In this document: positions 1 to 64,000 of the stretch, piece after piece
Numbering within the stretch: position 1 is the stretch's first letter
Layout of the letters: each line of letters opens with the position of its first letter
IMG/VR virus record: IMGVR_UViG_3300033075_001711
Reading direction: 5' to 3' (one strand)
From: an uncultured virus (IMG/VR IMGVR_UViG_3300033075_001711)
Taxonomy: Duplodnaviria; Heunggongvirae; Uroviricota; Caudoviricetes
Length of the DNA: 64,000 bases
Translations under genes and position numbers: made by a program
The notes under the pieces: model-generated
Told to the model about the DNA's origin: nothing
The model's database searches: none
What the model saw: only the letters and a program-made list of their open reading frames with translations

Positions 1-319
1 TATTTAAATTGACAAGATCATCTAATCTTTTTTGAGCATTTTCTTTATGTAAATAAATTGCATTACTTATTCTTTTATAATGTCCAGATTCTTGTTTCAG
101 AATATAGTAATATTTTTGTTTTTCTAATTCCATTTTATAAAACTCCCCACGAATTTCCAACCTCAACATCAAGTTCTAATGGAACATTTAAATATTCTTT
201 AATTTTCTCAAAACAATTTGTTTTATGCACAAAAAATTGATTAAACTCAATAAAATTTTCAAATTCTGTTATTACATTATGGCAATACGCACACAAAAGA
301 AACATAGTTAAATCTCCTT

Positions 320-586
320 TTAAAGCCCTAATTTTATGTTGACATAAAATTCAGTTATATTGTTCACAAAATCAGAATCTAATTTAAAATCACAAGTTTT
401 CCAACCCGCTTTCAAATATCTGTCTTTTAATATTTCTAGTACATAAGTATACTTTAAATGTCTACTAATTGTAACAGAAACAGATAAAGTTTGTTGACCT
501 TTAGCTTTCAAAGCAGAGTCTAATAAAGACTCTAAATAATCACAATAACTAACTTCATCTAACAATTCTTCAGGTCTAATAGCCAT
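320..586 (-). CDS. hypothetical phage protein
   Basis: ORF in co-directional gene run with AGGA RBS upstream. Confidence 0.7.
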   Translation of the reverse strand: MAIRPEELLDEVSYCDYLESLLDSALKAKGQQTLSVSVTISRHLKYTYVLEILKDRYLKAGWKTCDFKLDSDFVNNITEFYVNIKLGL

Positions 587-609
587 TTTTAATAATTCCT
601 ATATAGAAG

Positions 610-936
610 TTACAAAAACGGATCGTATTCAGAAAATGAAATTTTAGCCATCGATTTTTGACATTTCCCATTACAAAAATAAAATCTCTCTAAATCTCCA
701 TAATACCACTCCTCACCTAACCTTGTAATCCTAAAAATCAGGCCCGGATACCAATTCGAAAACATCTTCATGTTATCTTCAATCTCATCCCACCTACTCC
801 ATTTAATAGAAATACCTTCATATAAAAAACCAATGTGTTGAAATGTCTTATTAAAATGTGTTAAAATTTTTTGGAATTCATCAGACTCAAATTTCATGTT
901 CGACATTTCTAAATAGAACCTTGAATTATATCCCAT
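610..936 (-). CDS. conserved hypothetical phage protein
   Basis: AAGGAG RBS; MGY...KW...FS.WYP..F.I...GEE...D...YF.NGK.Q pattern recalled from small phage proteins. Confidence 0.7.
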   Translation of the reverse strand: MGYNSRFYLEMSNMKFESDEFQKILTHFNKTFQHIGFLYEGISIKWSRWDEIEDNMKMFSNWYPGLIFRITRLGEEWYYGDLERFYFCNGKCQKSMAKISFSEYDPFL

Positions 937-947
937 AACCTTCTCCT

Positions 948-1520
948 TTACTTACTTACGGATTTGGTAGCAAATTCTCTAATAAAATCTTTAAATTTTT
1001 CATAAATCATTTTATCTCTTACTCCTATTATAATACCAAACTCTAAACTACTTGAATCACTCTCTTCTAACTCTACACAAGATTCTTTTTTCTCCCCTAA
1101 ATATACCATAGAGAAGACTTTTGGCTCAAACTGTTTTTTAAATTCATTCCAATTCTCTTTTGTAACTCCGTTCTCCAAATAATCAACATACCTATGAAAT
1201 TCCTCTAATAATTCTGAGATATCTATGTCATATCTTTCTCCTTCAAAATTAGGTTCAAAACAAATTTCTGTTTCCCATGTGACTCCAGATTCAAATAACA
1301 TAAATAAAGCTTTATTTATGTTTGAACTAAATTCATATTTTTTATATGAGGAATGTCTATCTTTCCAAAAAACAACATCTAAATAATATTTATTTTTTAC
1401 AGTCCTATACCGAATTTCAGATTCAGACTCATTTTCTGAATCTACTAATTCAAACGCATTTGGAAAATATTTAGACATCAATTTTCCAATTTCAAGAATC
1501 TCTTTTGTTTTAAATAACAT
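948..1520 (-). CDS. hypothetical protein
   Basis: 190-aa ORF, AAGGAG RBS. Confidence 0.75.
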   Translation of the reverse strand: MLFKTKEILEIGKLMSKYFPNAFELVDSENESESEIRYRTVKNKYYLDVVFWKDRHSSYKKYEFSSNINKALFMLFESGVTWETEICFEPNFEGERYDIDISELLEEFHRYVDYLENGVTKENWNEFKKQFEPKVFSMVYLGEKKESCVELEESDSSSLEFGIIIGVRDKMIYEKFKDFIREFATKSVSK

Positions 1521-1539
1521 AAATTCTCCTTATTCCATC

Positions 1540-1851
1540 CTAAATCTTTTTAATTCCAAAATTTTCACCCTTCTTACAGAAAGTGAGCCTCCCAGATATA
1601 CTCCCTTTATCTATAATACTATTAGCTATAATATCCGACAAATCCTGTAAAAACATCTCATACTGTTTTCCAAACTCATCCTCAAAATGAAACTTTACCG
1701 CACTCCTCCCCCTACCAGCATATGTAAACTTTAAAGAAGCATCAAACTCATAATTATCTCTCCATTCATGTACACCATAAGACCCATATCCTAACATGTT
1801 CCCATTTTTATCAAATGGTATCTTTCGATCCCAAATCAAGCTCCTGCCCAT
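1540..1851 (-). CDS. hypothetical phage protein
   Basis: ORF with GGAGG RBS overlapping the end of the upstream gene. Confidence 0.7.
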   Translation of the reverse strand: MGRSLIWDRKIPFDKNGNMLGYGSYGVHEWRDNYEFDASLKFTYAGRGRSAVKFHFEDEFGKQYEMFLQDLSDIIANSIIDKGSISGRLTFCKKGENFGIKKI

Positions 1852-2308
1852 GTTTATAAACCTCCATTTGTTCTAAAACACTAAAATAAAAAATTATGTT
1901 TCCACAAATTTCTACATCTAATCCTACTTCGGGATCTGTTTTAAAAAATTTACCTACCTTTATTTCTATATCAATATCCTCATCATCCAAAACAACACAA
2001 GCCCCAGCAGTATATTGTTTTCCAAATTTATCTAACCAAACTTTAATCTCCTCACTTCTAGGAACATTTCCTAAATTAGGTGTCATATCTAACACTTCTA
2101 TTTCATGATCTTCTAATATCTTTAATAATCTACTATAGACTTGAAAGTTATTCCTCCAGGTACTAGATATAACAATGTCACATTGACTTACTTTTTGTAA
2201 TGTAGATAAAGCTAATAAACATTTTCTATCTAATTTCCTATATAAAGGATTAAGTGTTGTGTCTTTACAAATAACACCATCTACATCAAGAAATAAAACT
2301 TTTTTCAT
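1811..2308 (-). CDS. HAD-family phosphatase (Swiss-Army-knife RNA-repair-like HAD domain)
   Basis: FLDVDGV motif I, IVISSTWR motif II, R..EI..WL, VVLDD motif IV, GL. Confidence 0.85.
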   Translation of the reverse strand: MKKVLFLDVDGVICKDTTLNPLYRKLDRKCLLALSTLQKVSQCDIVISSTWRNNFQVYSRLLKILEDHEIEVLDMTPNLGNVPRSEEIKVWLDKFGKQYTAGACVVLDDEDIDIEIKVGKFFKTDPEVGLDVEICGNIIFYFSVLEQMEVYKHGQELDLGSKDTI

Positions 2309-2604
2309 TTGGAAATAGTTTCTAAATTAAGACTAGGTTTAATTACAGTCCAAACATTCTCATCTGTATCTCTGTGAAATAAAATCAGATTGTTTCCGGA
2401 CTTACAAAGTAGTTGATATTCTCTAGAAGAGGCATGTCCCATCTCATATCGAATGTCTTTTAATTCCTCACATTCATTAGGAATTGTCAAAACAACAGGC
2501 TTCTCTGTCTCTGTCTCTGTTTCTATTACATCTAAATTTTCACAAGAGCTAGAAAATAAACCTATAATCATAAACATAAGAAGTTCTAGTTTTAAAAATC
2601 TCAT
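2305..2604 (-). CDS. putative lipoprotein
   Basis: hydrophobic N-terminus ending FSSSC (lipobox-like). Confidence 0.55.
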   Translation of the reverse strand: MRFLKLELLMFMIIGLFSSSCENLDVIETETETEKPVVLTIPNECEELKDIRYEMGHASSREYQLLCKSGNNLILFHRDTDENVWTVIKPSLNLETISK

Positions 2605-2624
2605 TTGTTTTATCCCCTATTCAG

Positions 2625-3116
2625 CTAAACTTTTTCAACACTAATTTTTCTAAAATCTCCGCCCCCACCCCACCCCCAAAATCTAGGCAAATTTACTCCT
2701 ACTCGAATAACATCACATAATTTCCCCTCCAAAAATTTTAAACTTGGAGTATGATGATATCCACCAAAATCACAATTAGGATCCTCACCAAATACTTCCC
2801 AAATTCCATACTCATCTAAATTATATTTTTCCAATAATCTTTTATAAGAACTTGTCTTTTGATAGGATTCAATATTTTTATTTATGTTCTCTTCTTTTGA
2901 AAAAGAATATTTTTTATAAAATGTTTTTCTAAAATTACTCTTTTCAGGAAAAATATACACAGCTATATCTGCGGATCCAATTTTTACATTCTCCCTAAAT
3001 ATATCTCTAGCAAAATCATAATAAGGATCTCGGGATTCTCCATATAAATTAGGATAAATCTTACCAGAATATTCTTTTCCATTCAGCTCACATAGAATGT
3101 TAACTTCTTTTTCCAT
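2625..3116 (-). CDS. hypothetical phage protein
   Basis: AGGAG RBS; W.V.GEDPNCDFGG.HH.P.L...EG...W..WG.GG pattern. Confidence 0.7.
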   Translation of the reverse strand: MEKEVNILCELNGKEYSGKIYPNLYGESRDPYYDFARDIFRENVKIGSADIAVYIFPEKSNFRKTFYKKYSFSKEENINKNIESYQKTSSYKRLLEKYNLDEYGIWEVFGEDPNCDFGGYHHTPSLKFLEGKLCDVIRVGVNLPRFWGWGGGGDFRKISVEKV

Positions 3117-3133
3117 ATCAATTCTCCTTAATT

Positions 3134-3418
3134 TTAGTGTAAATTTAACAACTGTCTTTCTCGCTCAGTTAACTTGCTCAAAGCAATTTCCCTATCCATT
3201 TTATATTTTAATACTTTGTCTTCTGCTTCTTTGTTTTTTAAATACCAATATTCTAACCCTGGAATATCATCTACCATTGCCAACCCAGCCATTTTACAAA
3301 GACTATATAACATATCTGAAAGATTTTTGTTTTCTGTTTCCAGAGAAATTATAACCCTTTGTAAATTTTCATTTTGATTCCGAGCATCTACTAATTTAGC
3401 TTCATCATCATAATACAT
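3134..3418 (-). CDS. hypothetical coiled-coil protein
   Basis: ORF in operon; C-terminal ALSKLT.RER.LL. Confidence 0.65.
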   Translation of the reverse strand: MYYDDEAKLVDARNQNENLQRVIISLETENKNLSDMLYSLCKMAGLAMVDDIPGLEYWYLKNKEAEDKVLKYKMDREIALSKLTERERQLLNLH

Positions 3419-3438
3419 AAAATGTGCCCCCTAAAATT

Positions 3439-3951
3439 TTAAAGTTTTAGAAACTTAGAAACTTCAGACTCTAACGTGTAAACCTCAACACTAACTCCAG
3501 CTCCAGCTCCTACTAACTCCTCTTCTATAATTTTTTCTATAATCTCCCACCTAGCCCCTGCAAGCCCACAACCTATACGCGGCATTACAACTTTCCAATT
3601 CAAACCTAATTTTAAAATTTCATTTCTAACATTCCTCAATCCATCCCTAATAGCATCATATCTAATAGGTGGAACATTTCCTTTAGAATATATATCATGT
3701 TGACCTATTAGATTAGCAACATATATATCCTTTTCTACTTCTACATATTGAACCGCCCCTAATTTATACAATATATTTCCAGAAGCACTCCATTTTCTAT
3801 ACGCAAACTCAGGCGCTTTCCATTTACGAGAAAGTGCCGTTACAAATCCCTTCCCCCATTTACCAGGACTACAATCATTACAGACATGTACTAAAATGGC
3901 GGGAGCCTTTATGTTTTCTAAAACATCTCCAACTTTATAAACAATACTCAT
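3439..3951 (-). CDS. macro domain (Appr-1''-p processing / ADP-ribose hydrolase) protein
   Basis: Y.VGD, HVCND..G.WGKGF..AL..KW, VANLIGQH, MPRIGCGLAGA.W motifs. Confidence 0.9.
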   Translation of the reverse strand: MSIVYKVGDVLENIKAPAILVHVCNDCSPGKWGKGFVTALSRKWKAPEFAYRKWSASGNILYKLGAVQYVEVEKDIYVANLIGQHDIYSKGNVPPIRYDAIRDGLRNVRNEILKLGLNWKVVMPRIGCGLAGARWEIIEKIIEEELVGAGAGVSVEVYTLESEVSKFLKL

Positions 3952-3969
3952 AATAAATCCTCAATCCTC

Positions 3970-4311
3970 CTAAACTAACTCATATGTTCCATAATCATAA
4001 ACATTCAAAGAACAATTAAAAAAGAACTTTAATGTCTCACGCTTATACACAGCGTCTCTCAATCCCGCCCTATATAAAACATTATGCTCCTGCTCTAATT
4101 TATCTTGTTTTAACTCAAAAGATTTTTTCTGCCTCTCCATTTCTAATACTTGTCTCTCTTTATCCTGTATTTTTAACTCCTCTATTGCTTTCTGTAAATC
4201 TTCTAACTGTAAAAATACACGATCATCATTTATCTTTTCCCAAATATCATAATCTCCATTCGTGTTTTTATACACAATGTAATAAACAGTTCTAGGTAAT
4301 TCCAAATCCAT
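3970..4311 (-). CDS. hypothetical protein
   Basis: ORF in operon. Confidence 0.65.
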   Translation of the reverse strand: MDLELPRTVYYIVYKNTNGDYDIWEKINDDRVFLQLEDLQKAIEELKIQDKERQVLEMERQKKSFELKQDKLEQEHNVLYRAGLRDAVYKRETLKFFFNCSLNVYDYGTYELV

Positions 4312-4338
4312 AAAATTAAATGTTCTCCTAAACTAAAA

Positions 4339-4641
4339 CTAAGACATGTAAAAATCAGCAAATTTAAATCCTAAAGGCTCAGTTTTTGCCCTAAACTCAC
4401 GCAATAAAACATTTTCAGCTTCTTTTCCTTTTTCACGAATATCTCCATAACTAAACATCTTCTGTCCCGTAAAATCTCTCATTATAAAATTTCCTATGTT
4501 CTCCTTTAATAACGTATCCATCCCCCACCTCTGATACTCAGCATCAAACCTCTCATTTAAAAATCTCTCCGACCTTAAATAATCTAAACTAGGAGAAAAT
4601 CCAAACGCATCCCATAAAGAATCCTGAATGTCCTGATTCAT
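4339..4641 (-). CDS. hypothetical protein (start uncertain)
   Basis: ORF in operon; several candidate starts between 4641 and 4674. Confidence 0.55.
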   Translation of the reverse strand: MNQDIQDSLWDAFGFSPSLDYLRSERFLNERFDAEYQRWGMDTLLKENIGNFIMRDFTGQKMFSYGDIREKGKEAENVLLREFRAKTEPLGFKFADFYMS

Positions 4642-4664
4642 AACTGCTAGTTTTGAATTCATAT

Positions 4665-5045
4665 CTAAACACACTCCTTTTCAATTCCTAACTCAATCAC
4701 TAATTTATCACCACTCTGTATTACAGATGTTCTCCAACCTAACTTCTTAAAATATACTACCAAATTCTCCATAAAATCCGGAACCTGCCTAAGAAAATCT
4801 CTCAAACTTAATTTCTGAGATCTCACCTCCATGCTACTATTTAAATGATTTTCTAAAATCACAGTCTCCGCCCCAGAACCACTTAACTGTTTTATTTTAG
4901 ATTTTAATCCATTTATAATATGATTCGCCCAATCCTCATGCAATCTCTTCTTTACTTCCTCATTAGCAGAAACAAAATTCTCTGCACTATATTCATTATC
5001 ATTCTCAGTTCCATCGACCCAAAAATCACTGCTAAGATAACTCAT
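4665..5045 (-). CDS. hypothetical protein
   Basis: ORF in operon with GAGGAG RBS. Confidence 0.7.
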   Translation of the reverse strand: MSYLSSDFWVDGTENDNEYSAENFVSANEEVKKRLHEDWANHIINGLKSKIKQLSGSGAETVILENHLNSSMEVRSQKLSLRDFLRQVPDFMENLVVYFKKLGWRTSVIQSGDKLVIELGIEKECV

Positions 5046-5048
5046 AAT

Positions 5049-5573
5049 CTATTTCTCCTCTAAATTTGAATTAACTATACCTTTATCATACATATATACT
5101 TCTATATCCGGACCTAATTCCTCCTCTACTATCTTCTCTAACTCAACTAAATCGTTTTTTATATTCCCCTTCCCTAACCTATCACTCAATACCACATATC
5201 TTAAACCAGACATGTCCTCTAAATTCTGTATTTGCTTCCTCACATCTTGTAAAGCAATTCTCAAACTATCCTGTCTTATCCCCGACCTTCTACCTATCTT
5301 ATACCACCCAGCCTCCACTATCATGTTCGCTACATATACCCCATCACTCACCATAACATATTGCACCGCTCCCATTACATAATTCTCATGCTCCTTATTA
5401 CAATCAGAAGAACTCCACCTCCTATATCTTGTCTCCACTATCTCAAATTTATTTCCTAACTCTATCAAAAATGGAGAACCCCACCTACCAGGTATACAAT
5501 GACTACACGCATTTAATAAAAAACACGGAGCCTTTAAATTTTCTAATACATCACCTTTAACTCTAGTTAACAT
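5049..5573 (-). CDS. divergent macro-domain protein, paralog of 3439..3951
   Basis: shares GDVLEN.KAP, PG.WG, YR.WS.S, GAVQYV.V...YVAN.I, IR.D..R..L..VR, EKI.EEEL with 3439..3951; lacks the PRIGCGLAG loop. Confidence 0.75.
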   Translation of the reverse strand: MLTRVKGDVLENLKAPCFLLNACSHCIPGRWGSPFLIELGNKFEIVETRYRRWSSSDCNKEHENYVMGAVQYVMVSDGVYVANMIVEAGWYKIGRRSGIRQDSLRIALQDVRKQIQNLEDMSGLRYVVLSDRLGKGNIKNDLVELEKIVEEELGPDIEVYMYDKGIVNSNLEEK

Positions 5574-5587
5574 ATTTTCCCCTATAC

Positions 5588-6031
5588 TTAAACCTTAAAT
5601 TTCCTAGGAAACTCATCCAGAATCATCTCTACTTCCACATTTCCTAATTCTATTGTTTTAAATTTCCCACTCCGAATCAACTCATTACTATATACAGGCT
5701 GTACCCCATTAATACACGCAACCGTTATATGCGGAACCTGATTATCAGACACTAAATTTCCTAAATCTAACCTATCTACAGGTATAACTTGCGCCTTCTC
5801 ATCATATACCAACCTATCCACTTTTATTCTATATCTCCTCCCTATTAATGGTTCATAATGATCCATGTCAATCTCACTAGGCTTATATTTTAATGTCACA
5901 TGATCCAAATACACACGATCATATAACTCTATTCCTTTACTTACCTCTATCAAATTTGATAACAAATCCCTAGACTTATTTACCAAAAACAACCCAACAT
6001 AAATTGGCAACTTACTCATTATTCTACCCAA
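5588..6031 (-). CDS. 2H phosphoesterase (tRNA-ligase CPDase-like)
   Basis: two HxT motifs (DHVTL, PHITV) plus PVYSNELI. Confidence 0.75.
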   Translation of the reverse strand: MGRIMSKLPIYVGLFLVNKSRDLLSNLIEVSKGIELYDRVYLDHVTLKYKPSEIDMDHYEPLIGRRYRIKVDRLVYDEKAQVIPVDRLDLGNLVSDNQVPHITVACINGVQPVYSNELIRSGKFKTIELGNVEVEMILDEFPRKFKV

Positions 6032-6428
6032 CCCTCTCTAAATTTATATAATATGTCAAATTATCCCTTACATGTGCTAATGCTTTAGACCAAGCCTTTT
6101 CCTCCGAAACATCTGAAATTGTAAATTTAATATCATTTACTGATTTAACCCTATAACTATATTTTTTAGAATTTAAAAACATGTTCGTCTCTTCTGATCT
6201 TATAACTGTATCCAATACCATAAAATCAAATTTTTCAAATATCTCCTTATACCTCTCTAAAGAAATATCCACTATCTCATACGGCCCAAATTTACATCCC
6301 TCTCTTTTAGAAAAATACTGATCTAAAACCCTCTTGTTTCGCCCTATTACACAACCCTTGGGTCTATAATTATCTCGCAACAAATCTGCCATTACAATTG
6401 GTAAATTTTCGAATATAAATTCACTCAT
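6024..6428 (-). CDS. hypothetical protein
   Basis: first ORF after the promoter at 6479-6507. Confidence 0.65.
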   Translation of the reverse strand: MSEFIFENLPIVMADLLRDNYRPKGCVIGRNKRVLDQYFSKREGCKFGPYEIVDISLERYKEIFEKFDFMVLDTVIRSEETNMFLNSKKYSYRVKSVNDIKFTISDVSEEKAWSKALAHVRDNLTYYINLERVG

Positions 6429-6615
6429 TCTTTCTATCCTCTGTATTTATAGGATAAACTGGAAATAGGCACGCTATTTATATAATATCTAAAACCTGTT
6501 TTGTCAATAGCCCCCTCTCCCCCCGCACATAAAACTAAAAATAAAATCTTATACATAAATAACTATAATAATTTCACCTCTTCCCTAAACTATTCTCAAA
6601 ATTTTCTAAAATCTC

Positions 6616-7029
6616 CTAAAGATCTATCCTTCCCAATCCTCCTCCATCCAAACTGTAATATATACTCCTAACCTTAAATGCACTCAACAATGCACAACAC
6701 TTCTTACAGGGCTTAGATAACCTAACCGAACCCTCTACTGGCGTCACCCTCACTACCAATATAGAACTACCTCGCAATAACCCCCTAGGAACCTTCCGTG
6801 CTATATCACACTCAGCATGTAACGCAAATGCCCTCTCCGATATAGGATTGTGAATCTGCGTCACATCATTCCTGTTAAAACCACTAAATATAGCTCCAAG
6901 TTTAGGATGCATCAATATAGCACCATGCTTCATCCTGTGCTGACTCCTCTTCGCTATATTTATAGCTCGCTTATACATATTTATATCTACAGCCCTAACT
7001 CCTACCCCAGCTCCACATACCCTATACAT
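6616..7029 (-). CDS. Zn-dependent cytidine/deoxycytidylate deaminase-family protein
   Basis: KHGAIL, SGFN, LHAE, SKPCKKC, IYYS motifs. Confidence 0.85.
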   Translation of the reverse strand: MYRVCGAGVGVRAVDINMYKRAINIAKRSQHRMKHGAILMHPKLGAIFSGFNRNDVTQIHNPISERAFALHAECDIARKVPRGLLRGSSILVVRVTPVEGSVRLSKPCKKCCALLSAFKVRSIYYSLDGGGLGRIDL

Positions 7030-7074
7030 ATAACACCTGCTCTCCTAATTTCTAATTTTCATTTCATACTCTCC

Positions 7075-7103
7075 CTTATAATACCCCATATATGTTTTGT
7101 CAA
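7075..7103 (-). promoter_or_regulatory. sigma70-type promoter
   Basis: TTGACA-N17-TATAAG upstream of the deaminase; a similar promoter lies at 6479-6507. Confidence 0.7.
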
Positions 7104-7324
7104 TAGCCACAGCCCAGCACAAGCCTACATATAAAAAATATATAAATTTCACAAACTTCACAAATTTCCCAGCAAATACTCTTTTAAAAATTCTTTATTC
7201 TAAAAAATATAATAGAATAAAAACAATTTATCTATATACCAAATGAAAAATTTACGGGGGTTTGCTGTAAATAACATATATCTAGAAATTTTTGGAATTT
7301 ATATAAAATTCTAGTATATGTACC

Positions 7325-7775
7325 TAAATCACATATCTTTATTCTTAATAAACTTCCTAGATTTATAATTATGGTAAAGGATTTAACTATTCGTTTTATC
7401 TTTTACCTTTATAACATATAAATACATTTTTATATAACATATTAAGAATAAATCACATAAATTTTTATATATGGTAAATGATCTAACTATTCGTTTTATC
7501 TTTTACCTTTATTCTTAATAAACTACATAAATTTTAAGGTCTAGGATATAAATCACCCTTATTCTTATGTCTATTACATAAAATGTTTTTATTTTTCATT
7601 ATTGTATATGATCTAACTTTACGTTTTATCTTTTACCCTTATTCTTAATAAACTACAGAGATTTTAAGGTTTATTACATTAGGGTATATGATCTAACTAT
7701 ACGTTTTATCTTTTACTTTTAAAATACATAAATCACTCTTATTCTTATATCTATTACATAAAATGTTTTTAAATT
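7325..7775. repeat. AT-rich direct-repeat tract (candidate origin/terminus element)
   Basis: 4 copies of GATYTAACTWTWCGTTTTATCTTTTAC at 7380, 7480, 7610, 7690; TTATTCTTAATAAACT x3; AAATCAC..TTATTCTTAT.TCTATTACATAAAATGTTTTT x2. Confidence 0.85.
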
Positions 7776-8415
7776 TTCGCAAAAAAAATTTTTTGAAAAA
7801 CTTGAAAAAAATGCGCGGCTAAAAATCCAGAAAATAAAACTCTAAATTTATTTTATCTCTATACTAAACTACAAAAAAACAAAGAGAGCCTCAAAAATTA
7901 GTGTTTTTTTGGCTCTTTTAAAACAGTATATTTACTTGTTTTTCTTAGCTACAAAATTAGTGCTTTCTACATTCAGAAATTTTGTGGCTAAAGTATAGGT
8001 AGTGTACTCAGAGAGAGGTTTAACATAACCTCTGCGGGGGCGAGTTTTACCAAACAGGCCCATTGCAATTTTACCTTTTCTGGAACGTCTATCTCCACGA
8101 GCCATAAAATAATCCTCCGATTTCAGTAGTTGTTAAACGGGGCAGTGTTGTGTACAAAAAAATAGCGGGATGTTTTAAATCCTGTTTTTGTATTTTTTAA
8201 TATTCTACACTGAATGTTTTTTTGCAGGTTCACATCTACGAATTAATCCGACTTATGGTTGCGGTACGTAGTCACACTCTTACCTTAGCTTAATTGCAAA
8301 TCAACATAAAATTTAGAGTATTAAATTTTACATGTATATACTTTACTTATTTAATATTGTGGTTTTTGAATGTATATTCTTAATATGTAGAATTTAAATT
8401 AAGGTTTAACACATT

Positions 8416-8730
8416 ATGCCTATTTGTGCAAATTGTAACTCTGTATATCCAAATACTGTTAAAATTGAAGGAATTGTTCGCAATTTGTCTAGTCGAAAAT
8501 ATTGTTTAGAATGTTCTCCTTTTGGAGAACACAATACACGTAAAATTTTATTAGGTGTGAAACAATTACGTCCTTATAAAATTGTGTGGCCGGAACTTAC
8601 TGTTTTGATTGAAAAATTAAAAACATTTTCATATTTACAATTAGGAAAAGAGTTGGGAGTTTCAGATCAGGCTATTAGAAAACATTTAAAATACTTTAAT
8701 ATAGATCCAAAAAAAGTTAAATTTTTATAA
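8416..8730 (+). CDS. Zn-ribbon + HTH protein, probable nuclease-less homing-endonuclease remnant
   Basis: CxxC...RKYCLECSPFGEHNT N-terminus and LGKELGVSDQAIRKHL HTH; no HNH core. Confidence 0.6.
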   Translation: MPICANCNSVYPNTVKIEGIVRNLSSRKYCLECSPFGEHNTRKILLGVKQLRPYKIVWPELTVLIEKLKTFSYLQLGKELGVSDQAIRKHLKYFNIDPKKVKFL

Positions 8731-8735
8731 CTAAA

Positions 8736-8810
8736 TACGCCCGCACAGATTCGAACTGTGGTTCTAGCATTAGAAGTGCTATTTCTTGTATCCAATTAGA
8801 AGACAGGCGC
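8736..8810 (-). tRNA. tRNA-Arg(UCU)
   Basis: cloverleaf: TAGCA-CT TCT AA-TGCTA anticodon arm, CACAG-TTCGAAT-CTGTG T arm; no encoded CCA. Confidence 0.9.
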
Positions 8811-9026
8811 AAACAAATATATTTAATGTTTATTGGTATAATTATGAGCCCAGACCATAACAGTTCCAAGGCCAAGTAGCCATAGGAGAGGGCTGGTTAG
8901 CATACTTTCACCAAAATTAAATAAAAATACTACAATAAAGAGAATTGCTGCTACATATTTAATTAGGGTAAAAGGGAGGCTATTTTTATTAAATTCAAGC
9001 ATTTAATTTTTTCCTTTTTACAAAAA

Positions 9027-9114
9027 TGGTTGGTAGGAGTGGATTCGAACCACTGAACGTCGTTAGACGGGGAGTTTTACAGACTCCATCCTTTAGCCAC
9101 TTGGATACCTACCA
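9027..9114 (-). tRNA. tRNA-Tyr(GUA)
   Basis: GGAGT-CT GTA AA-ACTCC, long variable arm, AGTGG-TTCGAAT-CCACT, encoded CCA. Confidence 0.95.
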
Positions 9115-9129
9115 ATAAATTTAAAACCC

Positions 9130-9288
9130 AGAACATTAGAAGGATTTGAACCTTCAATAATCAGTTACGTCACACTGTTCTGATCCGGTGGATTCTGCCA
9201 TGAGTGTGGACCTTGGGATCACTCTTGCAAGGCCATTCTTTATTGGCTTAAGCCACACCGCTGTCTGCCATTTCCAGCATAATGTTCT
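9130..9288 (-). ncRNA. Leu-type tRNA body with ~60-nt structured insert in the anticodon arm
   Basis: acceptor AACATTA/TAATGTT, D arm CTG-GAAATGGCAGA-CAG, CGGTG/CACCG, long variable arm, T arm GAAGG-TTCAAAT-CCTTC. Confidence 0.75.
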
Positions 9289-9770
9289 TTTTGGTTTATC
9301 AACTGAAAAGATGCCGTCCCTTCAGATCTGCCAATTACGGACGGTAGGACGATTACATAATTTTCATATATAATCAGGCAGTATTTGAGCACATCTTTTC
9401 AAACAAGAGTTTTTGTATTTCACCTAGATTTGCCAGTTTCTAGGATCCCTACTAGGTAATCTCCTAACCTATGTTACATACTTTCAAATGTAACTGATAA
9501 CTTTATTTTACTTAAGTTGTGTTATTCAACTATTAAAGCTCAACTCCACTTTCTGACATGGCACCGGGGAGGACCCGTCAGATAGACTTTAGAGACATGA
9601 TATTTAAACATTGGTTATATTCAACATTTAAAAACGAGGTGGTTCACGACTCCCAAGAAAATTTTTAGGTTTTCTCCCTCTTATCTCCTAAAGAGGCATC
9701 CTTCCTAGCCCCTGTTTAATCTAAAATATTGTGGCTTACTATTTAGTGTTTTTACCTACACTATATCTTT

Positions 9771-9835
9771 TATAGTTACGGATTCTTACCGTCCGCTGGA
9801 CTCAAAACCAGTCCTCTTCATTGAGGTAAACTATA
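9771..9835 (-). ncRNA. miniature/degenerate tRNA-like cloverleaf
   Basis: TATAGTT/AACTATA acceptor, CCTC/GAGG D stem, CTGG/CCAG with 8-nt loop TTTTGAGT, ACGG-TAAGAAT-CCGT. Confidence 0.5.
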
Positions 9836-10212
9836 TAGGATATTTTGTTTTTCAAGAAACAGTTCTATATGATTGGTAAAAATCTTCAGAACTGTCAACC
9901 TACCACAACTTGAGATATTATTTTAGATTTTTTGATTATTATAAAAAGGATAAATTACTGGAATATTTCAACTGGCCTTGGCAAACATGGTTAGTGTTTT
10001 TATTTCCTTAAAGGGAGCTGTGCCAATTGCGTAATTTATCTAGAAAAATAACCACTTTTTCTATTTATCTTTTTATAATAACTTTTGTGACTTTGTGTGT
10101 ATTTGCAGGGCTTAAACCCAGCCACACACTAGAGTTTAGAATGTGTTTAGTCACACTATTGTATGAAAAATTACAATCAAAACTCAGGGTCAGTCACCTG
10201 TCTCCTGTTTTT

Positions 10213-10241
10213 ATTATAACACCTAGTTTCTTGTTTGTCAA
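10213..10241 (-). promoter_or_regulatory. consensus sigma70 promoter (extended -10)
   Basis: TTGACA-N17-TATAAT with TG immediately upstream (TGT TATAAT). Confidence 0.9.
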
Positions 10242-10265
10242 GAGGCTAGGGTTAAAATTTTAAAA

Positions 10266-10395
10266 AACTCAGATTAAATTTTTTAGCGGCTGCTGCTCTC
10301 CCCCTGAGCTATTCTGGAGAGAGTCTCCAGAAGAAAGATTTGAACTTTCGACCCGCAGCTTGGATGCTTATTTTTGCTGAATTTAATCTTTAGTT
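10266..10395 (-). ncRNA. circularly permuted tRNA-like RNA (YrlA/Y-RNA topology)
   Basis: order: GCTGC, variable loop, T arm GAAAG-TTCAAAT-CTTTC, 9-bp acceptor-like stem closed by a 3-nt loop, D arm GCTC-AGGGGGA-GAGC, GCAGC; enclosed by a 10-bp terminal helix followed by CAGCAA. Confidence 0.8.
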
Positions 10396-10399
10396 AAAA

Positions 10400-10481
10400 T
10401 AGGGTAGGAAAGACTTGAACTTTCACGGATTTCTCCAGCAAATTTTGAGTTTGCCCCCTGTACCTGTTCGGGTACTACCCC
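10400..10481 (-). tRNA. tRNA-Leu(CAA)
   Basis: GCAAA-CT CAA AA-TTTGC, long variable arm, GAAAG-TTCAAGT-CTTTC. Confidence 0.92.
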
Positions 10482-10589
10482 AAATAATTCAGAAATAAAC
10501 CTTTTCCACTTCATTGGTTAGCTAGACCTCCATGTTGGAGGTTTATTTCTGAAGTTTTTTTCTGATTCTTTAGTTATAGCAAATATTAA

Positions 10590-11335
10590 TTTTGCAACCA
10601 GATACAAAACTAAATTCCTCACCACTTTCTCATCACATACATTCAGGAAACCTTACTATGTAAAATTCAGCAGGTGACGCTGGGCCTCAATTCATTTATA
10701 CTCAGTAGTGGGCCAGCCTGAGTTAAGTCTAGAGAGACTATTACTATTTCCACTAAGGATTTAGAGTTTAAATCTCTTTTTATAGTAAACTAGACTTGTT
10801 TTACTCTAGGCAAGTGTTTCGCTTGCAATTGTCATAATGACCGCAGGTTAAGAACCACTAGAGTAGATAAGATGTGTTTCATATTTCCAGGTTTGCATTA
10901 GCCCATAATTTTACAACACATCTAATCTCAATTGTTCCCTGTAGAGATTAACCAGATCCCAGATACTTTTGCTTTCGAAATTTCTCTGGTTTGAAATTTA
11001 TATCTAGTTTCTACTTTGATACATTACCTCGTACCAGTTCACTGGCCTTTTACGCGCCCATGTTCCAGTTCCCCGGTCTTTCACGTATCATTTTGTTGCC
11101 AGATACAAATTTCGTTTATGCTAGGAGCTAGGAGCTAGGAGAGAAAAATATTACATTCACGCGAGCAGTCCCTACTCTGACCAGTCATGTCTGTAACATT
11201 CTTCTCACAATAGGTTGTCCTAGTTAGGGAACAACACGCCTATTGTTTTTATCCTATTTGAAAAACACTACCTTGTCTATATGACAATCAGGTTTAGTAC
11301 CTTTTCGTGTTTTTCTGAGCTGAGAGGTTTTTCAC
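10590..11335 (-). ncRNA. candidate large multi-domain ncRNA (~750 nt)
   Basis: ORF-free; about 9 consecutive closing helices; promoter directly upstream at 11348-11376. Confidence 0.55.
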
Positions 11336-11347
11336 TCTCTCTCTATC

Positions 11348-11376
11348 TTTATAACACCTCGGGACTGATTTGTCAA
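11348..11376 (-). promoter_or_regulatory. sigma70-type promoter
   Basis: TTGACA-N17-TATAAA with GGTGT before -10; a second promoter at 11451-11479. Confidence 0.8.
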
Positions 11377-11727
11377 GAGGTGTTAGTAAGAATTTTTTTG
11401 TGGGGTTGTGAGAGGTGAGTTTTTTGTTTCAGTCCCGCCTCTCATTATTATGTATAATATCTAGTTTGAGGTTTGTCAAGTGAGCTGGGCTGGGTTAGAA
11501 AATTTATGTTTTTAATTATCTCTGTAAATTTAGATTTATATAAAATAGTGCAGATACCTAGGATTCACTGCATAGTATATAAATACCCGCAAAAAAGATT
11601 CGGTCGTTCGGGTTTTGTTTGGGAGTTATACAGCCCTGCCTTTATTATGCTAAACACGTCTGTAAAGCTTTTATGGGGGAGCTTCTGTACCAAACTAAAT
11701 TTACAGAGATAATTAGGAACATAAAAT

Positions 11728-12063
11728 TTATGTGTTTGTAATAAAAATCCATTCTCCTGCTATATACATCATATTATATTCAATAGGAGGTTCAGGTGGA
11801 AATGGATTAGGAAATTCGTAATTAGCTGGAAAAATTTCTTTTAGGATAAAACGATATTCATATTTATTAGGAACTTCTTTTGTGGATAACATCGCTGTTA
11901 TTTTATCACAAAGGTTTTGAAATTTCGGAATTTCTGTAAATGATTCGTCACAACTAAAACATAGATGTGTGATGACATCATTTAACATAATTGTTGGAAG
12001 AGATTTAAATCTCATGTTTTTTGTGTGAGTGTGAAGATCACAACCACAATTACATTGGAGCAT
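11728..12063 (-). CDS. MqsA/YgiT-type zinc-finger protein lacking the HTH
   Basis: CxC...LPTIML.DV..HLCFSCDE...EIP....L...I...L..K......EYRFI pattern; AAAGGA RBS. Confidence 0.55.
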   Translation of the reverse strand: MLQCNCGCDLHTHTKNMRFKSLPTIMLNDVITHLCFSCDESFTEIPKFQNLCDKITAMLSTKEVPNKYEYRFILKEIFPANYEFPNPFPPEPPIEYNMMYIAGEWIFITNT

Positions 12064-12279
12064 AGGAAGTTTCCTTTTTATTTTGTTGATATTTAACAAC
12101 ATGTATATTTTCGTGTGTTTCCATATGACAATTTAAACATAATAAATCACATTTATCTACTTCGGAAATTACTTCTTGCCAATTTTTATAACTTGCATTA
12201 GATATAGTAAATTTCTAATTTTTCCATCTATACAAAAATGGTTAGAAAATTTTTCATTACAGTTTAAACAAATTGGCAT
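12049..12279 (-). pseudogene. internally deleted, frameshifted HNH endonuclease
   Basis: frame 1 MPICLNCNEKFSNHFCIDGKIRNL (matches the 8416 N-terminus); frame 2 FTIS...NWQEVISEVDKCDLLCLNCHMETH (HNH C-terminal half). Confidence 0.7.
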
Positions 12280-12342
12280 ATATTAAATAACCTTTCAGTT
12301 ATTATATACACCAACGTAGCTTAATTTTTAGGCTACTCTAGA

Positions 12343-12621
12343 TTAAAGTGGAGATAAATTTTTCCTAATCCAGTGCAAAGTTTTATTTTTTATTTCTCCT
12401 GAACTTAATGTTTTAATATCAGCGGAGTCATTCTCAACATTAAAAACATCGTATTCTATAGAGAGTTTATTTTTATTTACATATTTTCCAGGCTTTATTT
12501 CCACATGTTTTAGTTTTTCATACTCCTCTAAATATTTTTGTTGTGCGGAGGATATTTCATATCCTTTTTCTTTTGCACGCAAAATGGATTGCATCATAAA
12601 ATCTTTAGAAGACATAAACAC
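12343..12621 (-). CDS. hypothetical protein
   Basis: 92-aa ORF with GAGG RBS downstream of tRNA-Ile. Confidence 0.65.
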   Translation of the reverse strand: MFMSSKDFMMQSILRAKEKGYEISSAQQKYLEEYEKLKHVEIKPGKYVNKNKLSIEYDVFNVENDSADIKTLSSGEIKNKTLHWIRKNLSPL

Positions 12622-12635
12622 CTCGAATTATAATA

Positions 12636-12713
12636 TGGGCACACTTGGATTTGAACCAAGGAATGACGCAGTTTATAAGGCTGCCGCCCTAGACCAGACT
12701 AGGCGATGTGCCC
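12636..12713 (-). tRNA. tRNA-Ile(UAU)
   Basis: GGGCACA/TGTGCCC, GCAGC-CT TAT AA-ACTGC, CTTGG-TTCAAAT-CCAAG. Confidence 0.88.
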
Positions 12714-12724
12714 GAAAATTTGAA

Positions 12725-12800
12725 CTGTAGGGGAGGGATTCGAACCCCCGAAAATAGGCGTGTTAACAGCACGCTGCCTTACCAACTTGGCGACCCTACA
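12725..12800 (-). tRNA. tRNA-Asn(GUU)
   Basis: GCGTG-CT GTT AA-CACGC, TTCGAAT T loop; acceptor/T junction appears one nt short. Confidence 0.85.
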
Positions 12801-12823
12801 TTTTTTACTTACCGCACTCTATC

Positions 12824-12852
12824 TTTATAACACCTCAAGACCGGGTTGTCAA
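12824..12852 (-). promoter_or_regulatory. sigma70-type promoter for tRNA-Asn/Ile
   Basis: TTGACA-N17-TATAAA; second promoter TTGACA-N17-TAGATA at 12942-12970. Confidence 0.8.
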
Positions 12853-13206
12853 GAGGTGGTTGAAAGTTTATTTTTAGAGGGAGGAGGGTGAGGTTCTCCA
12901 TAGACTTTTACCATGCGCCCGCACTCTTTTCCCATACTCTTTATCTAACACCTCCGGACTAGATTGTCAAGAGGGTTTGAGGTATTTATTTTACGATACC
13001 TCGTCCTGGGCATCCTGGCCTAGGACATTGAACATATGAGTCTGAATCCGTAACAAAAAAGTTACCAAAACATAATAATAAATTTTGTTGTCCTTCCTTA
13101 CCTTTCTCCGAAGAGAGAGGTTGTTACGAAACGATATTAGAAATCAAGTTACCTTTTTTAAAGAGGTTCACGCCTTAACACTGTCGGCAATTACATCCTC
13201 CAAATA

Positions 13207-13345
13207 AATCTCAAACTGTATTGTTCCCATTTAATTTTAATAGCAAACAGGATAAAGCTATTTAGATTGTTGTCCCGAGAGACAACTCTCTGTTTGATGC
13301 GAGTATTAGTCGCCAGTATTTTTTGCTGAATACAGTTTTTAGATT
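13207..13345 (-). ncRNA. Y-RNA-like stem family member 2
   Basis: TAA-AAACTGTATT-CAGCAA ... AATACAGTTT-GAG. Confidence 0.65.
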
Positions 13346-13412
13346 ATTTAAGAATTGTTAAATTTAATCAGAGTTGAACTGATACAACGAGGTGCCCCCC
13401 GTATGTTTAGCC

Positions 13413-13443
13413 ATTTCAATTCACATTAGAGTAAATCTAATGA
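13413..13443 (-). repeat. solitary CRISPR-repeat-like unit 1
   Basis: TCATTAGA-TTTAC-TCTAATG-TGAATTGAAAT. Confidence 0.55.
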
Positions 13444-13452
13444 TTTTTATAA

Positions 13453-13510
13453 AACTCAGACTAATTTTGGTTGTTATGTAAAACGTGAGTTGCTGAAATT
13501 AGTCTTTAGT
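13453..13510 (-). ncRNA. Y-RNA-like stem family member 3
   Basis: TAA-AGACTAATTT-CAGCAACTCACGTTTT ... AAATTAGTCT-GAG. Confidence 0.65.
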
Positions 13511-13520
13511 GAAAATGAAA

Positions 13521-13602
13521 TTGCGGGTCCTGGAATTGCACCAGGTTTACCAAATGGCAGAAGGTTATGAGCCTTCCCAGCTACTGTTGCTGAATACCCG
13601 CA
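13521..13602 (-). tRNA. tRNA-Met(CAU), atypical (long variable arm)
   Basis: TGCGGGT/ACCCGCA, GAAGG-CT CAT AA-CCTTC, TGCC-ATTT-GGTA variable hairpin, CCTGG-TGCAATT-CCAGG. Confidence 0.8.
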
Positions 13603-13636
13603 CAAAATAAATACCTCAGTTTAATGTTTGCTTTTG

Positions 13637-13670
13637 ATTTCAATTCAACATTAGAATTTTATTCTAATGA
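13637..13670 (-). repeat. solitary CRISPR-repeat-like unit 2
   Basis: TCATTAGAAT-AAA-ATTCTAATG-TTGAATTGAAAT. Confidence 0.55.
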
Positions 13671-13676
13671 AATTAA

Positions 13677-13750
13677 TCTAGCATGAATGATTTGAACATT
13701 CGACCTCTCGGATCCAAACCGAGCGTTCTCCCAGGCTGAACTAATGCTAG
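13677..13750 (-). tRNA. tRNA-Pro(UGG)
   Basis: CTAGCAT/ATGCTAG, CTCGG-TT TGG AT-CCGAG, GAATG-TTCAAAT-CATTC. Confidence 0.92.
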
Positions 13751-13976
13751 GTTTAAAACTATATTTATAGATAACCCAATCCACAATATATCAAACTAAT
13801 GTAAGGTTTTTGGTTTTCAAGATTGTAAAACCTTTTAAACAATCAATCCTTGGCAGTTACCCACCAGTTTGGTTTGCAGGATTTAGTTTTTATATATCAT
13901 GGTTTGGGATACCAATAAATATAGTTTAAGAAGGAGTGAGTAAATTAAACAATTTTTATATAGCATAGAATTTTTA

Positions 13977-14033
13977 TTCTGGCTGATTTTTATTGTTTAT
14001 ATCAAAAACGTGAGTAGCTGGAATCAGCCTTTA
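13977..14033 (-). ncRNA. Y-RNA-like stem family member 4
   Basis: TAA-AGGCTGATTC-CAGCTACTCACGTTTT ... AAATCAGCCA-GAA, nested in a longer helix spanning 13938-14072. Confidence 0.6.
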
Positions 14034-14257
14034 ACAGAAATCTATACTACAAAAGAATTGTTTAATTTACTCTTCTCTTATGTTTACGAAACTTATAGGG
14101 ATATTTGGATCTAACAACTCAAGGGTGCAATCTTACATTGTTAGATCCACTTTTATAACCTAACAGGGCAAGGCTGGAATCTTATACTGTTAGGTTAATT
14201 CCCTAATCCCAAGGAGAGGCAAAAATTTGTGAAGAGCGTTTCTCTCTCACACTCTTG

Positions 14258-14286
14258 TATCTAACACCGAGTTTGTGGTTTGTCAA
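14258..14286 (-). promoter_or_regulatory. sigma70-type promoter
   Basis: TTGACA-N17-TAGATA; another TTGACA-N17-TATATA at 14454-14482. Confidence 0.7.
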
Positions 14287-14346
14287 GGGGGCCTAGGTGT
14301 TAGAGAGAATTTTTTTGTGAGTTAGTTAGGAGCGTATTCGGTTGTC

Positions 14347-14378
14347 ATTTCAATTCTCATTAGAAAATTCTAATGTTA
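14347..14378 (-). repeat. solitary CRISPR-repeat-like unit 3
   Basis: CATTAGAA-TT-TTCTAATG-AGAATTGAAAT. Confidence 0.55.
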
Positions 14379-15115
14379 GAAACAATATTCAGTTGTCAAA
14401 GATGGGCTTGCTTGGTTCGCGCTTTCACGCCTTACCTCGCAACCTCTATTCTCTATATACGCTCACCTGAGCCCGTTGTCAATATGGATTTTATGTTTTT
14501 CTAAATTTTATTTTTCTCATTTTTTAAAACCAGATATCCTAAACTATATCTTTATTAAAATAGTCTCAAATTTGCATGTTTTTCGAGCCTTGAATAACTA
14601 GCATTTTTGCTATGCTTTTTAATAAAATTATATTCTGATATAGGTTAATTTAAAAAACACTATATTTTATTTTTCAATAATTATGTAATAAAATTATTCT
14701 ATAGATTTAAGAAATTAGAAATATAACTAATTTTATTAAATTTATAGTAACTGAACAGAAAATAATAAAGTTCCATATCCACTAGATACCTTCGGGTCGG
14801 TGATAGGGAGAAACTGATTTAATTGCAGCGTGGACTGAGTTCTTTATTGTTAGAAGTTTGGTTATAATAAATAGGGTAAAATGATTTATATTTATGGTTT
14901 TTTGAGTGCTACTCTTAGTAGAGACGCTATTGATCTGTCTATAAAAATCAATGAAATATTTTATATCTTTTTGAGCATTCAGGATATAGGGATTGATCTG
15001 TACAGGGTTGAATATAAACTGGGTTTAAATTTCAGGGGAATATTTTCCAGGCCCAGCCTAATATATTTATTTTATAATTTGTTTTTATATATGATAATTT
15101 TTAAGAAATACCTTT

Positions 15116-15715
15116 ATGAATAAAAACATTTTAGCTCAAAAAATAATATCTTTACATAAACAAGCTTTATTTGGATATAAAGATAATGATGGTGGAGATA
15201 CAGGTTCACAAGTACTACAACATTCAGAATTATTATCTAAAATAAAAAACCTAACTTCTAAAAATCCACAATTTTTTAAAAACTTAAATATTATTTATAA
15301 ACTGTTCCCAACTAAATCTGAGTTATTTGGAGATTTAAAATCTTTAGCTTTTTGGGAAACTAGTGGGAAATTATATAAATTAGATTCTATGTCTAATAAA
15401 GATTTAAAAATAGTAAAAACATTACTTGATAAAATTCAGAAATATATTCTTGATCATAAAGCTGATATTTTAAATCATTTAAAATCAGCACCTGTTATTA
15501 CTCAACTTAATAAATTAAATTCTAGTTTAAAAATGGGCGATCTTTTAAATTATATTGGTATGTTTATGAAATCTGTTCAAGAACCTACCAGCAGCCCCCT
15601 TAATATAGATATAAAAGAGTTGATGTCTAAAGTTAATGTTAAATTAAAATCTCTTTTTACATCTAATCCTAGAAAATTAGTTTCTCTTTTAAATTATATA
15701 GATAAAAATATTTAA
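15116..15715 (+). CDS. hypothetical protein (possibly late/virion)
   Basis: 199-aa ORF followed by a terminator hairpin. Confidence 0.75.
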   Translation: MNKNILAQKIISLHKQALFGYKDNDGGDTGSQVLQHSELLSKIKNLTSKNPQFFKNLNIIYKLFPTKSELFGDLKSLAFWETSGKLYKLDSMSNKDLKIVKTLLDKIQKYILDHKADILNHLKSAPVITQLNKLNSSLKMGDLLNYIGMFMKSVQEPTSSPLNIDIKELMSKVNVKLKSLFTSNPRKLVSLLNYIDKNI

Positions 15716-15741
15716 CAGTTAAATTATTACAACCTAAGTCT

Positions 15742-15770
15742 GGACTAATAAATTTTATTAGTCCCTTTTT
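15742..15770 (+). terminator. intrinsic terminator
   Basis: GGACTAATAAAA/TTTTATTAGTCC inverted repeat followed by a T run. Confidence 0.7.
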
Positions 15771-16498
15771 ATTTAAACCCTAATAGTTTTTTAATAAAAT
15801 GTTTTTATTGAGTATGGCTATAAATTTAGGGGGAGAAACCTCACGGCATAGGACGTTTAGAGTTTATAGAATATTCCGAGAAATGTGTTTATTTAACTTT
15901 TTGTTTTGACTGGTATACCAGCTTATGATGCACGGCGGAAACAAAAACAATTAAATAGATTGATTATTTCAAAAAACATTTAAATATAGAATAACAAAAT
16001 ATATTTTTATTTATTGATAGTGTACACTATAGTTTAATTTTAAATGAAATAAATAAAAGATTTTGATAAAAGGTTGGTGTGAGATTTATAAATCTTTTTT
16101 TAAACCTTAAGCAAATATTGTCTGGCCCCACGCATACCCAGCTTATTGAATCTTTGATATAAAAATTTATTATTAATTGATGTGGAAAGATAAATTAAAA
16201 ACTATAAAGATATAAAAATTATTACCTTTTATAGTTTAACAAAATAAGTTTAGAGTTATTTTAAATTTAAAAAATATAGATTAAAATTTATTAGCCTGAG
16301 TTCTGTACTGTTATTAATAGTTATATTACATGTCTGAAATTTATTCTATTTTCAGATTAATATTAGTGTGTACAATACCTACGAATTTAAATAAATAGAT
16401 TTTATTTAATATTACTCAAGATCTGTACAAAACAATTTATATAATTTAAAATTATATTTGATATTGATCTGTACATATTCTGTTTTCAAAGAACTAAA

Positions 16499-17011
16499 TT
16501 ATTTAAGTTGTTTAGTCTTGTTTTTAGAACTTGACTTTAACATTTTATATTTATTTTGTTTACATATTTTATTCGCGCCTATAAATACTAATCCTAATAA
16601 AACACCTAATATGTTTTTATTTATAGGAGATAATATCTCTTCTATATCTATTCCATTTAATTTCTCTAAACATACATTGTTAGAAAACTTTGTTTGTTTA
16701 TCATTTATTTTTAATTGTACAGAGTCATTATTAGAGACACAAAAATCTCCTGCATTTATATTTATAGAATAGGAAGGTTGTGATAAATCATTTTTAGATA
16801 TATAACTTCCTGTTGTTATTTTAGGTTCAGATTTTTCTTTATAAAAAGAATCTGATGGTCCTGGTACATAAACATATCTAGTATCTATTATATTTTCATC
16901 CCTAGGTATAGGTGTGGGTAATTTAATATCATCATAAGATACACCTATGTTTGTTAACTTTATATCTTTATAGTTTGGATTTAGATCGTTTATTATAGTA
17001 GCTATACTCAT
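16499..17011 (-). CDS. hypothetical protein, YKMLK-tail family
   Basis: C-terminal ILGVLLGLVFIGANK...KYKMLK. Confidence 0.75.
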   Translation of the reverse strand: MSIATIINDLNPNYKDIKLTNIGVSYDDIKLPTPIPRDENIIDTRYVYVPGPSDSFYKEKSEPKITTGSYISKNDLSQPSYSININAGDFCVSNNDSVQLKINDKQTKFSNNVCLEKLNGIDIEEILSPINKNILGVLLGLVFIGANKICKQNKYKMLKSSSKNKTKQLK

Positions 17012-17448
17012 AGGGTTAGTTACAAAGTGAAAAGTAGTTAAGTTGAATTCAGAGTTTATTATATATACTATACAGATCTAATTTAAAGAATAAATATCAA
17101 AACCTGTACATAAAAATAGATCTAATTAAATTAGACCTTAATTTTTAATTTAAAGATTTTCTATATATTTATTACAATTATTGTACTAGGGTTTAAATAT
17201 AGAATTTCTGGTTTTACTTTTTATTATATTTAATATAGTAAAATTCTATTTCCCACACTACACCATTAAATCCTTATATATTTATTACAATTTTAAAGAG
17301 TAGTTTTTAATATTGTTTTGTTGAACTAGGGGATTTTTTAAAAGATTTAAACAGACTATTTATCACGATTTTTACTTCTCCTATTGAGTTGTAGGTTATC
17401 CACAACATAATTAAAAAAACTAATATACTTGTTATTATCATATTTTTC

Positions 17449-18297
17449 CTATTTTAACATTTTATATTTCTTTTTATTATTTGATAATATAGCCTTGACT
17501 GTTTGAGGGTGGGCACACAGTAAGCCTAATAGTGTCAGCGGCACTAAATTATTTATAGGTTTTGGGGCTTCTAGGGCATCTTTTAAAGGGGAGTCTGGGA
17601 CATAATCTACGTGTACAAATTCCTCATTAGAAGATTCAATTTTGGGATCTGTTTGAGCCGGGCTCCAGTTATAAATCTCTTTATAAAATTGTTTTATACT
17701 CTCTTCATATTCAGGAGTCTCAAAATATGTTATATCTTCTAAAGAGTCAGAATTCCATTTATCTATACCTTTTAAACTATCTATAAAAAATTCAGGATCT
17801 AATATATAATCCTCTTTTTGTAAATATGTGTAATCTTCTATTTTTCTAATAACTTTAAAACAATTAATTGCCATACATTTAAATGGTGCTTTATTTTCTT
17901 TTTTATATCCTATAATAGCAGCATATGTGGGAGATACTCTAACACCTAAATAAGAAACATTTGTTTTTTCATATCTATGATGACATTCAAATATTTTAAA
18001 ATTTTTCGGGCCTGTTAAAAAATTATACTTTATCTCTAAATAGTCTCTTATATCTTGTGTATCATATTTAGGATATATCATTTTTAATATATGTTTTATA
18101 TCTTCTAATTTATAAAATTTATATCCTGTTATATTCCCATCAAAATGTTGTGTGTTTTTATAAAAAGTATATTTATAATAATTAGTTTTTTCTCCTATAT
18201 CATAGTTTGCTAAAATTAATTGTTTTTCTTTATCTAATGCTATCGCAATTGATTTAGAACCTTGTTCCTCTACAATTACTAGTCTAGGATATTTCAT
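17449..18297 (-). CDS. hypothetical protein, YKMLK-tail family
   Basis: C-terminal LTLLGLLCA...KKKYKMLK*. Confidence 0.85.
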   Translation of the reverse strand: MKYPRLVIVEEQGSKSIAIALDKEKQLILANYDIGEKTNYYKYTFYKNTQHFDGNITGYKFYKLEDIKHILKMIYPKYDTQDIRDYLEIKYNFLTGPKNFKIFECHHRYEKTNVSYLGVRVSPTYAAIIGYKKENKAPFKCMAINCFKVIRKIEDYTYLQKEDYILDPEFFIDSLKGIDKWNSDSLEDITYFETPEYEESIKQFYKEIYNWSPAQTDPKIESSNEEFVHVDYVPDSPLKDALEAPKPINNLVPLTLLGLLCAHPQTVKAILSNNKKKYKMLK

Positions 18298-18308
18298 AAT
18301 CTTCCTTT

Positions 18309-19184
18309 TTATTTTAACATCTTATATTTTTTTGTTTCAGAAGATATTTGTTTATTAGCTTTAATTATACATGTTCCTAATAAACCATATAATAACATAT
18401 CTAAATTAGTTTTATTTTCTATTTGCTCTGGTTCTATTAATACAGTAGAAATGTTATTAGGTGGGACATATTCTTTAATTGGTCCGCTATTCATACCTGT
18501 TATAGTTAGAATTTTGTTTTCAACAAATTTTAATATTTTTGTTCTTGCAGTTTCTAAATCACCTAAATATTTAGGCACTATTCTTAAATATTGTTCATAT
18601 AATGTTTTTATATTTTCTTCTGAAGTTTTAAAAACCCATTCTGTTTTATCTAATTTTTCATCATATATAATTACGTTACTTAGACCACTATATAAAGTTT
18701 CTGTGTGGTTACAATCTCTCATCCATTTATCATTAAAATTATTATCATATGCAATTAACATTGCTTTGTTGTTTCTAAAATCAATTGCTAGATATTTTAT
18801 GTTATCATATGTTAAAGTAACTAATTTAAATTGCCCATGTAAATTATCATGTATAGCCTCAATTTCAGATATAAATTTTTCTTTGTCTGTATCAGGATTT
18901 AAAATATTTCTGGATTTATGTTCTAAAGATTCAATAATACTTTTTAAACTTTCTTTAGATCTCCAATTATAATTTTCTACATCCCCTTTAAAAGGTTCTA
19001 TAGTATACATACCATTATGTGTTATATCGGAATACCACCAACTCTTTTTTTCTATATCCCCAGAGTTATTAGGACAAGCCAATATTAGTCCTGTATTTTC
19101 TTTAGGTGTTTTTATTGCAATGTGTGTTGAACCATCCCATTTAGATGTTATTTTAACAATCTCATATTCCATTTTATTTCCCAC
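18309..19184 (-). CDS. hypothetical protein, YKMLK-tail family
   Basis: C-terminal MLLYGLLGTCIIKANK...KKYKMLK*. Confidence 0.85.
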   Translation of the reverse strand: MGNKMEYEIVKITSKWDGSTHIAIKTPKENTGLILACPNNSGDIEKKSWWYSDITHNGMYTIEPFKGDVENYNWRSKESLKSIIESLEHKSRNILNPDTDKEKFISEIEAIHDNLHGQFKLVTLTYDNIKYLAIDFRNNKAMLIAYDNNFNDKWMRDCNHTETLYSGLSNVIIYDEKLDKTEWVFKTSEENIKTLYEQYLRIVPKYLGDLETARTKILKFVENKILTITGMNSGPIKEYVPPNNISTVLIEPEQIENKTNLDMLLYGLLGTCIIKANKQISSETKKYKMLK

Positions 19185-19911
19185 CTTTTAACATTTTATA
19201 TTCTTTTATCCCAGCTAATTTATTTGCTTTTGTTCTTACTAAACACGCCCCTACTAATCCCATTAATAAATAATCTGATACAGGTTTATTTGATTTAATC
19301 TCAAGAGCTGGATTAATATAGTTTTTAATAGTCTCTAAAATCTTCTCTCTGTCTTGTTTAGATTGTTTTAATTTTTCAGCTAATGTATAGTATAAATCTT
19401 CTGTACTATATAACTCCCAATTTTCAAAATCATTTTTAAATTCTAAAATTTTCCAATGTTTTAACTCATACTCTCTATTTTTAGAGTGCGTTACACTAGT
19501 AGTTGTGTTTTTCTCCCAACCTAATACTAAAGCTTTTTCATCATCTATTACATAATATAATAGTTTTGGACTGTATTCAAGAACATATATTTTGTTATGT
19601 GCTAATTTCATTTGTTTATTCTCCACACATATTGTTTTGTTATAGAACTCTTCAAATTTGTTTATATCTATTTCTACTTGTCTATATGTTTGGAATCCTT
19701 TTATATTTTTTAGAACTTCTGAATAATCTTTAAAATCCCAATTCTCAGGATCATTTTTATATTCAGAATATTTCCATAAACTACTGTACCCTCCAGTAAA
19801 TGCCCCTCCTAATTTTTTCCCTTTCTCAGCTATTACAGGCCCCGCATTATCCCCACAATTTAAAAATATAAATTGTGTGTCTTTATCTCCAGCTACTTTT
19901 AATTTAAACAT
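19174..19911 (-). CDS. hypothetical protein, YKMLK-tail family
   Basis: C-terminal YLLMGLVGACLVRTKANK...KEYKMLKGGK*. Confidence 0.85.
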   Translation of the reverse strand: MFKLKVAGDKDTQFIFLNCGDNAGPVIAEKGKKLGGAFTGGYSSLWKYSEYKNDPENWDFKDYSEVLKNIKGFQTYRQVEIDINKFEEFYNKTICVENKQMKLAHNKIYVLEYSPKLLYYVIDDEKALVLGWEKNTTTSVTHSKNREYELKHWKILEFKNDFENWELYSTEDLYYTLAEKLKQSKQDREKILETIKNYINPALEIKSNKPVSDYLLMGLVGACLVRTKANKLAGIKEYKMLKGGK

Positions 19912-19986
19912 AACACAAAGTCTCCTAAATTCAAAAAGGAAGTATAGAGTATATACTTCCTTTTTAATTGTAGTTATATATTTCTG

Positions 19987-20367
19987 TTATTCAGAATTTT
20001 CTGTTTCTAACTCAGGTTCATTTGTAAAACTTAAATCTAAATCCTGAGAATATATTTCTGGTTCAACATCAATTTCATTTTCCACAGTTTCTGTAATCAC
20101 TGTTAAGACTGGTGCTGAAACTAATTTAAACCCAAGCTTCTCTAATGATGTAACACTCATCCCAGATTGTATCTTTGTCATCTGTTTATTTAAATATGCC
20201 TTATCACTTTCCATACTCATTTCCACTTTACCTGTAGTTTCCCTTATCTCTATCCAATGCCTTTTGTTCTGTTCCATGAACTTAACTGAGGCATTAAATG
20301 TTCCATGATCTTTATTGTGAAAATTATATTTTTTGTGACTTAATATTCGTGCCATTCTCATTAACAA
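19987..20367 (-). CDS. hypothetical protein
   Basis: ORF followed by terminator 19934-19964. Confidence 0.7.
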   Translation of the reverse strand: MLMRMARILSHKKYNFHNKDHGTFNASVKFMEQNKRHWIEIRETTGKVEMSMESDKAYLNKQMTKIQSGMSVTSLEKLGFKLVSAPVLTVITETVENEIDVEPEIYSQDLDLSFTNEPELETENSE

Positions 20368-20705
20368 TATCCCCTATCTAATTTAAATCTGTACGCTAAT
20401 TCTTTCTCTACATTATTATACATTTTTGGCCCACTCATTTCAAAATACCCACCATTACCATTAAACACTGTATGCTTCTTAAATAAATATGGTTTCTCTT
20501 TATATAACATCTCTAATCTTTTCTCACTTAACTCATGTGGATATTTTATTAACCCACCATAAAGTTTATCTCCAGTATCTATTTGAGATATTACTTTAGG
20601 ATCATTGTTTACGGTAGACTCCACAAAAGGAAATATTTCTTCTGTAGGTTTGTTTGGTGTTATCATAATATTCTTAAACCAGCTAAACCAATTTCGCATC
20701 CCCAT
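20361..20705 (-). CDS. hypothetical protein
   Basis: AGGAGG RBS. Confidence 0.7.
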   Translation of the reverse strand: MGMRNWFSWFKNIMITPNKPTEEIFPFVESTVNNDPKVISQIDTGDKLYGGLIKYPHELSEKRLEMLYKEKPYLFKKHTVFNGNGGYFEMSGPKMYNNVEKELAYRFKLDRGYC

Positions 20706-20720
20706 ATATTAAACACCTCC

Positions 20721-22028
20721 TTAACACTTAACCTCTATTTCTTTAATAGGTTGTGTAGGTTGCTTTAATAACTTTTTAGCTTTGTTGGATTTTAATATTA
20801 ATAAACTTCCTAGAAATAACAAAGCATTATCAAACATGTTTGTTTCAGGTAATGTTCCGTCTATTAATTCCGCAACTACTATTGAAGCAGATTCTACATT
20901 TTTACATACTTCTGTGGTTGATATTGTAACAGGAGATTCTTTTTTAGTTTCTACCTGAATCTCTTTTTCTTTTTGAATTTGAGGAAATTCTTTTTTTACA
21001 TACTCAGGTAATATTTCCCAATTTAATCTTGCATATGTCTCTGTTATTAATGTTCTTGTAACATCTAAAGTAAAATCATCTATTGTTCTATTATCTATTT
21101 GTCCCGTCTTTAGTGTTTTTACTTTAAAGTAATTTTTATTTAAGTTGGCTTCTAATGTTTTCATATATACCCCGTTTCCAAGATATATATTCCCCACCTC
21201 TAAATACTCTAATAATTTTTTCTGTTTCTCATATTTAGGATGCCCATAAAATTTCCAATCTTGCTTTACTAATAACTCTGGCCCAAGTTCCCGCGTAAAT
21301 ATAAATCCACTCATAACATAATGTGTTTCTTTTATGTCTGATGGAATTCTTGTTGACATTATGTATTCAACATCAGCTATGTCATCGACAACATTATATC
21401 TGTTAAATTTAACTATGTCAACAACTCCTGAATTTACAATTTCTAATATATTCCCAGCAACTACTGTAGTTGTCCCTAATTTATATTTAGATACCCACTC
21501 TATTCCTAACTCCACTAATATCTCTTTTTTATAATTCTCATACTTCTCTTCTAATAATATTTTTTGTTTTATTTCTTCTTTAGTTATTGGCTTACAAAAT
21601 TTGATTATATTTGAGATAGGGTAATAAAAAAAATTTGCTATATTTTTAATATATGTTTTATGGCAATAATCTGAACTGCTCCATTGTGGAGTAAATATTT
21701 GCCCGTTCTCATCTATGAAATATTTATTCTGAGCAATAAAATCTTTTACTGCTTGATTAACATATGTCCTCAATTTTTTAGATGTTTTACTCCAGTAGTT
21801 AGTTTTATATTTTTCTAAACTAAACTCTGATATTTTATAATCCAATTCTAGTGCTGCTTTAGTTTCGTGCTTTAAATTTATTAGGTTACAACCATAATAA
21901 GAACTGGATGCAGCTACTACATATGTAACATTACTTTCATTACTATCTCGTATTTCTATTATTCTTCTATCTCCAGAAGTATGTTTATTTTCTAGAAATA
22001 AAAAATTCCCTATTTTAAATTCAACCAT
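20721..22028 (-). CDS. hypothetical protein with related hydrophobic-basic C-terminal tail
   Basis: 435 aa; ends NALLFLGSLLILKSNKAKK...IKEIEVKC. Confidence 0.85.
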   Translation of the reverse strand: MVEFKIGNFLFLENKHTSGDRRIIEIRDSNESNVTYVVAASSSYYGCNLINLKHETKAALELDYKISEFSLEKYKTNYWSKTSKKLRTYVNQAVKDFIAQNKYFIDENGQIFTPQWSSSDYCHKTYIKNIANFFYYPISNIIKFCKPITKEEIKQKILLEEKYENYKKEILVELGIEWVSKYKLGTTTVVAGNILEIVNSGVVDIVKFNRYNVVDDIADVEYIMSTRIPSDIKETHYVMSGFIFTRELGPELLVKQDWKFYGHPKYEKQKKLLEYLEVGNIYLGNGVYMKTLEANLNKNYFKVKTLKTGQIDNRTIDDFTLDVTRTLITETYARLNWEILPEYVKKEFPQIQKEKEIQVETKKESPVTISTTEVCKNVESASIVVAELIDGTLPETNMFDNALLFLGSLLILKSNKAKKLLKQPTQPIKEIEVKC

Positions 22029-22123
22029 ATCTCGGATCCCTATAACACAAAATACCTTTAAGCCTCATTGTATATACACTCCTCGGTTATTCTCGTTTTC
22101 TTAATTTTAAGATCTCTAAAATT

Positions 22124-22807
22124 TCAGAAAACCAATCCTAAGATTTTTTCTAGTCCTGTTGTTATTACCCAACTTCCTATTCTCTCTCCTATTGTGATCA
22201 ACACAATAAATCCAATCCAGCGGTAATTATCCCACATTGCAGATGATTTCGCTAACATGTTTTTTGTGAGATCCAATTCACCTCTCATTGTCATTAACAT
22301 GTTTTTAGCTTTTTCTAAATCATTAAAATACTTCTCAGCATTTCTAATCATCTCTAATTTGTTATTTATATCTTTCTCTTCTGTCCCATAAAACTTCTTA
22401 GGGATAATTAGCCTGTCTAGGTCCAAAATCTCTTCCCTGGAAAAGCCTTTCGGCGGTTTCCAATTGGAATTTTGATTAGGTTTTACTAATGCTAGTATCG
22501 GATTATATACACACAGAATTCTGTCCAAATCTTCTTTACTATTTATCAGGTGTGGCACTGATTCTTTAAAATCCCAATTCATGACATGATATTTGTCTTG
22601 GACATATTTCGGGTCAAGTCTATATCCTTCTTCTAATCTGTTTTTGAAATAATCAATCAAATCCTTTGTTTTGAATTTTAAAAGTGCCTCATATTTGTAG
22701 CCAATTAAATTGCCCTTTAATGGCCTGAAACATGTGACGGTATCATATTCCTTACTGATTTTGGCCTTATGTAATAGCTGATCCTCATATGTATTTGTAG
22801 TTTCCAT
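22124..22807 (-). CDS. hypothetical protein, coiled coil + C-terminal membrane segment
   Basis: GGAG RBS; WIGFIVLITIG hydrophobic stretch. Confidence 0.8.
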   Translation of the reverse strand: METTNTYEDQLLHKAKISKEYDTVTCFRPLKGNLIGYKYEALLKFKTKDLIDYFKNRLEEGYRLDPKYVQDKYHVMNWDFKESVPHLINSKEDLDRILCVYNPILALVKPNQNSNWKPPKGFSREEILDLDRLIIPKKFYGTEEKDINNKLEMIRNAEKYFNDLEKAKNMLMTMRGELDLTKNMLAKSSAMWDNYRWIGFIVLITIGERIGSWVITTGLEKILGLVF

Positions 22808-22900
22808 ATATTTACTCCATATAAATAAGGGGTTAAATACCCATATTATGACCCTTATATTTAGGGGTTAAAAAGGGGTTTTAAAGGGGTTGTTGTAATA

Positions 22901-22970
22901 CCCGTGGTTAACCACGGATGTGGGTCCAGGCCCCCTTTTTGTTAAGGGGAGGTTCCTGGTAAACCCTTTT
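22901..22970. repeat. module-boundary element 1 (left edge, core plus inverted half-site)
   Basis: CCGTGG-TTAA-CCACGGATGTGG (core 22912-22923). Confidence 0.75.
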
Positions 22971-25593
22971 TTATTCTCTCAGAACCTGTCCTATACAAAG
23001 CCCTCTCAAAATTCCTGAGAGATAGTCTGACATACTTTGTTGAGTCCTCCACTGGGTTTGTTTTGTTTCGGCGGTTTCAACATCGCCCGTTTTAAAGTAG
23101 ACCCTGATAAGCCTATATTTTTGCTGTTGTTCTTCTACTCCAAAAACATAAGGGGCTCCCAAATCAGAAAGATAGGCATTGATTTGATTTATAATGGAAT
23201 CCATTAATATTCTCCGTCATTTTCGTGACTATAATGATATCCAGGCATCAAAGTAAAACCCGCTAAATTTTCTTCTGGATTGTAGTTGAATTGAAGCGGA
23301 ACCCTATTTTCTTGATCATCAATAATTTCTGCTTCTTGTTCAAGGTGTTCGGGGCTCATTTCATATAACATAGACAGAATTTCACCATAAGTCATGTTTT
23401 CAATCTCCATCTGAATTTGTTGGGTTCATTCCCAACAAGATCTTTATAGTATCAAAACAGCTTTTTGTCAATAGGTTTTAGATCATGACTTTCAAAATTT
23501 CTTTGTCATGTGCTACTAATTGTCCAAAACTTCCACATTGGATAGGGTAAGAGTGCGCTACACCATACCCTGAAAAATCTGAGGTATTGTTTGTTTTGAT
23601 AAACAGCCAATTAGGATTTTGAGCCGTTGGAATAGTGAATTTAGAGTCCAGAGACAAATCTTTGAATTTCATTTTACATCCTCTTTACATAAACAGTTAA
23701 AAATTTCTGTAGTTTCTTTACGTTTGTGTTATGCATTTTTACTTTACAAATGGAACCATTATCTAACATGCTAACTACTTTTCCAGTAGTGGCCCCTCGC
23801 ATCCACAAATCATAATGTGGAGATATTTCTATATCAATTCCAGGTTCAATTCCAACACCATATTCATTAGACATTATTCCCCCTTAATCTTCCTCTTCAT
23901 TTTCCACAAATCTAATTTCCCAACGTCCGTTTTTTTCTGTGATTCTAGGATATAGATTTGGATTAGTATAAAGAACCCCTCGGGAGAAAGCAAAAGCTTC
24001 GGATTGTGAATCTGCATAGTGGATAGCTTTAGGTGGGGTATTATTTGAAATAATTTTAAATGTTTGTGTTCTTACTTCATAAGAAGGCTGTGTTGCATAT
24101 TTATGGACATTCAAAGCTTTTTCTTCTGCTTCTTCTTGTGAAGATGTTATAACATTATAAGTTTTTTCTGTGATTGTAGTAGTTTGGATTGTTACAGAAT
24201 AAAACATATCACTCATTTTATTCCCCATTTATTTTTTCTTTTGTTCCAAACAAGATTTAATTTTGTATATTTTTCATGTTCTGTATCCGCGTTTTCTTTT
24301 GTTTCAGATAAACTATTAAAAGTTTCTCCTGCTATTTCAGAGCTATAATAATATAAAACATATCTCCAATTTTTAGAAACAGGAAATACACTAGCTTCGA
24401 ATTCATCCCCATAGTTTTTAGTGTATTGATTATATTTAGGATCAAATTCCCAACACATTAGTTTGTCCTGTAGATATAGTATTTTGACTTATGATCATAA
24501 TTCTCGTGTCCGTCATATCCGCTAAGGAAATGCCCTCTACCATCAGATCTGATAGCATCAGCAACAAACTTGTTCTTTTTATTCCCCAGCAAAGTTAGAA
24601 AAGCATTGTTTGATGATTCACATTTTGTTTGAATGACTTCAATGTCCTCAATTTCAAGAGGAATGTATCTAGCAAGAAAGGAGGCTTTAAAAGCCCAAAT
24701 CATATCAAGAATATATTCTTTGGTTCGCAAATTCGCTTGTCTATCTGTAAGAACAAGATAGGTTTGATTCTCATAGTTAAATTCTTGATCACAATATTTT
24801 GATTTAGAAATTTCATTTTGCTTTACACTCAGGAATTTTGCAAGAGCAGTCTTTCGTCTCATTTTATTTTCCTTTATTATTCGTGGAAATTTTCGCAATC
24901 CGCAAATAAGCAAACCCATTTTTGATTTTGAGTGTCATTATCTAGTAAATCCATTTGTCCTCTACATTTATCACAAATTGGTGGCTCATGCAAATCAGGC
25001 AAATGATCATGAAGACAATCCAAACACATTCCATGATCTTTAATGGTAGGATCATCTTTGCATGTAGCATTACATTCGGGGCAATTTTCAATTCCTGAAT
25101 TGTCGTCATATTCCAGAGTTTCATCATACCTGAACACATTCTTTTTTTCTGCTTCATCCAAAACATAGTCCAGAAAATTGACAATGCCATCAATTGAAGG
25201 GTTTCTGAGTTTTGCATTCAAATTAATGAGCGAAAGTTTCTGATTTTGGAGCATATTAAAATCAATCTCTGAACAATCAAGAAGCATTTTGTTTCAACTC
25301 CCATGATCTAGTTATAAGACTTCTTTTTTGGTTTGTCAATCCTTTAGTTGAGGATAATGTTTGGGAGAAGAGGAAACAAACTCGAATCCTTTTCCATTTA
25401 TTTCAATACAATATCCGGCAACGTGATCATTCTCAATCCAAAGTTCAAGTTTATTTAATTCTTTATCTTTTAAAATAGCTTCTCTTGATCCTGGTTTTCC
25501 TGTAAGTTTTACAAGTTCATAATCGCTATCATTTAACATTTCTCTTGTTTGAGATCCTTGCATCATCCTTGATCCTCTTTGTCTGGACACCAA
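22971..25593 (-). other. run of small hypothetical genes (22971-23204, 23204-23410, 23478-23672, 23674-23874, 23884-24228, 24213-24458, 24458-24862, 24877-25287, 25336-25593)
   Basis: abutting co-directional ORFs with RBSs; internal TTGACA promoters near 23470 and 25335. Confidence 0.7.
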
Positions 25594-25744
25594 AAATTAT
25601 GTTGAAAATTTTCGGATTCTGGAATGAATCCATTATCCATTTGAGCATGAATAGAACAAGGCCAGCAAATTTCACATCTTTTGATTTTCCCTTTTGTGGG
25701 CTGGATCACGATTTGAATCATTTCCACCTCGCTTTCATACTAGA

Positions 25745-25836
25745 TCTATAAGACTAATTTTTTCTGAAAGCAAGACCTTGTGAAAAAAATTTAAGGTGTA
25801 GAGATTCTTGACAAGAAGTTTTTTTGATACTATAGA
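25745..25836. promoter_or_regulatory. divergent early promoter pair
   Basis: plus strand TTGACA(25808)-N17-TATAGA-TC; minus strand TTGCTT-N17-TATAGA-TC (25745-25773). Confidence 0.8.
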
Positions 25837-25860
25837 TCTTGTGAAAGGTGCGGGTTGAAA

Positions 25861-26106
25861 ATGTTGAAGTATGATCCTCGAAGAGTCATTGAAGATGTTG
25901 TGATTGTCTATAATTCTGATTTAATTCTTAATGGTTTCCAACTTCCTAGAGGTGAAGTTTTTGAAAGAAGGAAATTTTCTGTTGTAACTACTGCAGATAA
26001 TAGGAAACATCTTGTTCTATCTTCTGATGTTGAAAAGGCAAGAGCGGCTAATCCAAGGTATGTTGATTTAATTCACATGAAAATTTTCAGGAGTTTAGGT
26101 GTTTAA
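25861..26106 (+). CDS. hypothetical protein
   Basis: first ORF after the plus-strand promoter. Confidence 0.65.
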   Translation: MLKYDPRRVIEDVVIVYNSDLILNGFQLPRGEVFERRKFSVVTTADNRKHLVLSSDVEKARAANPRYVDLIHMKIFRSLGV

Positions 26107-26481
26107 ATGAAAAAAAATACAACTCAATGGGCCTGGGAACGTTTTCTACATGATAAATTTGTTGAGACTGTAGATCAATGGTATCCTAATTTTAATAAAG
26201 AAGGAGAAACCCCATATAATCAAAACCCAAAAGGATTAAAAGATTTTGATGAGAAGGAGTTTAAATATTGTCAAGTGATTTTTGGAAATCAACCTCCTTC
26301 ATATATTATGGGGATGGGCTATCCGTTTGAAATGTACACAATAACAGTTACAGGTGGAGATGATACCGGATGTTCTTTAAGAAGTCCAGATTATCTTTTT
26401 ATGGTGGATCTTTACAATAACAAATTGAAAGGGGTTATCACTATACCTCAACTATATGCTTTAGGTTTTGATTTTTATTAA
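26107..26481 (+). CDS. hypothetical protein
   Basis: abuts the upstream ORF. Confidence 0.7.
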   Translation: MKKNTTQWAWERFLHDKFVETVDQWYPNFNKEGETPYNQNPKGLKDFDEKEFKYCQVIFGNQPPSYIMGMGYPFEMYTITVTGGDDTGCSLRSPDYLFMVDLYNNKLKGVITIPQLYALGFDFY

Positions 26482-26494
26482 AGGAGTAAAAGAT

Positions 26495-26665
26495 ATGGAA
26501 CAATGTAATTTATGTTCAGGAAGGGGTATCAAATTTTCTCCCACAAAAGGAACTTGGGCTAGACCTCCTGGTCTTAAATCAGGAACTTGTACCCGTTGCG
26601 GGGGAAACGGTCAAGTTGAGGTGGGAAGTAGAAATCCCCCCTATAAAGAAAAGGGGTCAAAATAA
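26495..26665 (+). CDS. small CxxCxGxG zinc-finger protein
   Basis: AAGGAG RBS; CNLCSGRG and CTRCGGNG. Confidence 0.7.
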   Translation: MEQCNLCSGRGIKFSPTKGTWARPPGLKSGTCTRCGGNGQVEVGSRNPPYKEKGSK

Positions 26666-26678
26666 ACCCTATAGGACC

Positions 26679-26785
26679 CCTTGACAAGCGGGCCGAAAGG
26701 CCCATGTCCGTGGGCAAAGCATATATTACATATCTGTATTGTCTGATATACCCCTAAAAGAAAGGGGTCATTTAGACCCCTTTTC
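26679..26785. repeat. module-boundary element 2
   Basis: TTGACA(26681), GC hairpin, core CCATGTCCGTGG 26702-26713, AT spacer, AAGGGGT/ACCCCTT terminator. Confidence 0.9.
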
Positions 26786-28901
26786 CTCCAACATTGTAAC
26801 GGGTTTAACATCTGGGTTGTTGACAATTTCGGAAAGGGTATAATATGCCCCCTCATAGACTGCTACAATATTTTCAAAAGTTTTTTTGATTTGTTTCAGG
26901 GTAGTGTCTTTAACAGAAAGACTATAGGTGTCATTGGTAGAATTGTAAGTAAGAATGGTGTAGAATCTGGGATAATAATTGGTTTCCAAAACTCGGAGAG
27001 CTATTCCAGATATTATTTCAGCAGGATCGTCAATAATTTCTTTCAACCCAGATTTAGGATATTCCACAAGTAATGGAAAATATGAATCCAATTTTTCTTC
27101 CTTGGTTTGAACCTTAACAGGTTCGGGGTTAGTAGTTTGAGAGTTATTATAGTAACCTTTTGATGGAATTCCACCTATCATTTTAAACCTCCTCTAAATG
27201 TTTTTCTAAAATTGATTTTGTTTGATCAATAGTGTAGAGAGAATCTCTGATAGTTATAGATTTGTCATTTTCTAAAACAAACTCCATTAAATCTTTGAAC
27301 TCTCTTGATCCGTTGAATACATCTGTGAATAAGAAATCCAACATCTCCAAATCATCATCAGGAAGTTTTTCAACAATCATGGTAACTGTTTCATGATCAT
27401 CATAAACTCTAACATCAAACATTTCAACAGGAGCACAAAATTCTGTATCAATATAAATTCTATTAGACATTTTATTTCAACTCCTTTTTTATTTAAATTT
27501 TTTTGAATAGTTTTCACAGTCTACAAATAAACAAATCCATTCAGGAGATAGCGCGTTTTTATCCAACAAATCCAATTGTTGATTGCATTTATTACAAACC
27601 GGCCTTTTATTTAACTCCGGAACATTATTTTGTGGGCAATTTAAACATCTCCCTTTTTTCATAAGAAGATTTTCCTCATATTTTTGATACCTTTTAGCCT
27701 GTTCATCTAGCAATTTAAATGCTTTATTTTCCTCATATTCTTGCCCTACCTCAATATCCCCCTCATTAAAATCTACATATCTCCAATCAATAATAGGACT
27801 GTTATTGTTTTGTGTTCCATTTGCAGTTAGCATTTTAGATACAAAGGTTGATATTAAATCTGCATCTGTTAGGGAATCAACTGCAAATTGAATTGTAGTG
27901 ATTTTAACTTTTCCACTAGGAGGATTTTTTGTTTCCATTAGATAAACACCAATTTTGAATTTTGGTTAAGACCTTCAGGTACTTTGATATCAACATCAGG
28001 ATTTTTTGTGAAAATATCTGAGTTTGGATCTGCTACTTTTCTATCTTCTAGCATTTTCCTTGCATTTTGGAGAGTATCGGAAACTATCAAGACTCCCCAA
28101 TTTAAACCCACATGACTCACACTAATAAAAGGGGCAAACCAAACAAACATTCTCATTTTCACCCTCACTTTCATACTAGATCTATAACACCTATTCTGAG
28201 GTTTGTCAATCTTTATTTTTGTTTTCCTCAAATTTTTCTTTTAGTTCTCTCAATTGCCTCGGAGATAGATTCAATCGTTCTGATACCCTGGTGTCATGTC
28301 CAAAAACAGACCCCCATCTATTTGTACCATGATGAAACTTGTATGGGATCTCATCCAAAATTTTGTCCACTAATTTATCTAATTCCTTTGCTCGGTTCCT
28401 TCTTTCATTGTAATCTTTTACAGGAATATCAAAATCCGCGCAAACAGGCATACACCAATCTTGATTCCGTTTGCCTATAGTAAAGAGGAGAATTCTCCAA
28501 ACATAAGCAGCTTCCCCATTTTTTGGTTTTGCGGATCTAACGTGCCCACCTCTTCCCATGATTTGATCCACAATAGTTTTTTCTTCTGGAGTAAATTGGA
28601 TTTTTTCAAGATATTCATCAATTTTAGGCATTAACATTTTTATTTACTCCCAATGACATAGAGGGAAAATAATTTGCCATTCTGAACAGTTTTGTTTGTA
28701 TGAGAGAGCAGATTTACATTGAGAGAGAAGTTCTTTATATTGATCTCTTCTTAAAGCCTCCAATTGAGTTTCAAGAATAGTGCAAAGAGCATGTTGCGAG
28801 GTTTCATCAATCACAATAATGGAGAGAACATTTTTCCCAATCACATTCTCATGGGGAACACAAAGGTATCCAGCTTGGCTCAAAATGCTCTTTAATTTCA
28901 T
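26768..28901 (-). other. run of small hypothetical genes (26768-27181, 27183-27470, 27489-27938, 27938-28156, 28206-28637, 28644-28901)
   Basis: abutting ORFs; promoters at 28181-28209 and near 28950. Confidence 0.7.
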
Positions 28902-28983
28902 TTCTCTAACCCTCTACAAAGATCAATAGTATCTAAAAGGGGTATTAGCAAGGGGTTATTTTTTTATTTTAAATGGAGGGATA

Positions 28984-29072
28984 TTGGCATAGGTTTTGCC
29001 TGAACGCCCACGGACATGGGCCTTTCGGCCCCGCTTGTCAAGAGGGCGGAAAAGGGGTATTTTAAACCCTTT
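28984..29072. repeat. module-boundary element 3
   Basis: TGGCA-N6-TTGC, core CCACGGACATGG 29008-29019, inverted TTGACA 29036-29041, terminator. Confidence 0.9.
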
Positions 29073-29309
29073 TTATTTGCCGTTTTCTACCAGCAATTTA
29101 GCTGTTTTTAACTCTAAAACAGCTTGTTCTAAAAGCACTTTTGCTTTGAGATAAGATAGCAATCCCAGGGAAGATTTCTTCCCACGAACATTTTCTAAAT
29201 TTGTGGCAGCATTGCCAACATCTCCAAAGAGCATGTCTCCAGACAAACTCTCCATCTGTTTCAGAAGGTTCGTCACTTCTGTTAGAAACTTTTGTTTTTC
29301 TTGCGCCAT
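29073..29309 (-). CDS. hypothetical protein
   Basis: GGAG RBS, own promoter at about 29334-29362. Confidence 0.7.
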   Translation of the reverse strand: MAQEKQKFLTEVTNLLKQMESLSGDMLFGDVGNAATNLENVRGKKSSLGLLSYLKAKVLLEQAVLELKTAKLLVENGK

Positions 29310-29493
29310 GTTCTAATCTCCAATCTAACTAGATCTATAGTATTTTTTCAGGAGAAAGTCAAGAGGAAAGGGAATCTATTTTTTTATCTGGGCTCCAGTA
29401 CAGGTGGAAGATATTGTTTAAAGTTTTGATAATTTTCAATAATCCATTTCTCGGGTTTAACCCAACCGTTTTTATTTTCTTTTTAAAAAAGAG

Positions 29494-29730
29494 TTATACT
29501 TTTTTAGGTTTAGGTTTGCAAAGTTCCATCATTTGTTTTAGGTCTTCATTTCCATATTGAGAGTCATATAGGAAAGCTAGAGCGTAGTAAACCCCTCCTC
29601 CCCCTTGCGCGGCTTCTGGTCTTTTGAATATCTCCTCAAATAAGTCAATGGATCTAAGATACTCTTGTTTTTTAGTGGTGCTTCCTATTGCTGCAAAACC
29701 TGTACACTCTATTGGAATTTGCTTTTTCAT
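29494..29730 (-). CDS. hypothetical protein
   Basis: GAGG RBS, own promoter. Confidence 0.7.
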   Translation of the reverse strand: MKKQIPIECTGFAAIGSTTKKQEYLRSIDLFEEIFKRPEAAQGGGGVYYALAFLYDSQYGNEDLKQMMELCKPKPKKV

Positions 29731-29825
29731 TTCAACCTCACTCTCTACAAAGATCTATAGTATCTAAAAGGGGTCTTGGTAAGGGGTTATTTAAGGGGTA
29801 GATAAATATTTTATATTGGGGTGTT

Positions 29826-29912
29826 TTGGCAAACTTTTTGCCTGAACGCCCACGGACATGGGGCTTCCCGCCCCGTTTGTCAAGGGCTGAAAGGGGTTAA
29901 AAATACCCCTTT
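29826..29912. repeat. module-boundary element 4
   Basis: TGGCA-N6-TTGC, core 29850-29861, inverted TTGACA 29878-29883, terminator. Confidence 0.9.
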
Positions 29913-30313
29913 CAGGTAGTAGCTTTGACTTTAATTTTGGATCCAGGATTCCCATCCCATTCAAAATAAAGCCCTAATTCTTTACAAATCTCCACAATTC
30001 TTTTTCCAACATCTTCAATATTGTCTATTGTGGAAATAGTTGTGGGCGTATGGTTTTCACCATAATGTGTTATATGTCCATAAGACAGATAACAAAACCC
30101 TGTTCTTTTCATACCATCTGTATTTTGTTTATGATAGAAAACATATCCTTTGTATGGTTTATTTTGTTTATATTTTTCAAAAGCCATTTCTGTCAATTCA
30201 TATGACGCACAAGAATTGCAACATGAGAAATTTTGTTTTGCTAAAAAGTTTTCCTTTCTCAATTTCTTAAACAATTCATTGAAAGCTGGAAGTTTTGATT
30301 TATTTGAATTCAT
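29912..30313 (-). CDS. conserved hypothetical protein (DUF6891-like)
   Basis: F..L...A.QNFSCC.SC, GYVFYH.Q, YLSYG, GL..EWDG...I.V pattern. Confidence 0.6.
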   Translation of the reverse strand: MNSNKSKLPAFNELFKKLRKENFLAKQNFSCCNSCASYELTEMAFEKYKQNKPYKGYVFYHKQNTDGMKRTGFCYLSYGHITHYGENHTPTTISTIDNIEDVGKRIVEICKELGLYFEWDGNPGSKIKVKATT

Positions 30314-30329
30314 AGTCTAGTCTCCTTTT

Positions 30330-31334
30330 TTAAAATGGATACCTAAAAACTCTTTTGTTTTTGGTATTGAATATTGTGAGTTTGAAATCATTTCCAAAAC
30401 TCACTTCCCGCATTAGTTTCAACATAGCATCCCAAACAGATTCTGTTTTGTTTAGTGTGAAATAAAACTCCAATTTATTTGGAACATGTTCAATTTTAGA
30501 GGAACGAACAATTTCATTTTGAAAGAATGCAATATGGTCTAGAATGCGGGCTTGAATTTTATAGTTTTCATCTGTGTCATTTGTATTTGGCCTTTCATTT
30601 TGAATCAATTCAAATCTGAACATTTTATCTCCTTACCAGGTTTCAAAAATTTCATTTGCAGGATATTGGAGCCAACAATTAACTGTCAGAAATTGATGTC
30701 CATGATTGTTTTCTGTATTCAGATTCATTTTGAAACTAAAATCTTCCGCCTCATTGTGATTAAGAAAAACTTTAACAGGTTGTTTTGTAGTCATGTTCAT
30801 TACAACATAAGACATTCGCTCAACAGGCATTCCCATTTTATTTATTCCTTTCTAGTTTTCAATTTCTTTCAAAAGACTCAAAAGAATTTTTTGGATATAT
30901 TTTGGAATCTGTGGATAATAATCTAGTAGATCTTCTTTCCAAATATTCCAGTTTTCATTTTTGCTGTTTGATACAAGTAAATATACATAAGGTTTTCCTG
31001 GCAATATGTTTGTTGCACCCTGAATGTGAGTGTATCTTTTCTTTGTAATTTCTGTAATAGTCCAGTTTTTATTTTCCCAGACTATTTGTTTTGATTCATC
31101 ATTCTCATACATGTTTTAATTTCTCCAAAAGATTTAAGGTTCTAATTCAAACTCCGGGCGCTCATATATTTCTGATAAAAGGTATTGAAGTTTTATAAAT
31201 TCTTCAATACCTTTTTTAATTTCTAAAAATTCGTTTTCGGTAATTTCTCTTAATGAACAAGTAATTTTTGGATTTATAACTAAATTAGCATGATAGTAAA
31301 AAATATCGTTATATGTAATTTGAATTACTCTCAT
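30330..31334 (-). other. four small hypothetical genes (30330-30623, 30633-30836, 30852-31112, 31134-31334)
   Basis: abutting ORFs with GGAG/AGGA RBSs. Confidence 0.7.
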
Positions 31335-31337
31335 ATG

Positions 31338-32696
31338 TTAGTTTCTCCCTGTATACAGATAGTTACAAATTTTAGAATACAATTGCTCAATTTTAAATGT
31401 ATGGTTTCGTGTGGCATCATCTCCAAAATTGTGAGCATATTCATGAATCAAAACAGAACACACTCCCATTTCAGATTCTGTATGAAACAAATTGCTCAGA
31501 GTTTTCCGCGCAACATAAATATCTCCGTTAGAAAACAATCCTCCCATATTTTCATCATTAAAATCCACAACATGAAATTCAAATTGCAGGCCCAAAACAT
31601 TCTTGACAATTTCAATTGACTTTCTGAAATTATCCTTTTCTGTGTCATTAAGGTCTTGAGCATTGTAAATTTTTGTCCAGGAATTTTTCTTTTCCTTTCT
31701 AAAGGTATCAATTGATCCACAAACAGGTTGAAGAACCGCAAGAAGAGAAGTAGGAACTACAACACCAATTTTGTTATCTGTTTGAAGCTCAAAACTTTCA
31801 GAAGTATTCGCAACAGGAATTGTATTTTCTCCATGTTGTTTCTTGAATTCAGTTACAATGATCTCTTGAATTTTGGGGAAATCACTATCATATCTGGAAG
31901 GAATAAACTCTTCTGTTTCAGATCCGTTATTGAAAAGATTTTGGAAAAGAGTTTTTTCAATTTTGGATCTATCTTTGAGGAATGCTTCTCTTTGAACCTT
32001 TCCAATTTCATATTTCAAGGTCCAATAATCTGGGAGTTTCCTTTCCATATCAGTATTAATAAAATTCAAATCATATCCATAAGAAAGATTTGCAACATCT
32101 CCAACATAAATACCTTTTGTGTAAATCTTTCCTTTCTGATTTTCATCAAGAAGCATGTTACCATAATAGGTTTGAATATGATTTTCAGGATAGTTCAGGA
32201 ACAGAAAACGGGGCTTTACTTTCTCCCATTGTGATACAGAAATAGGTGAAATGAAAACTTCAACACCATTAAAATCTATTTCCCTTCCAGCCCTCCGCTT
32301 TCTCACGTTTATTTTAGTGAGTTTTGCCATATTGAAATTAGGATCTTCAATAATTTCAGGACGCCATATTTCTGTATTAGTAAAGACTTCAACCTTAAAA
32401 TTTTTATCTGCCAACACACTTAAAGACGCGGGCAAACCAATACCAAACTTTCCAATTGTATCAATTCCCGTTTTAGTTGAAAATCCAGAAATCAGAGCAT
32501 CCTTTTCAAGTCTCGCAAATTCATTTGCCACTCGGAGAGTTTCCGTTTTTGGATCATGTTCAATGGAATATGAATTTTCGGATGTCCTGTGTTCATCTAT
32601 AGCGTTCTGAACAATTTCAGAAACACCATTCATCCACGTCCAATTGCGGAAAAGATTCGGAGAAATGGTCAACACAAACGATTCATTCCGGCTCAT
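31338..32696 (-). CDS. GHKL (HATPase_c) ATPase with C-terminal HExxH motif
   Basis: EIVQNAID, G.STK, IGKFGIG motifs; C-terminal LIHEYAH. Confidence 0.8.
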   Translation of the reverse strand: MSRNESFVLTISPNLFRNWTWMNGVSEIVQNAIDEHRTSENSYSIEHDPKTETLRVANEFARLEKDALISGFSTKTGIDTIGKFGIGLPASLSVLADKNFKVEVFTNTEIWRPEIIEDPNFNMAKLTKINVRKRRAGREIDFNGVEVFISPISVSQWEKVKPRFLFLNYPENHIQTYYGNMLLDENQKGKIYTKGIYVGDVANLSYGYDLNFINTDMERKLPDYWTLKYEIGKVQREAFLKDRSKIEKTLFQNLFNNGSETEEFIPSRYDSDFPKIQEIIVTEFKKQHGENTIPVANTSESFELQTDNKIGVVVPTSLLAVLQPVCGSIDTFRKEKKNSWTKIYNAQDLNDTEKDNFRKSIEIVKNVLGLQFEFHVVDFNDENMGGLFSNGDIYVARKTLSNLFHTESEMGVCSVLIHEYAHNFGDDATRNHTFKIEQLYSKICNYLYTGRN

Positions 32697-32830
32697 TTTC
32701 AAATCCCTCTTGTTTCTCAACCTTCAAACCTTACCTTATTATTATAATACCTATTCTTGAGAAAACAAGGGGTATCAGAATTATTCATCAAATAACTTTA
32801 TTTTGGATAGGGGTGTTTGAAAGGAGGGGT

Positions 32831-32936
32831 TTGGCAAGCTTTTTGCCTAAATGCCCACCTCCGTGGGCAAAAGGTATATTACATATCTGTATTGTAGTAT
32901 ATACCCCTAAAAAAAGGGGTTAAATCAACCCCTTTT
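32831..32936. repeat. module-boundary element 5
   Basis: TGGCA-N6-TTGC, core CCACCTCCGTGG 32855-32866, AT spacer, terminator. Confidence 0.9.
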
Positions 32937-32949
32937 AAAACCCCTCTAT

Positions 32950-34630
32950 TTAAAGGATATAAACTTGTCTAGCTTTAATGGCTCTCAGAGCCCTTTCTAT
33001 TACAGCAAATCTCCAGTCTTGAAGAATTGCTTCCTTTAACTGTAATGGTAGAGTAGCTTCATGATAAATCCAATAAACAATTTCATGCAAGGTCCATCCG
33101 TCTTTATTTGGGCGCTTTAGAATTTCAGGTAGTTTATTTAGAAGCCAGGTTTTCGTTTCAGGTGATACGCCTAAAGGCCATCCCGCGCCATCAGTTTCAA
33201 CAAAAGCATTAAACATATTTATACCTCTTGTTTTGGAGTAACTACTGTAAGAGCATCTTCTGTGTACCCATTACAGATCTTATTCAACCATTGAATTTCC
33301 ATTTCCTTTTTTAGAAAAAACCAATTTGAGTGTCTATCAATCCTCATAACAACTCCAACCCCACTATCTTCAGAAACTCCAAGAAGTTTAGAGGGATGAA
33401 CTAAAGAAATACTATACAGGGGAGTTCCATCACAATCACGGGTATGTTGATAAACATATCCTTTTACTTTTGCATTATATCCCGCCCCGTTTTCATCCAA
33501 ATCTTCTAAATGAAATTCCACCATAGTATTAACAGGAATGTTGTGGGTTTTAGCCTTGTTATTTTCACGGATAGTTTTTCCATTCTCTTCAACAATATCA
33601 GCAACATTCATAATTCTCATTTATTTTTCTCCCAACAGACTATAGTTTTTGCCAAACTTATTCGCGGTGAAAGTAAACTCTTCAGAATCATATTTCTTGC
33701 TAATAAACCCGCTAACAGTTACTCCGTTTACTTTAACATTTCCAGGCAATGTAAAAAACGTGTCCGCTTCTCTAGTTACTTTGAAAGATCTCCTCTTGTT
33801 GTCAGAACACAATACATTCTTTACTCGGATGATTCTGGGGTAATATGGATTTTTATTGTAAACAAACTCCTGTTCATGCAAGTTCATTGCAATCCCACCC
33901 CCAAAGGTGAAGAGACTCAAAATCGTCCCTTATAATTTTAACTGTCCATCCAGAATTTAGATCGTTTATGTTTGTGGGAGAAAGGTTCAAAATGGAACAG
34001 GATTCCCAATTGTCTTGAATGTAAACGCCTTTTGATCCTTCTTTTTGAGGAGCCCCAACATTTTTATATTCTGAAAGATGATCATCAATCTTTTTTTGCC
34101 AAACTTTAGAAACTGGTTTGACAAGCAATCCACCTTGTCTATCCGTTGACAATTCAAGCTTCATTTTCTTCTCTCCAGTTTTCCAATTTTCCCAACAAAA
34201 GATCTATAATATCTAAAAGTAGACTTGTCAATAGGTTTTATTTTCAAGGATCAAAATCATCAGGTAGCCCAAAAGCTTTCAGCAAATTTTTCCTGAATTT
34301 TTCTGCTTTTGCTTTTTCTTCAATAGCAGGATCAACATATTTATTCACAAAGCCAAAATATTTTTCTAAATATTCAACATGCTCTTTTCTTCTACGCTCC
34401 AGACCCTCATTCCAAAATGATTGATTTCCTTTGAAATCAAATATAGGAACAATTTCATCCCAGGTATATGTACATAAAATTTCTTTTTCAGAAGGTCCGG
34501 TATAAATTGTTTTTCCGTCTCCAGCAAAAACACATCTTTCAGCATTATCATAACTAGAAAGTTTGTTGAGCCAATACAGAAGAGTTCCAACACACCTATT
34601 ATTCATTTTTAGATATTCATCGTAAGCCAT
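32950..34630 (-). other. small hypothetical genes (32950-33216, 33219-33620, 33621-33887, 33874-34164, 34244-34630)
   Basis: abutting ORFs; promoter at 34203-34231. Confidence 0.7.
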
Positions 34631-34644
34631 TACAATTTACTCCT

Positions 34645-34932
34645 TTATAGTAGTTGTGCTCTTTTCCAAGAATCTATGTAACTTATGAGTTCTTTTTTAC
34701 CAATACAATTATCCGAATGTATATGGTAATCAAAACTCAAAGGATAACCTAAATTATAAATAGTTTGTACGAAAATCATTGCGGTATCGCCGCCACCTAG
34801 ATCATGATCAAATAAAATAAATTCAGGAATTCCTTTTTCTAATACACATTGAATTGCTTCTTGTGAAGTTCTACATATAACATATCCAGGAACTTTTGGG
34901 TCCCTCAAATCATCCAAAAACATTTTATACAT
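34645..34932 (-). CDS. cyclic-phosphate-processing receiver-like (cREC) domain protein
   Basis: MFLDDLRDP, FDHDLG, IHSDN..G motifs. Confidence 0.75.
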   Translation of the reverse strand: MYKMFLDDLRDPKVPGYVICRTSQEAIQCVLEKGIPEFILFDHDLGGGDTAMIFVQTIYNLGYPLSFDYHIHSDNCIGKKELISYIDSWKRAQLL

Positions 34933-35373
34933 TTATTTGGTTTTCCTCAAAAAACAATTTTCCGTCAATTCTGAAAAGAATTATTTCTTTTGATTTAATA
35001 AAAATTTCTACTGTTCTCCAGATATTATTTACTTGAATTTCTCTTGTGAATTTTTTTCCTATCCTATGTTGTTCATGTTCAATCCAGTCTTTAGAGTTTT
35101 GAACCTGAGTAAACAATTTTGTGGATTTAAACCAATCATTAAGAAATTCAATTTTATTTAACATTTCTAACTACTCTCTTTTTATTGGTCTGGTAATTCA
35201 AAATTTTGTTCTTGCCTATTGTAGATTTTACTTAGTAAATTTTGATAGTCTATGAATTGTTCTCTAAAGTTTAATAGTTTATTATATTCCTCTTCTGAAA
35301 CATTTTTTTGATTGAAATCTGAATAGTTAAAATCATAAACTAAACGTGAATCTTTATATACAGATACAAACAT
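34925..35373 (-). other. two small hypothetical genes (34925-35164, 35182-35373)
   Basis: abutting ORFs. Confidence 0.65.
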
Positions 35374-35376
35374 TTT

Positions 35377-35766
35377 TTATTTTCCTTGTGTTGCACAGAT
35401 AGGTCCAAAGCCTAAAGTCACAGAGCTTTCAACGGTAAGTACTCTATTACAACGCATACAGTTTCTTGAAACATGAATTTTAAACCCTAATTTTATATAT
35501 TGTGAATTCTCCTTGAAAATGTCATTTAAAAGTTTAACATGTTTATTGAACATTAAATGGTCTTTATATTTTTTGAATACTTTAAATTCCTCTTGTTCTG
35601 TTAAAAGGGCAAATGAAGTATAATCTTGAGTGTTGTTTGGGCCTGTTAATAAACTAGCAAATCTAATAGTTACTTTTTCATCTTTTTTAAGATCCGGAGT
35701 TGAGATCCTAAAAGTTCTATGTTCCCCTGTAGTGGAGGTAATGGTATAAATTCCATTGTAAATCAT
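35377..35766 (-). CDS. DUF6011-like zinc-finger protein
   Basis: LLTGPNN..DY and C-terminal CMRCNRVLT..SS...GFGPIC. Confidence 0.7.
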   Translation of the reverse strand: MIYNGIYTITSTTGEHRTFRISTPDLKKDEKVTIRFASLLTGPNNTQDYTSFALLTEQEEFKVFKKYKDHLMFNKHVKLLNDIFKENSQYIKLGFKIHVSRNCMRCNRVLTVESSVTLGFGPICATQGK

Positions 35767-35851
35767 TTTTCAATTTCCTCTGATCTTACTAATAGTGCTA
35801 AAAAGGGGTTTTAGCAAGAGGGACTAGGGGTATAAAATATTTAAATCTAGC

Positions 35852-35953
35852 CCTTGACAAGCGGCTGGCGCAGCCATGTCCGTGGGCAAAGCATATATCA
35901 CATATCTATATTATCTGATATATCTCTAAAAGGAAAGGGGTCTAAGTGACCCC
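35852..35953. repeat. module-boundary element 6
   Basis: TTGACA(35854), core 35874-35885, AT spacer, terminator. Confidence 0.9.
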
Positions 35954-37339
35954 TACTACATATTCAAGAGCGGAGTGATAACATTCCCTAGGGGTTCCCC
36001 CTTGTAATCTTCGTTGAATACAATAGTTTTTTATCTGCTCTGGTGTTGCAATTGAAACCCATGTTGCCCCATTAAATTGCTCAATTTCAAACCTGTATTT
36101 ATGATTCATTTTCTCCAGCTTACCATTCAAAACACCCACATCAATTCTCAAATTGCTAATAGTATATCTTGAAGCCATTAAATTTATCCTTTATTTTTTT
36201 GAGTAAATCCATTACAGGAATCAATCCAGATTTGATCAAAATTAACTGGAAAAATTACCCAACCATTTCTTACTCCATGTGGGTTTGTTGTGATTTGAAA
36301 AGGCGGGCCTGTATATGTTTCAGTTTCATTTGTATTAATGCTATTTCCAAAAAAGATATTTAAAGCGCGCATCAAAGGATTGTTGCTAGTTTTTATTCCT
36401 GGATGAACACAACTAATGTGGGCGTCTCCAGGCACAGGTCTGGAGTATTTACAATCATGGCAATTCATCTATTCCTCACTTTCTACAAGATCTATAATAC
36501 TGTTTTATGTTTCTGTCAAGAGACTATTTATTCTTTTTTCTTCAGACTCATAAAAATTTTCATACCAGGAAAGGAACCTTTCAATTTGACGTTTTGTTTT
36601 CCAGAGTTGCTTTGTGTTAGGATTAAGTTTGATATGTTGATCGGAAGTCATATAGATTTTACCGTTTTTATTTATGAGTGGAAGTGTTCCATAAACATAT
36701 ATTTTATCTGTAAAAGAATAAATTGTAAAACAAATATTCTTTTTTGAATTAGGTTGTTTTAAAAGAATTGCATTTTCACAACAATTATATGGAAAACTTT
36801 TATCCAGATCAGTATAGTTTTGAAATAGGTTTGGATAGACATTAGAAAGTTTATTTAGAAACGCAACAATTTGTTTTTTCATTTATTTTAATATCCTTTG
36901 AAAAATAAAAAGCACTCCAACATATATTTTTAAGGAGAGACTAGTTTTTATATATGTTGGAGTGCTCTATGTTTATTTAGGATTGCTTTTCTTCTTTTCT
37001 CCTATCAATTTCGGCCTGCAAAATTTCAAGAGGAATTTCTTGAAGCTGTTGAAACATTTCTTGAAGATCCAGAATTTCTTGAACTGTCTTATCTTCTTTC
37101 AGAAGATAGAATGGATCTTCAACATCAATCCAAGAAATATCATTAAACAGTTCTTTTGGAATATCTTTTTGGTTTTGAACCTCAAAAATCTGGATATTAA
37201 AATAGTCAATGTTATTGATAATTATGTTCCGTGCTTTTTGTGCCATTATAGATCGGTTAGTGTTGGGAGGAACAATCATAAACGTATCTTGAGGAGCCTG
37301 GAATCGGATTAATTGAAACATTTTCGTCCTCACTTTCAT
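35942..37339 (-). other. small hypothetical genes (35942-36178, 36184-36468 Cys/His-rich, 36505-36882, 36977-37339)
   Basis: ORFs with RBSs; promoters near 36515 and 37372. Confidence 0.7.
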
Positions 37340-37387
37340 ACTTTAGTTATAATACTCAAAACTCTGTTTGTCAAGACTCTATTTTTT

Positions 37388-37954
37388 TTATTCTCCGCTA
37401 GAACTCCAAGCCAATTTCAATTCAGCACGGTACTTTTTATCAACATGATCCAACATTCCAGTTTCTTCTAATGTTTTTCCAAAAAACCCTCCACAAGAAT
37501 CAATATGTTCCCCCTCAGAAGTTTCAATACAATACCACCAAACATTCCCCTGAAGAAAATTGTCCATTGTTTTGATCTCTTGTTCCAGACATTCTTTTAC
37601 AAGAGAAAGAAGTTTTTTTGTTACTCGTTTATATTGAAAATTTTTTCTGATTTTTTCATATGTTGCATAGATAAAGCCACATTGTCCTGAATCAAACCTA
37701 TCTCCAAAATCTTTTGTGGAAAGCGCAAGCCCAGAGTGCTCATATAAATAAACAGGCAACAACACAATTTGATTTTTAGCTACTTCCCTGTTAATGTTTT
37801 CACTCAAATAGAGTTCATCAATATTAGAAACTCCATAGTGATAATTTTTATCTCCAAAATTATATCGCCTATGACAAAGAACAAATGTTCCTAAATTATT
37901 CCATTCTCGCGGAGAGGTAACATCGTCATCCTGTTCAATTTTGATTTTAACCAT
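37388..37954 (-). CDS. conserved hypothetical phage/MGE protein
   Basis: SPREW.NLG, HRRY..GD, LPVYLYEHSG, DSGQ.GFIY, DSCGGF.G pattern. Confidence 0.75.
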   Translation of the reverse strand: MVKIKIEQDDDVTSPREWNNLGTFVLCHRRYNFGDKNYHYGVSNIDELYLSENINREVAKNQIVLLPVYLYEHSGLALSTKDFGDRFDSGQCGFIYATYEKIRKNFQYKRVTKKLLSLVKECLEQEIKTMDNFLQGNVWWYCIETSEGEHIDSCGGFFGKTLEETGMLDHVDKKYRAELKLAWSSSGE

Positions 37955-38348
37955 TTTTATAGCCTTTCAAACACAATTGAAATAAGTTCTATACCTATAG
38001 CAATAAAATGAATTGCAAAATATGAGATTGTAAGCCAAGTTGCAAATGTAGTAAAATTCTTCATTTTTTAATACCTCACCAAACATTGTCGGGTTAGGAA
38101 AGGACAAAATGAGATTCTCTGAAATGTGGCTTCTGTTTCATTGAAAGGTCTTGATAGAATCCCCACCCCTCCTCCTAATCTTTTTTTGGCCCAAGATTTA
38201 CAAAGATCAAATGTGAGTTTGTCCATGTTTCGTGTTCTCACAAAACCTCTCATTTCAACCTCACTTTCATATTAGATCTATAACCCTTTAAAAATTAAAG
38301 CGCAAGGGGTATATAAAAAACTTTTTATAAAAATAGGGGTATCTCAAA

Positions 38349-38470
38349 TAGGCATAGATTTTGCCTAAATGCCCACCTCCGTGGTTTTCAACAACCCCTA
38401 TCTGTCTTATATGTGATATCTAAGATATCCTATTTGTGGTAAAAAGAAAGGGGTCATTTAAACCCCTTTT
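38349..38470. repeat. module-boundary element 7
   Basis: AGGCA-N6-TTGC, core 38373-38384, terminator. Confidence 0.85.
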
Positions 38471-38484
38471 ATTCAGGATATTTC

Positions 38485-39081
38485 CTAACTCTTAAGTCCC
38501 AGAAAATCCCTAATAAACTCATTAGGCCCATATCCTTCACGTCGGGCCTTTGCTACAGCCCTCGCCCATTCCGTGCTCTTCTTTGGCGCAAACTGTCTAG
38601 CAATTTGCCCTAGGACCATTTCTGACGGGATTTCCACACCATTCTCATAACACCATTGACTAAGAGTTTGGGAGGAATAGTCTGGATTGCTGGACGTTCC
38701 CCCTCCACGCACCTTTCGGGTCTTGATAGGATAATTTCCTGCAACCCTAGCATTTCCTAGGGCAAGAATAAATCTAAGCCCTGCTGGATGGAAAGGTCGG
38801 CGGTTCATCTCCTGAATAGTTGCCTGATTTGGAACAGGGTCCACACCCTGCCACCAATTAGACTTGTTCCAGGTATTATCCCGCGCCTCGGCCTCGGCCT
38901 CAAGCCGTTCTACTTCCTTTTGATCTAGAGTCTCTTCAGTCTCTGGATTTTCAGGAGTTTCCTGTCCTTCATTTTCGGTATCGTTCCCTTCAGATTCAGT
39001 TTCCTGATTGGTGTTGAGGGTGTTGTTAGTGTTCAGGTTTTCCGTGTTTAGAACAGCTCCATTACCATTCGTAAGATCCAT
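38485..39081 (-). CDS. hypothetical protein with acidic low-complexity N-terminus
   Basis: AAGGAG RBS; visibly more GC-rich than its neighbours. Confidence 0.85.
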   Translation of the reverse strand: MDLTNGNGAVLNTENLNTNNTLNTNQETESEGNDTENEGQETPENPETEETLDQKEVERLEAEAEARDNTWNKSNWWQGVDPVPNQATIQEMNRRPFHPAGLRFILALGNARVAGNYPIKTRKVRGGGTSSNPDYSSQTLSQWCYENGVEIPSEMVLGQIARQFAPKKSTEWARAVAKARREGYGPNEFIRDFLGLKS

Positions 39082-39124
39082 AATCGAACTCCTTTGTTCA
39101 ATAATGTGATGTTAAGAAACATAC

Positions 39125-39325
39125 TAACTATACTTTGTTTTCTGAGGAGAGGTTAGACTCTCAGCTCAAGCTCTGTTTAGAATCTACTGTTCTAGGAAAC
39201 TTACACATTGCTGTCGTTCCTTTCTTGCTTCTCAGCCGGGCCTATCGGCCCATGCTCCACAAGCTTAACTTTGGGCTGAACCCTCCCTAGATTAGCATTG
39301 CCTTTGAAGGCGTTGCTAAATTTTA
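39125..39325 (-). ncRNA. candidate structured leader / ncRNA
   Basis: GC-richer ORF-free stretch with hairpins, between the promoter at 39409-39437 and ORF 39081. Confidence 0.45.
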
Positions 39326-39446
39326 TAAATGAATATTTTAAATTTGGTTTTCATTCAAAACATTCATTTTAGGAATATACATAAAAATTGATTAATATTT
39401 AATACACCTATCTAACCTCTTTTTCTGAGTTTGTCAAGATCCTTTT

Positions 39447-39785
39447 TTAAGTTTTATTTATTTTTTTAAACCATGTTTCCAAGGCCGTGTTGAACTCTGA
39501 AATAAAATAATCTTTATCCCAACCATACAATCTTTTTTGTCTGGCGGATCCTTTGATAATCAAATTGAAATCAGACATGTCTGCTTCAAGTGTGAAAATC
39601 AAATCAAGATAACCATCATACATTCCAGACTCACTCATACAATGATAACTCATTGTACAGATATACTTTCCATTTTTTTGTTGGTAGACACTCCATTTGC
39701 AATCCCAACCGGAACCATGCAGATATTTATTGAGGAAATTTTCAAATGATTCTAGTAAAGAATTGTTCATGTTTATTGCTCCCAA
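39447..39785 (-). CDS. hypothetical protein
   Basis: HGSG.D..W...YHCM.E.G.YDG pattern. Confidence 0.7.
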   Translation of the reverse strand: MGAINMNNSLLESFENFLNKYLHGSGWDCKWSVYQQKNGKYICTMSYHCMSESGMYDGYLDLIFTLEADMSDFNLIIKGSARQKRLYGWDKDYFISEFNTALETWFKKINKT

Positions 39786-40181
39786 GGTTGATTTGAAAGA
39801 ATGAAATCATAATAATCTTTATGCGCCTCTATTTTCGCACATCTCAAAATAGAATGAATTTCTCTTGGATAGTCTTTAAATTGCTCCTGCAATTGGAGAG
39901 TTACTGTTACAGGATTCCCTGCATCAATAGAAATGACTCCTTTATCTTTATACATATACTCTGAAATCTCATATCCATATTCTCGCAGCCGCGTCTTGAA
40001 ATTTTCAATTTTCGTTTCAACCTCTCTTTCATACTAGATCTATAATACTGGAAAGAAAGTTTGTCAAGAGATATTTTTTTAGTTTGAGATCCTATGCGGT
40101 GAAGATTTTTGTCAAGGTCTTGTTTTTAGAAAATTTTGGTGTTACAACCTATATACTGAAAACAGAAAGAGGTGAATATAA

Positions 40182-43100
40182 ATGTTAGTTTGCAAGCCAG
40201 GAGATGTTATTGAAGTTACTTCATGGAATAAACTTCGGCAATATGAGGAAGCTAGTTCCCATGTTGTGAGACGTTGGGAAAGAGTGGGTCTTCATGTATA
40301 CAAGCTTAGTTTGTTTGATGACATTTCAAAAGATTACCCGTATATTCTGGTAACTACAAATGCCTGGAATAAAAGGTATCCTCTTTATAGAAAACATATT
40401 TCACATTCTATTTACAATAAACTAAAGGATTAAAATCATATGGAAATCGAAACTTCGCTTGAAAAAGTATTTCTAAAAACTTTAAATGTTTTGAGGAATG
40501 TAAATTTAGACTCATGGGTTTCTGTTTATGTTGTGGAGTTAAATTCTCATAAAGCTATTCGATTAGATATAGGAAAACAAAAACACTATCTATATAAGAA
40601 TATCCATTTATGGGAATATCATCACCAATATATTCGAAACGGACAACCAGGAGATTTATATAAAATTAGTGCAGACCTTAATCCTGTAATGTTGCTTAGA
40701 GAAATAATTCTGAACATCATTACAATAAGATTAAAACTAATTCAAGATCAGGAGATAGAAACACCAAAAAATTTCAAAAGCAGGTTTGGAAAGTTTAATG
40801 AGAAAAAGCATAAGTATATAAATGAAATAAATAATGAGTTGCCAATCCCATTTTGAAAAGGAAAATAGATATGTTAATTCATTCCAGAAATAACTCTTTT
40901 GATATTACAGAGTTGTTAAATAATCTTAACAATTTGAGATCATATGGATTTATTGTTATTAAAGGATATGAATCTCAAAATGGATCCATAGCAGATTTCT
41001 ATATTCAAGGAAAGGTTAATTATTTAAAGATTGTAGAACAATCTTTAGTTATTCTCAAGTCTTTGAATTTTCAAACAATTCCAAAGGAATTTGATCCTGA
41101 AATTGTTTCTGATAAGCTTGTGAGTTTGAAGAGTTGGATGGAGAAAACTATAAACAAAAAATCCACAAATACTAAAAATTGTTACATTGAAATAGTTCCA
41201 GGGTTGGAGATTCATAAACCAACGAATCATATTCATGTTTATGGTTTACTTGTTCCGGGTCCGGATGGAAGTCAATACACTTCTATTAAAGAACCTGAAA
41301 CAGAAAAGACAGAAACTGAAGGAAGTAAAGTTAGAAAATATCTTTTGAATTTGACTCCGTTAGGTAAATTTAGAAGATTTATTTTAGACAATAATTTTCA
41401 ATCCATTTCTCTTTTAAAGAGCAATTTTGAATCTGCTCAAGCTCAAGTAAAGGGGAAATGAAGTTGTATATTTCTAAAGGAAGATATACTAGAGAAAAAT
41501 TATTTGTTGAGTGCAGTGTCACCCCAGCAACATATATTTATATAGATGAGTTGTGTTATTTATTTGATCAAGTTTATCCTCTGAAAGAGTTGTTACAATT
41601 AATATGTTCAAACCAAACTCTTTATGCTGAATTGTTGTTGCATTTAAAAAATAATTCTACATTAGAGATTTATGGTTTGGAATATACACGGGAAGACATT
41701 TTAAATAGTATCTAGAAAAATCTTTTAGTTAATAAATACAGCCTCCTTTTTAGGAGGCTTTTTATATTTTATGGTTAAAGATTTACAGTTAGATCCTATT
41801 TTAGATGTTGTTAAAATAGCATTAGAGTTAGATGATTTGGAGCTTCAAAAAGAAGCTGTAGAGTTGCTTAAAATTAAATTAGGAAAACAATTATCCGATG
41901 ATGAAATAAATACTGTTGTAAAACAAAAAGATATTGTTTTTGATAAAGCTAGAGATGAAAGAAAAGGAGCGCATAAATATACAGATTTATCAGAACAAGA
42001 TCTAGTAAACGCTTTAATTCTATATAATAATATGGTTAAATATTATTTCCACATGAAAGATGCTGGAACAATAGAAAAAGAATATCTTCAGTTTTATAAT
42101 GATATTCGAAGTTTACAAACTATATTAGATGAATTTGCTACAGCTCTGGTTAAAGATGGAAAAATAAAAGAGGGTAATAAATTAGAGTTAGCTAGTAATC
42201 ATATTTATAGCAATCATGTCTGGAAAAAGTTTTTTGATAAAAATAAAGATTCTGAATTGAAAACTGTGGCAGTATCCGGATCATTTAAAGTCACATGATA
42301 AATTCAAGATAGGAACCGGGCTATATTTTTTTATATAAGAAGAGATGAAAGAACATAGCCTCTTTAACCTAATTCAAAGGATTTATTTATGTGGTTGGTA
42401 GATAGTGTGATTGTGAAAACTAATACTTCTGGAATTCAAAATTTTACAAGTTTAGTTACTGCTTTAAATTATGCCAAAAAAGATATGATAAATATTTCAG
42501 AAATTGTTTTTACTACAGATACCGATGAACTTTATATTCATGTTAAAGATAATAAATTTGTTATAGATAGTGTTGAAAGTATTGAAACCTCAGACTCTTT
42601 TGAAGGAGAAGAATAATTTATGAGCAAATCTAAAAATTCAAATAAAGTTAGTCCCGAAGGATTTCGTCTTAATAAAAATGGTCTTCCTATTTTAGGAAAC
42701 GATGTTCCTGTTAAACAAAAACGTAAAGTAGAGTTACTTAATGAGGGTATTACTTTCTATATGGATGCAGATAGATATGATGCTCTTTTAGGTGATGAAG
42801 ATGATGAAGATTTTAGGTATTAAATAAAATATGAGAAATACTTATAGTAAATATAAACATATAAAAATTAATTCTCTTTTTATTGATCCACAAAATAATT
42901 CTGTTTTTCAGAAATTAAGTGAAGATCTTTGTAGAGATAAAGATTCTGAATTGTATTTTGTAGATAAATTGGCTAATTGTATTGTGGCTTCTCCAGGAAT
43001 AGACCCTAGTAATTGGTCTGATCAAACAATACAATTAGCTTCTTATTTTGCTGCTGTTTTTAATCGAAACCCAAAACAAGAAAGAAATGTTTTAATTCCT

Positions 43101-43400
43101 AACCTAGTTAAAAACATAAATACCTCTGCTTCAGTTGTAACAGAATTATTGCGAGGAGTTAGTTTTTTAACTGGAACCCAGAAAAAACAATATAATGAGG
43201 CATATACATATTATATGTCTTTAAGACAAAAAGCTAAAACTGAAACAGAGAAATAATTATGCAACCTTTATTTGAAAAAGAATTTGACACATTTGAAGAA
43301 GCTATTAAATATTGTGAAAAATTGATTCAAGATAAAGACATATCTTCTTATAAAGTAGAATTAACTGTTTTTAATACAGTCATGGCATATATGTTTAAAT
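40182..43400 (+). other. plus-strand block of hypothetical genes (40182-40433, 40440-40856, 40871-41461, 41458-41715, 41771-42298, 42389-42616, 42620-42823, 42831-43256, 43259-43399)
   Basis: abutting ORFs; terminator AGCCTCCT/AGGAGGCT at 41740-41760. Confidence 0.7.
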
Positions 43401-43416
43401 GAGGGATATAGGGGTT

Positions 43417-43529
43417 TTGGCATGGGTTTTGCCTGAATGCCCACATCCGTGGTTTCAGACGATTCAGATATGAAATATATACGATATCCAGTATAGGTAT
43501 AAAAGGAAAGGGGTATCTAACCCCCTTTC
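43417..43529. repeat. module-boundary element 8
   Basis: TGGCA-N6-TTGC, core CCACATCCGTGG 43441-43452, terminator. Confidence 0.88.
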
Positions 43530-43533
43530 GAAT

Positions 43534-45205
43534 TTAGGATATAAAGGTATTTAATTGTTCTGGAGTATCTAATTCAATAACTAGTTTAATTCCATTTCCA
43601 GTTTTAGTTATTTTAGGTTCTCTAATTTTATATTTAGAAGCTATTTTTTCTTTTAAAGTTAAAAGATATTTTGTTTTTTCTGTATGAGCCGCATTTAATT
43701 TAAATGTTCTTGTTTCTTTTTTATTAAATTCCGCCTCATAGTTAGATATAAATGTTTGGATATATTCAAATAATTTTTGATCTATTTGTTGATAACATTT
43801 TATTTTTGTATCACTTTTTTCTGAAAATATATGTTTACTTTCACTACACCAATAAGGAACATTTCCGGCTAAAAATATTTCTAATGTTTTAGAGTCATAA
43901 TAAAAATATATTTTATATTTATTTTTGTTTAGAATTACTCCAGTGGTAGTTTTATATGTAAATCTTTTTTCTTCAACATATCCCTCTAAAAGTTTAGGAA
44001 ATGTATTGGATAATTCATCAAACCATAGAAATAAATCCAACATTTTTCACCTCACTTCAATCCCTTGATTTTCAAGAAAATTCAACACTTCTCTGTAAAC
44101 ATCCTCTTGCTCTGAATATAAGAGATCTTTCAGAACAGGTTTAAGAAGTTCATCTACATGGCTTGCCTTTGTGAAACATTGGCGCAGCCCATTTTGATTC
44201 ATGTGACTCAGTTCCCAAAATATGAGGTTACAGATATGAATTTGATACCTAGTTTTAAAAGAAAAGGTTAGGGTCTTTTGGATTTCAATGTTCACAATGT
44301 TACTTGACAGAATCTGAATTTTCATTTTATTTACTCCTGTTTTTGTGAGAGTTATCCTGGAAAACCATTTCTCAATTTAAGATTTTTTTTTGCCTGTTCC
44401 CAAGACTCTTGCGGCAACCATTTAATTAGGTCATGAATATGTTCACACAACATTTCCATATTTTCTAATTGATGTTGTTGAAGAGGTTCTCCGGTTTTTA
44501 GAATAGAGATTTGGCCCTGTAGTCCAGAAAAAACACCTACTATTTGATCCCTAGGAGATTCTTGTTTCCACATTTGATTTCTCATTTTCTTACTCCGGTT
44601 GACTATTTTCTGTTTGCTCTTCTAACCCGTCAATATCTCCTAAACTGCCATCGCAAGTATAGATACCATTGAAATCACATTCAGAACATTGACAATAAGG
44701 ACAAGGTTCTTTATCAAAATCTTCTAATTTCACTTCCCAATTATTGTAATGTTCGTTGAAAACTGGACTATGAATTGTGAGGTTGGAATCATTCACATAG
44801 TCCACGCCAGCAAAAAACGCACTAGCAGCTTCTTCGTGAACAAATTGCCAATATCCTACTCGCATGTATGTCTCCTTTTGTTTTTTCAACCTTCTCTATT
44901 CTAATACTACTTTTTTTGATGTTTGTCAAGTGTTAAAAACACAACAATTTCCATTCTGGATTTTGATTGAACATGAAATCATACACATTAGTATTTTTTC
45001 TGTTTTCTATTCTATCTACCTGGATTACAAAAGGGCAGTTAAATTCTCCAGACTGTTTCAGAGATTTCAGGTCAATTTTAGCTAATTTTTCCGCTTTTTC
45101 CAGAGTGTCACAACCTACATAAAAACAGGTTATGCTGTTTCGCATATCCCCAAGAGTTACACTATAACCTGAAAGATTGATTAAATTTGTAAGATCCATG
45201 TTCAA
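43534..45205 (-). other. small hypothetical genes (43534-44043, 44047-44325, 44352-44585, 44590-44889, 44933-45205)
   Basis: abutting ORFs; promoters near 44925 and 45250. Confidence 0.7.
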
Positions 45206-45278
45206 CCCTCACTCTCTACAAAGATCTATAGTATTAAAAAAGGGTTTTAGCAAGGGGTATAAAAAAATTAAATATAGC

Positions 45279-45382
45279 CCTTGACAAGCGGCTGGCGCAG
45301 CCATGTCCGTGGGCAAAGCGTATATGACATATCTGTATTGTAGTATATATCCCTAAAAGAAAGGGGTCATTTAGACCCTTTC
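45279..45382. repeat. module-boundary element 9
   Basis: TTGACA(45281), core 45301-45312, AT spacer, terminator. Confidence 0.9.
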
Positions 45383-46003
45383 CGCTATCTGAAGATTTCT
45401 ATGTTTATTTTGAATTTTAATCAAAAACCCCTTCTTAACTAAAGCATTTATATGTTCTTGAATGGTTCCTTTTGATACCTTCATATGTTTAGCTATTTCT
45501 TCATATGATGGTGAAACATTATTTTTCTTGATTTGATTCTCAATATACCTAAAAATTTCAAGTTGTTTTGGAGGTAAATTGACTTCTTTATGTTCTGAGT
45601 CATTCTCAATTTTAATTTCAGGGATTGAGCACACTACGGGACACACTTTATTTTTCCAAAGTGATGCAGAATGATATGGAGAGGGATCCGGATCTGATTT
45701 CCAAAGGAAATGTTTTATTTCATTATACATATCATAACTAATTTTAGTTTTTAAAGGGACTTTTGAAGAGTTTATGCCATAATGATTCGTACTTGGTTCA
45801 AAACCAAAAGCAATTTTTTGAATTTGATTTAGAAGATTTTTAATTGCATCTAATTGAGTTTCATTAAGTTCATCAGGCAAAAAATCTGTGATACGCTCAA
45901 GATTTCCCAATTGAACCCAAATTCTGAGATTTAAAGAGTTAGCAATATTGTTGAGATGTTGTCTTGTCAAAGTCATGGTTGGCATATGTTTTTCTCCTGG
46001 CAT
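45371..46003 (-). CDS. protein with C-terminal LexA-type winged-helix DNA-binding domain
   Basis: L..KQLEIFRYI...IKKNNVSPSYEEIAKHM.VS.GTIQEHINAL.KKGFL; no peptidase S24 domain. Confidence 0.8.
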   Translation of the reverse strand: MPGEKHMPTMTLTRQHLNNIANSLNLRIWVQLGNLERITDFLPDELNETQLDAIKNLLNQIQKIAFGFEPSTNHYGINSSKVPLKTKISYDMYNEIKHFLWKSDPDPSPYHSASLWKNKVCPVVCSIPEIKIENDSEHKEVNLPPKQLEIFRYIENQIKKNNVSPSYEEIAKHMKVSKGTIQEHINALVKKGFLIKIQNKHRNLQIAERV

Positions 46004-46033
46004 ATAGGTTTAAAACGAGAGGCTAATAGCCTC

Positions 46034-46486
46034 TCAAGTCAAATCAAGTTTTTCTACAAGATCTTTTAGATCCATCAAAATATCTTGATTTTGTTCACAT
46101 TTGTCAAGTTTATTTTTTAGATTTTCCAGATCATCATACTCTTTGAGCAATTCAAGAGCAGCCTCCAATTGATTAGAATCATCCACACTATTATACATAT
46201 CATGCGCTTCTTGCGCTTCATTTTCTGTTGAAAACAGTTCCATAAGCTTATAAATAAATTTTGGGTTGGAATGTGTCAAAGTTTCAAAATCATCTACATT
46301 ACCATCAAAAAATTTCCTAACAATAGTTTCCAACCTATCCACTAAACATTCCATACTAACTTTGTTGTAAGAAGATATGTCTTCACACACTGCTTTTAAT
46401 GTGTTCATAGGGGAGTTACAAATTGGGCAGCTTTCTGAAGAAAAGAACACAACGGCATCATTATGATTTTTGCAAAACTTGTTCAT
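46034..46486 (-). CDS. hypothetical protein
   Basis: AAGGAG RBS; N-terminal C..H...CPIC. Confidence 0.75.
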   Translation of the reverse strand: MNKFCKNHNDAVVFFSSESCPICNSPMNTLKAVCEDISSYNKVSMECLVDRLETIVRKFFDGNVDDFETLTHSNPKFIYKLMELFSTENEAQEAHDMYNSVDDSNQLEAALELLKEYDDLENLKNKLDKCEQNQDILMDLKDLVEKLDLT

Positions 46487-46965
46487 GGAATTGTCTCCTT
46501 TTATTTTGTGGACTACTCTACAGAAACAAATGACAGTAGAAAATCTTCATCCATATTTTCCATGTTTCGGATTGCCTCTTTAATGTCCATCCTTGCTTGT
46601 ATTGTTGCAATTTCAATGTCTGTATTTTCTGGAACATCCACTACAATCTTTAACTCTAATCTCATTGTAATTTCTCCTCAAAATCAAATGAATTTAAAAA
46701 CCCCTAGCCCCAAACATTCACAATTTGATTCTTGTTCCTCAGAACAATGTCTGTTCCTGCTTGAGCCTTGATAAAATGAGTGCTTTGCTCCAACACCTCA
46801 AACACCCGGCTATCTCCAACAAACTTAACCTGAACGCTTTTGTTGCTCATCACTCACCTCGCTTTCATATTAGATCTATAACCCCTATATTCGCAAGGCG
46901 CAAGACCCCTACAAAGAAAAACATGAATTTTGTTTTTTAGACCCCTTTTGTAAAACACCCATTTT

Positions 46966-47024
46966 TTGGCAAGCTTTTTGCCTCAACGCCCACGGACGTG
47001 GCCCGGCTGGGCCGCTTGTCAAGA
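46966..47024. repeat. module-boundary element 10
   Basis: TGGCA-N6-TTGC, core CCACGGACGTGG 46990-47001, inverted TTGACA 47017-47022. Confidence 0.9.
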
Positions 47025-47060
47025 GATTTATTTTATTATAGAAAAATAAAAAAGGGGTTT

Positions 47061-48290
47061 TTACACCCCTTCCGTTTTCTCCCATGTTATCTTACAATTC
47101 TTCATTAAAGTTTGTTTGATTCCCATATATTCATCTTTATGGTCTTTAACAATACCTTTCAATAAAACTGGTTTATCTTGAGGGATCGGAGGTTGTTTCT
47201 TACTAGCAAACCACGCAATTTCATCTTTTTCATTTGCTATAAATTTATAAAGATATGAGGTTCCAAATCTAGTATCTATTACTTTTAACCCAACATACAT
47301 ACAAGGAATAGTAATTTTTTCTTTTATGGTTCCAATATATTCAGATTCCCCTTTAGGTTTTAAAAGTTTTTGTTTAGTGATTTTTTCTTGCATGTTTCTA
47401 TATGATGGGATAACAGATACAACATATCCTAAACCTTTAAAATCAATTTCTTTTTGAGAAATATATGATTTAAGGTTCATGTCATATTCGGATCTAATTT
47501 GTTTTGACATTACATATGAAATTAAATCCTCAACTATTTTAGAATCCCCTTGAATATACATATCCATGTTAAAATCTTCTACAAGGTTTTTAGAAAATTT
47601 TGTTTTTTTATTGAAGCAGATGTGACAATATAAACAATTCAAAGCAGATTTTGTAGAAACCTCTTCTGAATCTGCTTTCAGATATGGATTGTTAGTTAAC
47701 CAAACCCAAGTCATCCAAAGAAGTGTTTTAACATTATAATAAAGTTTACTTTTGAAATACTCTGACTCATAACTTTCATCTTCTTTAATCTGTTCCTCAT
47801 AAATATATGAAATGTTTTCAAGAAAATCAATTGAGTTTGCGCCACCAGGAACATAATTGGTTAAACAATCCCCACCAACAGTGTAGGTTTGATTTGTGAT
47901 TTTATCTAGTATAATGACATACTGTTTGCGGAAACGGTTAATATTACAATGATCACATTTTATTTCTCGTGTAAAATAGTTTGTTAAATCTTTCCCAAAT
48001 GCAACAGTCTTTACAGTTCGCCCATCTAAAAGAGAAGCGTCTTTGTCAGAAATAGCATTTTCAACAATTCCTAAAACCTCAAAACCAGGATTTACTAAAT
48101 TAGACATATCAGGAACTGTCATTTCAATTTGGGATGAAACTTTTCCTAATGCGTCTGTATTAGTCTCAATAGTTTTTATTGTTATGGGAGAAACATTAAA
48201 TTTTTTACAGAGTTTATTTAAAAGCTGAATTTTTTTTTCCAGCAATAAAAGAGTGTTGTAATCTACTGTTCTAGAAATAACTCGTAACAT
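47061..48290 (-). CDS. conserved phage protein with Zn site and C-terminal OB-fold-like region
   Basis: CDHC..NR.RK...VG.DCL; SEYIG...T.FG...LYKF...WFAS...KG.VK.H..EY.G.KQT....C; start taken at ATG 48290 after AAGGAG. Confidence 0.7.
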   Translation of the reverse strand: MLRVISRTVDYNTLLLLEKKIQLLNKLCKKFNVSPITIKTIETNTDALGKVSSQIEMTVPDMSNLVNPGFEVLGIVENAISDKDASLLDGRTVKTVAFGKDLTNYFTREIKCDHCNINRFRKQYVIILDKITNQTYTVGGDCLTNYVPGGANSIDFLENISYIYEEQIKEDESYESEYFKSKLYYNVKTLLWMTWVWLTNNPYLKADSEEVSTKSALNCLYCHICFNKKTKFSKNLVEDFNMDMYIQGDSKIVEDLISYVMSKQIRSEYDMNLKSYISQKEIDFKGLGYVVSVIPSYRNMQEKITKQKLLKPKGESEYIGTIKEKITIPCMYVGLKVIDTRFGTSYLYKFIANEKDEIAWFASKKQPPIPQDKPVLLKGIVKDHKDEYMGIKQTLMKNCKITWEKTEGV

Positions 48291-48389
48291 TGGATTCTCT
48301 CCTTGTGTAAGATACCTAAAGACACTAATAGTATCTAAAAAATCTTTTGTCAATAACACTAATAACTAAAAAAATACTTCTTTATAGCT

Positions 48390-48492
48390 ATTGACAAAAG
48401 TGCAAACACCCACGGACATGGGACAAAGGGCATATCTATTATATCCTTTGTCTGATATAGGTATAAAAAGAAAGGGGGTCGGATACCCCCTT
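48390..48492. repeat. module-boundary element 11
   Basis: TTGACA(48391), core CCACGGACATGG 48410-48421 (flipped), AT spacer, terminator. Confidence 0.88.
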
Positions 48493-48494
48493 CT

Positions 48495-49001
48495 CTAAGC
48501 CCCCACAAGTTCAGGCGTCGTTTCAGAATTTTCTGTATCAGATTCAGAGGAAGGGCTTCCTCCAAACCAGTTTGAGAAAATGTTTGCCAGAAAATTTCCT
48601 TCGGATTGAACATGATTGTGGGGGCGGCACCGTGCCCTTCCCACCCAACCCAGAGCACCCACAATTGAATTCTGAACCAAACTGAATTCCTCATTCAGAG
48701 AATTCAGAGCATCTTGCATTGGGAACCAGGAGAAATCTCGGAGGATCACATTTCCTTGGCGGAACTTAAGTTCCCCATTCTTGTTGATATCCACCTGAAC
48801 CTTTTCCCCATTCAGGTTCAGAACCAACGTAGGCTTTCCAAACACAAGAGACTTGTTCTGTTCATTGCTGTAAACATCCACGTCAAGTCTCAGAATCCTG
48901 TTTTCAACCTGAACAGCAAAAGTAGTTCCGTTTGCTCGCTTCACAATGATACCCTTAGAAACCAGAGCTTGCGGAGTATTAACCGTCTTAATTCGTCCCA
49001 T
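48495..49001 (-). CDS. hypothetical protein
   Basis: AAGGAG RBS before MGRIKTV at 49001. Confidence 0.75.
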   Translation of the reverse strand: MGRIKTVNTPQALVSKGIIVKRANGTTFAVQVENRILRLDVDVYSNEQNKSLVFGKPTLVLNLNGEKVQVDINKNGELKFRQGNVILRDFSWFPMQDALNSLNEEFSLVQNSIVGALGWVGRARCRPHNHVQSEGNFLANIFSNWFGGSPSSESDTENSETTPELVGA

Positions 49002-49284
49002 GTTACACTCTCCTTTTGTTATCTGAACTTCAGTCTCAAACCTTACTCTACTGTTATAACTCTTTTTTACTCTTTTGTCAATCCTTTTTCTTTTTTTGTA
49101 TTTTTTATTTCCCTCTTGTTTTTCAACATTTTCTTTATTTTCTTTCACACTCTCTCCAACAAGATCACTAATAGTGTCTCAAAAGAGTTTTGTCAAGATC
49201 CCTTTTTTTGTAATTTTAAAAATTAATCTATATTGACATAAACCTTTTTAAGTGTTATATGATCTAGTAATGGAGGAAAAAACC

Positions 49285-49548
49285 ATGAGTGTTTCGTTGG
49301 ATAAGTTAGTGCAGGAATTAAATGTGACTTTGAACAATCCTTTGCTGGCTTGGTCGCCAGAAACAGGTTATGTTTCTGGATGTTTGGCTCTGGACTATTA
49401 TCAACCTGGAGATTCTAAAACACCATATAGATTACAGTCAAGTTTAAAAGGTGGTTTTGAAAACATTTCTGAACGAATGTCAAAACATGATATGGAAATG
49501 TTTTTGAAAGGCGCTATTTTTGGAGCAAATAGAAAGAAGGTAAAGTAA
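49285..49548 (+). CDS. hypothetical protein
   Basis: GGAGG RBS; promoter TTGACA at 49232. Confidence 0.7.
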   Translation: MSVSLDKLVQELNVTLNNPLLAWSPETGYVSGCLALDYYQPGDSKTPYRLQSSLKGGFENISERMSKHDMEMFLKGAIFGANRKKVK

Positions 49549-49730
49549 CATGAAATTTATTCCAAGAAACCCAGAATTACCTATTTTTTCTGATTTTTTA
49601 TTAAATGTCCACAATAAATATTTCTATGATATGGCAAAACCTAAATATGACGAAAATGAAACTATCTTAGGTTGGGAAATTTTTGGGGAAAAAGAGGTTG
49701 ACACTAAAATTGAAAATACCCCTTCTTAGC

Positions 49731-49837
49731 CCTTGACAAGCGGCCCAGCCGGGCCATGTCCGTGGGCAAAGCGTATATTACATATCCCTATTGTCTGATA
49801 TACGCCTAAAAGGAAAGGGGGGTATTTAACCCCCTTC
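49731..49837. repeat. module-boundary element 12
   Basis: TTGACA(49733), core 49754-49765, AT spacer, terminator. Confidence 0.9.
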
Positions 49838-50160
49838 TCACTTCTTAACCTTACGGTTTATCTTTACCCTGAAACCCCTAACATTGTCCAGGTGAGTTGT
49901 TCGGATCATTCCACCCATTGAATAGGTAATAATCCTACCATGAAAACAAAGAACCTTTCCGTTAAGAAACCCGTCTTGAATCTGAATCATAAAATTTTAC
50001 CCCCTAAACAATTCTGACAGTGATTCGGAAATTACCCTTTAGGTAATTGAGAAACCTATCAAACCAAGAAAAGGAACCTGAACCAAGTTTACCAATAATC
50101 AAGCTATTTTCACCTTCAACCTGAACCCACATGATACCAGCCTCCGCTTTTATTAAAGGT

Positions 50161-50496
50161 CTAATCTGAAATCTTTTTTAGTATAACTTCAATTTCATGT
50201 TTAATAAAAGAAATTCCTTGTTTGTCAATTATAGTTTCTGGTAATCCTCCACTGATTTCAGAGGTTTTTTCAAAAGCATATTCCAGAATATCTTGATCAG
50301 GAGGACATTCATCTCTTTTTAATGCGGCAAAACAAACCAAACTTCTTACCAAAACATCAGAGACAGATACAACTTCATATTTAATTTGTTGGTTGTGGTT
50401 GTTTAAATCTCGGAAATAAACTGTTCGGCCAATTAAAGGGGCATTCCCTTTTGAATTGAAAAGATGTCCTTTTTCATCATACCATCGGATTATCAT
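50161..50496 (-). CDS. hypothetical protein
   Basis: AAAGGA RBS. Confidence 0.7.
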   Translation of the reverse strand: MIIRWYDEKGHLFNSKGNAPLIGRTVYFRDLNNHNQQIKYEVVSVSDVLVRSLVCFAALKRDECPPDQDILEYAFEKTSEISGGLPETIIDKQGISFIKHEIEVILKKISD

Positions 50497-50583
50497 TTAT
50501 TTCCTTTCTATTCAAACAAGATTGTCATAAATGAATTGAGCCATTTCCCCGCGCCTTTACATTCAATTCCATTTTTCCCACCT

Positions 50584-50637
50584 TTATGCTAAAGTCAATA
50601 AACGAGAGTTTAATTTATCAGGAGGTGCTCGAATCAT
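50584..50637 (-). CDS. micro-ORF MIRAPPDKLNSRLLTLA
   Basis: AAAGGT RBS; RAPP motif. Confidence 0.55.
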   Translation of the reverse strand: MIRAPPDKLNSRLLTLA

Positions 50638-50686
50638 TTATTTGTTACCTTTCTTTTAGTGTATGTTATTTATTTATTTTGAGTTT

Positions 50687-50713
50687 TTACGGCGAGTCTC
50701 GAATATTATTCAT
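50687..50713 (-). CDS. micro-ORF MNNIRDSP
   Basis: AAAGGA RBS; paralog of the next two micro-ORFs. Confidence 0.6.
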   Translation of the reverse strand: MNNIRDSP

Positions 50714-50822
50714 GTTTCATTTTCCTTTAGTTTTATTATTCTAGGTTTTTATTTTTTAAAATTTCACATTTTCATAAACCCACTTTCTTCATAATGTAAG
50801 TTGTTTATTAAATCTATTGTAA

Positions 50823-50852
50823 TTAAACCGGAGAATCTCGAATATTATTCAT
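50823..50852 (-). CDS. micro-ORF MNNIRDSPV
   Basis: AAAGGA RBS; differs from the 50687 copy by synonymous changes. Confidence 0.6.
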   Translation of the reverse strand: MNNIRDSPV

Positions 50853-50898
50853 TTAGTGTTCCTTTTTAGTTTTATTAAAATTCTTTGTTACAATGTTT

Positions 50899-50925
50899 TC
50901 AGGTCTGATCTCTTATTCTATTCAT
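50899..50925 (-). CDS. micro-ORF MNRIRDQT
   Basis: AGAGGA RBS; first ORF after the promoter at 50980-51008. Confidence 0.55.
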   Translation of the reverse strand: MNRIRDQT

Positions 50926-50979
50926 TCAACATTCCTCTTTAGTTTTTGCTCACTCACTCTTTCTCACTCTCACTCTATT

Positions 50980-51008
50980 GTTATAACCCTATTTTCTTTA
51001 TTTGTCAA
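50980..51008 (-). promoter_or_regulatory. sigma70-type promoter driving the micro-ORF array
   Basis: TTGACA-N17-TATAAC. Confidence 0.8.
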
Positions 51009-51447
51009 GCCTCTTTTGCTCCAGCATTTTCTTTTTTTCTTCTAGCTGTTTCTGTAGTTCCTCAATTTCCTTCTCAATTTTTCTGATATTATCTACCCTA
51101 TTCTCTTCTTGTAATTCTTCAATAAAACCTTTCCTATCCAAAAGAGAGTGGATGGAATCTTCACAAAATTCTTTTACTGTATCCCTCATTTTGGAAGTAA
51201 TTTCTTTATCAAAATCATCAGCTCTTTTTAAATAACATCCAGCCCAGGATAAAGTGTTTCTGGAAAGGCTCTTTCGGAAATGAATTGAGCTATAGAACTC
51301 AATTTTTCGGATTTGAAATCCTTTGTTTTCAAACTGAAACACAAAACTAATTTCATCTTTTTCTTCAATATATGCACAATGAACTGTAACAGGATGTTCA
51401 ATTCCAAATGGGGTTTTCAACAAAACTTGCATTATTTTCACCCTCAC
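50998..51447 (-). CDS. hypothetical protein with C-terminal coiled coil
   Basis: ORF behind its own TATAGATC promoter. Confidence 0.7.
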   Translation of the reverse strand: MRVKIMQVLLKTPFGIEHPVTVHCAYIEEKDEISFVFQFENKGFQIRKIEFYSSIHFRKSLSRNTLSWAGCYLKRADDFDKEITSKMRDTVKEFCEDSIHSLLDRKGFIEELQEENRVDNIRKIEKEIEELQKQLEEKKKMLEQKRLDK

Positions 51448-51524
51448 CTTATGTTAGATCTATAACCCCTATTTTTAGATTCCGCAAGGGGTAACTAAAA
51501 TTATAAAAAATTTAATCCTACCCT

Positions 51525-51638
51525 ATTGACAACTAGTCGAAAGCCCCACCTCCGTGGTTTCTCAGACAATGGGTATATTTGATATAAATATTGTCTGATA
51601 TAGGTATAAAAGGAAAGGGGTTATAATGACCCCTTTTC
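51525..51638. repeat. module-boundary element 13
   Basis: TTGACA(51526), core CCACCTCCGTGG 51546-51557, terminator. Confidence 0.88.
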
Positions 51639-51645
51639 AGAATCT

Positions 51646-52161
51646 CTACACCCAAGCGGGTTTCCTATCAGTGTCGGGAAGGTTTTTCAACCATGCTAAA
51701 ACATTTTTAGGAACATTGATTTTAAACCAAGAAGACCCATATAATCTGGATTTTCCTTTGTAAACATCTGGATTCAGGTTGTTTTCAGAAAGTATCTTTC
51801 TTGCCCAACTGTAATGATCACCATGAACATTAGGATCAAATGTCTGTTTTTCAAGAAATTTCATTTGTCTCGGAGTTCCGGCTTTCATATCATTAAGATG
51901 CCATTTCCTCCAAACATTTAGAAATTTATCAACTAATTTCTGATCCCAGCCTTTTCCAAAATTTTGAAAATCAGTCTTTTTAAGACTCATTTCAATTTGA
52001 CCACAGCCTTGAGCATTGCCTGAAATTGTAGGTCCAATAACCCCACAAATAGATAGTCTTGAGTTTTTGAAAGAGATTTTACAGAAAACAGAATGATTTT
52101 TTCTCCAACCTTGAACTGTTCCTAACCTAACTACTTTCACAAAATCTTCAAAAGGTTTCAT
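51646..52161 (-). CDS. conserved hypothetical phage protein
   Basis: LSI.G..GP..SGN...CGQI, W..WHLNDMKAGTP.Q, YG..W pattern. Confidence 0.75.
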   Translation of the reverse strand: MKPFEDFVKVVRLGTVQGWRKNHSVFCKISFKNSRLSICGVIGPTISGNAQGCGQIEMSLKKTDFQNFGKGWDQKLVDKFLNVWRKWHLNDMKAGTPRQMKFLEKQTFDPNVHGDHYSWARKILSENNLNPDVYKGKSRLYGSSWFKINVPKNVLAWLKNLPDTDRKPAWV

Positions 52162-52162
52162 T

Positions 52163-52927
52163 TTAAAATGTCCTTTCAAAACAGAATTCATTGTGACATT
52201 CATATATGTCGTTTACTTTTTCCATAGGCTCATTACAATTCGCACAACAATCATCTTCTTCATTTTCAGGTCTTAGATCTCTCCAAGGCATATTTTCAAA
52301 ATAGATAATATATCCTTTTCCTAGAGAATCAAAATTTGATTTATTAAATAAATCTTTAAGATCCTCCATTACGGTTTCACCATAGGAATAAGCTGCAAAC
52401 ATAACATCTGAAACAGCCCCTGCCAATGTTGAAACAGAAAATCCAAAACAAGATTTTCCATACATCCCGCGCCCACTATAAGAGCGCGGCTCATATTCAG
52501 CATTTTTCACAATTTGAAGAAGAGTTTTGTAGTCCATATTTCCCTCTTTAGATAATCTTATGTCCTTGAGCCAAAAACACGCAACCATTTCCAGAAACTA
52601 CTTTCTTCACAGTATATTCATTAAACTTCAATCTTTCAATTACTGCAATTCTAACTTCTTTTGTGGGGTCTTCTTTTTGAAGCAAAGAAATCAAATCACT
52701 CACGGTCATTTCTTGATCCATATTATTTCCTTTCACTAGTTAAACACTTCTTTTAACATTGTTCGTTTTCCGTTTTCTTTAACTCCCCAGACATGCCCTC
52801 TATATAAATTAATACTCATTGCAATAAAGTAGCTATTGTATGTTTGTTTGAACCTCTTTTTGTTTACAGTAATTCCTGTAACAACAAAACTTTTAAAATC
52901 AGATACCTCAAATTCAAACTTTTTCAT
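52163..52927 (-). other. three small hypothetical genes (52163-52537, 52548-52721, 52736-52927)
   Basis: abutting ORFs (the first has RSYSGRGMYG..C); promoter at 52962-52990. Confidence 0.7.
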
Positions 52928-52990
52928 TTTCAACAACCTCCTCACACATTTTCATACAGGATCTATAATACTAAAAAGAAAGATTGTCAA

Positions 52991-53428
52991 TCAGACTTCA
53001 ATAATTTTTCTCTCCAGCTCCAACAAACTACTATTGAAATTTACAAGCCTTTCATGAATGATTCTAACAGTTTCTTGTGGAACACCATGAGTGTTTCGCG
53101 GCCCATATTTTTCAGGATCACCTTTCAACCAAATCATTACAATTTCATAGTTGTTTTCCCGCGCAAAATTAACATAAGGTCTAATATCCGCAACTTTAGT
53201 GTTAGTGTTATCCACAATAACAGTTTCAGTTTTATTCAGAACAGCAGTTTTGAATTTATTAATACAAGATTGATGGCAATATCCAAGTTTATTAGCTTTC
53301 CAAACATACACCCCATTTTCAAACATATAGTCGTCAGCAGAGCAAATGACAGCATTAGGAAAATTTTGAATTGCAAAAGTAGATTTTCCGATTCCTGGAA
53401 TCCCTTGCAAAATGATAACCTCGCCCAT
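52991..53428 (-). CDS. P-loop kinase (AAA_33 / polynucleotide-kinase / N4BP2-like)
   Basis: GIPGIGKST Walker A, ICSADDY, H..C, IVDNTN, RNTHGVP. Confidence 0.85.
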   Translation of the reverse strand: MGEVIILQGIPGIGKSTFAIQNFPNAVICSADDYMFENGVYVWKANKLGYCHQSCINKFKTAVLNKTETVIVDNTNTKVADIRPYVNFARENNYEIVMIWLKGDPEKYGPRNTHGVPQETVRIIHERLVNFNSSLLELERKIIEV

Positions 53429-53515
53429 TTCAACCTCACTTTCTACTAGATCTTATAGTAATAAAAGAAAGGTTTGGCAAGGGGTGAAAAACATTTAAAT
53501 TTAAATTGCTAGACC

Positions 53516-53618
53516 CCTTGACAAGCGGCTGGCGCAGCCATGTCCGTGGGCAAAGCGTATATCACATATCTATGTTGTCAGAGATACTCCTAAAAGAAAA
53601 GGGCTAGATGCCCCTTTC
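53516..53618. repeat. module-boundary element 14
   Basis: TTGACA(53518), core 53538-53549, AT spacer, terminator. Confidence 0.9.
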
Positions 53619-53619
53619 T

Positions 53620-53991
53620 TTACTTCCCCCACTCTAATGTCATACCACTTTTAAACTCTCGCTTTTCTCTGGTTTCATAATTCATAATATACCAAACATA
53701 TTTCTCTTGATAAATAGTATATTTGAAACCAAGTCCGTGAAGAATTGCATTGAGCCTGGATTTAGTGGTATTTGTTTCATGTCTGCAAGATGAGAGAGTC
53801 AATGTTCTATTCAGATTAGTACCAGTTACATACGCAACCAAATGGCCCCAAAGATAATACCTGTTGATCTCAATTGTTTCTGGAGAGTTCGGAGTTGAGA
53901 GCAATTCATATTCAACCCGGTCCCGCTTTGAAAGCGTAACTGTTTGGTTGTTCTTGAGAGCATTGACAATTTCCTTCTCAATCTTTCGCAT
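53620..53991 (-). CDS. conserved hypothetical phage protein
   Basis: MRKIE...A....L.G..VA...T.TTKSRLNAIL....I.Q....WY pattern. Confidence 0.75.
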   Translation of the reverse strand: MRKIEKEIVNALKNNQTVTLSKRDRVEYELLSTPNSPETIEINRYYLWGHLVAYVTGTNLNRTLTLSSCRHETNTTKSRLNAILHGLGFKYTIYQEKYVWYIMNYETREKREFKSGMTLEWGK

Positions 53992-54044
53992 GGTTTTCTG
54001 ACCTCCACAGTTATTATAGTATCAAACATCAGGTTTGTCAAGTT

Positions 54045-54353
54045 TTATTTTTCTGAAATACAAACCATCCAAGGATATTCTGAAAAATTCAAGAAACTTT
54101 TTGGTTGTGCAATTCCCCAAAGGTGTTCCCCATCATCCAGAACATAAAAATTTTTATGTTCATAGATTTGAGTATATTTTTGATCAAGAATATTCAAAAC
54201 ATGATCATCATTAGATTCCCCACCTAACGGATTAAAACCAAAATGTTCAAGTGTTTGAGAAATGTAGGCTTGAACACAAAGCCCAAAAAATTCAATGTGA
54301 TCACATTTAATGTCTAACACATTCAAAAGAAATTTTCGTGTATTCAGTTTCAT
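54045..54353 (-). CDS. hypothetical protein
   Basis: GAGG RBS, own promoter. Confidence 0.65.
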   Translation of the reverse strand: MKLNTRKFLLNVLDIKCDHIEFFGLCVQAYISQTLEHFGFNPLGGESNDDHVLNILDQKYTQIYEHKNFYVLDDGEHLWGIAQPKSFLNFSEYPWMVCISEK

Positions 54354-54531
54354 TCTCTACCTCACTTTCTATTAGATCTTATAGTATCTGAAAAGTTTTT
54401 TGGCAAGAGCTAAACACAAAAAACAAAATCTAAAAATAGTGTCTTGCCCCTCTTGCGCCGGGCATTTTTCGGGGTTAGATGTATAGTGTTGAGAGTGAGA
54501 GGTGTTGAACACAAACAGAAGGAGTTTGAAC

Positions 54532-54723
54532 GTGGCAGGGTCACATAAGAAGTTTGCGAGTGTTGAGAATCAGGTGCGGCGTTTTCATAAGGCAAAGGAC
54601 AACACCGTTGCCCGTAAGCAAAATAAGATAGGAAAGAATTTTGATAGCTACAGGTTTTCTGATCCTGATTCTACAGTAGAGTTTGATGATGATGGTTCTG
54701 AAGACATGGATTTTCAATTCTAA
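54532..54723 (+). CDS. hypothetical protein
   Basis: AAGGAG RBS before GTG 54532; promoter TTGCGC-N17-TAGATG at 54453. Confidence 0.6.
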   Translation: MAGSHKKFASVENQVRRFHKAKDNTVARKQNKIGKNFDSYRFSDPDSTVEFDDDGSEDMDFQF

Positions 54724-54760
54724 TTTCAAAATAAAAATTTAGATAAGAAAGGATAATATT

Positions 54761-55039
54761 ATGTGGCTTGATTCAGAGCAGGATTATGTGGATTCCGATT
54801 CCCGTGTATATGAAAACCCGGATAATGTGTATGATATTTTGGGGAGGAGTGAAGAATCCGAGGAAGAAAATGAAGATTTTGAGGATGAGGAGTTTGATGA
54901 CGACATTGAAAGTTATATGAATGATGAAGAAATGAATGAGTTCCAGGAGTTCATGGAACTAGAAGAATCAGATTACGAACCTGACGAAGAAAGTTATATG
55001 TCAGGTGATTTGGAAGATCCAGAAGACTCACTTTATTAG
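54761..55039 (+). CDS. extremely acidic small protein (candidate DNA mimic)
   Basis: dominated by D/E, no Lys, two Arg. Confidence 0.75.
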   Translation: MWLDSEQDYVDSDSRVYENPDNVYDILGRSEESEEENEDFEDEEFDDDIESYMNDEEMNEFQEFMELEESDYEPDEESYMSGDLEDPEDSLY

Positions 55040-55051
55040 AAAGGTAAACAA

Positions 55052-55384
55052 ATGAAGCCCTCTGAAGTTCGTGCCTGGTATAATTCCCAAGTGGTAGCTC
55101 TTATCACAAATATGTATCATAAGGTGTGGGAGGAAATTAATAGGTTTCTGGATGTGGGTCAAACCTACATTCCAAATCAAAACCGTATTCAAATCAATGT
55201 GGATGTTCCCAATGATTTTGCAAAATACTCTTCAGAAATAAAGAAACGGTTTGAGGCAGATGGGTGGCAAGTGTTGGATTATACCTATGTGCCTTCAAAC
55301 AATACTCTGGATCTGGACATTTCAGAACTGGATCTGGACATTTCAGAAATAGAGGGAGTAGAAGAATCAGATTGGGAGAACTAA
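55052..55384 (+). CDS. hypothetical protein
   Basis: AAAGGT RBS; 21-bp in-frame tandem duplication (LDLDISE x2). Confidence 0.75.
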   Translation: MKPSEVRAWYNSQVVALITNMYHKVWEEINRFLDVGQTYIPNQNRIQINVDVPNDFAKYSSEIKKRFEADGWQVLDYTYVPSNNTLDLDISELDLDISEIEGVEESDWEN

Positions 55385-55497
55385 AAAAGGGGTAGCAATT
55401 ACCCCTTTCCTTTTAAATTATATTCAGACATATTAGGTAGGTAATATATGTGGTGTCAGATTTACCACGGATGAGGTTAAGACCACGGAGGTGGGTT
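55385..55497. repeat. module-boundary element 15 (right edge, tandem double core, mirror orientation)
   Basis: terminator, AT spacer, CCACGGATGAGG 55465 and CCACGGAGGTGG 55483. Confidence 0.85.
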
Positions 55498-56063
55498 AAA
55501 AATAAGTGTTAAAATTAAGCGGCACTATCTTTTTTGAAATTGAAAAAATCGATTTGAAATTTGCGCTCTGAAGGCAATAAAAATAAATACATAAAATGAA
55601 ATCCTAAAATCTTTTTTTGTATATATGGGGTATGAAATATCAAAAAATCCCTTTTAAAATTTACGCACCACATTTAATTCCAGAAATACATCCCATCCTC
55701 AACCCAGGCATAAATTTTGATAAACTAAATCGGTATATTACAGTGAAACTTTGGTGGCAAAGCTAAAGAGCTAATGTTCAATAAACAGTTTTACTAAAAA
55801 AGACTAGAAATAATTTCTAGTCTTTTAATATTGTTATATGTGTTGTGAAATAATAAAATTTATTAGTCATCAATATATGCGCCAAATCTAAGTGATTCCG
55901 ATAATTAATAGGCATTGTAATAGGAAAAGTTTAATTAGTTCCATTAAAAATTTCATAAAACTTTTGTTTTGTATTCAGATAAATAAAATCAGAAATTTTA
56001 GAATAGTAAATATCTAGTGTGCTGGATGAAAGTGTGTCATAAAATTCTCTAGTCTAGCTTTGT

Positions 56064-57668
56064 TCAGTTAATTACAATGTAACCACTTCCTAGTGGAAGT
56101 ATAGTTATATTTACAGATTTCGAAAGTCCGAAATATTTTGATTTAAGTTTTGTTTGTATGTTAGCATCACTAATTAAAGAGATGTTTTTAAATGATTTAT
56201 TTATTTTTAATGAGATGGTTTGTGGGGAGGAGGTTACGTTACAAACCAGTATATATAATTTTTTATTATACTGTATTACTCTATATTTAAGATTATTTGT
56301 ATTAGAGTTTTCTAAATCTTTACCTTGCATTAAAATGTTTGATAGGTTTTTTAGTTCAAGTCCTAATAGGGAGACTGGTTTCCATTTTTCTAGAAATTGT
56401 TGTTCGGATAACATTTTGTTGTTTTCTTTAAACAGGTCGAAATAGGAATAGAGGACAATACCTTTGGCGTTGTTAATGAGGGACTGATAGACCATATTTT
56501 TTTGTTGAATATAGGTAGGGTCATTGCAATTAATATTTTTACATGGGGGGCTCTCAGTAAAATAATTAGATCCGCCGTGTAGCTGGTTAATTATCATGTA
56601 TGGTTTCATATTATTTTGTGCAATATTTAATGCTTTAGCTTGAGAAGATACTGCGGATATAGGTTCATTAGCAAAACCAATGGGATAGGGATCTACAGAT
56701 AATATATCGGACGTTCTAGAGAATGGTTTGAGAAACATAGAATTTTTTTCTAGAGTTTGTTTACTGTCAAGCATCATGGTTTGCATGACAGGAATTGTGT
56801 AATGTGATTTTATATAATTATAAGTTTCAAAGATTTTAGGGAGTTGTTCTGGTTTTCTTTGTTCGTCATTTAGATATAAAAGGATCACGGGGCTGGGGTT
56901 TGGATAAGTATTTATAGATTTCATGAACAGGTCAAGAATGTAGTTATCTGGTAGTGTATTAGGGCAGAGATTTTTTACTACATTGCAGATATAGGTATCT
57001 GACCAGGGGAAGTAGTTTACGATATTGAGGGCTACTTTGAGGTTGTATTTATTTGCGCGAGTGAAGTAATCGAACATATCTTGGTTGGATATTTTAGTTC
57101 CATCAAAACCCCAGGATCCGTATTTATATGATATGAGGAAATTGAAACCTGCCTCTGAGATTCGTTTTAGATCTTCATCGTTGTCGTGACCGGCCATGTA
57201 AAGTCCGATGGGAAAAAAGGGTTGGTTATTTAAAGTAAGGAAGCCTTTTTGATTGAAGGAGATGTTAGAGTTTGTAAATTTATAGTGGATAGATTTTTGG
57301 TCTATAGTTTGTTTTTTATATTTGAGAATGAAATTAACTTTAAAATCTGAGTTTAGTTTTGGGGATTTTGGGGATTTAATTTCTACTACATCATCAGATA
57401 TTGTTTTAGAAACATTAAGATTAGTTTTAAAAATCAGTTTTTTAGGATCATTAGGGTCAGGGATGTTTATGTAGAGTGTGAGGTCATTAGAGCCCCACTC
57501 TCCCCATCTGTTTATATTGTAGTTTATGTAGAGTGTGTCAGGGATAGAAGTTATGGTAAGATTTGGAAACAGTGCATTTAGTCTTAGTGGTCCGGGTTGG
57601 TCTAAAGCGAGAGCTATATTTGTAGAGCTAAAGATCAAGAATAAAAATTTCAAAAGTAGTTGTTTCAT
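56064..57668 (-). CDS. secreted glycoside-hydrolase-like (TIM barrel) protein
   Basis: signal peptide (…NIALA); NNQPFFPIGLY, L..I..AGFN, LYLNDE, DILSVDPYPI, A.GI..Y motifs. Confidence 0.6.
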   Translation of the reverse strand: MKQLLLKFLFLIFSSTNIALALDQPGPLRLNALFPNLTITSIPDTLYINYNINRWGEWGSNDLTLYINIPDPNDPKKLIFKTNLNVSKTISDDVVEIKSPKSPKLNSDFKVNFILKYKKQTIDQKSIHYKFTNSNISFNQKGFLTLNNQPFFPIGLYMAGHDNDEDLKRISEAGFNFLISYKYGSWGFDGTKISNQDMFDYFTRANKYNLKVALNIVNYFPWSDTYICNVVKNLCPNTLPDNYILDLFMKSINTYPNPSPVILLYLNDEQRKPEQLPKIFETYNYIKSHYTIPVMQTMMLDSKQTLEKNSMFLKPFSRTSDILSVDPYPIGFANEPISAVSSQAKALNIAQNNMKPYMIINQLHGGSNYFTESPPCKNINCNDPTYIQQKNMVYQSLINNAKGIVLYSYFDLFKENNKMLSEQQFLEKWKPVSLLGLELKNLSNILMQGKDLENSNTNNLKYRVIQYNKKLYILVCNVTSSPQTISLKINKSFKNISLISDANIQTKLKSKYFGLSKSVNITILPLGSGYIVIN

Positions 57669-57691
57669 TTTAAATTCCTGTTTTTTTAAAT

Positions 57692-59139
57692 TTAAAAACC
57701 TAGGGCTTTTTTTTCTTCTTCTGGGTTATTGCGTAGATATTCCATATATTCTTCGTGCTCGGTATCTTCACAATTTCCTTTATGTTTATTAGGCAATGTA
57801 CAGTATATAACACCCCAAGGTCCATCGTCGTAGGGTTGGTTGCAGATCTCTATTTCAACTATTTTCTTTTCGCCTGTGTTAGGATCATATTGAAGACATT
57901 TTTCTGTTTTTTTGGGATTGAGTGTAAATTCAGACATTTTTATTCTCCAATTGCGAGTGTATTTTCTATATGAGATAAAACTGTATCTAATTTTTTATTT
58001 ACTATAGTATTAATTAGCTGTTCTAAAAGAGTTTTTAAAATAAATTCATCTGCAGCTACAGGATAAAGGGTGTTGTTTATATCTTTACTAAAAATTTGTG
58101 GTTCAGAAAAGGCAGATGTTTGGCGAATTCTTTTAACGTGTTTTATAGTTATTGTATTTTGTGAGTTTAAATTAAATTCACAAATTCCGTAAGTAATTTG
58201 AGAGGTATCATGTTCATTGGGGCATATAATAGTAAACTCGAATTTTTCAATTTCTAAAATTTTGAAACAAGTCTGTATTTTTTCTAAATTTGTTTCATAA
58301 GAATTGAGAAGTTTTTCAACATGAGTTTTGATAGTGGTTTGAATTCTGGTTAATTTTTCTTTCATATTTAAATCTCCTTTAGAATTTAAATTTTAAGACC
58401 TGAAGTTTATTTTTAAATTTTTCTATTGTGCTTATTTCGGCACCTAATTCCATATCTCTACTAAAATAGGCTGGGCCTTGATATTTTTGGCTGTAATCTA
58501 AAGTTTTTTGAATTGAGCTAATTCTACAATCAAGTCCATAGATTAATAAATTTAATTCTTCCTCAGATACTTCTAAATTTATTGTTTTCATTAAATATTT
58601 TTTCCTTTTAAAATTGTGGAATTATTGCATCAATTAGTAGAGCCGCGCCCGACCACATGGAAACGAATTCTAAAGATTGGTCCTCTATATTTCTAGCTCT
58701 AGCTTTTCTTGTGACAAGAAAGGTTAGAATAAATGAGAGCAGAAGGATTGTGGATACTCTGTAGAAATGCATAATTATGTTTTCATGCTCCCCATTTTTT
58801 TAAATAAAATTTACTAGATCCAATAAAGCCATTTTCTTTTAGATCCCAAATAGGATTAAGAGTAAATTCTAAAATTTTATTTTTGACGTTATATTGTATA
58901 GAACTTTTAAACCCTTTTAGTTTAAAATAGGCTAGGATACATTCTATAATTTCTGTGGCTATAGGGGTATTTGAGTTTAGGACTAGTGTTAGAGAATGTT
59001 GATTTACAGATCTAGTTTTAATAAAATTTTCTATTTGAGTTACAAAATCCCAAAAAATTTTAAGTTCTAGTATGGAGTTATTTAGTCTAAAATTTGCATA
59101 CAGGAATTCGGGGTAGGGCTTGTTAGATTCATTTTCCAT
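57692..59139 (-). other. small hypothetical genes (57692-57937, 57940-58365, 58379-58591, 58783-59139)
   Basis: abutting ORFs with RBSs. Confidence 0.7.
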
Positions 59140-59656
59140 GTTGTTTTTTCCTTAGATCGGAAGTAAGGTTATTTTTCTTAAGTAGGTGTCGAAGTTGGGA
59201 TCCTGAGATTCCGATTTTTGCGCCTATTTCTTTGAGAGTTAAATTTGTATTATTTGCTAAATTAGCAGCAACTTTAAGACAATCATGAGAGATTCTGCTT
59301 TTAAATCTGACTACTTTAGCTAGTGGGTTTGTAAGATACATTTTCTTTTGGCAGTCGGAGTGAGTTCCTAAATATAGATGGTCGGGGTTTACACAAAGGG
59401 GAGTATTGCAAGAGTGCATTACAAGTTTGTTTTTAGGAATATTTCCATTAAACAGCACATAAGAAACTCTATGTGCGAGTTTAGTATTTCCATTAACATT
59501 AATGCAGGGATATCCTGAACTTGATTTTGCACCAGTCCAAAGAAAACATTTTTTTAGATTGTCTGGGTCAAAAGTAAATTTTTCCATAAATTTACTTTCT
59601 AGATCTATGGAAATTTTTTGTATTTTCTTTTTAGTGAGAGGGGCTATTTCAGACAT
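59129..59656 (-). CDS. HNH endonuclease with C-terminal HTH
   Basis: CFLWTG...GY, AHRVSY, VMHSCNTPLCVNPDHL.LGT; LKEIG.KIGIS. Confidence 0.88.
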   Translation of the reverse strand: MSEIAPLTKKKIQKISIDLESKFMEKFTFDPDNLKKCFLWTGAKSSSGYPCINVNGNTKLAHRVSYVLFNGNIPKNKLVMHSCNTPLCVNPDHLYLGTHSDCQKKMYLTNPLAKVVRFKSRISHDCLKVAANLANNTNLTLKEIGAKIGISGSQLRHLLKKNNLTSDLRKKQHGK

Positions 59657-59663
59657 TAACTTT

Positions 59664-60407
59664 TCACTCCTTATTTTGTGTAGAGAGTTTAGAAATTTTA
59701 GATTCTAAATCAGCAATTATACTATCATAATTAAAACATGTTCCTGAATTTTGTAACTTTTTAAGTTTGTTTAAAATCAATGCGTTTTTGTTAGAGTTTT
59801 TATTATTTCTCATGAATTGTGTTACAAACAGAGTTTCAAAATCAGCGGCTCTTTGATTAGATTTATTTAGAGCAGATTTAAGCCCTGATGCCACAGACTC
59901 TTGAACATATGCGGCTGATTCTGGATCATTTTCAATATATTGTTTAACAAAACTAAGAAATTGAATTCTACTCAGAGCAACACTCATTTTGAAAAACTCC
60001 TATGTATAATTATAAGGTGTAGGATTAAGTTCTTCAGCAGCTTCTTTAAATTTTTCTAACATAATTTCATGTTGTTTAATTACTTCAGAAAAGGATGTAA
60101 TTGATTTATGTATATATGGTCCGAAATCATCTTCCCAATTTGTGCAACGCATCCAATCGCCAATTTTAAAATCCTGTAATAAAATTTCTTTTTCGTATTT
60201 TGTGCTGCGAGTTCCGTGTTTGTCCCAGGAGGGTTCCATATAATAGATATTATGTTTTTCTACAAAAGATATAGGGTCTGTAATTGTTTCTAATTCACAA
60301 TTCATAGCTTTCACCACTTTTTGTAGTGTTTCATAGGAGTCAATATAAAACCAGGGATCTGTGGAGCCCCAATAAGTAAATCTGGCTCCTGTTTTTGTAT
60401 CTAACAT
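59664..60407 (-). other. two hypothetical genes (59664-59987, 60000-60407)
   Basis: abutting ORFs with RBSs. Confidence 0.7.
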
Positions 60408-60527
60408 TTTTTATTCCCTCATTTCGTGATGGTCTGGAGAATAGAGTTTTCCGGATTTTTTCATTTTATTTTTATAATAATCCTATACTATGTGTGGCTT
60501 TATACACAAATTTAATGGGATTTTGTG

Positions 60528-61430
60528 ATGAAAAATACTTGGTCTTTACAACAGTTAAATTTTTTAATTGAAAATTATGCAAACAACGGATCCAAATTTT
60601 GTGTTGAGAAATTAAATAAAACAACTAAACAAATTAATGGCAAAGCATCCAAATTAGGCTTAAAAGTGAATCCAGAGGTACTATTTTTAAATAAATCAAA
60701 TGCAAGGAAAGGTAGGGCGCAACCTAAGTATGTTTCACTATCACAGAATTTTGTTAGTCATTTTACTAAAGAATCCGCATATGTTCTGGGATTTTTATGG
60801 GCTGATGGGTTTTTAATTAAAACTAGCGGCAATATAGGAATTGAACTTCAAATTGAAGATTTTCAACAAGTTGAGCAAACATTTTTTGTTACATATCCTT
60901 GGTCTAAATTTTTAAGACAGCGCGAAAATCGCAAACCTCAAGGTAGATTTTCTGCAAAGAACCTTACACTTTATAAATTTTTGTTTGAAAATGATTATCA
61001 AACAAAAAGCATATCTTCAGCCTGTAAAATATTAAATAAATTACCGGAAAATTTAAAACATTATTGGTGGAGAGGATATTTTGATGGTGATGGTTGTATT
61101 TATGTAAATTTGAAAAACCAAACCTATCAAGTCTCTTTCGCAGGATCTTATGACCAGGATTGGACTTTTGCTGAAAATTTACTTAAAACTTTAAACATTA
61201 AATATACTATTTCAAAAACTATACATAAATCCAATAAAAGTTCTAAAGTCAGGTTTACAGGAAAATCTAACATAAAAAAATTTTATGATTATATTTATAG
61301 GGACATGAATTTTGGATTGATGCGGAAATTTGAAAAATTCATGTCCATACCTAATTTATTTAATTCAGATCCAGATCATATTCAATATAGTAATAACCAT
61401 ATCCAAAGTCTAATTGATAATATTCTTTAA
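60528..61430 (+). CDS. free-standing LAGLIDADG homing endonuclease
   Basis: two motifs AYVLGFLWADG and WWRGYFDGDGC; inserted antisense to the flanking genes. Confidence 0.88.
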   Translation: MKNTWSLQQLNFLIENYANNGSKFCVEKLNKTTKQINGKASKLGLKVNPEVLFLNKSNARKGRAQPKYVSLSQNFVSHFTKESAYVLGFLWADGFLIKTSGNIGIELQIEDFQQVEQTFFVTYPWSKFLRQRENRKPQGRFSAKNLTLYKFLFENDYQTKSISSACKILNKLPENLKHYWWRGYFDGDGCIYVNLKNQTYQVSFAGSYDQDWTFAENLLKTLNIKYTISKTIHKSNKSSKVRFTGKSNIKKFYDYIYRDMNFGLMRKFEKFMSIPNLFNSDPDHIQYSNNHIQSLIDNIL

Positions 61431-63897
61431 AATCATTGGGATGATATGAGAATATTCCACAAAAAGGAATCTCCTTAACTAATTTCCACACAAATGGTTC
61501 TTTAGAATATTCACCATATCTTTCTTCTGCTAGCGCCCACAGGAAAGATTCAAGTTTTTCTAGTGTTGTGAAGACACCCATAAATTTATCTGTGTCTTCC
61601 ATATCACATCCATTTTCCATTAAAACTAAAACTTTCATTTATTGAATCTCCTTTAAATCTGTTAGAGCTAGAGCTAGAGCTAAATCAAAATCAAGGATCA
61701 CGTCATTTCCGAAGACCCCCAAATAATTTTTGCTGTTAAAAAAGGAAGTTTCATAATTTACTATGAGATTCTTAACTGTTGTTTCCGTTATAATCTGGAT
61801 CGAAGGTGCTCCAGACAAAGTTTCCGATTTTTGTTTCAATGTAGAATTTGTTTCCAAAATCCCATGTGAATTCGCCAACAAGATTTAAAAATGATTCTCG
61901 TGTCATACAGTTTTTTCCTCCTGCCCCTGTTCGGGATGTTCTGGATTAAAATAAGATTCAACAACGTAAAACGTATCTGAAAACACTTTACATTCCCAAT
62001 AACGTTTTAATTTACCTAAAGTATAGTGATAAATGTTAAGACCTAGAGGGAGATTTTCAATATACGAATTTGTATTTTCAGTTACAACACAGGGTTTAAA
62101 ATCAAAACTATTAATTTTTAAAATTTCTTGAATATTTTCGATTTCATATTGTAAATCTTCTTTCACGAAAAATTCTTTAATTGCTGAATCTATTTGTTTT
62201 TCGTTTTCAAAAATTCCTAAAAAATTATCAGTGTCATCAGTATCAACTGCGCGCAAAAAGAGAGTATAAATTTTCATACTATTTCTCCTTCCTCTAATAC
62301 ATAGAGATGTTCAGGAATATTGTCTGAGTAATGATACCAGGCATTTACATAGTCTTTTGACAAATGTTTATACCAAACAGATAAATTATTTTCAAAATCT
62401 TTTTCTATAATCTCGATTTTATTTTTAGTGTGTGGATTATATACAATCATTCCAACTTGTAGTTGATCAAAATTATATTCTGACAATTTTTTCATACTTA
62501 GTTTTTAACTCCTAGCTCTATTTACTAAATTTGTTGCTGTTTCAAACATTAAACGAACATCTGAGGTATTAGGATAAAATACTGGATTGTTTAGAATTTC
62601 TGAATTGTTTCAATATTCATCTGAAAATTCCTCTAATCTAAAATTATTTAAAATGTAAATGGAGAAATCATTTTTCCTTTTTAGATCCGGAGTTACCTGA
62701 ATTTACTAAAGCCATTAAAAAATCTCCAGATATGCACAAAAAAATAACACATAAAATAAAAATGCAAAAAGCTCCCAGAGAGCTTAAGCTTTGCCAAAAC
62801 TGTAGTGCAATATTAAACAAATTAACAATAAATTCTAAAAAATTCATCTATTTATTCTCCCATGAAATTTTTTATTTTTCCACTTACATAAGGTAGAGTA
62901 GTTAATTTAGTCCCTATTAGAGATAAAATTACCTTTTTAACCCAGGCTGGATATGAATTTAAAGCTGCTCTTTCATTTTCTGATAAAAATATTTTTTCAA
63001 CACTATCTAATACTTTATCCATTAAAACAATTTGTTCTTGTGAAATGGGTTGAGGTTTAACATAATTATCTAGGCCCCAATTTTCTATGTTACCTAAAAA
63101 ATTCTCAGCATAATTAAACACTTTTTCATATGAGGGACATTCATTTTCACACTCAATTATTTCTCCAGTTTTAATATGTGGTTTAACTCCAAAATATCTT
63201 GAATATTTAGTTCGGGCATGTTCTAAAAATTGAGAAAGATAATTGTTTGGAATTAACACCCAAGGCCCTAGCCAAGGGCTCCCACCAGCCGCAATATCCG
63301 CTCTGTCGTTATACTCGTGAACAAACCAAACCTGAGTAGCTAAATAGGACATTTACGCACACTCCTTGTGATATGTTATGGTTATAACATTGAATGAGGG
63401 GGTTGTCAAGAGGTTGTTAGTAAAAATTTTTAATCCACAAACTCTGTGTTTTTTGTTATCATATCATTGCTTTCAACAGTAACAACGGCATCATCTTCTG
63501 GGATGATTATTAATTCTTTTGCTTTGCAAGGTAAAAATACACCTGCCTTACCTTTAGGAGATTTAAGAACTTCTCCATCCCAATGCCACTCTTTATTTTT
63601 AACATATCCAGGAGCTAATGTTTTAAGTTTAGCTTTTCTTCCAGCATAGTTTCTAGTAGTTTGGTTAAAAGAGCTAGCAATTGTGTTTATTTTACAGAGT
63701 TCAGTAAACAATTCAGGATATTTCTCTTCTACTAATCGGAGTAGGATAGGAACTTCTTCTTTTTGATAAGTTGTAATTACATCTCCTGTAAAAAGAGCTG
63801 TTGGTCGGCCTTTGACAATTTTGTCTAATAGATTTAAATTCCAGATATTTTTAGGAATAAATTGTTTGTTTATGCACTCATTCTCATTTAGAACCAT
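61360..63897 (-). other. hypothetical genes (61360-61638, 61639-61881, 61903-62277, 62274-62495, 62852-63352, 63430 to >63897)
   Basis: co-directional ORFs; promoter TTGACA-N17-TATAAC at 63381-63409. Confidence 0.7.
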
Positions 63898-64000
63898 ATG
63901 AATGTGAGCTGTGGGTAAGTAAATAAAATCTCCAATTTCATAGATTTTTTTGTTGTCAGAAGAAAGTACATTTAGATGATCTTTATATTTTGTTTCGGTA

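Follow-up and report, generated by a model that had tools for sequence, protein, structure and literature searches.

The sequence of positions 7900–14500 in the 64-kb window (the whole stretch of viral DNA that was analysed, 64,000 nucleotides) argues for a real cluster that brings together minus-strand tRNAs, many promoters and, between the tRNAs, strongly folded non-coding RNAs, and the best explanation of this island, which we hold with somewhat better than even confidence, is that it constitutes a T5-like region of tRNAs and stable RNAs in a low-GC phage. Its minus strand encodes six canonical tRNAs and an unusual cloverleaf that resembles tRNA-Met, and the island also contains six copies of one promoter family, five short ORFs and one broken endonuclease gene. 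About 4.5 kb of it is free of ORFs whichever stop-codon recoding is tried, and no stop-free minus-strand frame in its three large gaps exceeds 55 codons under the standard code, or 122 when one stop codon, whichever it is, is read through.

When the whole 64-kb window was searched for TTGACAA-N11-GGTGTTATAA, with up to three mismatches allowed, 20 matches were found against 0.59 expected, a number reached by none of 100 shuffles; 19 of the 20 lie on the minus strand, and six fall within the island. The copy at 10214–10241, which has a perfect consensus and a TG-extended −10 and was recovered both by the family search and by a generic σ70 scan (12/12), is predicted to head a non-coding RNA of ~1.1 kb reaching tRNA-Tyr; that at 11349–11376 (no mismatches) would head one of ~860 nt up to tRNA-Leu; and that at 12825–12852 (also without mismatches) stands ahead of tRNA-Asn, tRNA-Ile and the ORF at 12343–12621. 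The remaining copies, like these on the minus strand, are found at 11452–11479 (three mismatches), ahead of a 64-nt hairpin unit (T6, z −4.3), at 12943–12970 (two mismatches) and at 14259–14286 (two mismatches; TTGACAA-N11-GGTGTTAGAT, family D2). The first-pass annotation had listed seven promoters on this strand and a GGTGT shared by five of them; the shared element is indeed present in five of the island's six family promoters, and six of the seven sites are family members. The other, TTGACA-N17-TATATA at 14454–14482 (minus strand, read from the sequence), is a weaker σ70-like promoter of a non-GGTGT class that lies outside the family; it was matched by neither the family search nor the generic σ70 scan, and the latter omits it because its −10 hexamer ends in A. 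The generic scan itself revealed no enrichment (43 sites found, 39.5 expected).

Of the seven tRNAs that ARAGORN places in the island, six were also returned by an Rfam search: tRNA-Pro (UGG; 13677–13750, 61.2 bits), tRNA-Asn (GUU; 12725–12800), tRNA-Ile (UAU; 12636–12713), tRNA-Leu (CAA; 10399–10482), tRNA-Tyr (GUA; 9027–9114) and tRNA-Arg (UCU; 8735–8811). The seventh, at 13521–13602 with anticodon CAU, is a tRNA-Met-like five-arm cloverleaf (z −3.56) that was called by ARAGORN only and missed by Rfam even at E up to 5; its D loop has no GG and its T loop reads UGCAAUU. Two minus-strand modules resemble tRNAs more weakly. One (9740–9812) is tRNA-sized and has arm-like hairpins (z −2.06, with 7 of 200 shuffles folding as well), and received no tRNA call from ARAGORN or the Rfam-model tRNA search. 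The other, a possible tRNA frame with an insert in the global fold of 9130–9288, has a 9-bp acceptor-like stem, a T arm at 9139–9155 and ~65 nt at the place of the anticodon loop, and its only match is to a tRNA minihelix over 9131–9179 (17.5 bits, E = 1).

Outside tRNAs and ORFs, 82 windows of 100 nt had a mean z of −1.46, with 33% below −2, compared to means of −0.27 and −0.56, with 4% and 11% below −2, in coding controls (20 shuffles per window throughout). The earlier claim that most intervals between tRNAs fold into closed units holds for 7 of 11 inter-feature units, whose folds surpass those of all their shuffles (z −2.6 to −10.3), and fails for the other four, whose folding is unremarkable. 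The window contains 73 inverted repeats, and the three longest all lie in the island: I1, the longest, forms a 135-nt hairpin with 51-nt arms (13938–14072, z −8.38), I2 closes a 231-nt domain with 47-nt arms (11499–11729, unit T10, z −6.2), and I3 closes a domain with 40-nt arms (13756–13927, unit T2, z −10.3). Other folded minus-strand elements include a closed domain at 14078–14222 with two tandem paralogous hairpins of 11–13 bp and similar loops (z −5.04, none of 200 shuffles as good), a hairpin with a 15-bp stem at 11141–11206 (z −4.44), and a domain at 10482–10559 that abuts the 5′ end of tRNA-Leu and has a 14-bp closing stem (I13, 21-nt arms, 90% complementary; z −4.84). On a larger scale, the ~860-nt stretch 11341–10483 (unit T7, z −6.5) and the ~1090-nt stretch 10206–9115 (unit T9, z −7.2) each fold better than all 30 of their shuffles. 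Folding shows no preference for the minus strand (summed MFE −915.5 for minus and −891.8 for plus; 90 and 103 G.U pairs, respectively), and for T4, T10 and U1 it is the plus strand that gives the better fold; therefore, the long stems could be inverted repeats at the DNA level. None of the other loci compared with the island was related to it in sequence, so the comparison yields no cross-genome covariation. The first-pass view that most of these structured RNAs cannot be assigned to a known family is borne out: they form a dense, apparently promoter-driven set between the tRNAs that no Rfam family fits.

Covariation is provided by paralogous units within the island. Units U1 (10262–10398), U2 (13454–13510) and U4 (13209–13343; z −3.74, unmatched by any of 200 shuffles), which all lie on the minus strand, have a terminal stem in which 30 of 30 cells are paired, 5 of 10 base pairs are changed on both sides, none is broken, and the flanks are conserved. 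U2 has the layout ACU-AA-10 bp ... 10 bp-G-AGU around a 28-nt loop with CAGCAACUCACGUUUU, and U4 has a multi-hairpin interior, which indicates that the terminal-stem platform of U1 is common to at least two paralogs bearing other tips. A looser member, U5, forms the tip of the domain at 13756–13927. The tip of the hairpin at 13938–14072 (U3) is an 8-bp helix with a 33-nt loop that carries CAGCUACUCACGUUUU, and a 16-nt motif is common to this loop and positions 13480–13495.

Sequence and predicted fold identify at least one module, U1 (z −2.60), as a non-decoding, YrlA-type tRNA mimic. Its core (10291–10357) comprises a 5-bp equivalent of the anticodon stem, a 5-nt variable loop, a T arm, a loop-closed acceptor stem and a D arm, and is enclosed by the terminal stem of the family, followed by a U run. 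The match to the YrlA model RF02553 (25 bits, gathering score 69) aligns model positions 23–85 of 114, covering the T arm, closed acceptor and D arm, and RNAfold gives the same three-way core within a 10-bp terminal helix. As a control, 35 kb of tRNA-rich loci (L122–L125) were searched for YrlA at E up to 0.1; the tRNA-array loci L122–L124 contained no match, and the single match came from the one locus that is no tRNA array, L125, whose pattern match falls within it. Like YrlA RNAs (RF02553; PMC4201824), U1 has a permuted tRNA core in a stem formed from the two ends of the RNA; unlike them, it has a basal stem without likeness to the RF02553 family consensus, and no GNCGAAN0-1G motif near its 5′ end. 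In addition, the YrlA genes described in PMC4201824 adjoin Ro60, whereas U1 lies in a tRNA array with no Ro60 gene in the 64-kb window and no TROVE protein among the 85 ORFs scanned.

The proposal that several units mimic host RNA classes is thus upheld for a Y-RNA-like unit, albeit one below threshold, and for additional tRNA-like elements, and it does not extend to the CRISPR repeat. The look-alike in question (14348–14374) is one of three minus-strand copies of a hairpin followed by GAAUUGAAA that were found by pattern search, the others being at 13638–13668 and 13414–13441 (three matches in the window, none expected). A search of species-representative genomes for the hairpin plus GAATTGAAA recovered 16 isolated matches but no array, and neither the length of the loop nor the spacing ahead of the tail is constant among the three copies, as it would be in a single repeat, so a CRISPR-repeat mimic is not supported. 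Phage RNA anti-CRISPRs that mimic repeats are described in PMC10651486, and the island's motifs are solitary and non-array like those Racr or solitary repeat units; they differ in that no CRISPR array with their pattern was found and in their variable loop and spacing.

The first-pass annotation recognized too few ORFs, three where five have ribosome-binding sites (read from the sequence), and correctly reported one pseudogene. The five encode a 57-aa homologue of ribosomal protein THX (7932–8105, minus; TIGR04560, 36.1 bits, cut-off 26), a 104-aa endonuclease-like protein (8416–8730, plus; phrog_2255, 1.4e-09) with the start of an HNH endonuclease family plus an HTH, a 59-aa product that reads as hydrophobic and has only a weak channel-helix match (8823–9002, minus), and two products without a family match in profile searches, one of 124 aa that is cysteine-rich (11728–12102, minus) and one of 92 aa (12343–12621, minus). 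The broken endonuclease-like gene (12053–12279, minus), read as a 36-aa N-terminal piece followed by a shifted frame, is identical at 13 of 24 residues to the start of the ORF at 8416–8730, and neither piece has a Pfam match. Domains of RNA-repair type (2H, HAD_SAK_2, cREC and macro/DarG-like) are encoded near the island; a review links domains of this kind to phage tRNAs and, in the cases it describes, to a TROVE protein that has a tRNA-like partner (PMC7824862).

Near-identical variants from three sludge and wastewater runs (X3, X4 and X7) have modules swapped or absent, and some swap ends fall in promoter repeats (10213>11349, 12852>14384); no RNA-seq run was found to contain the island. 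All three have 35 other letters in place of the domain at 14078–14222 (joint 14077>14243) and are without the tRNA-Met-like element (between joints 13510>13656); X3 and X4 have 70 other letters in place of the module at 9740–9812; and internal pieces are absent or replaced at 10811>11065, 11256>11339 and 9739>9813. Among the differences listed (40 of 288), X4 alters both 11201 and 11146, turning a G.U of the 11141–11206 hairpin into U-A on the minus strand and keeping the pair. In the predicted fold of 10085–10212, six of the eight listed X4 changes fall on paired bases, where five would break the pair and one keeps a G.U, in an alignment made uncertain by indels.

Stable small RNAs co-transcribed with a tRNA cluster are familiar from phage T4, in its species 1 and 2 RNAs (rnaC, rnaD). 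The closest known system is the T5 tRNA region (AY543070, ~28–42 kb), a precedent that the first-pass annotation overlooked. Like the island, it is a one-strand tRNA cluster with many strong σ70 promoters and with small ORFs and HNH endonuclease genes among the tRNAs; the T5 record places in one region tRNAs, promoters P11 to P16-17, three HNH endonuclease genes and the stable RNAs RNAI, III, IV, 1, 2, 3, 2H and X, labelled as ‘stable RNA with unknown functions’. RNA1, RNA2 and RNA3 are tRNA-like, RNA1 behaving like a tRNA that carries an insertion (24 bits for the Rfam tRNA model across 131 nt), comparable to the possible frame at 9130–9288, and the 719-nt RNAX adjoins a tRNA. A distant search of a phage collection with the island matched no T5 record, a YrlA search of positions 2200–6100 of the T5 locus was empty at E up to 1, and the stem family, the 40–51-nt closing arms and the promoter sequence set this phage apart from T5.

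The first-pass annotation instead read the spacer RNAs as a library that titrates host RNA-binding or defence proteins; on this reading, each would be a trans-acting sponge for a particular protein, for instance Cas proteins (through the repeat mimic), Ro60/Rsr or tRNA-targeting nucleases. The non-canonical tRNA shapes of U1 and the tRNA-Met-like RNA, the turnover of cassettes between strains that an arms race would predict, counter-defence-type genes near the island and the anti-CRISPR precedent (PMC10651486) are in line with this proposal, which we nevertheless consider unlikely: the single, array-free genome matches and the variability of the three motif copies count against it, and U1 is unfit as bait for anticodon nucleases because it has no anticodon loop. 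Of similarly low probability is the view that the spacers are decayed tRNA genes, homing-endonuclease remnants and recombination scars in a fast-changing region, with folds that reflect residual tRNA sequence and inverted repeats in the DNA and that owe nothing to selection as RNA. Such debris would account for the tRNA-like fragments, the broken endonuclease gene, the modules lost or replaced in relatives, the lack of strand bias in folding and the listed X4 changes that would break predicted pairs, but decay is not expected to produce z values of −6 to −10 and 40–51-nt arms, to keep 30 of 30 pairs across five double changes, or to retain the exact tRNA core geometry of U1 and a near-consensus promoter for each block.

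It is quite improbable that the stems act only in cis, as terminators or as signals for processing by RNase III or RNase E, through which they would modulate tRNA and mRNA output, with no trans role. This would cover the long closing stems and the terminal stems of U1, U2 and U4, each followed by a U run, and it fits the start of U1 and U2 5 and 11 nt after a tRNA, their common GAGUUUU end, the promoter directly after U1 and the scarcity of canonical terminators on the island's minus strand (three candidates, two inside tRNAs); a terminator, however, needs neither a complete tRNA-like core nor a conserved 16-nt loop motif, and AU-rich helices with very large loops make poor intrinsic terminators. 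The least probable reading, to which we give very little weight, is that 11341–10483 and 10206–9115 are one or two large ornate RNAs, each a single fold akin to GOLLD or ROOL. Both promoter-to-tRNA stretches outfold their shuffles, T5 has RNAX beside a tRNA, and GOLLD and ROOL, in the examples given in PMC5737381, are likewise large structured non-coding RNAs near tRNAs and in prophages. On the other hand, the island has no Rfam match to GOLLD or ROOL at E up to 5, and the stretches look modular and mosaic; the loss or replacement of internal pieces in relatives means that chains of modules fit better than one integrated fold.

If the island is a T5-like tRNA and stable-RNA region, host σ70 RNA polymerase would initiate at six or seven near-consensus minus-strand promoters, a class that would also serve small early-type genes ahead of which it lies elsewhere in the window. 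Host RNases would then cut the long precursors, with RNase P, Z and E acting at the tRNAs, and the folded inter-tRNA modules may remain as stable small RNAs whose ends are closed by terminal stems of 10–50 bp, which could shield them from exonucleases or mark RNase III cuts. In this T5-like region, the tRNAs may translate AT-rich phage genes or stand in for host tRNAs under attack, U1 may bind proteins that recognize the tRNA elbow and acceptor, and strains would swap cassettes by recombination at the repeated promoters.

In the best reading offered by this analysis, the island (7900-14500) would be an early region of T5 type that encodes tRNAs and stable RNAs, among them new RNA families; judging from sequence, these would comprise a YrlA-type tRNA mimic without a Ro60 gene in the window plus a co-varying stem family. 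The first-pass annotation, which had described tRNAs interleaved with structured RNAs and had proposed a library of decoys that titrate host RNA-binding or defence proteins, was largely right in its observation; functions of the island RNAs beyond the tRNAs are ones that we infer.

The 64-kb window has a G+C content of 31.8% and is crowded with small ORFs, most of which the minus strand encodes. Domain matches (Kyano_Gp96, HNH and LAGLIDADG endonucleases, HAD_SAK_2, cREC_REC, DUF6891, several PHROG families and a 2H phosphoesterase (tRNA_lig_CPD) domain, plus, from NCBIfam, a homologue of ribosomal protein THX and a domain of macro/DarG-like type) mark it as phage DNA with many accessory and conflict genes. 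Domains of RNA-repair and ADP-ribose-processing type lie on the minus strand near the tRNA island (1811-6031; 34645-34932), namely HAD_SAK_2 (1811-2308), macro/DarG-like (3439-3951), 2H/tRNA_lig_CPD (5588-6031) and cREC_REC (34645-34932). Homing-endonuclease genes of the HNH and LAGLIDADG types also lie near each other, at 59129-59656 (minus strand) and 60525-61430 (plus strand).

Within the island, five ORFs have ribosome-binding sites and one endonuclease-like gene is broken, so the earlier count of three short ORFs and one pseudogene was too low. The first 24 residues of the broken gene are 54% identical to an intact plus-strand ORF (8416-8730). Recoded ORFs were considered and rejected, as the large minus-strand gaps remain closed with TGA, TAG or TAA read-through. 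The THX homologue (7932-8105, minus strand; TIGR04560, 36.1 bits, cut-off 26) sits at the downstream edge of the island and has a 32-aa C-terminal extension. Just downstream, the intergenic block 7408-7780 is a candidate origin or regulatory array: it contains an inverted repeat with 45-nt arms together with direct repeats whose units, 44-80 nt long and 73-97% alike, have a spacing of 80-180 nt. On the other side, an inverted repeat with 41-nt arms (14520-14657) lies in the divergent, AT-rich DNA that separates the island from a plus-strand ORF (15116-15715).

Seven tRNA genes were found by ARAGORN, on the minus strand only (8735-13750), and six of these were confirmed by the Rfam tRNA model. 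The seventh (13521-13602), called tRNA-Met by ARAGORN, was missed by the Rfam model even at E up to 5; it folds as a five-arm cloverleaf with a D loop that lacks GG and a T loop of UGCAAUU, both non-standard. Other modules include a possible tRNA frame carrying a 65-nt insert (9130-9288) and a tRNA-sized module (9740-9812), each weakly supported, and a tandem pair of hairpins with related loops (14078-14222). In addition, three tandem copies of CUCCUAG (11121-11142, minus strand) lie inside a long non-coding stretch and CU-rich runs occur elsewhere, such as CCUCACCCUCCUCCCUCU at about 12885-12868; by reading, both resemble anti-Shine-Dalgarno sequence.

The promoters proposed in the first-pass annotation were borne out as a family. 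The pattern TTGACAA-N11-GGTGTTATAA, with up to 3 mismatches, has 20 matches in the window versus 0.59 expected, 19 of them on the minus strand, and the six copies in the 6.6-kb island correspond to about 0.9 per kb versus 0.24 per kb elsewhere in the window. A seventh island site (14454-14482), a plain TTGACA-N17-TATATA, was found by reading the sequence. A generic σ70 scan found no enrichment (43 sites versus 39.5 expected), so the promoter signal is carried by the family and not by the consensus. The same family, TTGACAA-N11-(G/A)GT(G/A)TTATAA, also heads many small-ORF blocks on the minus strand outside the island (for example 7076-7103, 28182-28209, 37347-37374 and 50981-51008), and by reading, a short inverted repeat, CCTC...GAGG, surrounds several of the island copies.

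The spacers between these features tend to fold better than two coding controls. Windows of 100 nt outside tRNAs and ORFs had a mean z of -1.46, with 33% below -2, versus means of -0.27 and -0.56 (4% and 11% below -2) in two coding controls; with 20 shuffles per window these values are noisy. Of 11 promoter-to-feature units, 7 folded better than every shuffle and the other four were unremarkable. The z-scores were -10.3 for T2 (14251-13751), -7.2 for T9 (10206-9115), -6.5 for T7 (11341-10483), -6.2 for T10 (11727-11485), -4.3 for T6 (11444-11381), -3.7 for T4 (13520-12975) and -2.6 for the RNA called U1 (10398-10262), and a standard folding tool assigned four sub-domains values of -8.38, -5.04, -4.84 and -4.44. 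Among the window's 73 inverted repeats, the three longest all fall within the island, with arms of 51 nt (13938-14072), 47 nt (11499-11729) and 40 nt (13756-13927). Both strands are alike in summed folding energies and G.U counts, and three units fold better on the plus strand; folding is thus uninformative on strand, and the minus-strand assignment comes solely from the promoters and tRNAs.

Three of the folded RNAs, U1 (10262-10398), U2 (13454-13510) and U4 (13209-13343), share a common frame in which the 5' side reads ACU or UCU, AA, a 10-bp helix and CAGCAA, and the 3' side provides the return strand, G, AGU or AGA, and a U-rich tail. All 30 cells of the 10-bp helix are paired across the three members, and 5 of its 10 pairs are changed on both sides between members; the lower helix likewise co-varies. 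For these counts a script with anchored coordinates was used, since the MAFFT alignment placed the 3' strands of U4 and U5 wrongly. The tips differ: U1 ends in a tRNA mimic, U4 in a multi-hairpin domain, and U2 in a loop of 28 nt. A 16-nt motif of that loop is found again in U3, which, like U5, is a looser member seated on a long closing stem. A shape-only search for the stem architecture gave 9 matches versus 1-7 in 10 shuffles; stem shape alone is therefore not rare, and the family claim rests on the three sequence-related 10-bp members.

The tip of U1 resembles YrlA, a family of bacterial Y RNAs; the first-pass annotation had named Y RNA among the host RNA classes mimicked here. The Rfam YrlA model (RF02553) matches U1 at 10291-10357 with 25 bits, far below its 69-bit gathering score (E is 0.061 when 7.5 kb is searched and 0.0016 for 191 nt), and no match appears in a gathering-threshold run. 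The alignment covers model positions 23-85 in the permuted order of T arm, loop-closed acceptor stem and D arm, and includes a 4-bp closing stem; the T arm is GAAAG-UUCAAAU-CUUUC, the loop that caps the acceptor stem is short, and the D arm is UAGCUCAG..GGGGAGAGC. Independently, RNAfold encloses this three-way core within a 10-bp helix in which the two predicted ends of U1 pair; the resulting basal stem (10-bp helix plus 4-bp lower helix) is present in both MFE and centroid folds and its helix co-varies among paralogs.

As a control for neighboring tRNAs, 35 kb of tRNA-rich metagenome loci (L122-L125) gave one YrlA match at E up to 0.1; this came from L125, which is not a tRNA array, and the tRNA-array loci L122-L124 gave none, indicating that adjacent tRNAs do not generate this signal. 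The L125 match (837-955, plus strand) is a full-length, sub-threshold YrlA-like RNA (30.3 bits, model positions 1-114) on a metagenome contig of 51% G+C unrelated to the window. A permuted, functional tRNA gene was rejected, as by reading the flanks of the 5-bp stem cannot form a 7-nt anticodon loop. Of the features that define YrlA, U1 shows the tRNA-like core and a basal stem of paired ends. That stem is unlike the YrlA consensus in sequence view, and the motif GNCGAAN0-1G, proposed to be the Rsr contact near the YrlA 5' end (PMC4201824), is not near the 5' end of U1; by reading, its sole fit, GUCGAAAG, falls within the variable loop and the T stem, and the island tRNA-Pro has a similar stretch at the same place. 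Furthermore, a YrlA gene would be expected beside a gene for Ro60/Rsr (TROVE), the protein that it would bind, and none of the 85 ORFs of at least 57 aa scanned in the window matches TROVE at E up to 0.01. U1 thus has only part of the defining features and would be a YrlA-type tRNA mimic in shape, without being placed in the family.

A second suggested mimic, of a CRISPR repeat, found no support. The hairpin followed by GAAUUGAAA occurs three times in the window versus 0 expected, and the three copies are unlike in loop length and in spacing. Among species-representative genomes, 16 unrelated loci had one match each, without an array, and none had further copies within 6 mismatches; the search used an exact, strict pattern across this collection and not a given host, so a diverged repeat could escape it. 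The Rfam comparison yielded no credible match in the island besides the tRNAs and the sub-threshold YrlA. GOLLD and ROOL also lie near tRNAs in prophages (PMC5737381), and neither of them matched within 7500-15000 at E up to 5.

None of the loci retrieved from the collections searched was related in sequence. Near and distant DNA searches of a phage collection with the island gave no match or only three of 50-59 nt, two under tRNA-Pro and one under the broken endonuclease gene. With tblastn, a 435-aa ORF found nothing and two other large ORFs found only proteins 21-28% identical, in large phages. Protein scans of IMG/VR gave no sequence relative, and the promoter pattern found 121 IMG/VR loci, none related by blastn or tblastx except for one 38-nt, promoter-sized match. 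The tRNA-mimic and loop-motif patterns had no IMG/VR matches; in metagenomes the tRNA-mimic pattern found four unrelated loci, three adjacent tRNA pairs and one bacterial YrlA-like RNA.

Parts of the stretch were found in 20 public sequencing runs belonging to 7 studies, and most of these runs are metagenomes of sludge and wastewater. One run contains the entire stretch and may be where it came from; RNA runs are absent from the 20. Contigs from four runs carry pieces 80-99% identical to the stretch with many module-level joints, including 14077>14243 (165 nt replaced by 35), 9739>9813 (73 nt replaced by 70), 13345>13446, 13510>13656 and 8187>9405, plus promoter-level joints at 10213>11349 and 12852>14384. 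These module-level joints indicate that the island is a mosaic of exchangeable cassettes. Base-change evidence for the folds in these relatives, drawn from the 40 of 288 differences shown, is thin and mixed. In one run (X4), the hairpin 11141-11206 has one pair changed on both sides (G.U to U-A) and another changed to G.U; 8 changes are listed for 10085-10212, and the 6 that affect predicted pairs, in a stretch with indels, comprise five that would break the pair and one that keeps it.

The closest known parallel is the tRNA region of phage T5, the record of which lists three HNH endonuclease genes amid tRNAs, small ORFs and the promoters P11 to P16-17. It also annotates eight "stable RNA" features "with unknown functions", three of them called tRNA-like and one 719 nt long. 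The T5 region and the island share the same anatomy (one-strand tRNAs, multiple σ70 promoters, small ORFs and HNH endonuclease genes) without sequence similarity, as a distant DNA search gave no T5 match. By score, T5 RNA1 is a tRNA frame with an insert, and the T5 region examined contains no YrlA match.

In a review of jumbo phages, defence of the translation apparatus is the role to which phage tRNAs, the 2H, Macro and cRec domains, and a TROVE protein that has a tRNA-like partner are linked (PMC7824862). Other published work describes a Thermus phage Ro60 that binds two phage Y-like RNAs (PMC12135203) and phage tRNAs that evade tRNA-targeting defences (PMC10264068, PMC11555353). A more far-reaching and rather unlikely proposal is that the island encodes scaffold RNAs in an array of exchangeable cassettes, all built on one conserved basal platform (a lower helix, an AA/G internal loop, the 10-bp helix and a CAGCAA junction) with a varied tip (tRNA mimic, conserved 28-33-nt single-stranded loop or multi-hairpin domain). 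Such RNAs would act as the phage's own counterpart of Y RNAs, independent of Ro60, that recruits or traps host RNA-processing or tRNA-targeting defence proteins, with turnover between strains reflecting an arms race.

The tRNA regions of phages, T5 among them, carry stable RNAs that still await an explanation. The island, read as a region of this type, offers experimental handles on them: a small family of paralogs whose pairs clearly co-vary, a YrlA-type tRNA mimic unaccompanied by a Ro60 gene across 64 kb, and near-consensus σ70 promoters that should fire in a surrogate host. If the RNAs prove not to be stable or protein-binding, the island would be one more mosaic tRNA region; if they are stable and bind proteins, phage tRNA islands would be tied to the conflict over RNA repair and tRNA-targeting defence.

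Follow-up and report, generated by a model that had tools for sequence, protein, structure and literature searches.

Very short open reading frames (ORFs) with their own Shine-Dalgarno (SD) sequence and start codon are described in bacterial 5' leaders, and their position relative to the main ribosome-binding site (RBS) matters (PMC13285730, PMC3262186). Of 15 leader sites that had been predicted from an SD and a start and were tested in S. meliloti, 13 were translated and 9 affected the downstream gene (PMC13285730). Expression of ler in EHEC LEE1 needs a leader minigene of only two codons (PMC3262186). Strong SD sites are also described as stabilizing the SP82, ermC and other mRNAs (PMC7509114). 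Short frames can further be inhibitory: AGA codons near the start and minigenes of 3-8 codons were reported to inhibit protein synthesis via accumulation of peptidyl-tRNA (PMC2490762).

A second group of interest are the arrest peptides of the RAPP/RAGP type, in which elongation halts with Pro-tRNA in the A site and the stalled ribosome remodels an mRNA fold covering the RBS downstream. Their core is R-(A/G)-P-P, or R-A-G-P or R-A-P-G within contexts of their own. As described in PMC12992588, small secreted or membrane proteins encoded 5' of the regulated gene carry the arrest motif close to their C-terminus. In the mutagenesis of ApdA and ApdP reported there, the Arg of the motif was irreplaceable. 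At position 2, Gly was fully active and Ser, Asp or Pro partially so, and position 3 required Pro, for which Gly could partially substitute in ApdP. RAPP and RGPP gave a robust arrest that was not relieved by EF-P, and both are avoided in proteomes (PMC12992588). The adjacent N-terminal region in the exit tunnel, about 10-20 residues, is described as essential, and residues 108-128 of ApdA are required and sufficient (PMC12992588, PMC7897499).

Here, we analyzed an array of micro-ORFs within a 64-kb window of DNA from a large uncultured phage (the window is the whole stretch of 64,000 nt that was analyzed). Our preferred interpretation, which we put forward tentatively, is that the array makes up the leader of an early operon, with uORFs or mini-cistrons that are translated, and would act in cis via ribosome loading, coverage or coupling.

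Anatomy of the locus

The initial annotation had placed five micro-ORFs, each with its own RBS, behind a promoter. All five were found exactly where it had put them, on the minus strand and with an SD, within the following series of features.

50980..51008, minus strand: sigma-70-type early promoter, with TTGACA at 51008-51003, a 17-nt spacer and TATAAC at 50985-50980
50949..50975, minus strand: purine-only (GAGTGA)n-like tract, read from the sequence, where the transcript is predicted to begin
50899..50950, minus strand: repeat unit U1, with an A-rich tract, SD GAGGA, 7 nt and ATG; encodes MNRIRDQT* (50925-50899)
50823..50877, minus strand: repeat unit U2, with TAATAAAACTAAA, SD AAGGA, 7 nt and ATG; encodes MNNIRDSPV* (50852-50823)
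50687..50738, minus strand: repeat unit U3, with TAATAAAACTAAA, SD AAGGA, 9 nt and ATG; encodes MNNIRDSP* (50713-50687)
50584..50668, minus strand: diverged repeat unit 4 with ORF4, MIRAPPDKLNSRLLTLA* (50637-50584)
50525..50572, minus strand: ORF5, MELNVKARGNGSIHL*, with SD GGTGG and no kinship to the repeat
50161..50496, minus strand: 111-aa gene, first long gene of the operon, with SD AAGGA, 5 nt and ATG; starts M-I-I-R
50132-50004, minus strand: 42-aa ORF, a small ORF in the rest of the transcription unit
49990-49838, minus strand: 50-aa ORF, a further small ORF in the rest of the unit
49834-49818, minus strand: intrinsic-terminator-like hairpin, end of the transcription unit

In the order of the micro-ORFs, the SD cores are GAGGA, AAGGA, AAGGA, AAGG(T) and GGTGG, located 5-10 nt 5' of the ATG. 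For comparison, an SD-like core was present in 65 of the 79 minus-strand ORFs of at least 90 aa, mostly at a spacing of 5-10, and the SDs and spacings of the micro-ORFs are within the range of the phage's own genes. The five frames comprise 8 (U1), 9 (U2), 8 (U3), 17 (ORF4) and 15 (ORF5) sense codons. A gap of 109 nt without an SD-led ORF separates U2 from U3. At the downstream end the arrangement is tight. The SD of ORF5 begins immediately 3' of the ORF4 stop codon, the distance from this stop to the ORF5 ATG is 11 nt, and 28 nt lie between the ORF5 stop and the ATG of the 111-aa gene. The locus has the layout of a leader uORF, with five SD-plus-start sites 5' of the 111-aa gene on the same predicted transcript.

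The array exceeds chance. Five SD-led ATG micro-ORFs in the 479-nt leader compare with 0.85 ± 0.93 in dinucleotide-preserving shuffles, and 5 of 2000 shuffles reached five, with the reservation that the five are not independent, U1, U2 and U3 being copies of a direct repeat of 39-49 nt.

The promoter, also proposed in the initial annotation, is one of eight sites in 64 kb that match TTGACA-N16-18-TATAAY exactly. The minus strand carries all eight, with 0.19 expected, and none of 100 shuffles reached this number. The -35 element overlaps the stop codon (51000-50998) of the upstream 149-aa gene. Five of the seven other matches have a long ORF, with its SD and ATG, starting within 21-51 nt; of the remaining two, one heads the tRNA region and one lies inside a 435-aa ORF. 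Only the site at 51008-50980 is followed by a long leader. Membership in this promoter family suggests that transcription starts from the site, and the initial transcribed sequence of another member (49081-49053) resembles the purine tract at 50949..50975. No terminator-like site was found between the promoter and 49834. The 111-aa protein had no match in Pfam or PHROG, and its best Atlas score of 0.82 was under the Atlas bar. Its AlphaFold model was poor (pLDDT 62) and unfit for structure search.

Composition and folding of the leader

The leader consists of 47% A and 10% C. Its minimum free energy was -58.9, as compared to -68.5 ± 5.5 in shuffled sequences (z +1.73), and it folded worse than all 100 shuffles. 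This property would be expected of a ribosome-accessible RNA and not of a structured non-coding RNA. A structured non-coding RNA was ruled out by the weak folding together with an Rfam search of the leader, which gave no match even at E values up to 1. Since each micro-ORF has a credible RBS and the RNA behind a consensus promoter is unusually unstructured, translation of the micro-ORFs is likely.

The region had been described as otherwise empty, and we reached the same result. All six frames of the leader are stop-rich, no long ORF exists on either strand, and neither tRNAs nor tRNA remnants were found in it. Four plus-strand ORFs of 42-52 aa were considered and dismissed, none having an SD. 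A long ORF with a recoded stop was ruled out likewise, because all three stop codons are present in every frame. Other long non-coding stretches occur in the phage, the largest of which, in the 7-17 kb region, has 2150 nt. The phage thus tolerates such stretches, and the length of the leader alone is no argument for function.

Local folds were analyzed in and around ORF4, ORF5 and the gene start, and none was better than shuffled sequence (z 0.01, +1.46, -0.25 and -0.61). A candidate hairpin that would mask the SD of the 111-aa gene pairs 50516-50502 with 50464-50450. This pairing of the SD region, 15 nt at 87% complementarity, is at chance level (z -0.25), and the hairpin was rejected. Therefore, the predicted folds reveal no mechanism for coupling.

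A repeated module resembling gene starts

Four of the mini-cistrons belong to one repeat family. U2 and U3 are alike at 78% over 49 nt, and ORF4 belongs to a fourth, diverged copy (24 nt at 75%). Every copy (4/4) keeps the A-rich tract, the SD and an ATG in frame with ATT/ATA-CGA/AGA (Ile-Arg). In ORF4 the ancestral start position is lost, and a new in-frame ATG stands directly 5' of ATT CGA. The spacing of the copies is irregular (73, 139 and ~70 nt), and their likeness stops 5-8 codons past the ATG. An nhmmer profile of the repeat recovered only its four training copies in the window, the next match having an E value of 0.91, and no further copies were found there.

The module resembles an ordinary gene start of this phage and probably originated by local duplication. 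An A-rich-plus-AAGGAA context occurs 13 times in the window as compared to 4.8 expected, partly at real gene starts, and the 111-aa gene itself combines its M-I-I-R start with a similar upstream AAATAAATGAT. These observations bear on a serious rival to the cis-acting leader, although on balance we consider it somewhat unlikely: the units may be evolutionary debris, that is, stubs of gene starts left by local duplication, or by deletion and recombination among similar gene starts, in a plastic early region. Translation would then be incidental, and the pattern of synonymous changes among the copies would be inherited from copies that headed real paralogous genes. The gene-start character of the units, the early end of their similarity and the restriction of the family to this locus fit such an origin. 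The same holds for the ORFan flanks, for a region that is mosaic among strains and for the other repeat-rich non-coding stretches of the phage.

Decaying stubs would be expected to lose their SD and ATG. The retention of SD, spacing and in-frame ATG in all four copies, and the replacement ATG gained by ORF4, therefore speak against debris, as do the extreme composition and lack of structure of the leader. In the collections searched, the relatives of the region are near-identical strains only, with zero substitutions from 50329 to 51474, and so lend the cis-acting leader no comparative support. As a further point against debris, the array region is identical in the contigs of three studies, whereas the patches on either side differ by ~7%, although this identity may only reflect recombination blocks. 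If the locus is debris after all, it would be a record of the duplication and decay of a gene-start module in plastic early regions.

The ORFan character of the flanks emerged from several searches. Against cultured phages, neither blastn with 49800-51700 nor tblastn with the 111-aa protein gave a match. In a search of 5.8 billion proteins, the 111-aa protein fell into one cluster at 95% identity, its sole relatives being at least 95% identical, and the 149-aa protein matched itself only. The only GTDB hit of the 149-aa protein (L037) was a chance 8-mer within an unrelated 697-aa ORF and was discarded. The relatives of a 432-aa neighbour, which belong to Vibrio, Aeromonas and jumbo phages, are all distant (<30% identity).

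Codon changes among the copies

The codons that had been quoted in favour of selection on the peptide (ATA AGA GAT / ATT CGA GAT TCT / ATT CGA GAC TCG) are correct. The ORFs of U2 and U3 differ by two synonymous third-position changes and by the loss of the Val codon, and are otherwise identical. The core of U1 differs from U2/U3 exactly at synonymous changes. Tested post hoc, the synonymous bias gave p values of 0.02-0.04 for U1 versus U2, with four differences, and of 0.04-0.05 for U2 versus U3, with two differences. Past Ile-Arg, the copies diverge in their amino acids (D/A, Q/S/P and T/P), and no clear purifying selection on the whole peptide is thus seen. Of the original argument, the synonymous pattern stands as nominally unlikely. 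The selection drawn from it does not follow with the same force, as the test was post hoc, the differences are few and the amino acids vary; the codon-level case for peptide selection is weak.

The best-conserved blocks between U2 and U3 are nucleotide blocks, TAATAAAACTAAA (13/13 identical) and ATGAATAATATTCGAGA (17/17 identical), and the CpG-rich core TTCGAGAYTCNCCG, made of codons rare for the phage, stands out in a leader of 10% C. The repeat could be a nucleic-acid site, either as four operators in the RNA that are bound by a translational repressor or an RNA-binding protein and work as a decoy or sponge with RBS-like sites, or as four DNA sites for a DNA-binding protein of the phage, with the ATGs being accidental. 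Intergenic repeats of phages often serve as regulatory sites, and a wHTH, replication-initiator-like protein is encoded ~5 kb from the array (46003-45371). Nevertheless, we regard this as quite unlikely. Dyad symmetry is not conserved, CGAG-A-CTCG being present in U3 only, the copies are irregularly spaced, and the window holds no further occurrence of the motif. In addition, U1 departs from U2/U3 in the core just at synonymous changes, and a pure binding site would not need the SD, spacing and frame that are kept in 4/4 copies.

Comparison with arrest peptides and minigenes

The initial annotation had likened the micro-ORF products to ribosome-arrest peptides, and the comparison did not support this likeness. 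Under the third-position Pro rule described for ApdA and ApdP, R-D-S-P of U2 and U3 and R-D-Q-T of U1 are not RAPP-like cores (PMC12992588). Thus, three of the four copies fail the core rules of RAPP/RAGP arrest peptides, and an arrest core was found in ORF4 only. Its M-I-R-A-P-P-D contains the sole RAPP, RGPP, RAGP or R[SP]PP in the six-frame translation of the 64-kb window. The I-R-A-P-P stretch resembles G-I-R-A-G-P of SecM and R-A-P-P of ApdA/ApdP, and as in those systems it is located upstream of another cistron. In contrast to ApdA, ApdP, ApcA and SecM, which have 100-200 aa with the motif near the C-terminus and are secreted or membrane proteins, the 17-residue ORF4 peptide carries it at residues 3-6. 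The motif follows directly on Met-Ile, so that the N-terminal adjacent region is missing, and ORF4 has no signal peptide, hydrophobic segment or other localisation signal. No mRNA fold better than shuffled sequence was seen there that an arrest could remodel. Moreover, the RAPP codons of ORF4 double as an anti-SD-like 8-mer, and the letters rather than the peptide may therefore matter. A role of the micro-ORF products as dedicated arrest peptides is not supported.

Classical toxic minigenes of the lambda bar type have 2-4 codons; their effect falls with length and is seen when Pth or tRNA is limiting. In bar-type and hungry-codon minigenes, codons whose tRNA is scarce in the host (AGA, AGG, AUA) stand at or close to either end of the frame, and with limiting Pth peptidyl-tRNA builds up and growth suffers. 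Tested against the minigene layout (SD, AUG, 2-8 sense codons, stop), U1, U2 and U3 agreed with it. As SD-led ORFs of 8-9 codons behind a strong phage promoter, with AGA-AUA-AGA at codons 3-5 of U1, they recall both the lambda bar-type and the AGA-AGA minigenes (PMC2490762). In contrast to the classical cases, the phage encodes tRNA-Arg(UCU) and tRNA-Ile(UAU), and its genes make frequent use of AGA (45% of Arg codons) and ATA (37% of Ile codons), although usage in the host may differ. Among the codons of U2 and U3 are three that are rare in the phage, where CGA accounts for 50 of 372 Arg, TCG for 14 of 632 Ser and CCG for 33 of 362 Pro codons.

It is conceivable, although in our view unlikely, that the peptides or their translation act on the translation machinery. 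One form would be nascent-chain arrest or slow termination, at the RAPP of ORF4 and the Pro-stop of U3. Another would be peptidyl-tRNA drop-off of the minigene type, tying up ribosomes, tRNAs, Pth, EF-P or rescue factors, and the array would serve to gauge the capacity for translation or to damage the host. It fits this idea that the only R-A-P-P of the window falls in an SD-led leader micro-ORF, given the robust and EF-P-insensitive arrest by this motif and its avoidance in proteomes (PMC12992588). The AGA-AUA-AGA of U1, the length of U1-U3, which is in the range of the inhibitory minigenes, and the rare codons of U2 and U3 point in the same direction. However, the ORF4 motif is preceded by two residues only and its codons have the alternative explanation given above, the remaining copies break the third-position rule, and the phage uses AGA and ATA often. 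The effect of minigenes also fades with ORF length, 8 codons being at the upper end (PMC2490762), and no related arrays were found in IMG/VR or JGI metagenomes.

After its ATG, U1 continues with AAT AGA ATA AGA, and these codons 2-5 all match tRNAs encoded in the window. The genes for tRNA-Asn, tRNA-Arg(UCU) and tRNA-Ile(UAU) are located ~40 kb from the array, behind the same promoter family. A very improbable further reading is that the array is a device that reads or manipulates the supply of tRNAs and ribosomes, being either a timer or sensor for the phage tRNAs or a trans-acting minigene battery. In that case these three tRNAs would set the pace on U1 (AUG AAU AGA AUA AGA), and the mini-cistrons with the Pro-stop or R-A-P-P would retain ribosomes or peptidyl-tRNAs. 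As a timer or sensor, the array would couple the early operon to the arrival of the phage tRNAs. As a battery, it would drain the tRNA, Pth, EF-P or rescue capacity of the host, while phage tRNAs would sustain phage translation.

A proposed translated leader acting in cis

We return to the cis-acting leader, which we prefer tentatively. It is favoured by the promoter family, the excess of SD-led micro-ORFs and the quality of their RBSs, the unstructured RNA, the retained frame, the synonymous bias, the uninterrupted stretch to the terminator-like hairpin and the published rate of translated leader sites. Against it stand relatives that carry no substitution in the array, the few differences behind the post hoc codon tests, the amino-acid divergence past Ile-Arg, the gap between U2 and U3, the long non-coding stretches elsewhere and the chance-level hairpin at the gene's SD. 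The ~470 nt from the promoter to the 111-aa gene would constitute an A-rich, C-poor and unstructured 5' leader of an early operon with five mini-cistrons. Four of these are paralogous copies of a ~50-nt module consisting of an A-rich tract, SD, ATG, 0-2 codons and Ile-Arg-(Asp/Ala)-x-(Pro/Thr). Host ribosomes would initiate at the mini-cistron starts, and the long leader would be loaded with ribosomes from ~50 nt behind its 5' end. This ribosome cover may shield the AU-rich single strand from nucleases, in a similar way to SD-type 5' stabilizers. Along the chain of ORF4, ORF5 and the gene, ribosomes may be passed on across the gaps of 11 and 28 nt, which would set how strongly the 111-aa gene is translated. 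On their way, the ribosomes may be slowed by rare codons (CGA, TCG and CCG), by the Pro-stop ending and by R-A-P-P-D. The sequence shows the anatomy of the locus, its repeat family, the quality of its RBSs, its promoter family, the unstructured RNA and the absence of another gene; that the promoter is used, that the mini-cistrons are translated and that the downstream gene is affected is our inference.

The locus shares with the described bacterial leader uORFs the SD and start within a 5' leader and the very short frames. In contrast to those, it extends over 470 nt of a phage early leader and comprises five mini-cistrons, of which four are paralogous repeats and none overlaps the main RBS.

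SD-type 5' mRNA stabilizers were reportedly the subject of work by Hue et al. in 1995. The leader carries a polypurine tract and a strong SD within ~50 nt of its predicted 5' end, which may be comparable to the stabilizers described for SP82 (polypurine), ermC/ermA, gsiB and aprE (PMC7509114). By analogy, ribosome binding near the 5' end could block 5'-end-dependent decay. The stabilizers described there were characterised as single sites in Bacillus (PMC7509114), whereas the phage leader has five sites behind a predicted 5' end.

If the mini-cistrons are translated and act on the operon, the array would illustrate with unusual clarity how tandem, paralogous uORFs occur naturally in the leader of a phage. 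It would offer a compact substrate (<500 nt) for studying the effects of short cistrons, rare codons, Pro-stop and an N-terminal R-A-P-P on ribosome traffic and mRNA survival. It would also point to an extra post-transcriptional layer of early gene control in large environmental phages.

Searches for expression and related arrays

None of the datasets carrying the sequence is listed as RNA. One run with a metatranscriptomic label, for which RNA is a guess, contained a 298-nt contig identical to 50652-50949; the rest of the region was without cover in that run, which proves nothing. A contig in X7, which joins 49819 to 51063 by 363 other letters, was not used, as one side consists of 21 letters and the likeness is low.

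A search for RBS-MNxIRD arrays in other phages had been suggested, and it yielded no second array. IMG/VR contained no match to the exact U2/U3 pattern, nor to any of the three proteins of 111, 149 and 432 aa. Two degenerate searches were then evaluated in collections from which this phage itself is absent. The codon-degenerate SD-MNNIRD search of IMG/VR returned 15 loci with a single match each, all of them N-termini of unrelated ORFs of 13 to >206 codons. In the JGI metagenomes, M-N-N-I-[RS]-D-x-P returned 21 loci, again with a single match each. An SD was present in 1 of these 21, and 8 of the 21 lay inside long ORFs with a common W-MNNIRDWP-SRQ, which we take to be an aminoacyl-tRNA-synthetase motif.

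Layout of the locus

An array of promoter-driven micro-ORFs, each with its own ribosome-binding site, had been proposed for this locus. On re-reading of the minus strand, the coordinates and codons given for the five micro-ORFs were all correct, and a consensus promoter followed by five Shine-Dalgarno (SD)-led ORFs was confirmed. U1, U2 and U3 denote the repeat units that carry the first three micro-ORFs.

Features of the leader and its surroundings
ends 50998, minus: 149-aa ORF, its stop codon overlapping the perfect -35 hexamer of the promoter
51008-50980, minus: promoter, TTGACA (51008-51003), 17-nt spacer, TATAAC (50985-50980), from the sequence read from 51400 to 50200
50975-50949, minus: purine-only (GAGTGA)n-like tract, after the promoter
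50925-50899, minus: micro-ORF MNRIRDQT (U1), SD core ahead
50852-50823, minus: micro-ORF MNNIRDSPV (U2), SD core ahead
50713-50687, minus: micro-ORF MNNIRDSP (U3), SD core ahead
50637-50584, minus: ORF4, MIRAPPDKLNSRLLTLA, SD core ahead
50572-50525, minus: ORF5, MELNVKARGNGSIHL, SD core ahead
50496-50161, minus: 111-aa gene, the first long gene after the micro-ORFs
after the 111-aa gene, minus: two small ORFs of 42 and 50 aa
49834-49818: terminator-like hairpin, after the two small ORFs
8735-13750: seven tRNA genes (Arg-tct, Tyr-gta, Leu-caa, Ile-tat, Asn-gtt, Met-cat, Pro-tgg) in a sparsely coding region

ORF4 and ORF5 are separated by 11 nt, ORF5 and the 111-aa gene by 28 nt. The five SD-led ATG micro-ORFs in the leader were compared with 2000 dinucleotide-preserving shuffles, in which 0.85 ± 0.93 were expected and five were reached in 5/2000; the first three are copies of a 39-49 nt direct repeat and thus not independent events. 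The SD spacings in the leader are 5-10 nt, and cores and spacings are as in the real genes of the phage, where an SD-like core precedes 65 of the 79 minus-strand ORFs of at least 90 aa, mostly at 5-10 nt.

The exact pattern TTGACA-N16-18-TATAAY was found eight times in the window, always on the minus strand, versus 0.19 expected. Five of the other seven sites precede a long ORF whose SD and ATG follow within 21-51 nt; of the remaining two, the first stands at the head of the tRNA region and the second within a 435-aa ORF. Thus the leader promoter belongs to an early promoter family of the phage, within which only the 51008-50980 site is followed by a long leader. Another member (49081-49053) lies inside the listed ORF 48495-49148 and has nearly the same initial transcribed sequence as the leader promoter. 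Translation of that gene probably begins instead at an SD-led in-frame ATG about 51 nt downstream.

Two more GC-rich hairpins accompany the terminator-like hairpin. Folding of the whole element (49725-49840) is much stronger than in shuffles, with z -3.4 for the minus strand and -4.9 for the plus strand, and it had no Rfam match. A 36-nt part recurs inverted at 46988-47023 with 97% complementarity, and the pair brackets 2.7 kb including the RecT-like gene. Positions 49730-49819 matched metagenome contigs at about 86%, with both flanks there unlike the window. The element may be a recurrent terminator, or a REP-like or mobile intergenic element.

Other readings of the leader were checked. A recoded long gene was ruled out, as all three stop codons occur in every frame of both strands. 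Four plus-strand ORFs of 42-52 aa have no SD and represent the Phe/Leu-rich antisense of the A-rich transcribed strand (47% A, 10% C). Searches of the leader found no tRNA and, with E values up to 1 admitted, no Rfam family. A structured RNA was rejected because the opposite was seen: the minimum free energy is -58.9 kcal/mol versus -68.5 ± 5.5 in shuffles (z +1.73), and 100/100 shuffles folded at least as well. Smaller regions around ORF4, ORF5 and the start of the 111-aa gene gave z-scores of 0.01, +1.46, -0.25 and -0.61.

The repeat family and selection on the peptide

Besides the SD, the direct repeat takes in an A-rich block upstream, which reads TAATAAAACTAAA in two of the copies. Repeat search and alignment identified the start of ORF4 as a fourth, diverged copy, in which the ancestral start position is lost and a new ATG stands immediately before ATT CGA. 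An nhmmer profile of the four units matched only its own training copies in the 64 kb (next E 0.91), and pattern and blastn-short searches found no further copies in the window. All four copies have kept an SD at the right distance from an ATG that is in frame with Ile-Arg.

The initial annotation had taken synonymous changes as a sign of selection on the peptide. The U2 and U3 ORFs differ by two substitutions, both synonymous and in third positions (GAT/GAC, TCT/TCG). In codons 2-6, four positions separate U1 from U2 and one amino acid is changed; Ile-Arg is preserved via ATA/ATT and AGA/CGA. When as many changes were placed at random, the pattern was matched in 2-4% (U1/U2) and 4-5% (U2/U3) of trials, in a post hoc test that rests on six substitutions. 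The change from ATA-AGA to ATT-CGA involves two adjacent bases and was possibly a single event. After Ile-Arg the residues diverge among the copies (D/D/D/A, Q/S/S/P, T/P/P/P). The pattern itself is suggestive, but the proposed selection is weakened by the small post hoc sample and by the divergence beyond Ile-Arg. Judged from the sequence, the SD, spacing and frame retained in four copies appear more telling than codon placement.

U2 and U3 contain codons seldom used by the phage, namely CGA (50/372 Arg codons), TCG in U3 (14/632 Ser) and CCG (33/362 Pro), which counts against a codon-optimised peptide. The repeat core is also unusually CpG-rich for this C-poor leader. Both features are compatible with deliberate slow decoding and with a nucleotide-level site. 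A binding site repeated on RNA or DNA is a decidedly improbable account of the array.

Comparison with ribosome-arrest peptides

The array had been likened to ribosome-arrest peptides. According to PMC12992588, the Arg of R-A-P is irreplaceable in ApdA and ApdP. Gly fully replaces Ala at the second position, and Ser, Asp and Pro do so partially; Pro is required at the third, with Gly partially accepted in ApdP. In the natural examples described there, the proteins are small and either secreted or in the membrane, and the motif is close to their C-terminus. The comparison also draws on PMC7897499. R-D-S-P (U2, U3) and R-D-Q-T (U1) fail the core rule because their third position is not Pro.

Across all six translated frames of the window, the R-A-P-P of ORF4 is the only RAPP, RGPP, RAGP or R[SP]PP, and that it falls within ORF4 is a notable coincidence. 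ORF4 shares this core with the RAPP arrest peptides, but differs from them in having only Met-Ile ahead of the motif, no localisation signal and no mRNA switch visible in folds. Because of the core failures and the context of ORF4, we did not class the array as arrest peptides. A diprolyl pause at A-P-P-D of ORF4 is plausible.

The nine bases encoding A-P-P contain an 8-mer (50629-50622, minus) that is unique on the minus-strand sense of the window and that we take to have exactly the sequence of the 16S rRNA anti-SD end. Given this overlap, it may be the nucleotides of R-A-P-P, not the peptide, that are preserved, or neither. No convincing pairing partner for the 8-mer was seen in folds around ORF4 and ORF5. 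Overall, the interpretation in the initial annotation was borne out only in part. Its idea that the peptides, or their decoding, act specifically on ribosomes, tRNAs or rescue factors appears improbable.

U1 codons and phage tRNAs

Codons 2-5 of U1 (AAT AGA ATA AGA) are all read by the window-encoded tRNAs Asn-GTT, Arg-TCT and Ile-TAT. Across the long ORFs of the phage, 21-25% of codons are of this kind, so that four in a row have a post hoc p of ~0.002-0.004; 0/60 long ORFs start this way. In E. coli systems, AGA codons beside the start and AGA minigenes of 3-8 codons inhibit translation via peptidyl-tRNA accumulation (PMC2490762). From the codon run and this precedent, the array could be a sensor or sink tied to the tRNA supply of the phage, which we regard as a long shot.

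Four TTGACAA...TTATAA variants of the promoter family lie at 10206-12993 in the tRNA region, which suggests that the tRNAs are early transcripts.

A proposed translated leader

The leading explanation, which we put forward tentatively and hold to be quite possible, is that the mini-cistrons of the leader are translated and act in cis. Ribosomes would be loaded at five sites, the first of them about 50 nt from the 5' end, and would cover an otherwise naked AU-rich leader. With the tight spacing of ORF4, ORF5 and the 111-aa gene, they would influence initiation at this gene. There are published precedents: 13 of 15 predicted leader uRBS/uORF sites were translated and nine affected the downstream gene (PMC13285730), LEE1 has a two-codon minigene (PMC3262186), and SD-type 5' stabilisers are known, including in phage SP82 early RNA (PMC7509114). 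From its sequence, the array would be best described as leader uORFs or minigenes, the new aspect being their arrangement as four paralogous copies in the early leader of a phage. The array is readily testable in vitro.

The micro-ORFs could also be relic gene-start stubs left by duplication or deletion in a plastic early region, which is rather unlikely but deserves weight. Other long non-coding, repeat-rich stretches are tolerated elsewhere in the phage, and persistence of the leader is thus weak evidence of function; all four copies have kept their initiation signals.

A 685-nt ORF-free stretch contains four ~83-nt direct repeats (7334-7776; 70-100% identity; spacing 100, 130 and 80 nt), each with an internal inverted repeat GGTAAA...TTTACC. 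They could be an origin, or a promoter/terminator array. Positions 1-8000 have a very strong GC skew (-0.41 to -0.58, plus strand) and hold 15 tightly packed minus-strand ORFs with a G-rich, C-poor coding strand.

Relatives and strain variation

No relatives of the locus were found in cultured phages, IMG/VR, GTDB genomes or JGI metagenome contigs; the sole GTDB match was a chance 8-mer. A codon-degenerate SD-MNNIRD search of IMG/VR returned 15 loci, and a MNNI[RS]DxP search of metagenomes 21, all single unrelated matches with 0 arrays. The flanking 111-aa and 149-aa proteins had only relatives of at least 95% identity among 5.8 billion proteins.

The stretch was present in 20 of 24 listed public runs (eight studies; sludge, wastewater, bioreactor, soil). 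Contigs of four runs from four studies were compared. In contigs from three studies, fourteen substitutions fell within 50133-50328 (196 nt), and 16 substitutions plus 11 gap letters within 51475-51650 (~180 nt). The 1146 nt between them (50329-51474), with the whole leader inside, had 0 substitutions. Such sharp patches around an identical block point to a recombination mosaic, in which the invariant leader is uninformative on synonymous versus non-synonymous change. None of the runs is recorded as RNA. A contig identical to 50652-50949 came from a run labelled metatranscriptomic; that it is RNA is only a guess, and it was not counted as expression evidence.

That the window belongs to a large uncultured phage is seen from its seven tRNAs, a RecT-like 432-aa protein (relatives below 30% identity in Vibrio, Aeromonas and jumbo phages), a Kyano_Gp96-family protein, a LAGLIDADG endonuclease and a record of up to 195,833 nt. 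The LAGLIDADG homing-endonuclease match is a 301-aa plus-strand ORF (60525-61430) amid minus-strand genes, with PF14528 at 4.6e-11 and phrog_4645 at 2e-27.
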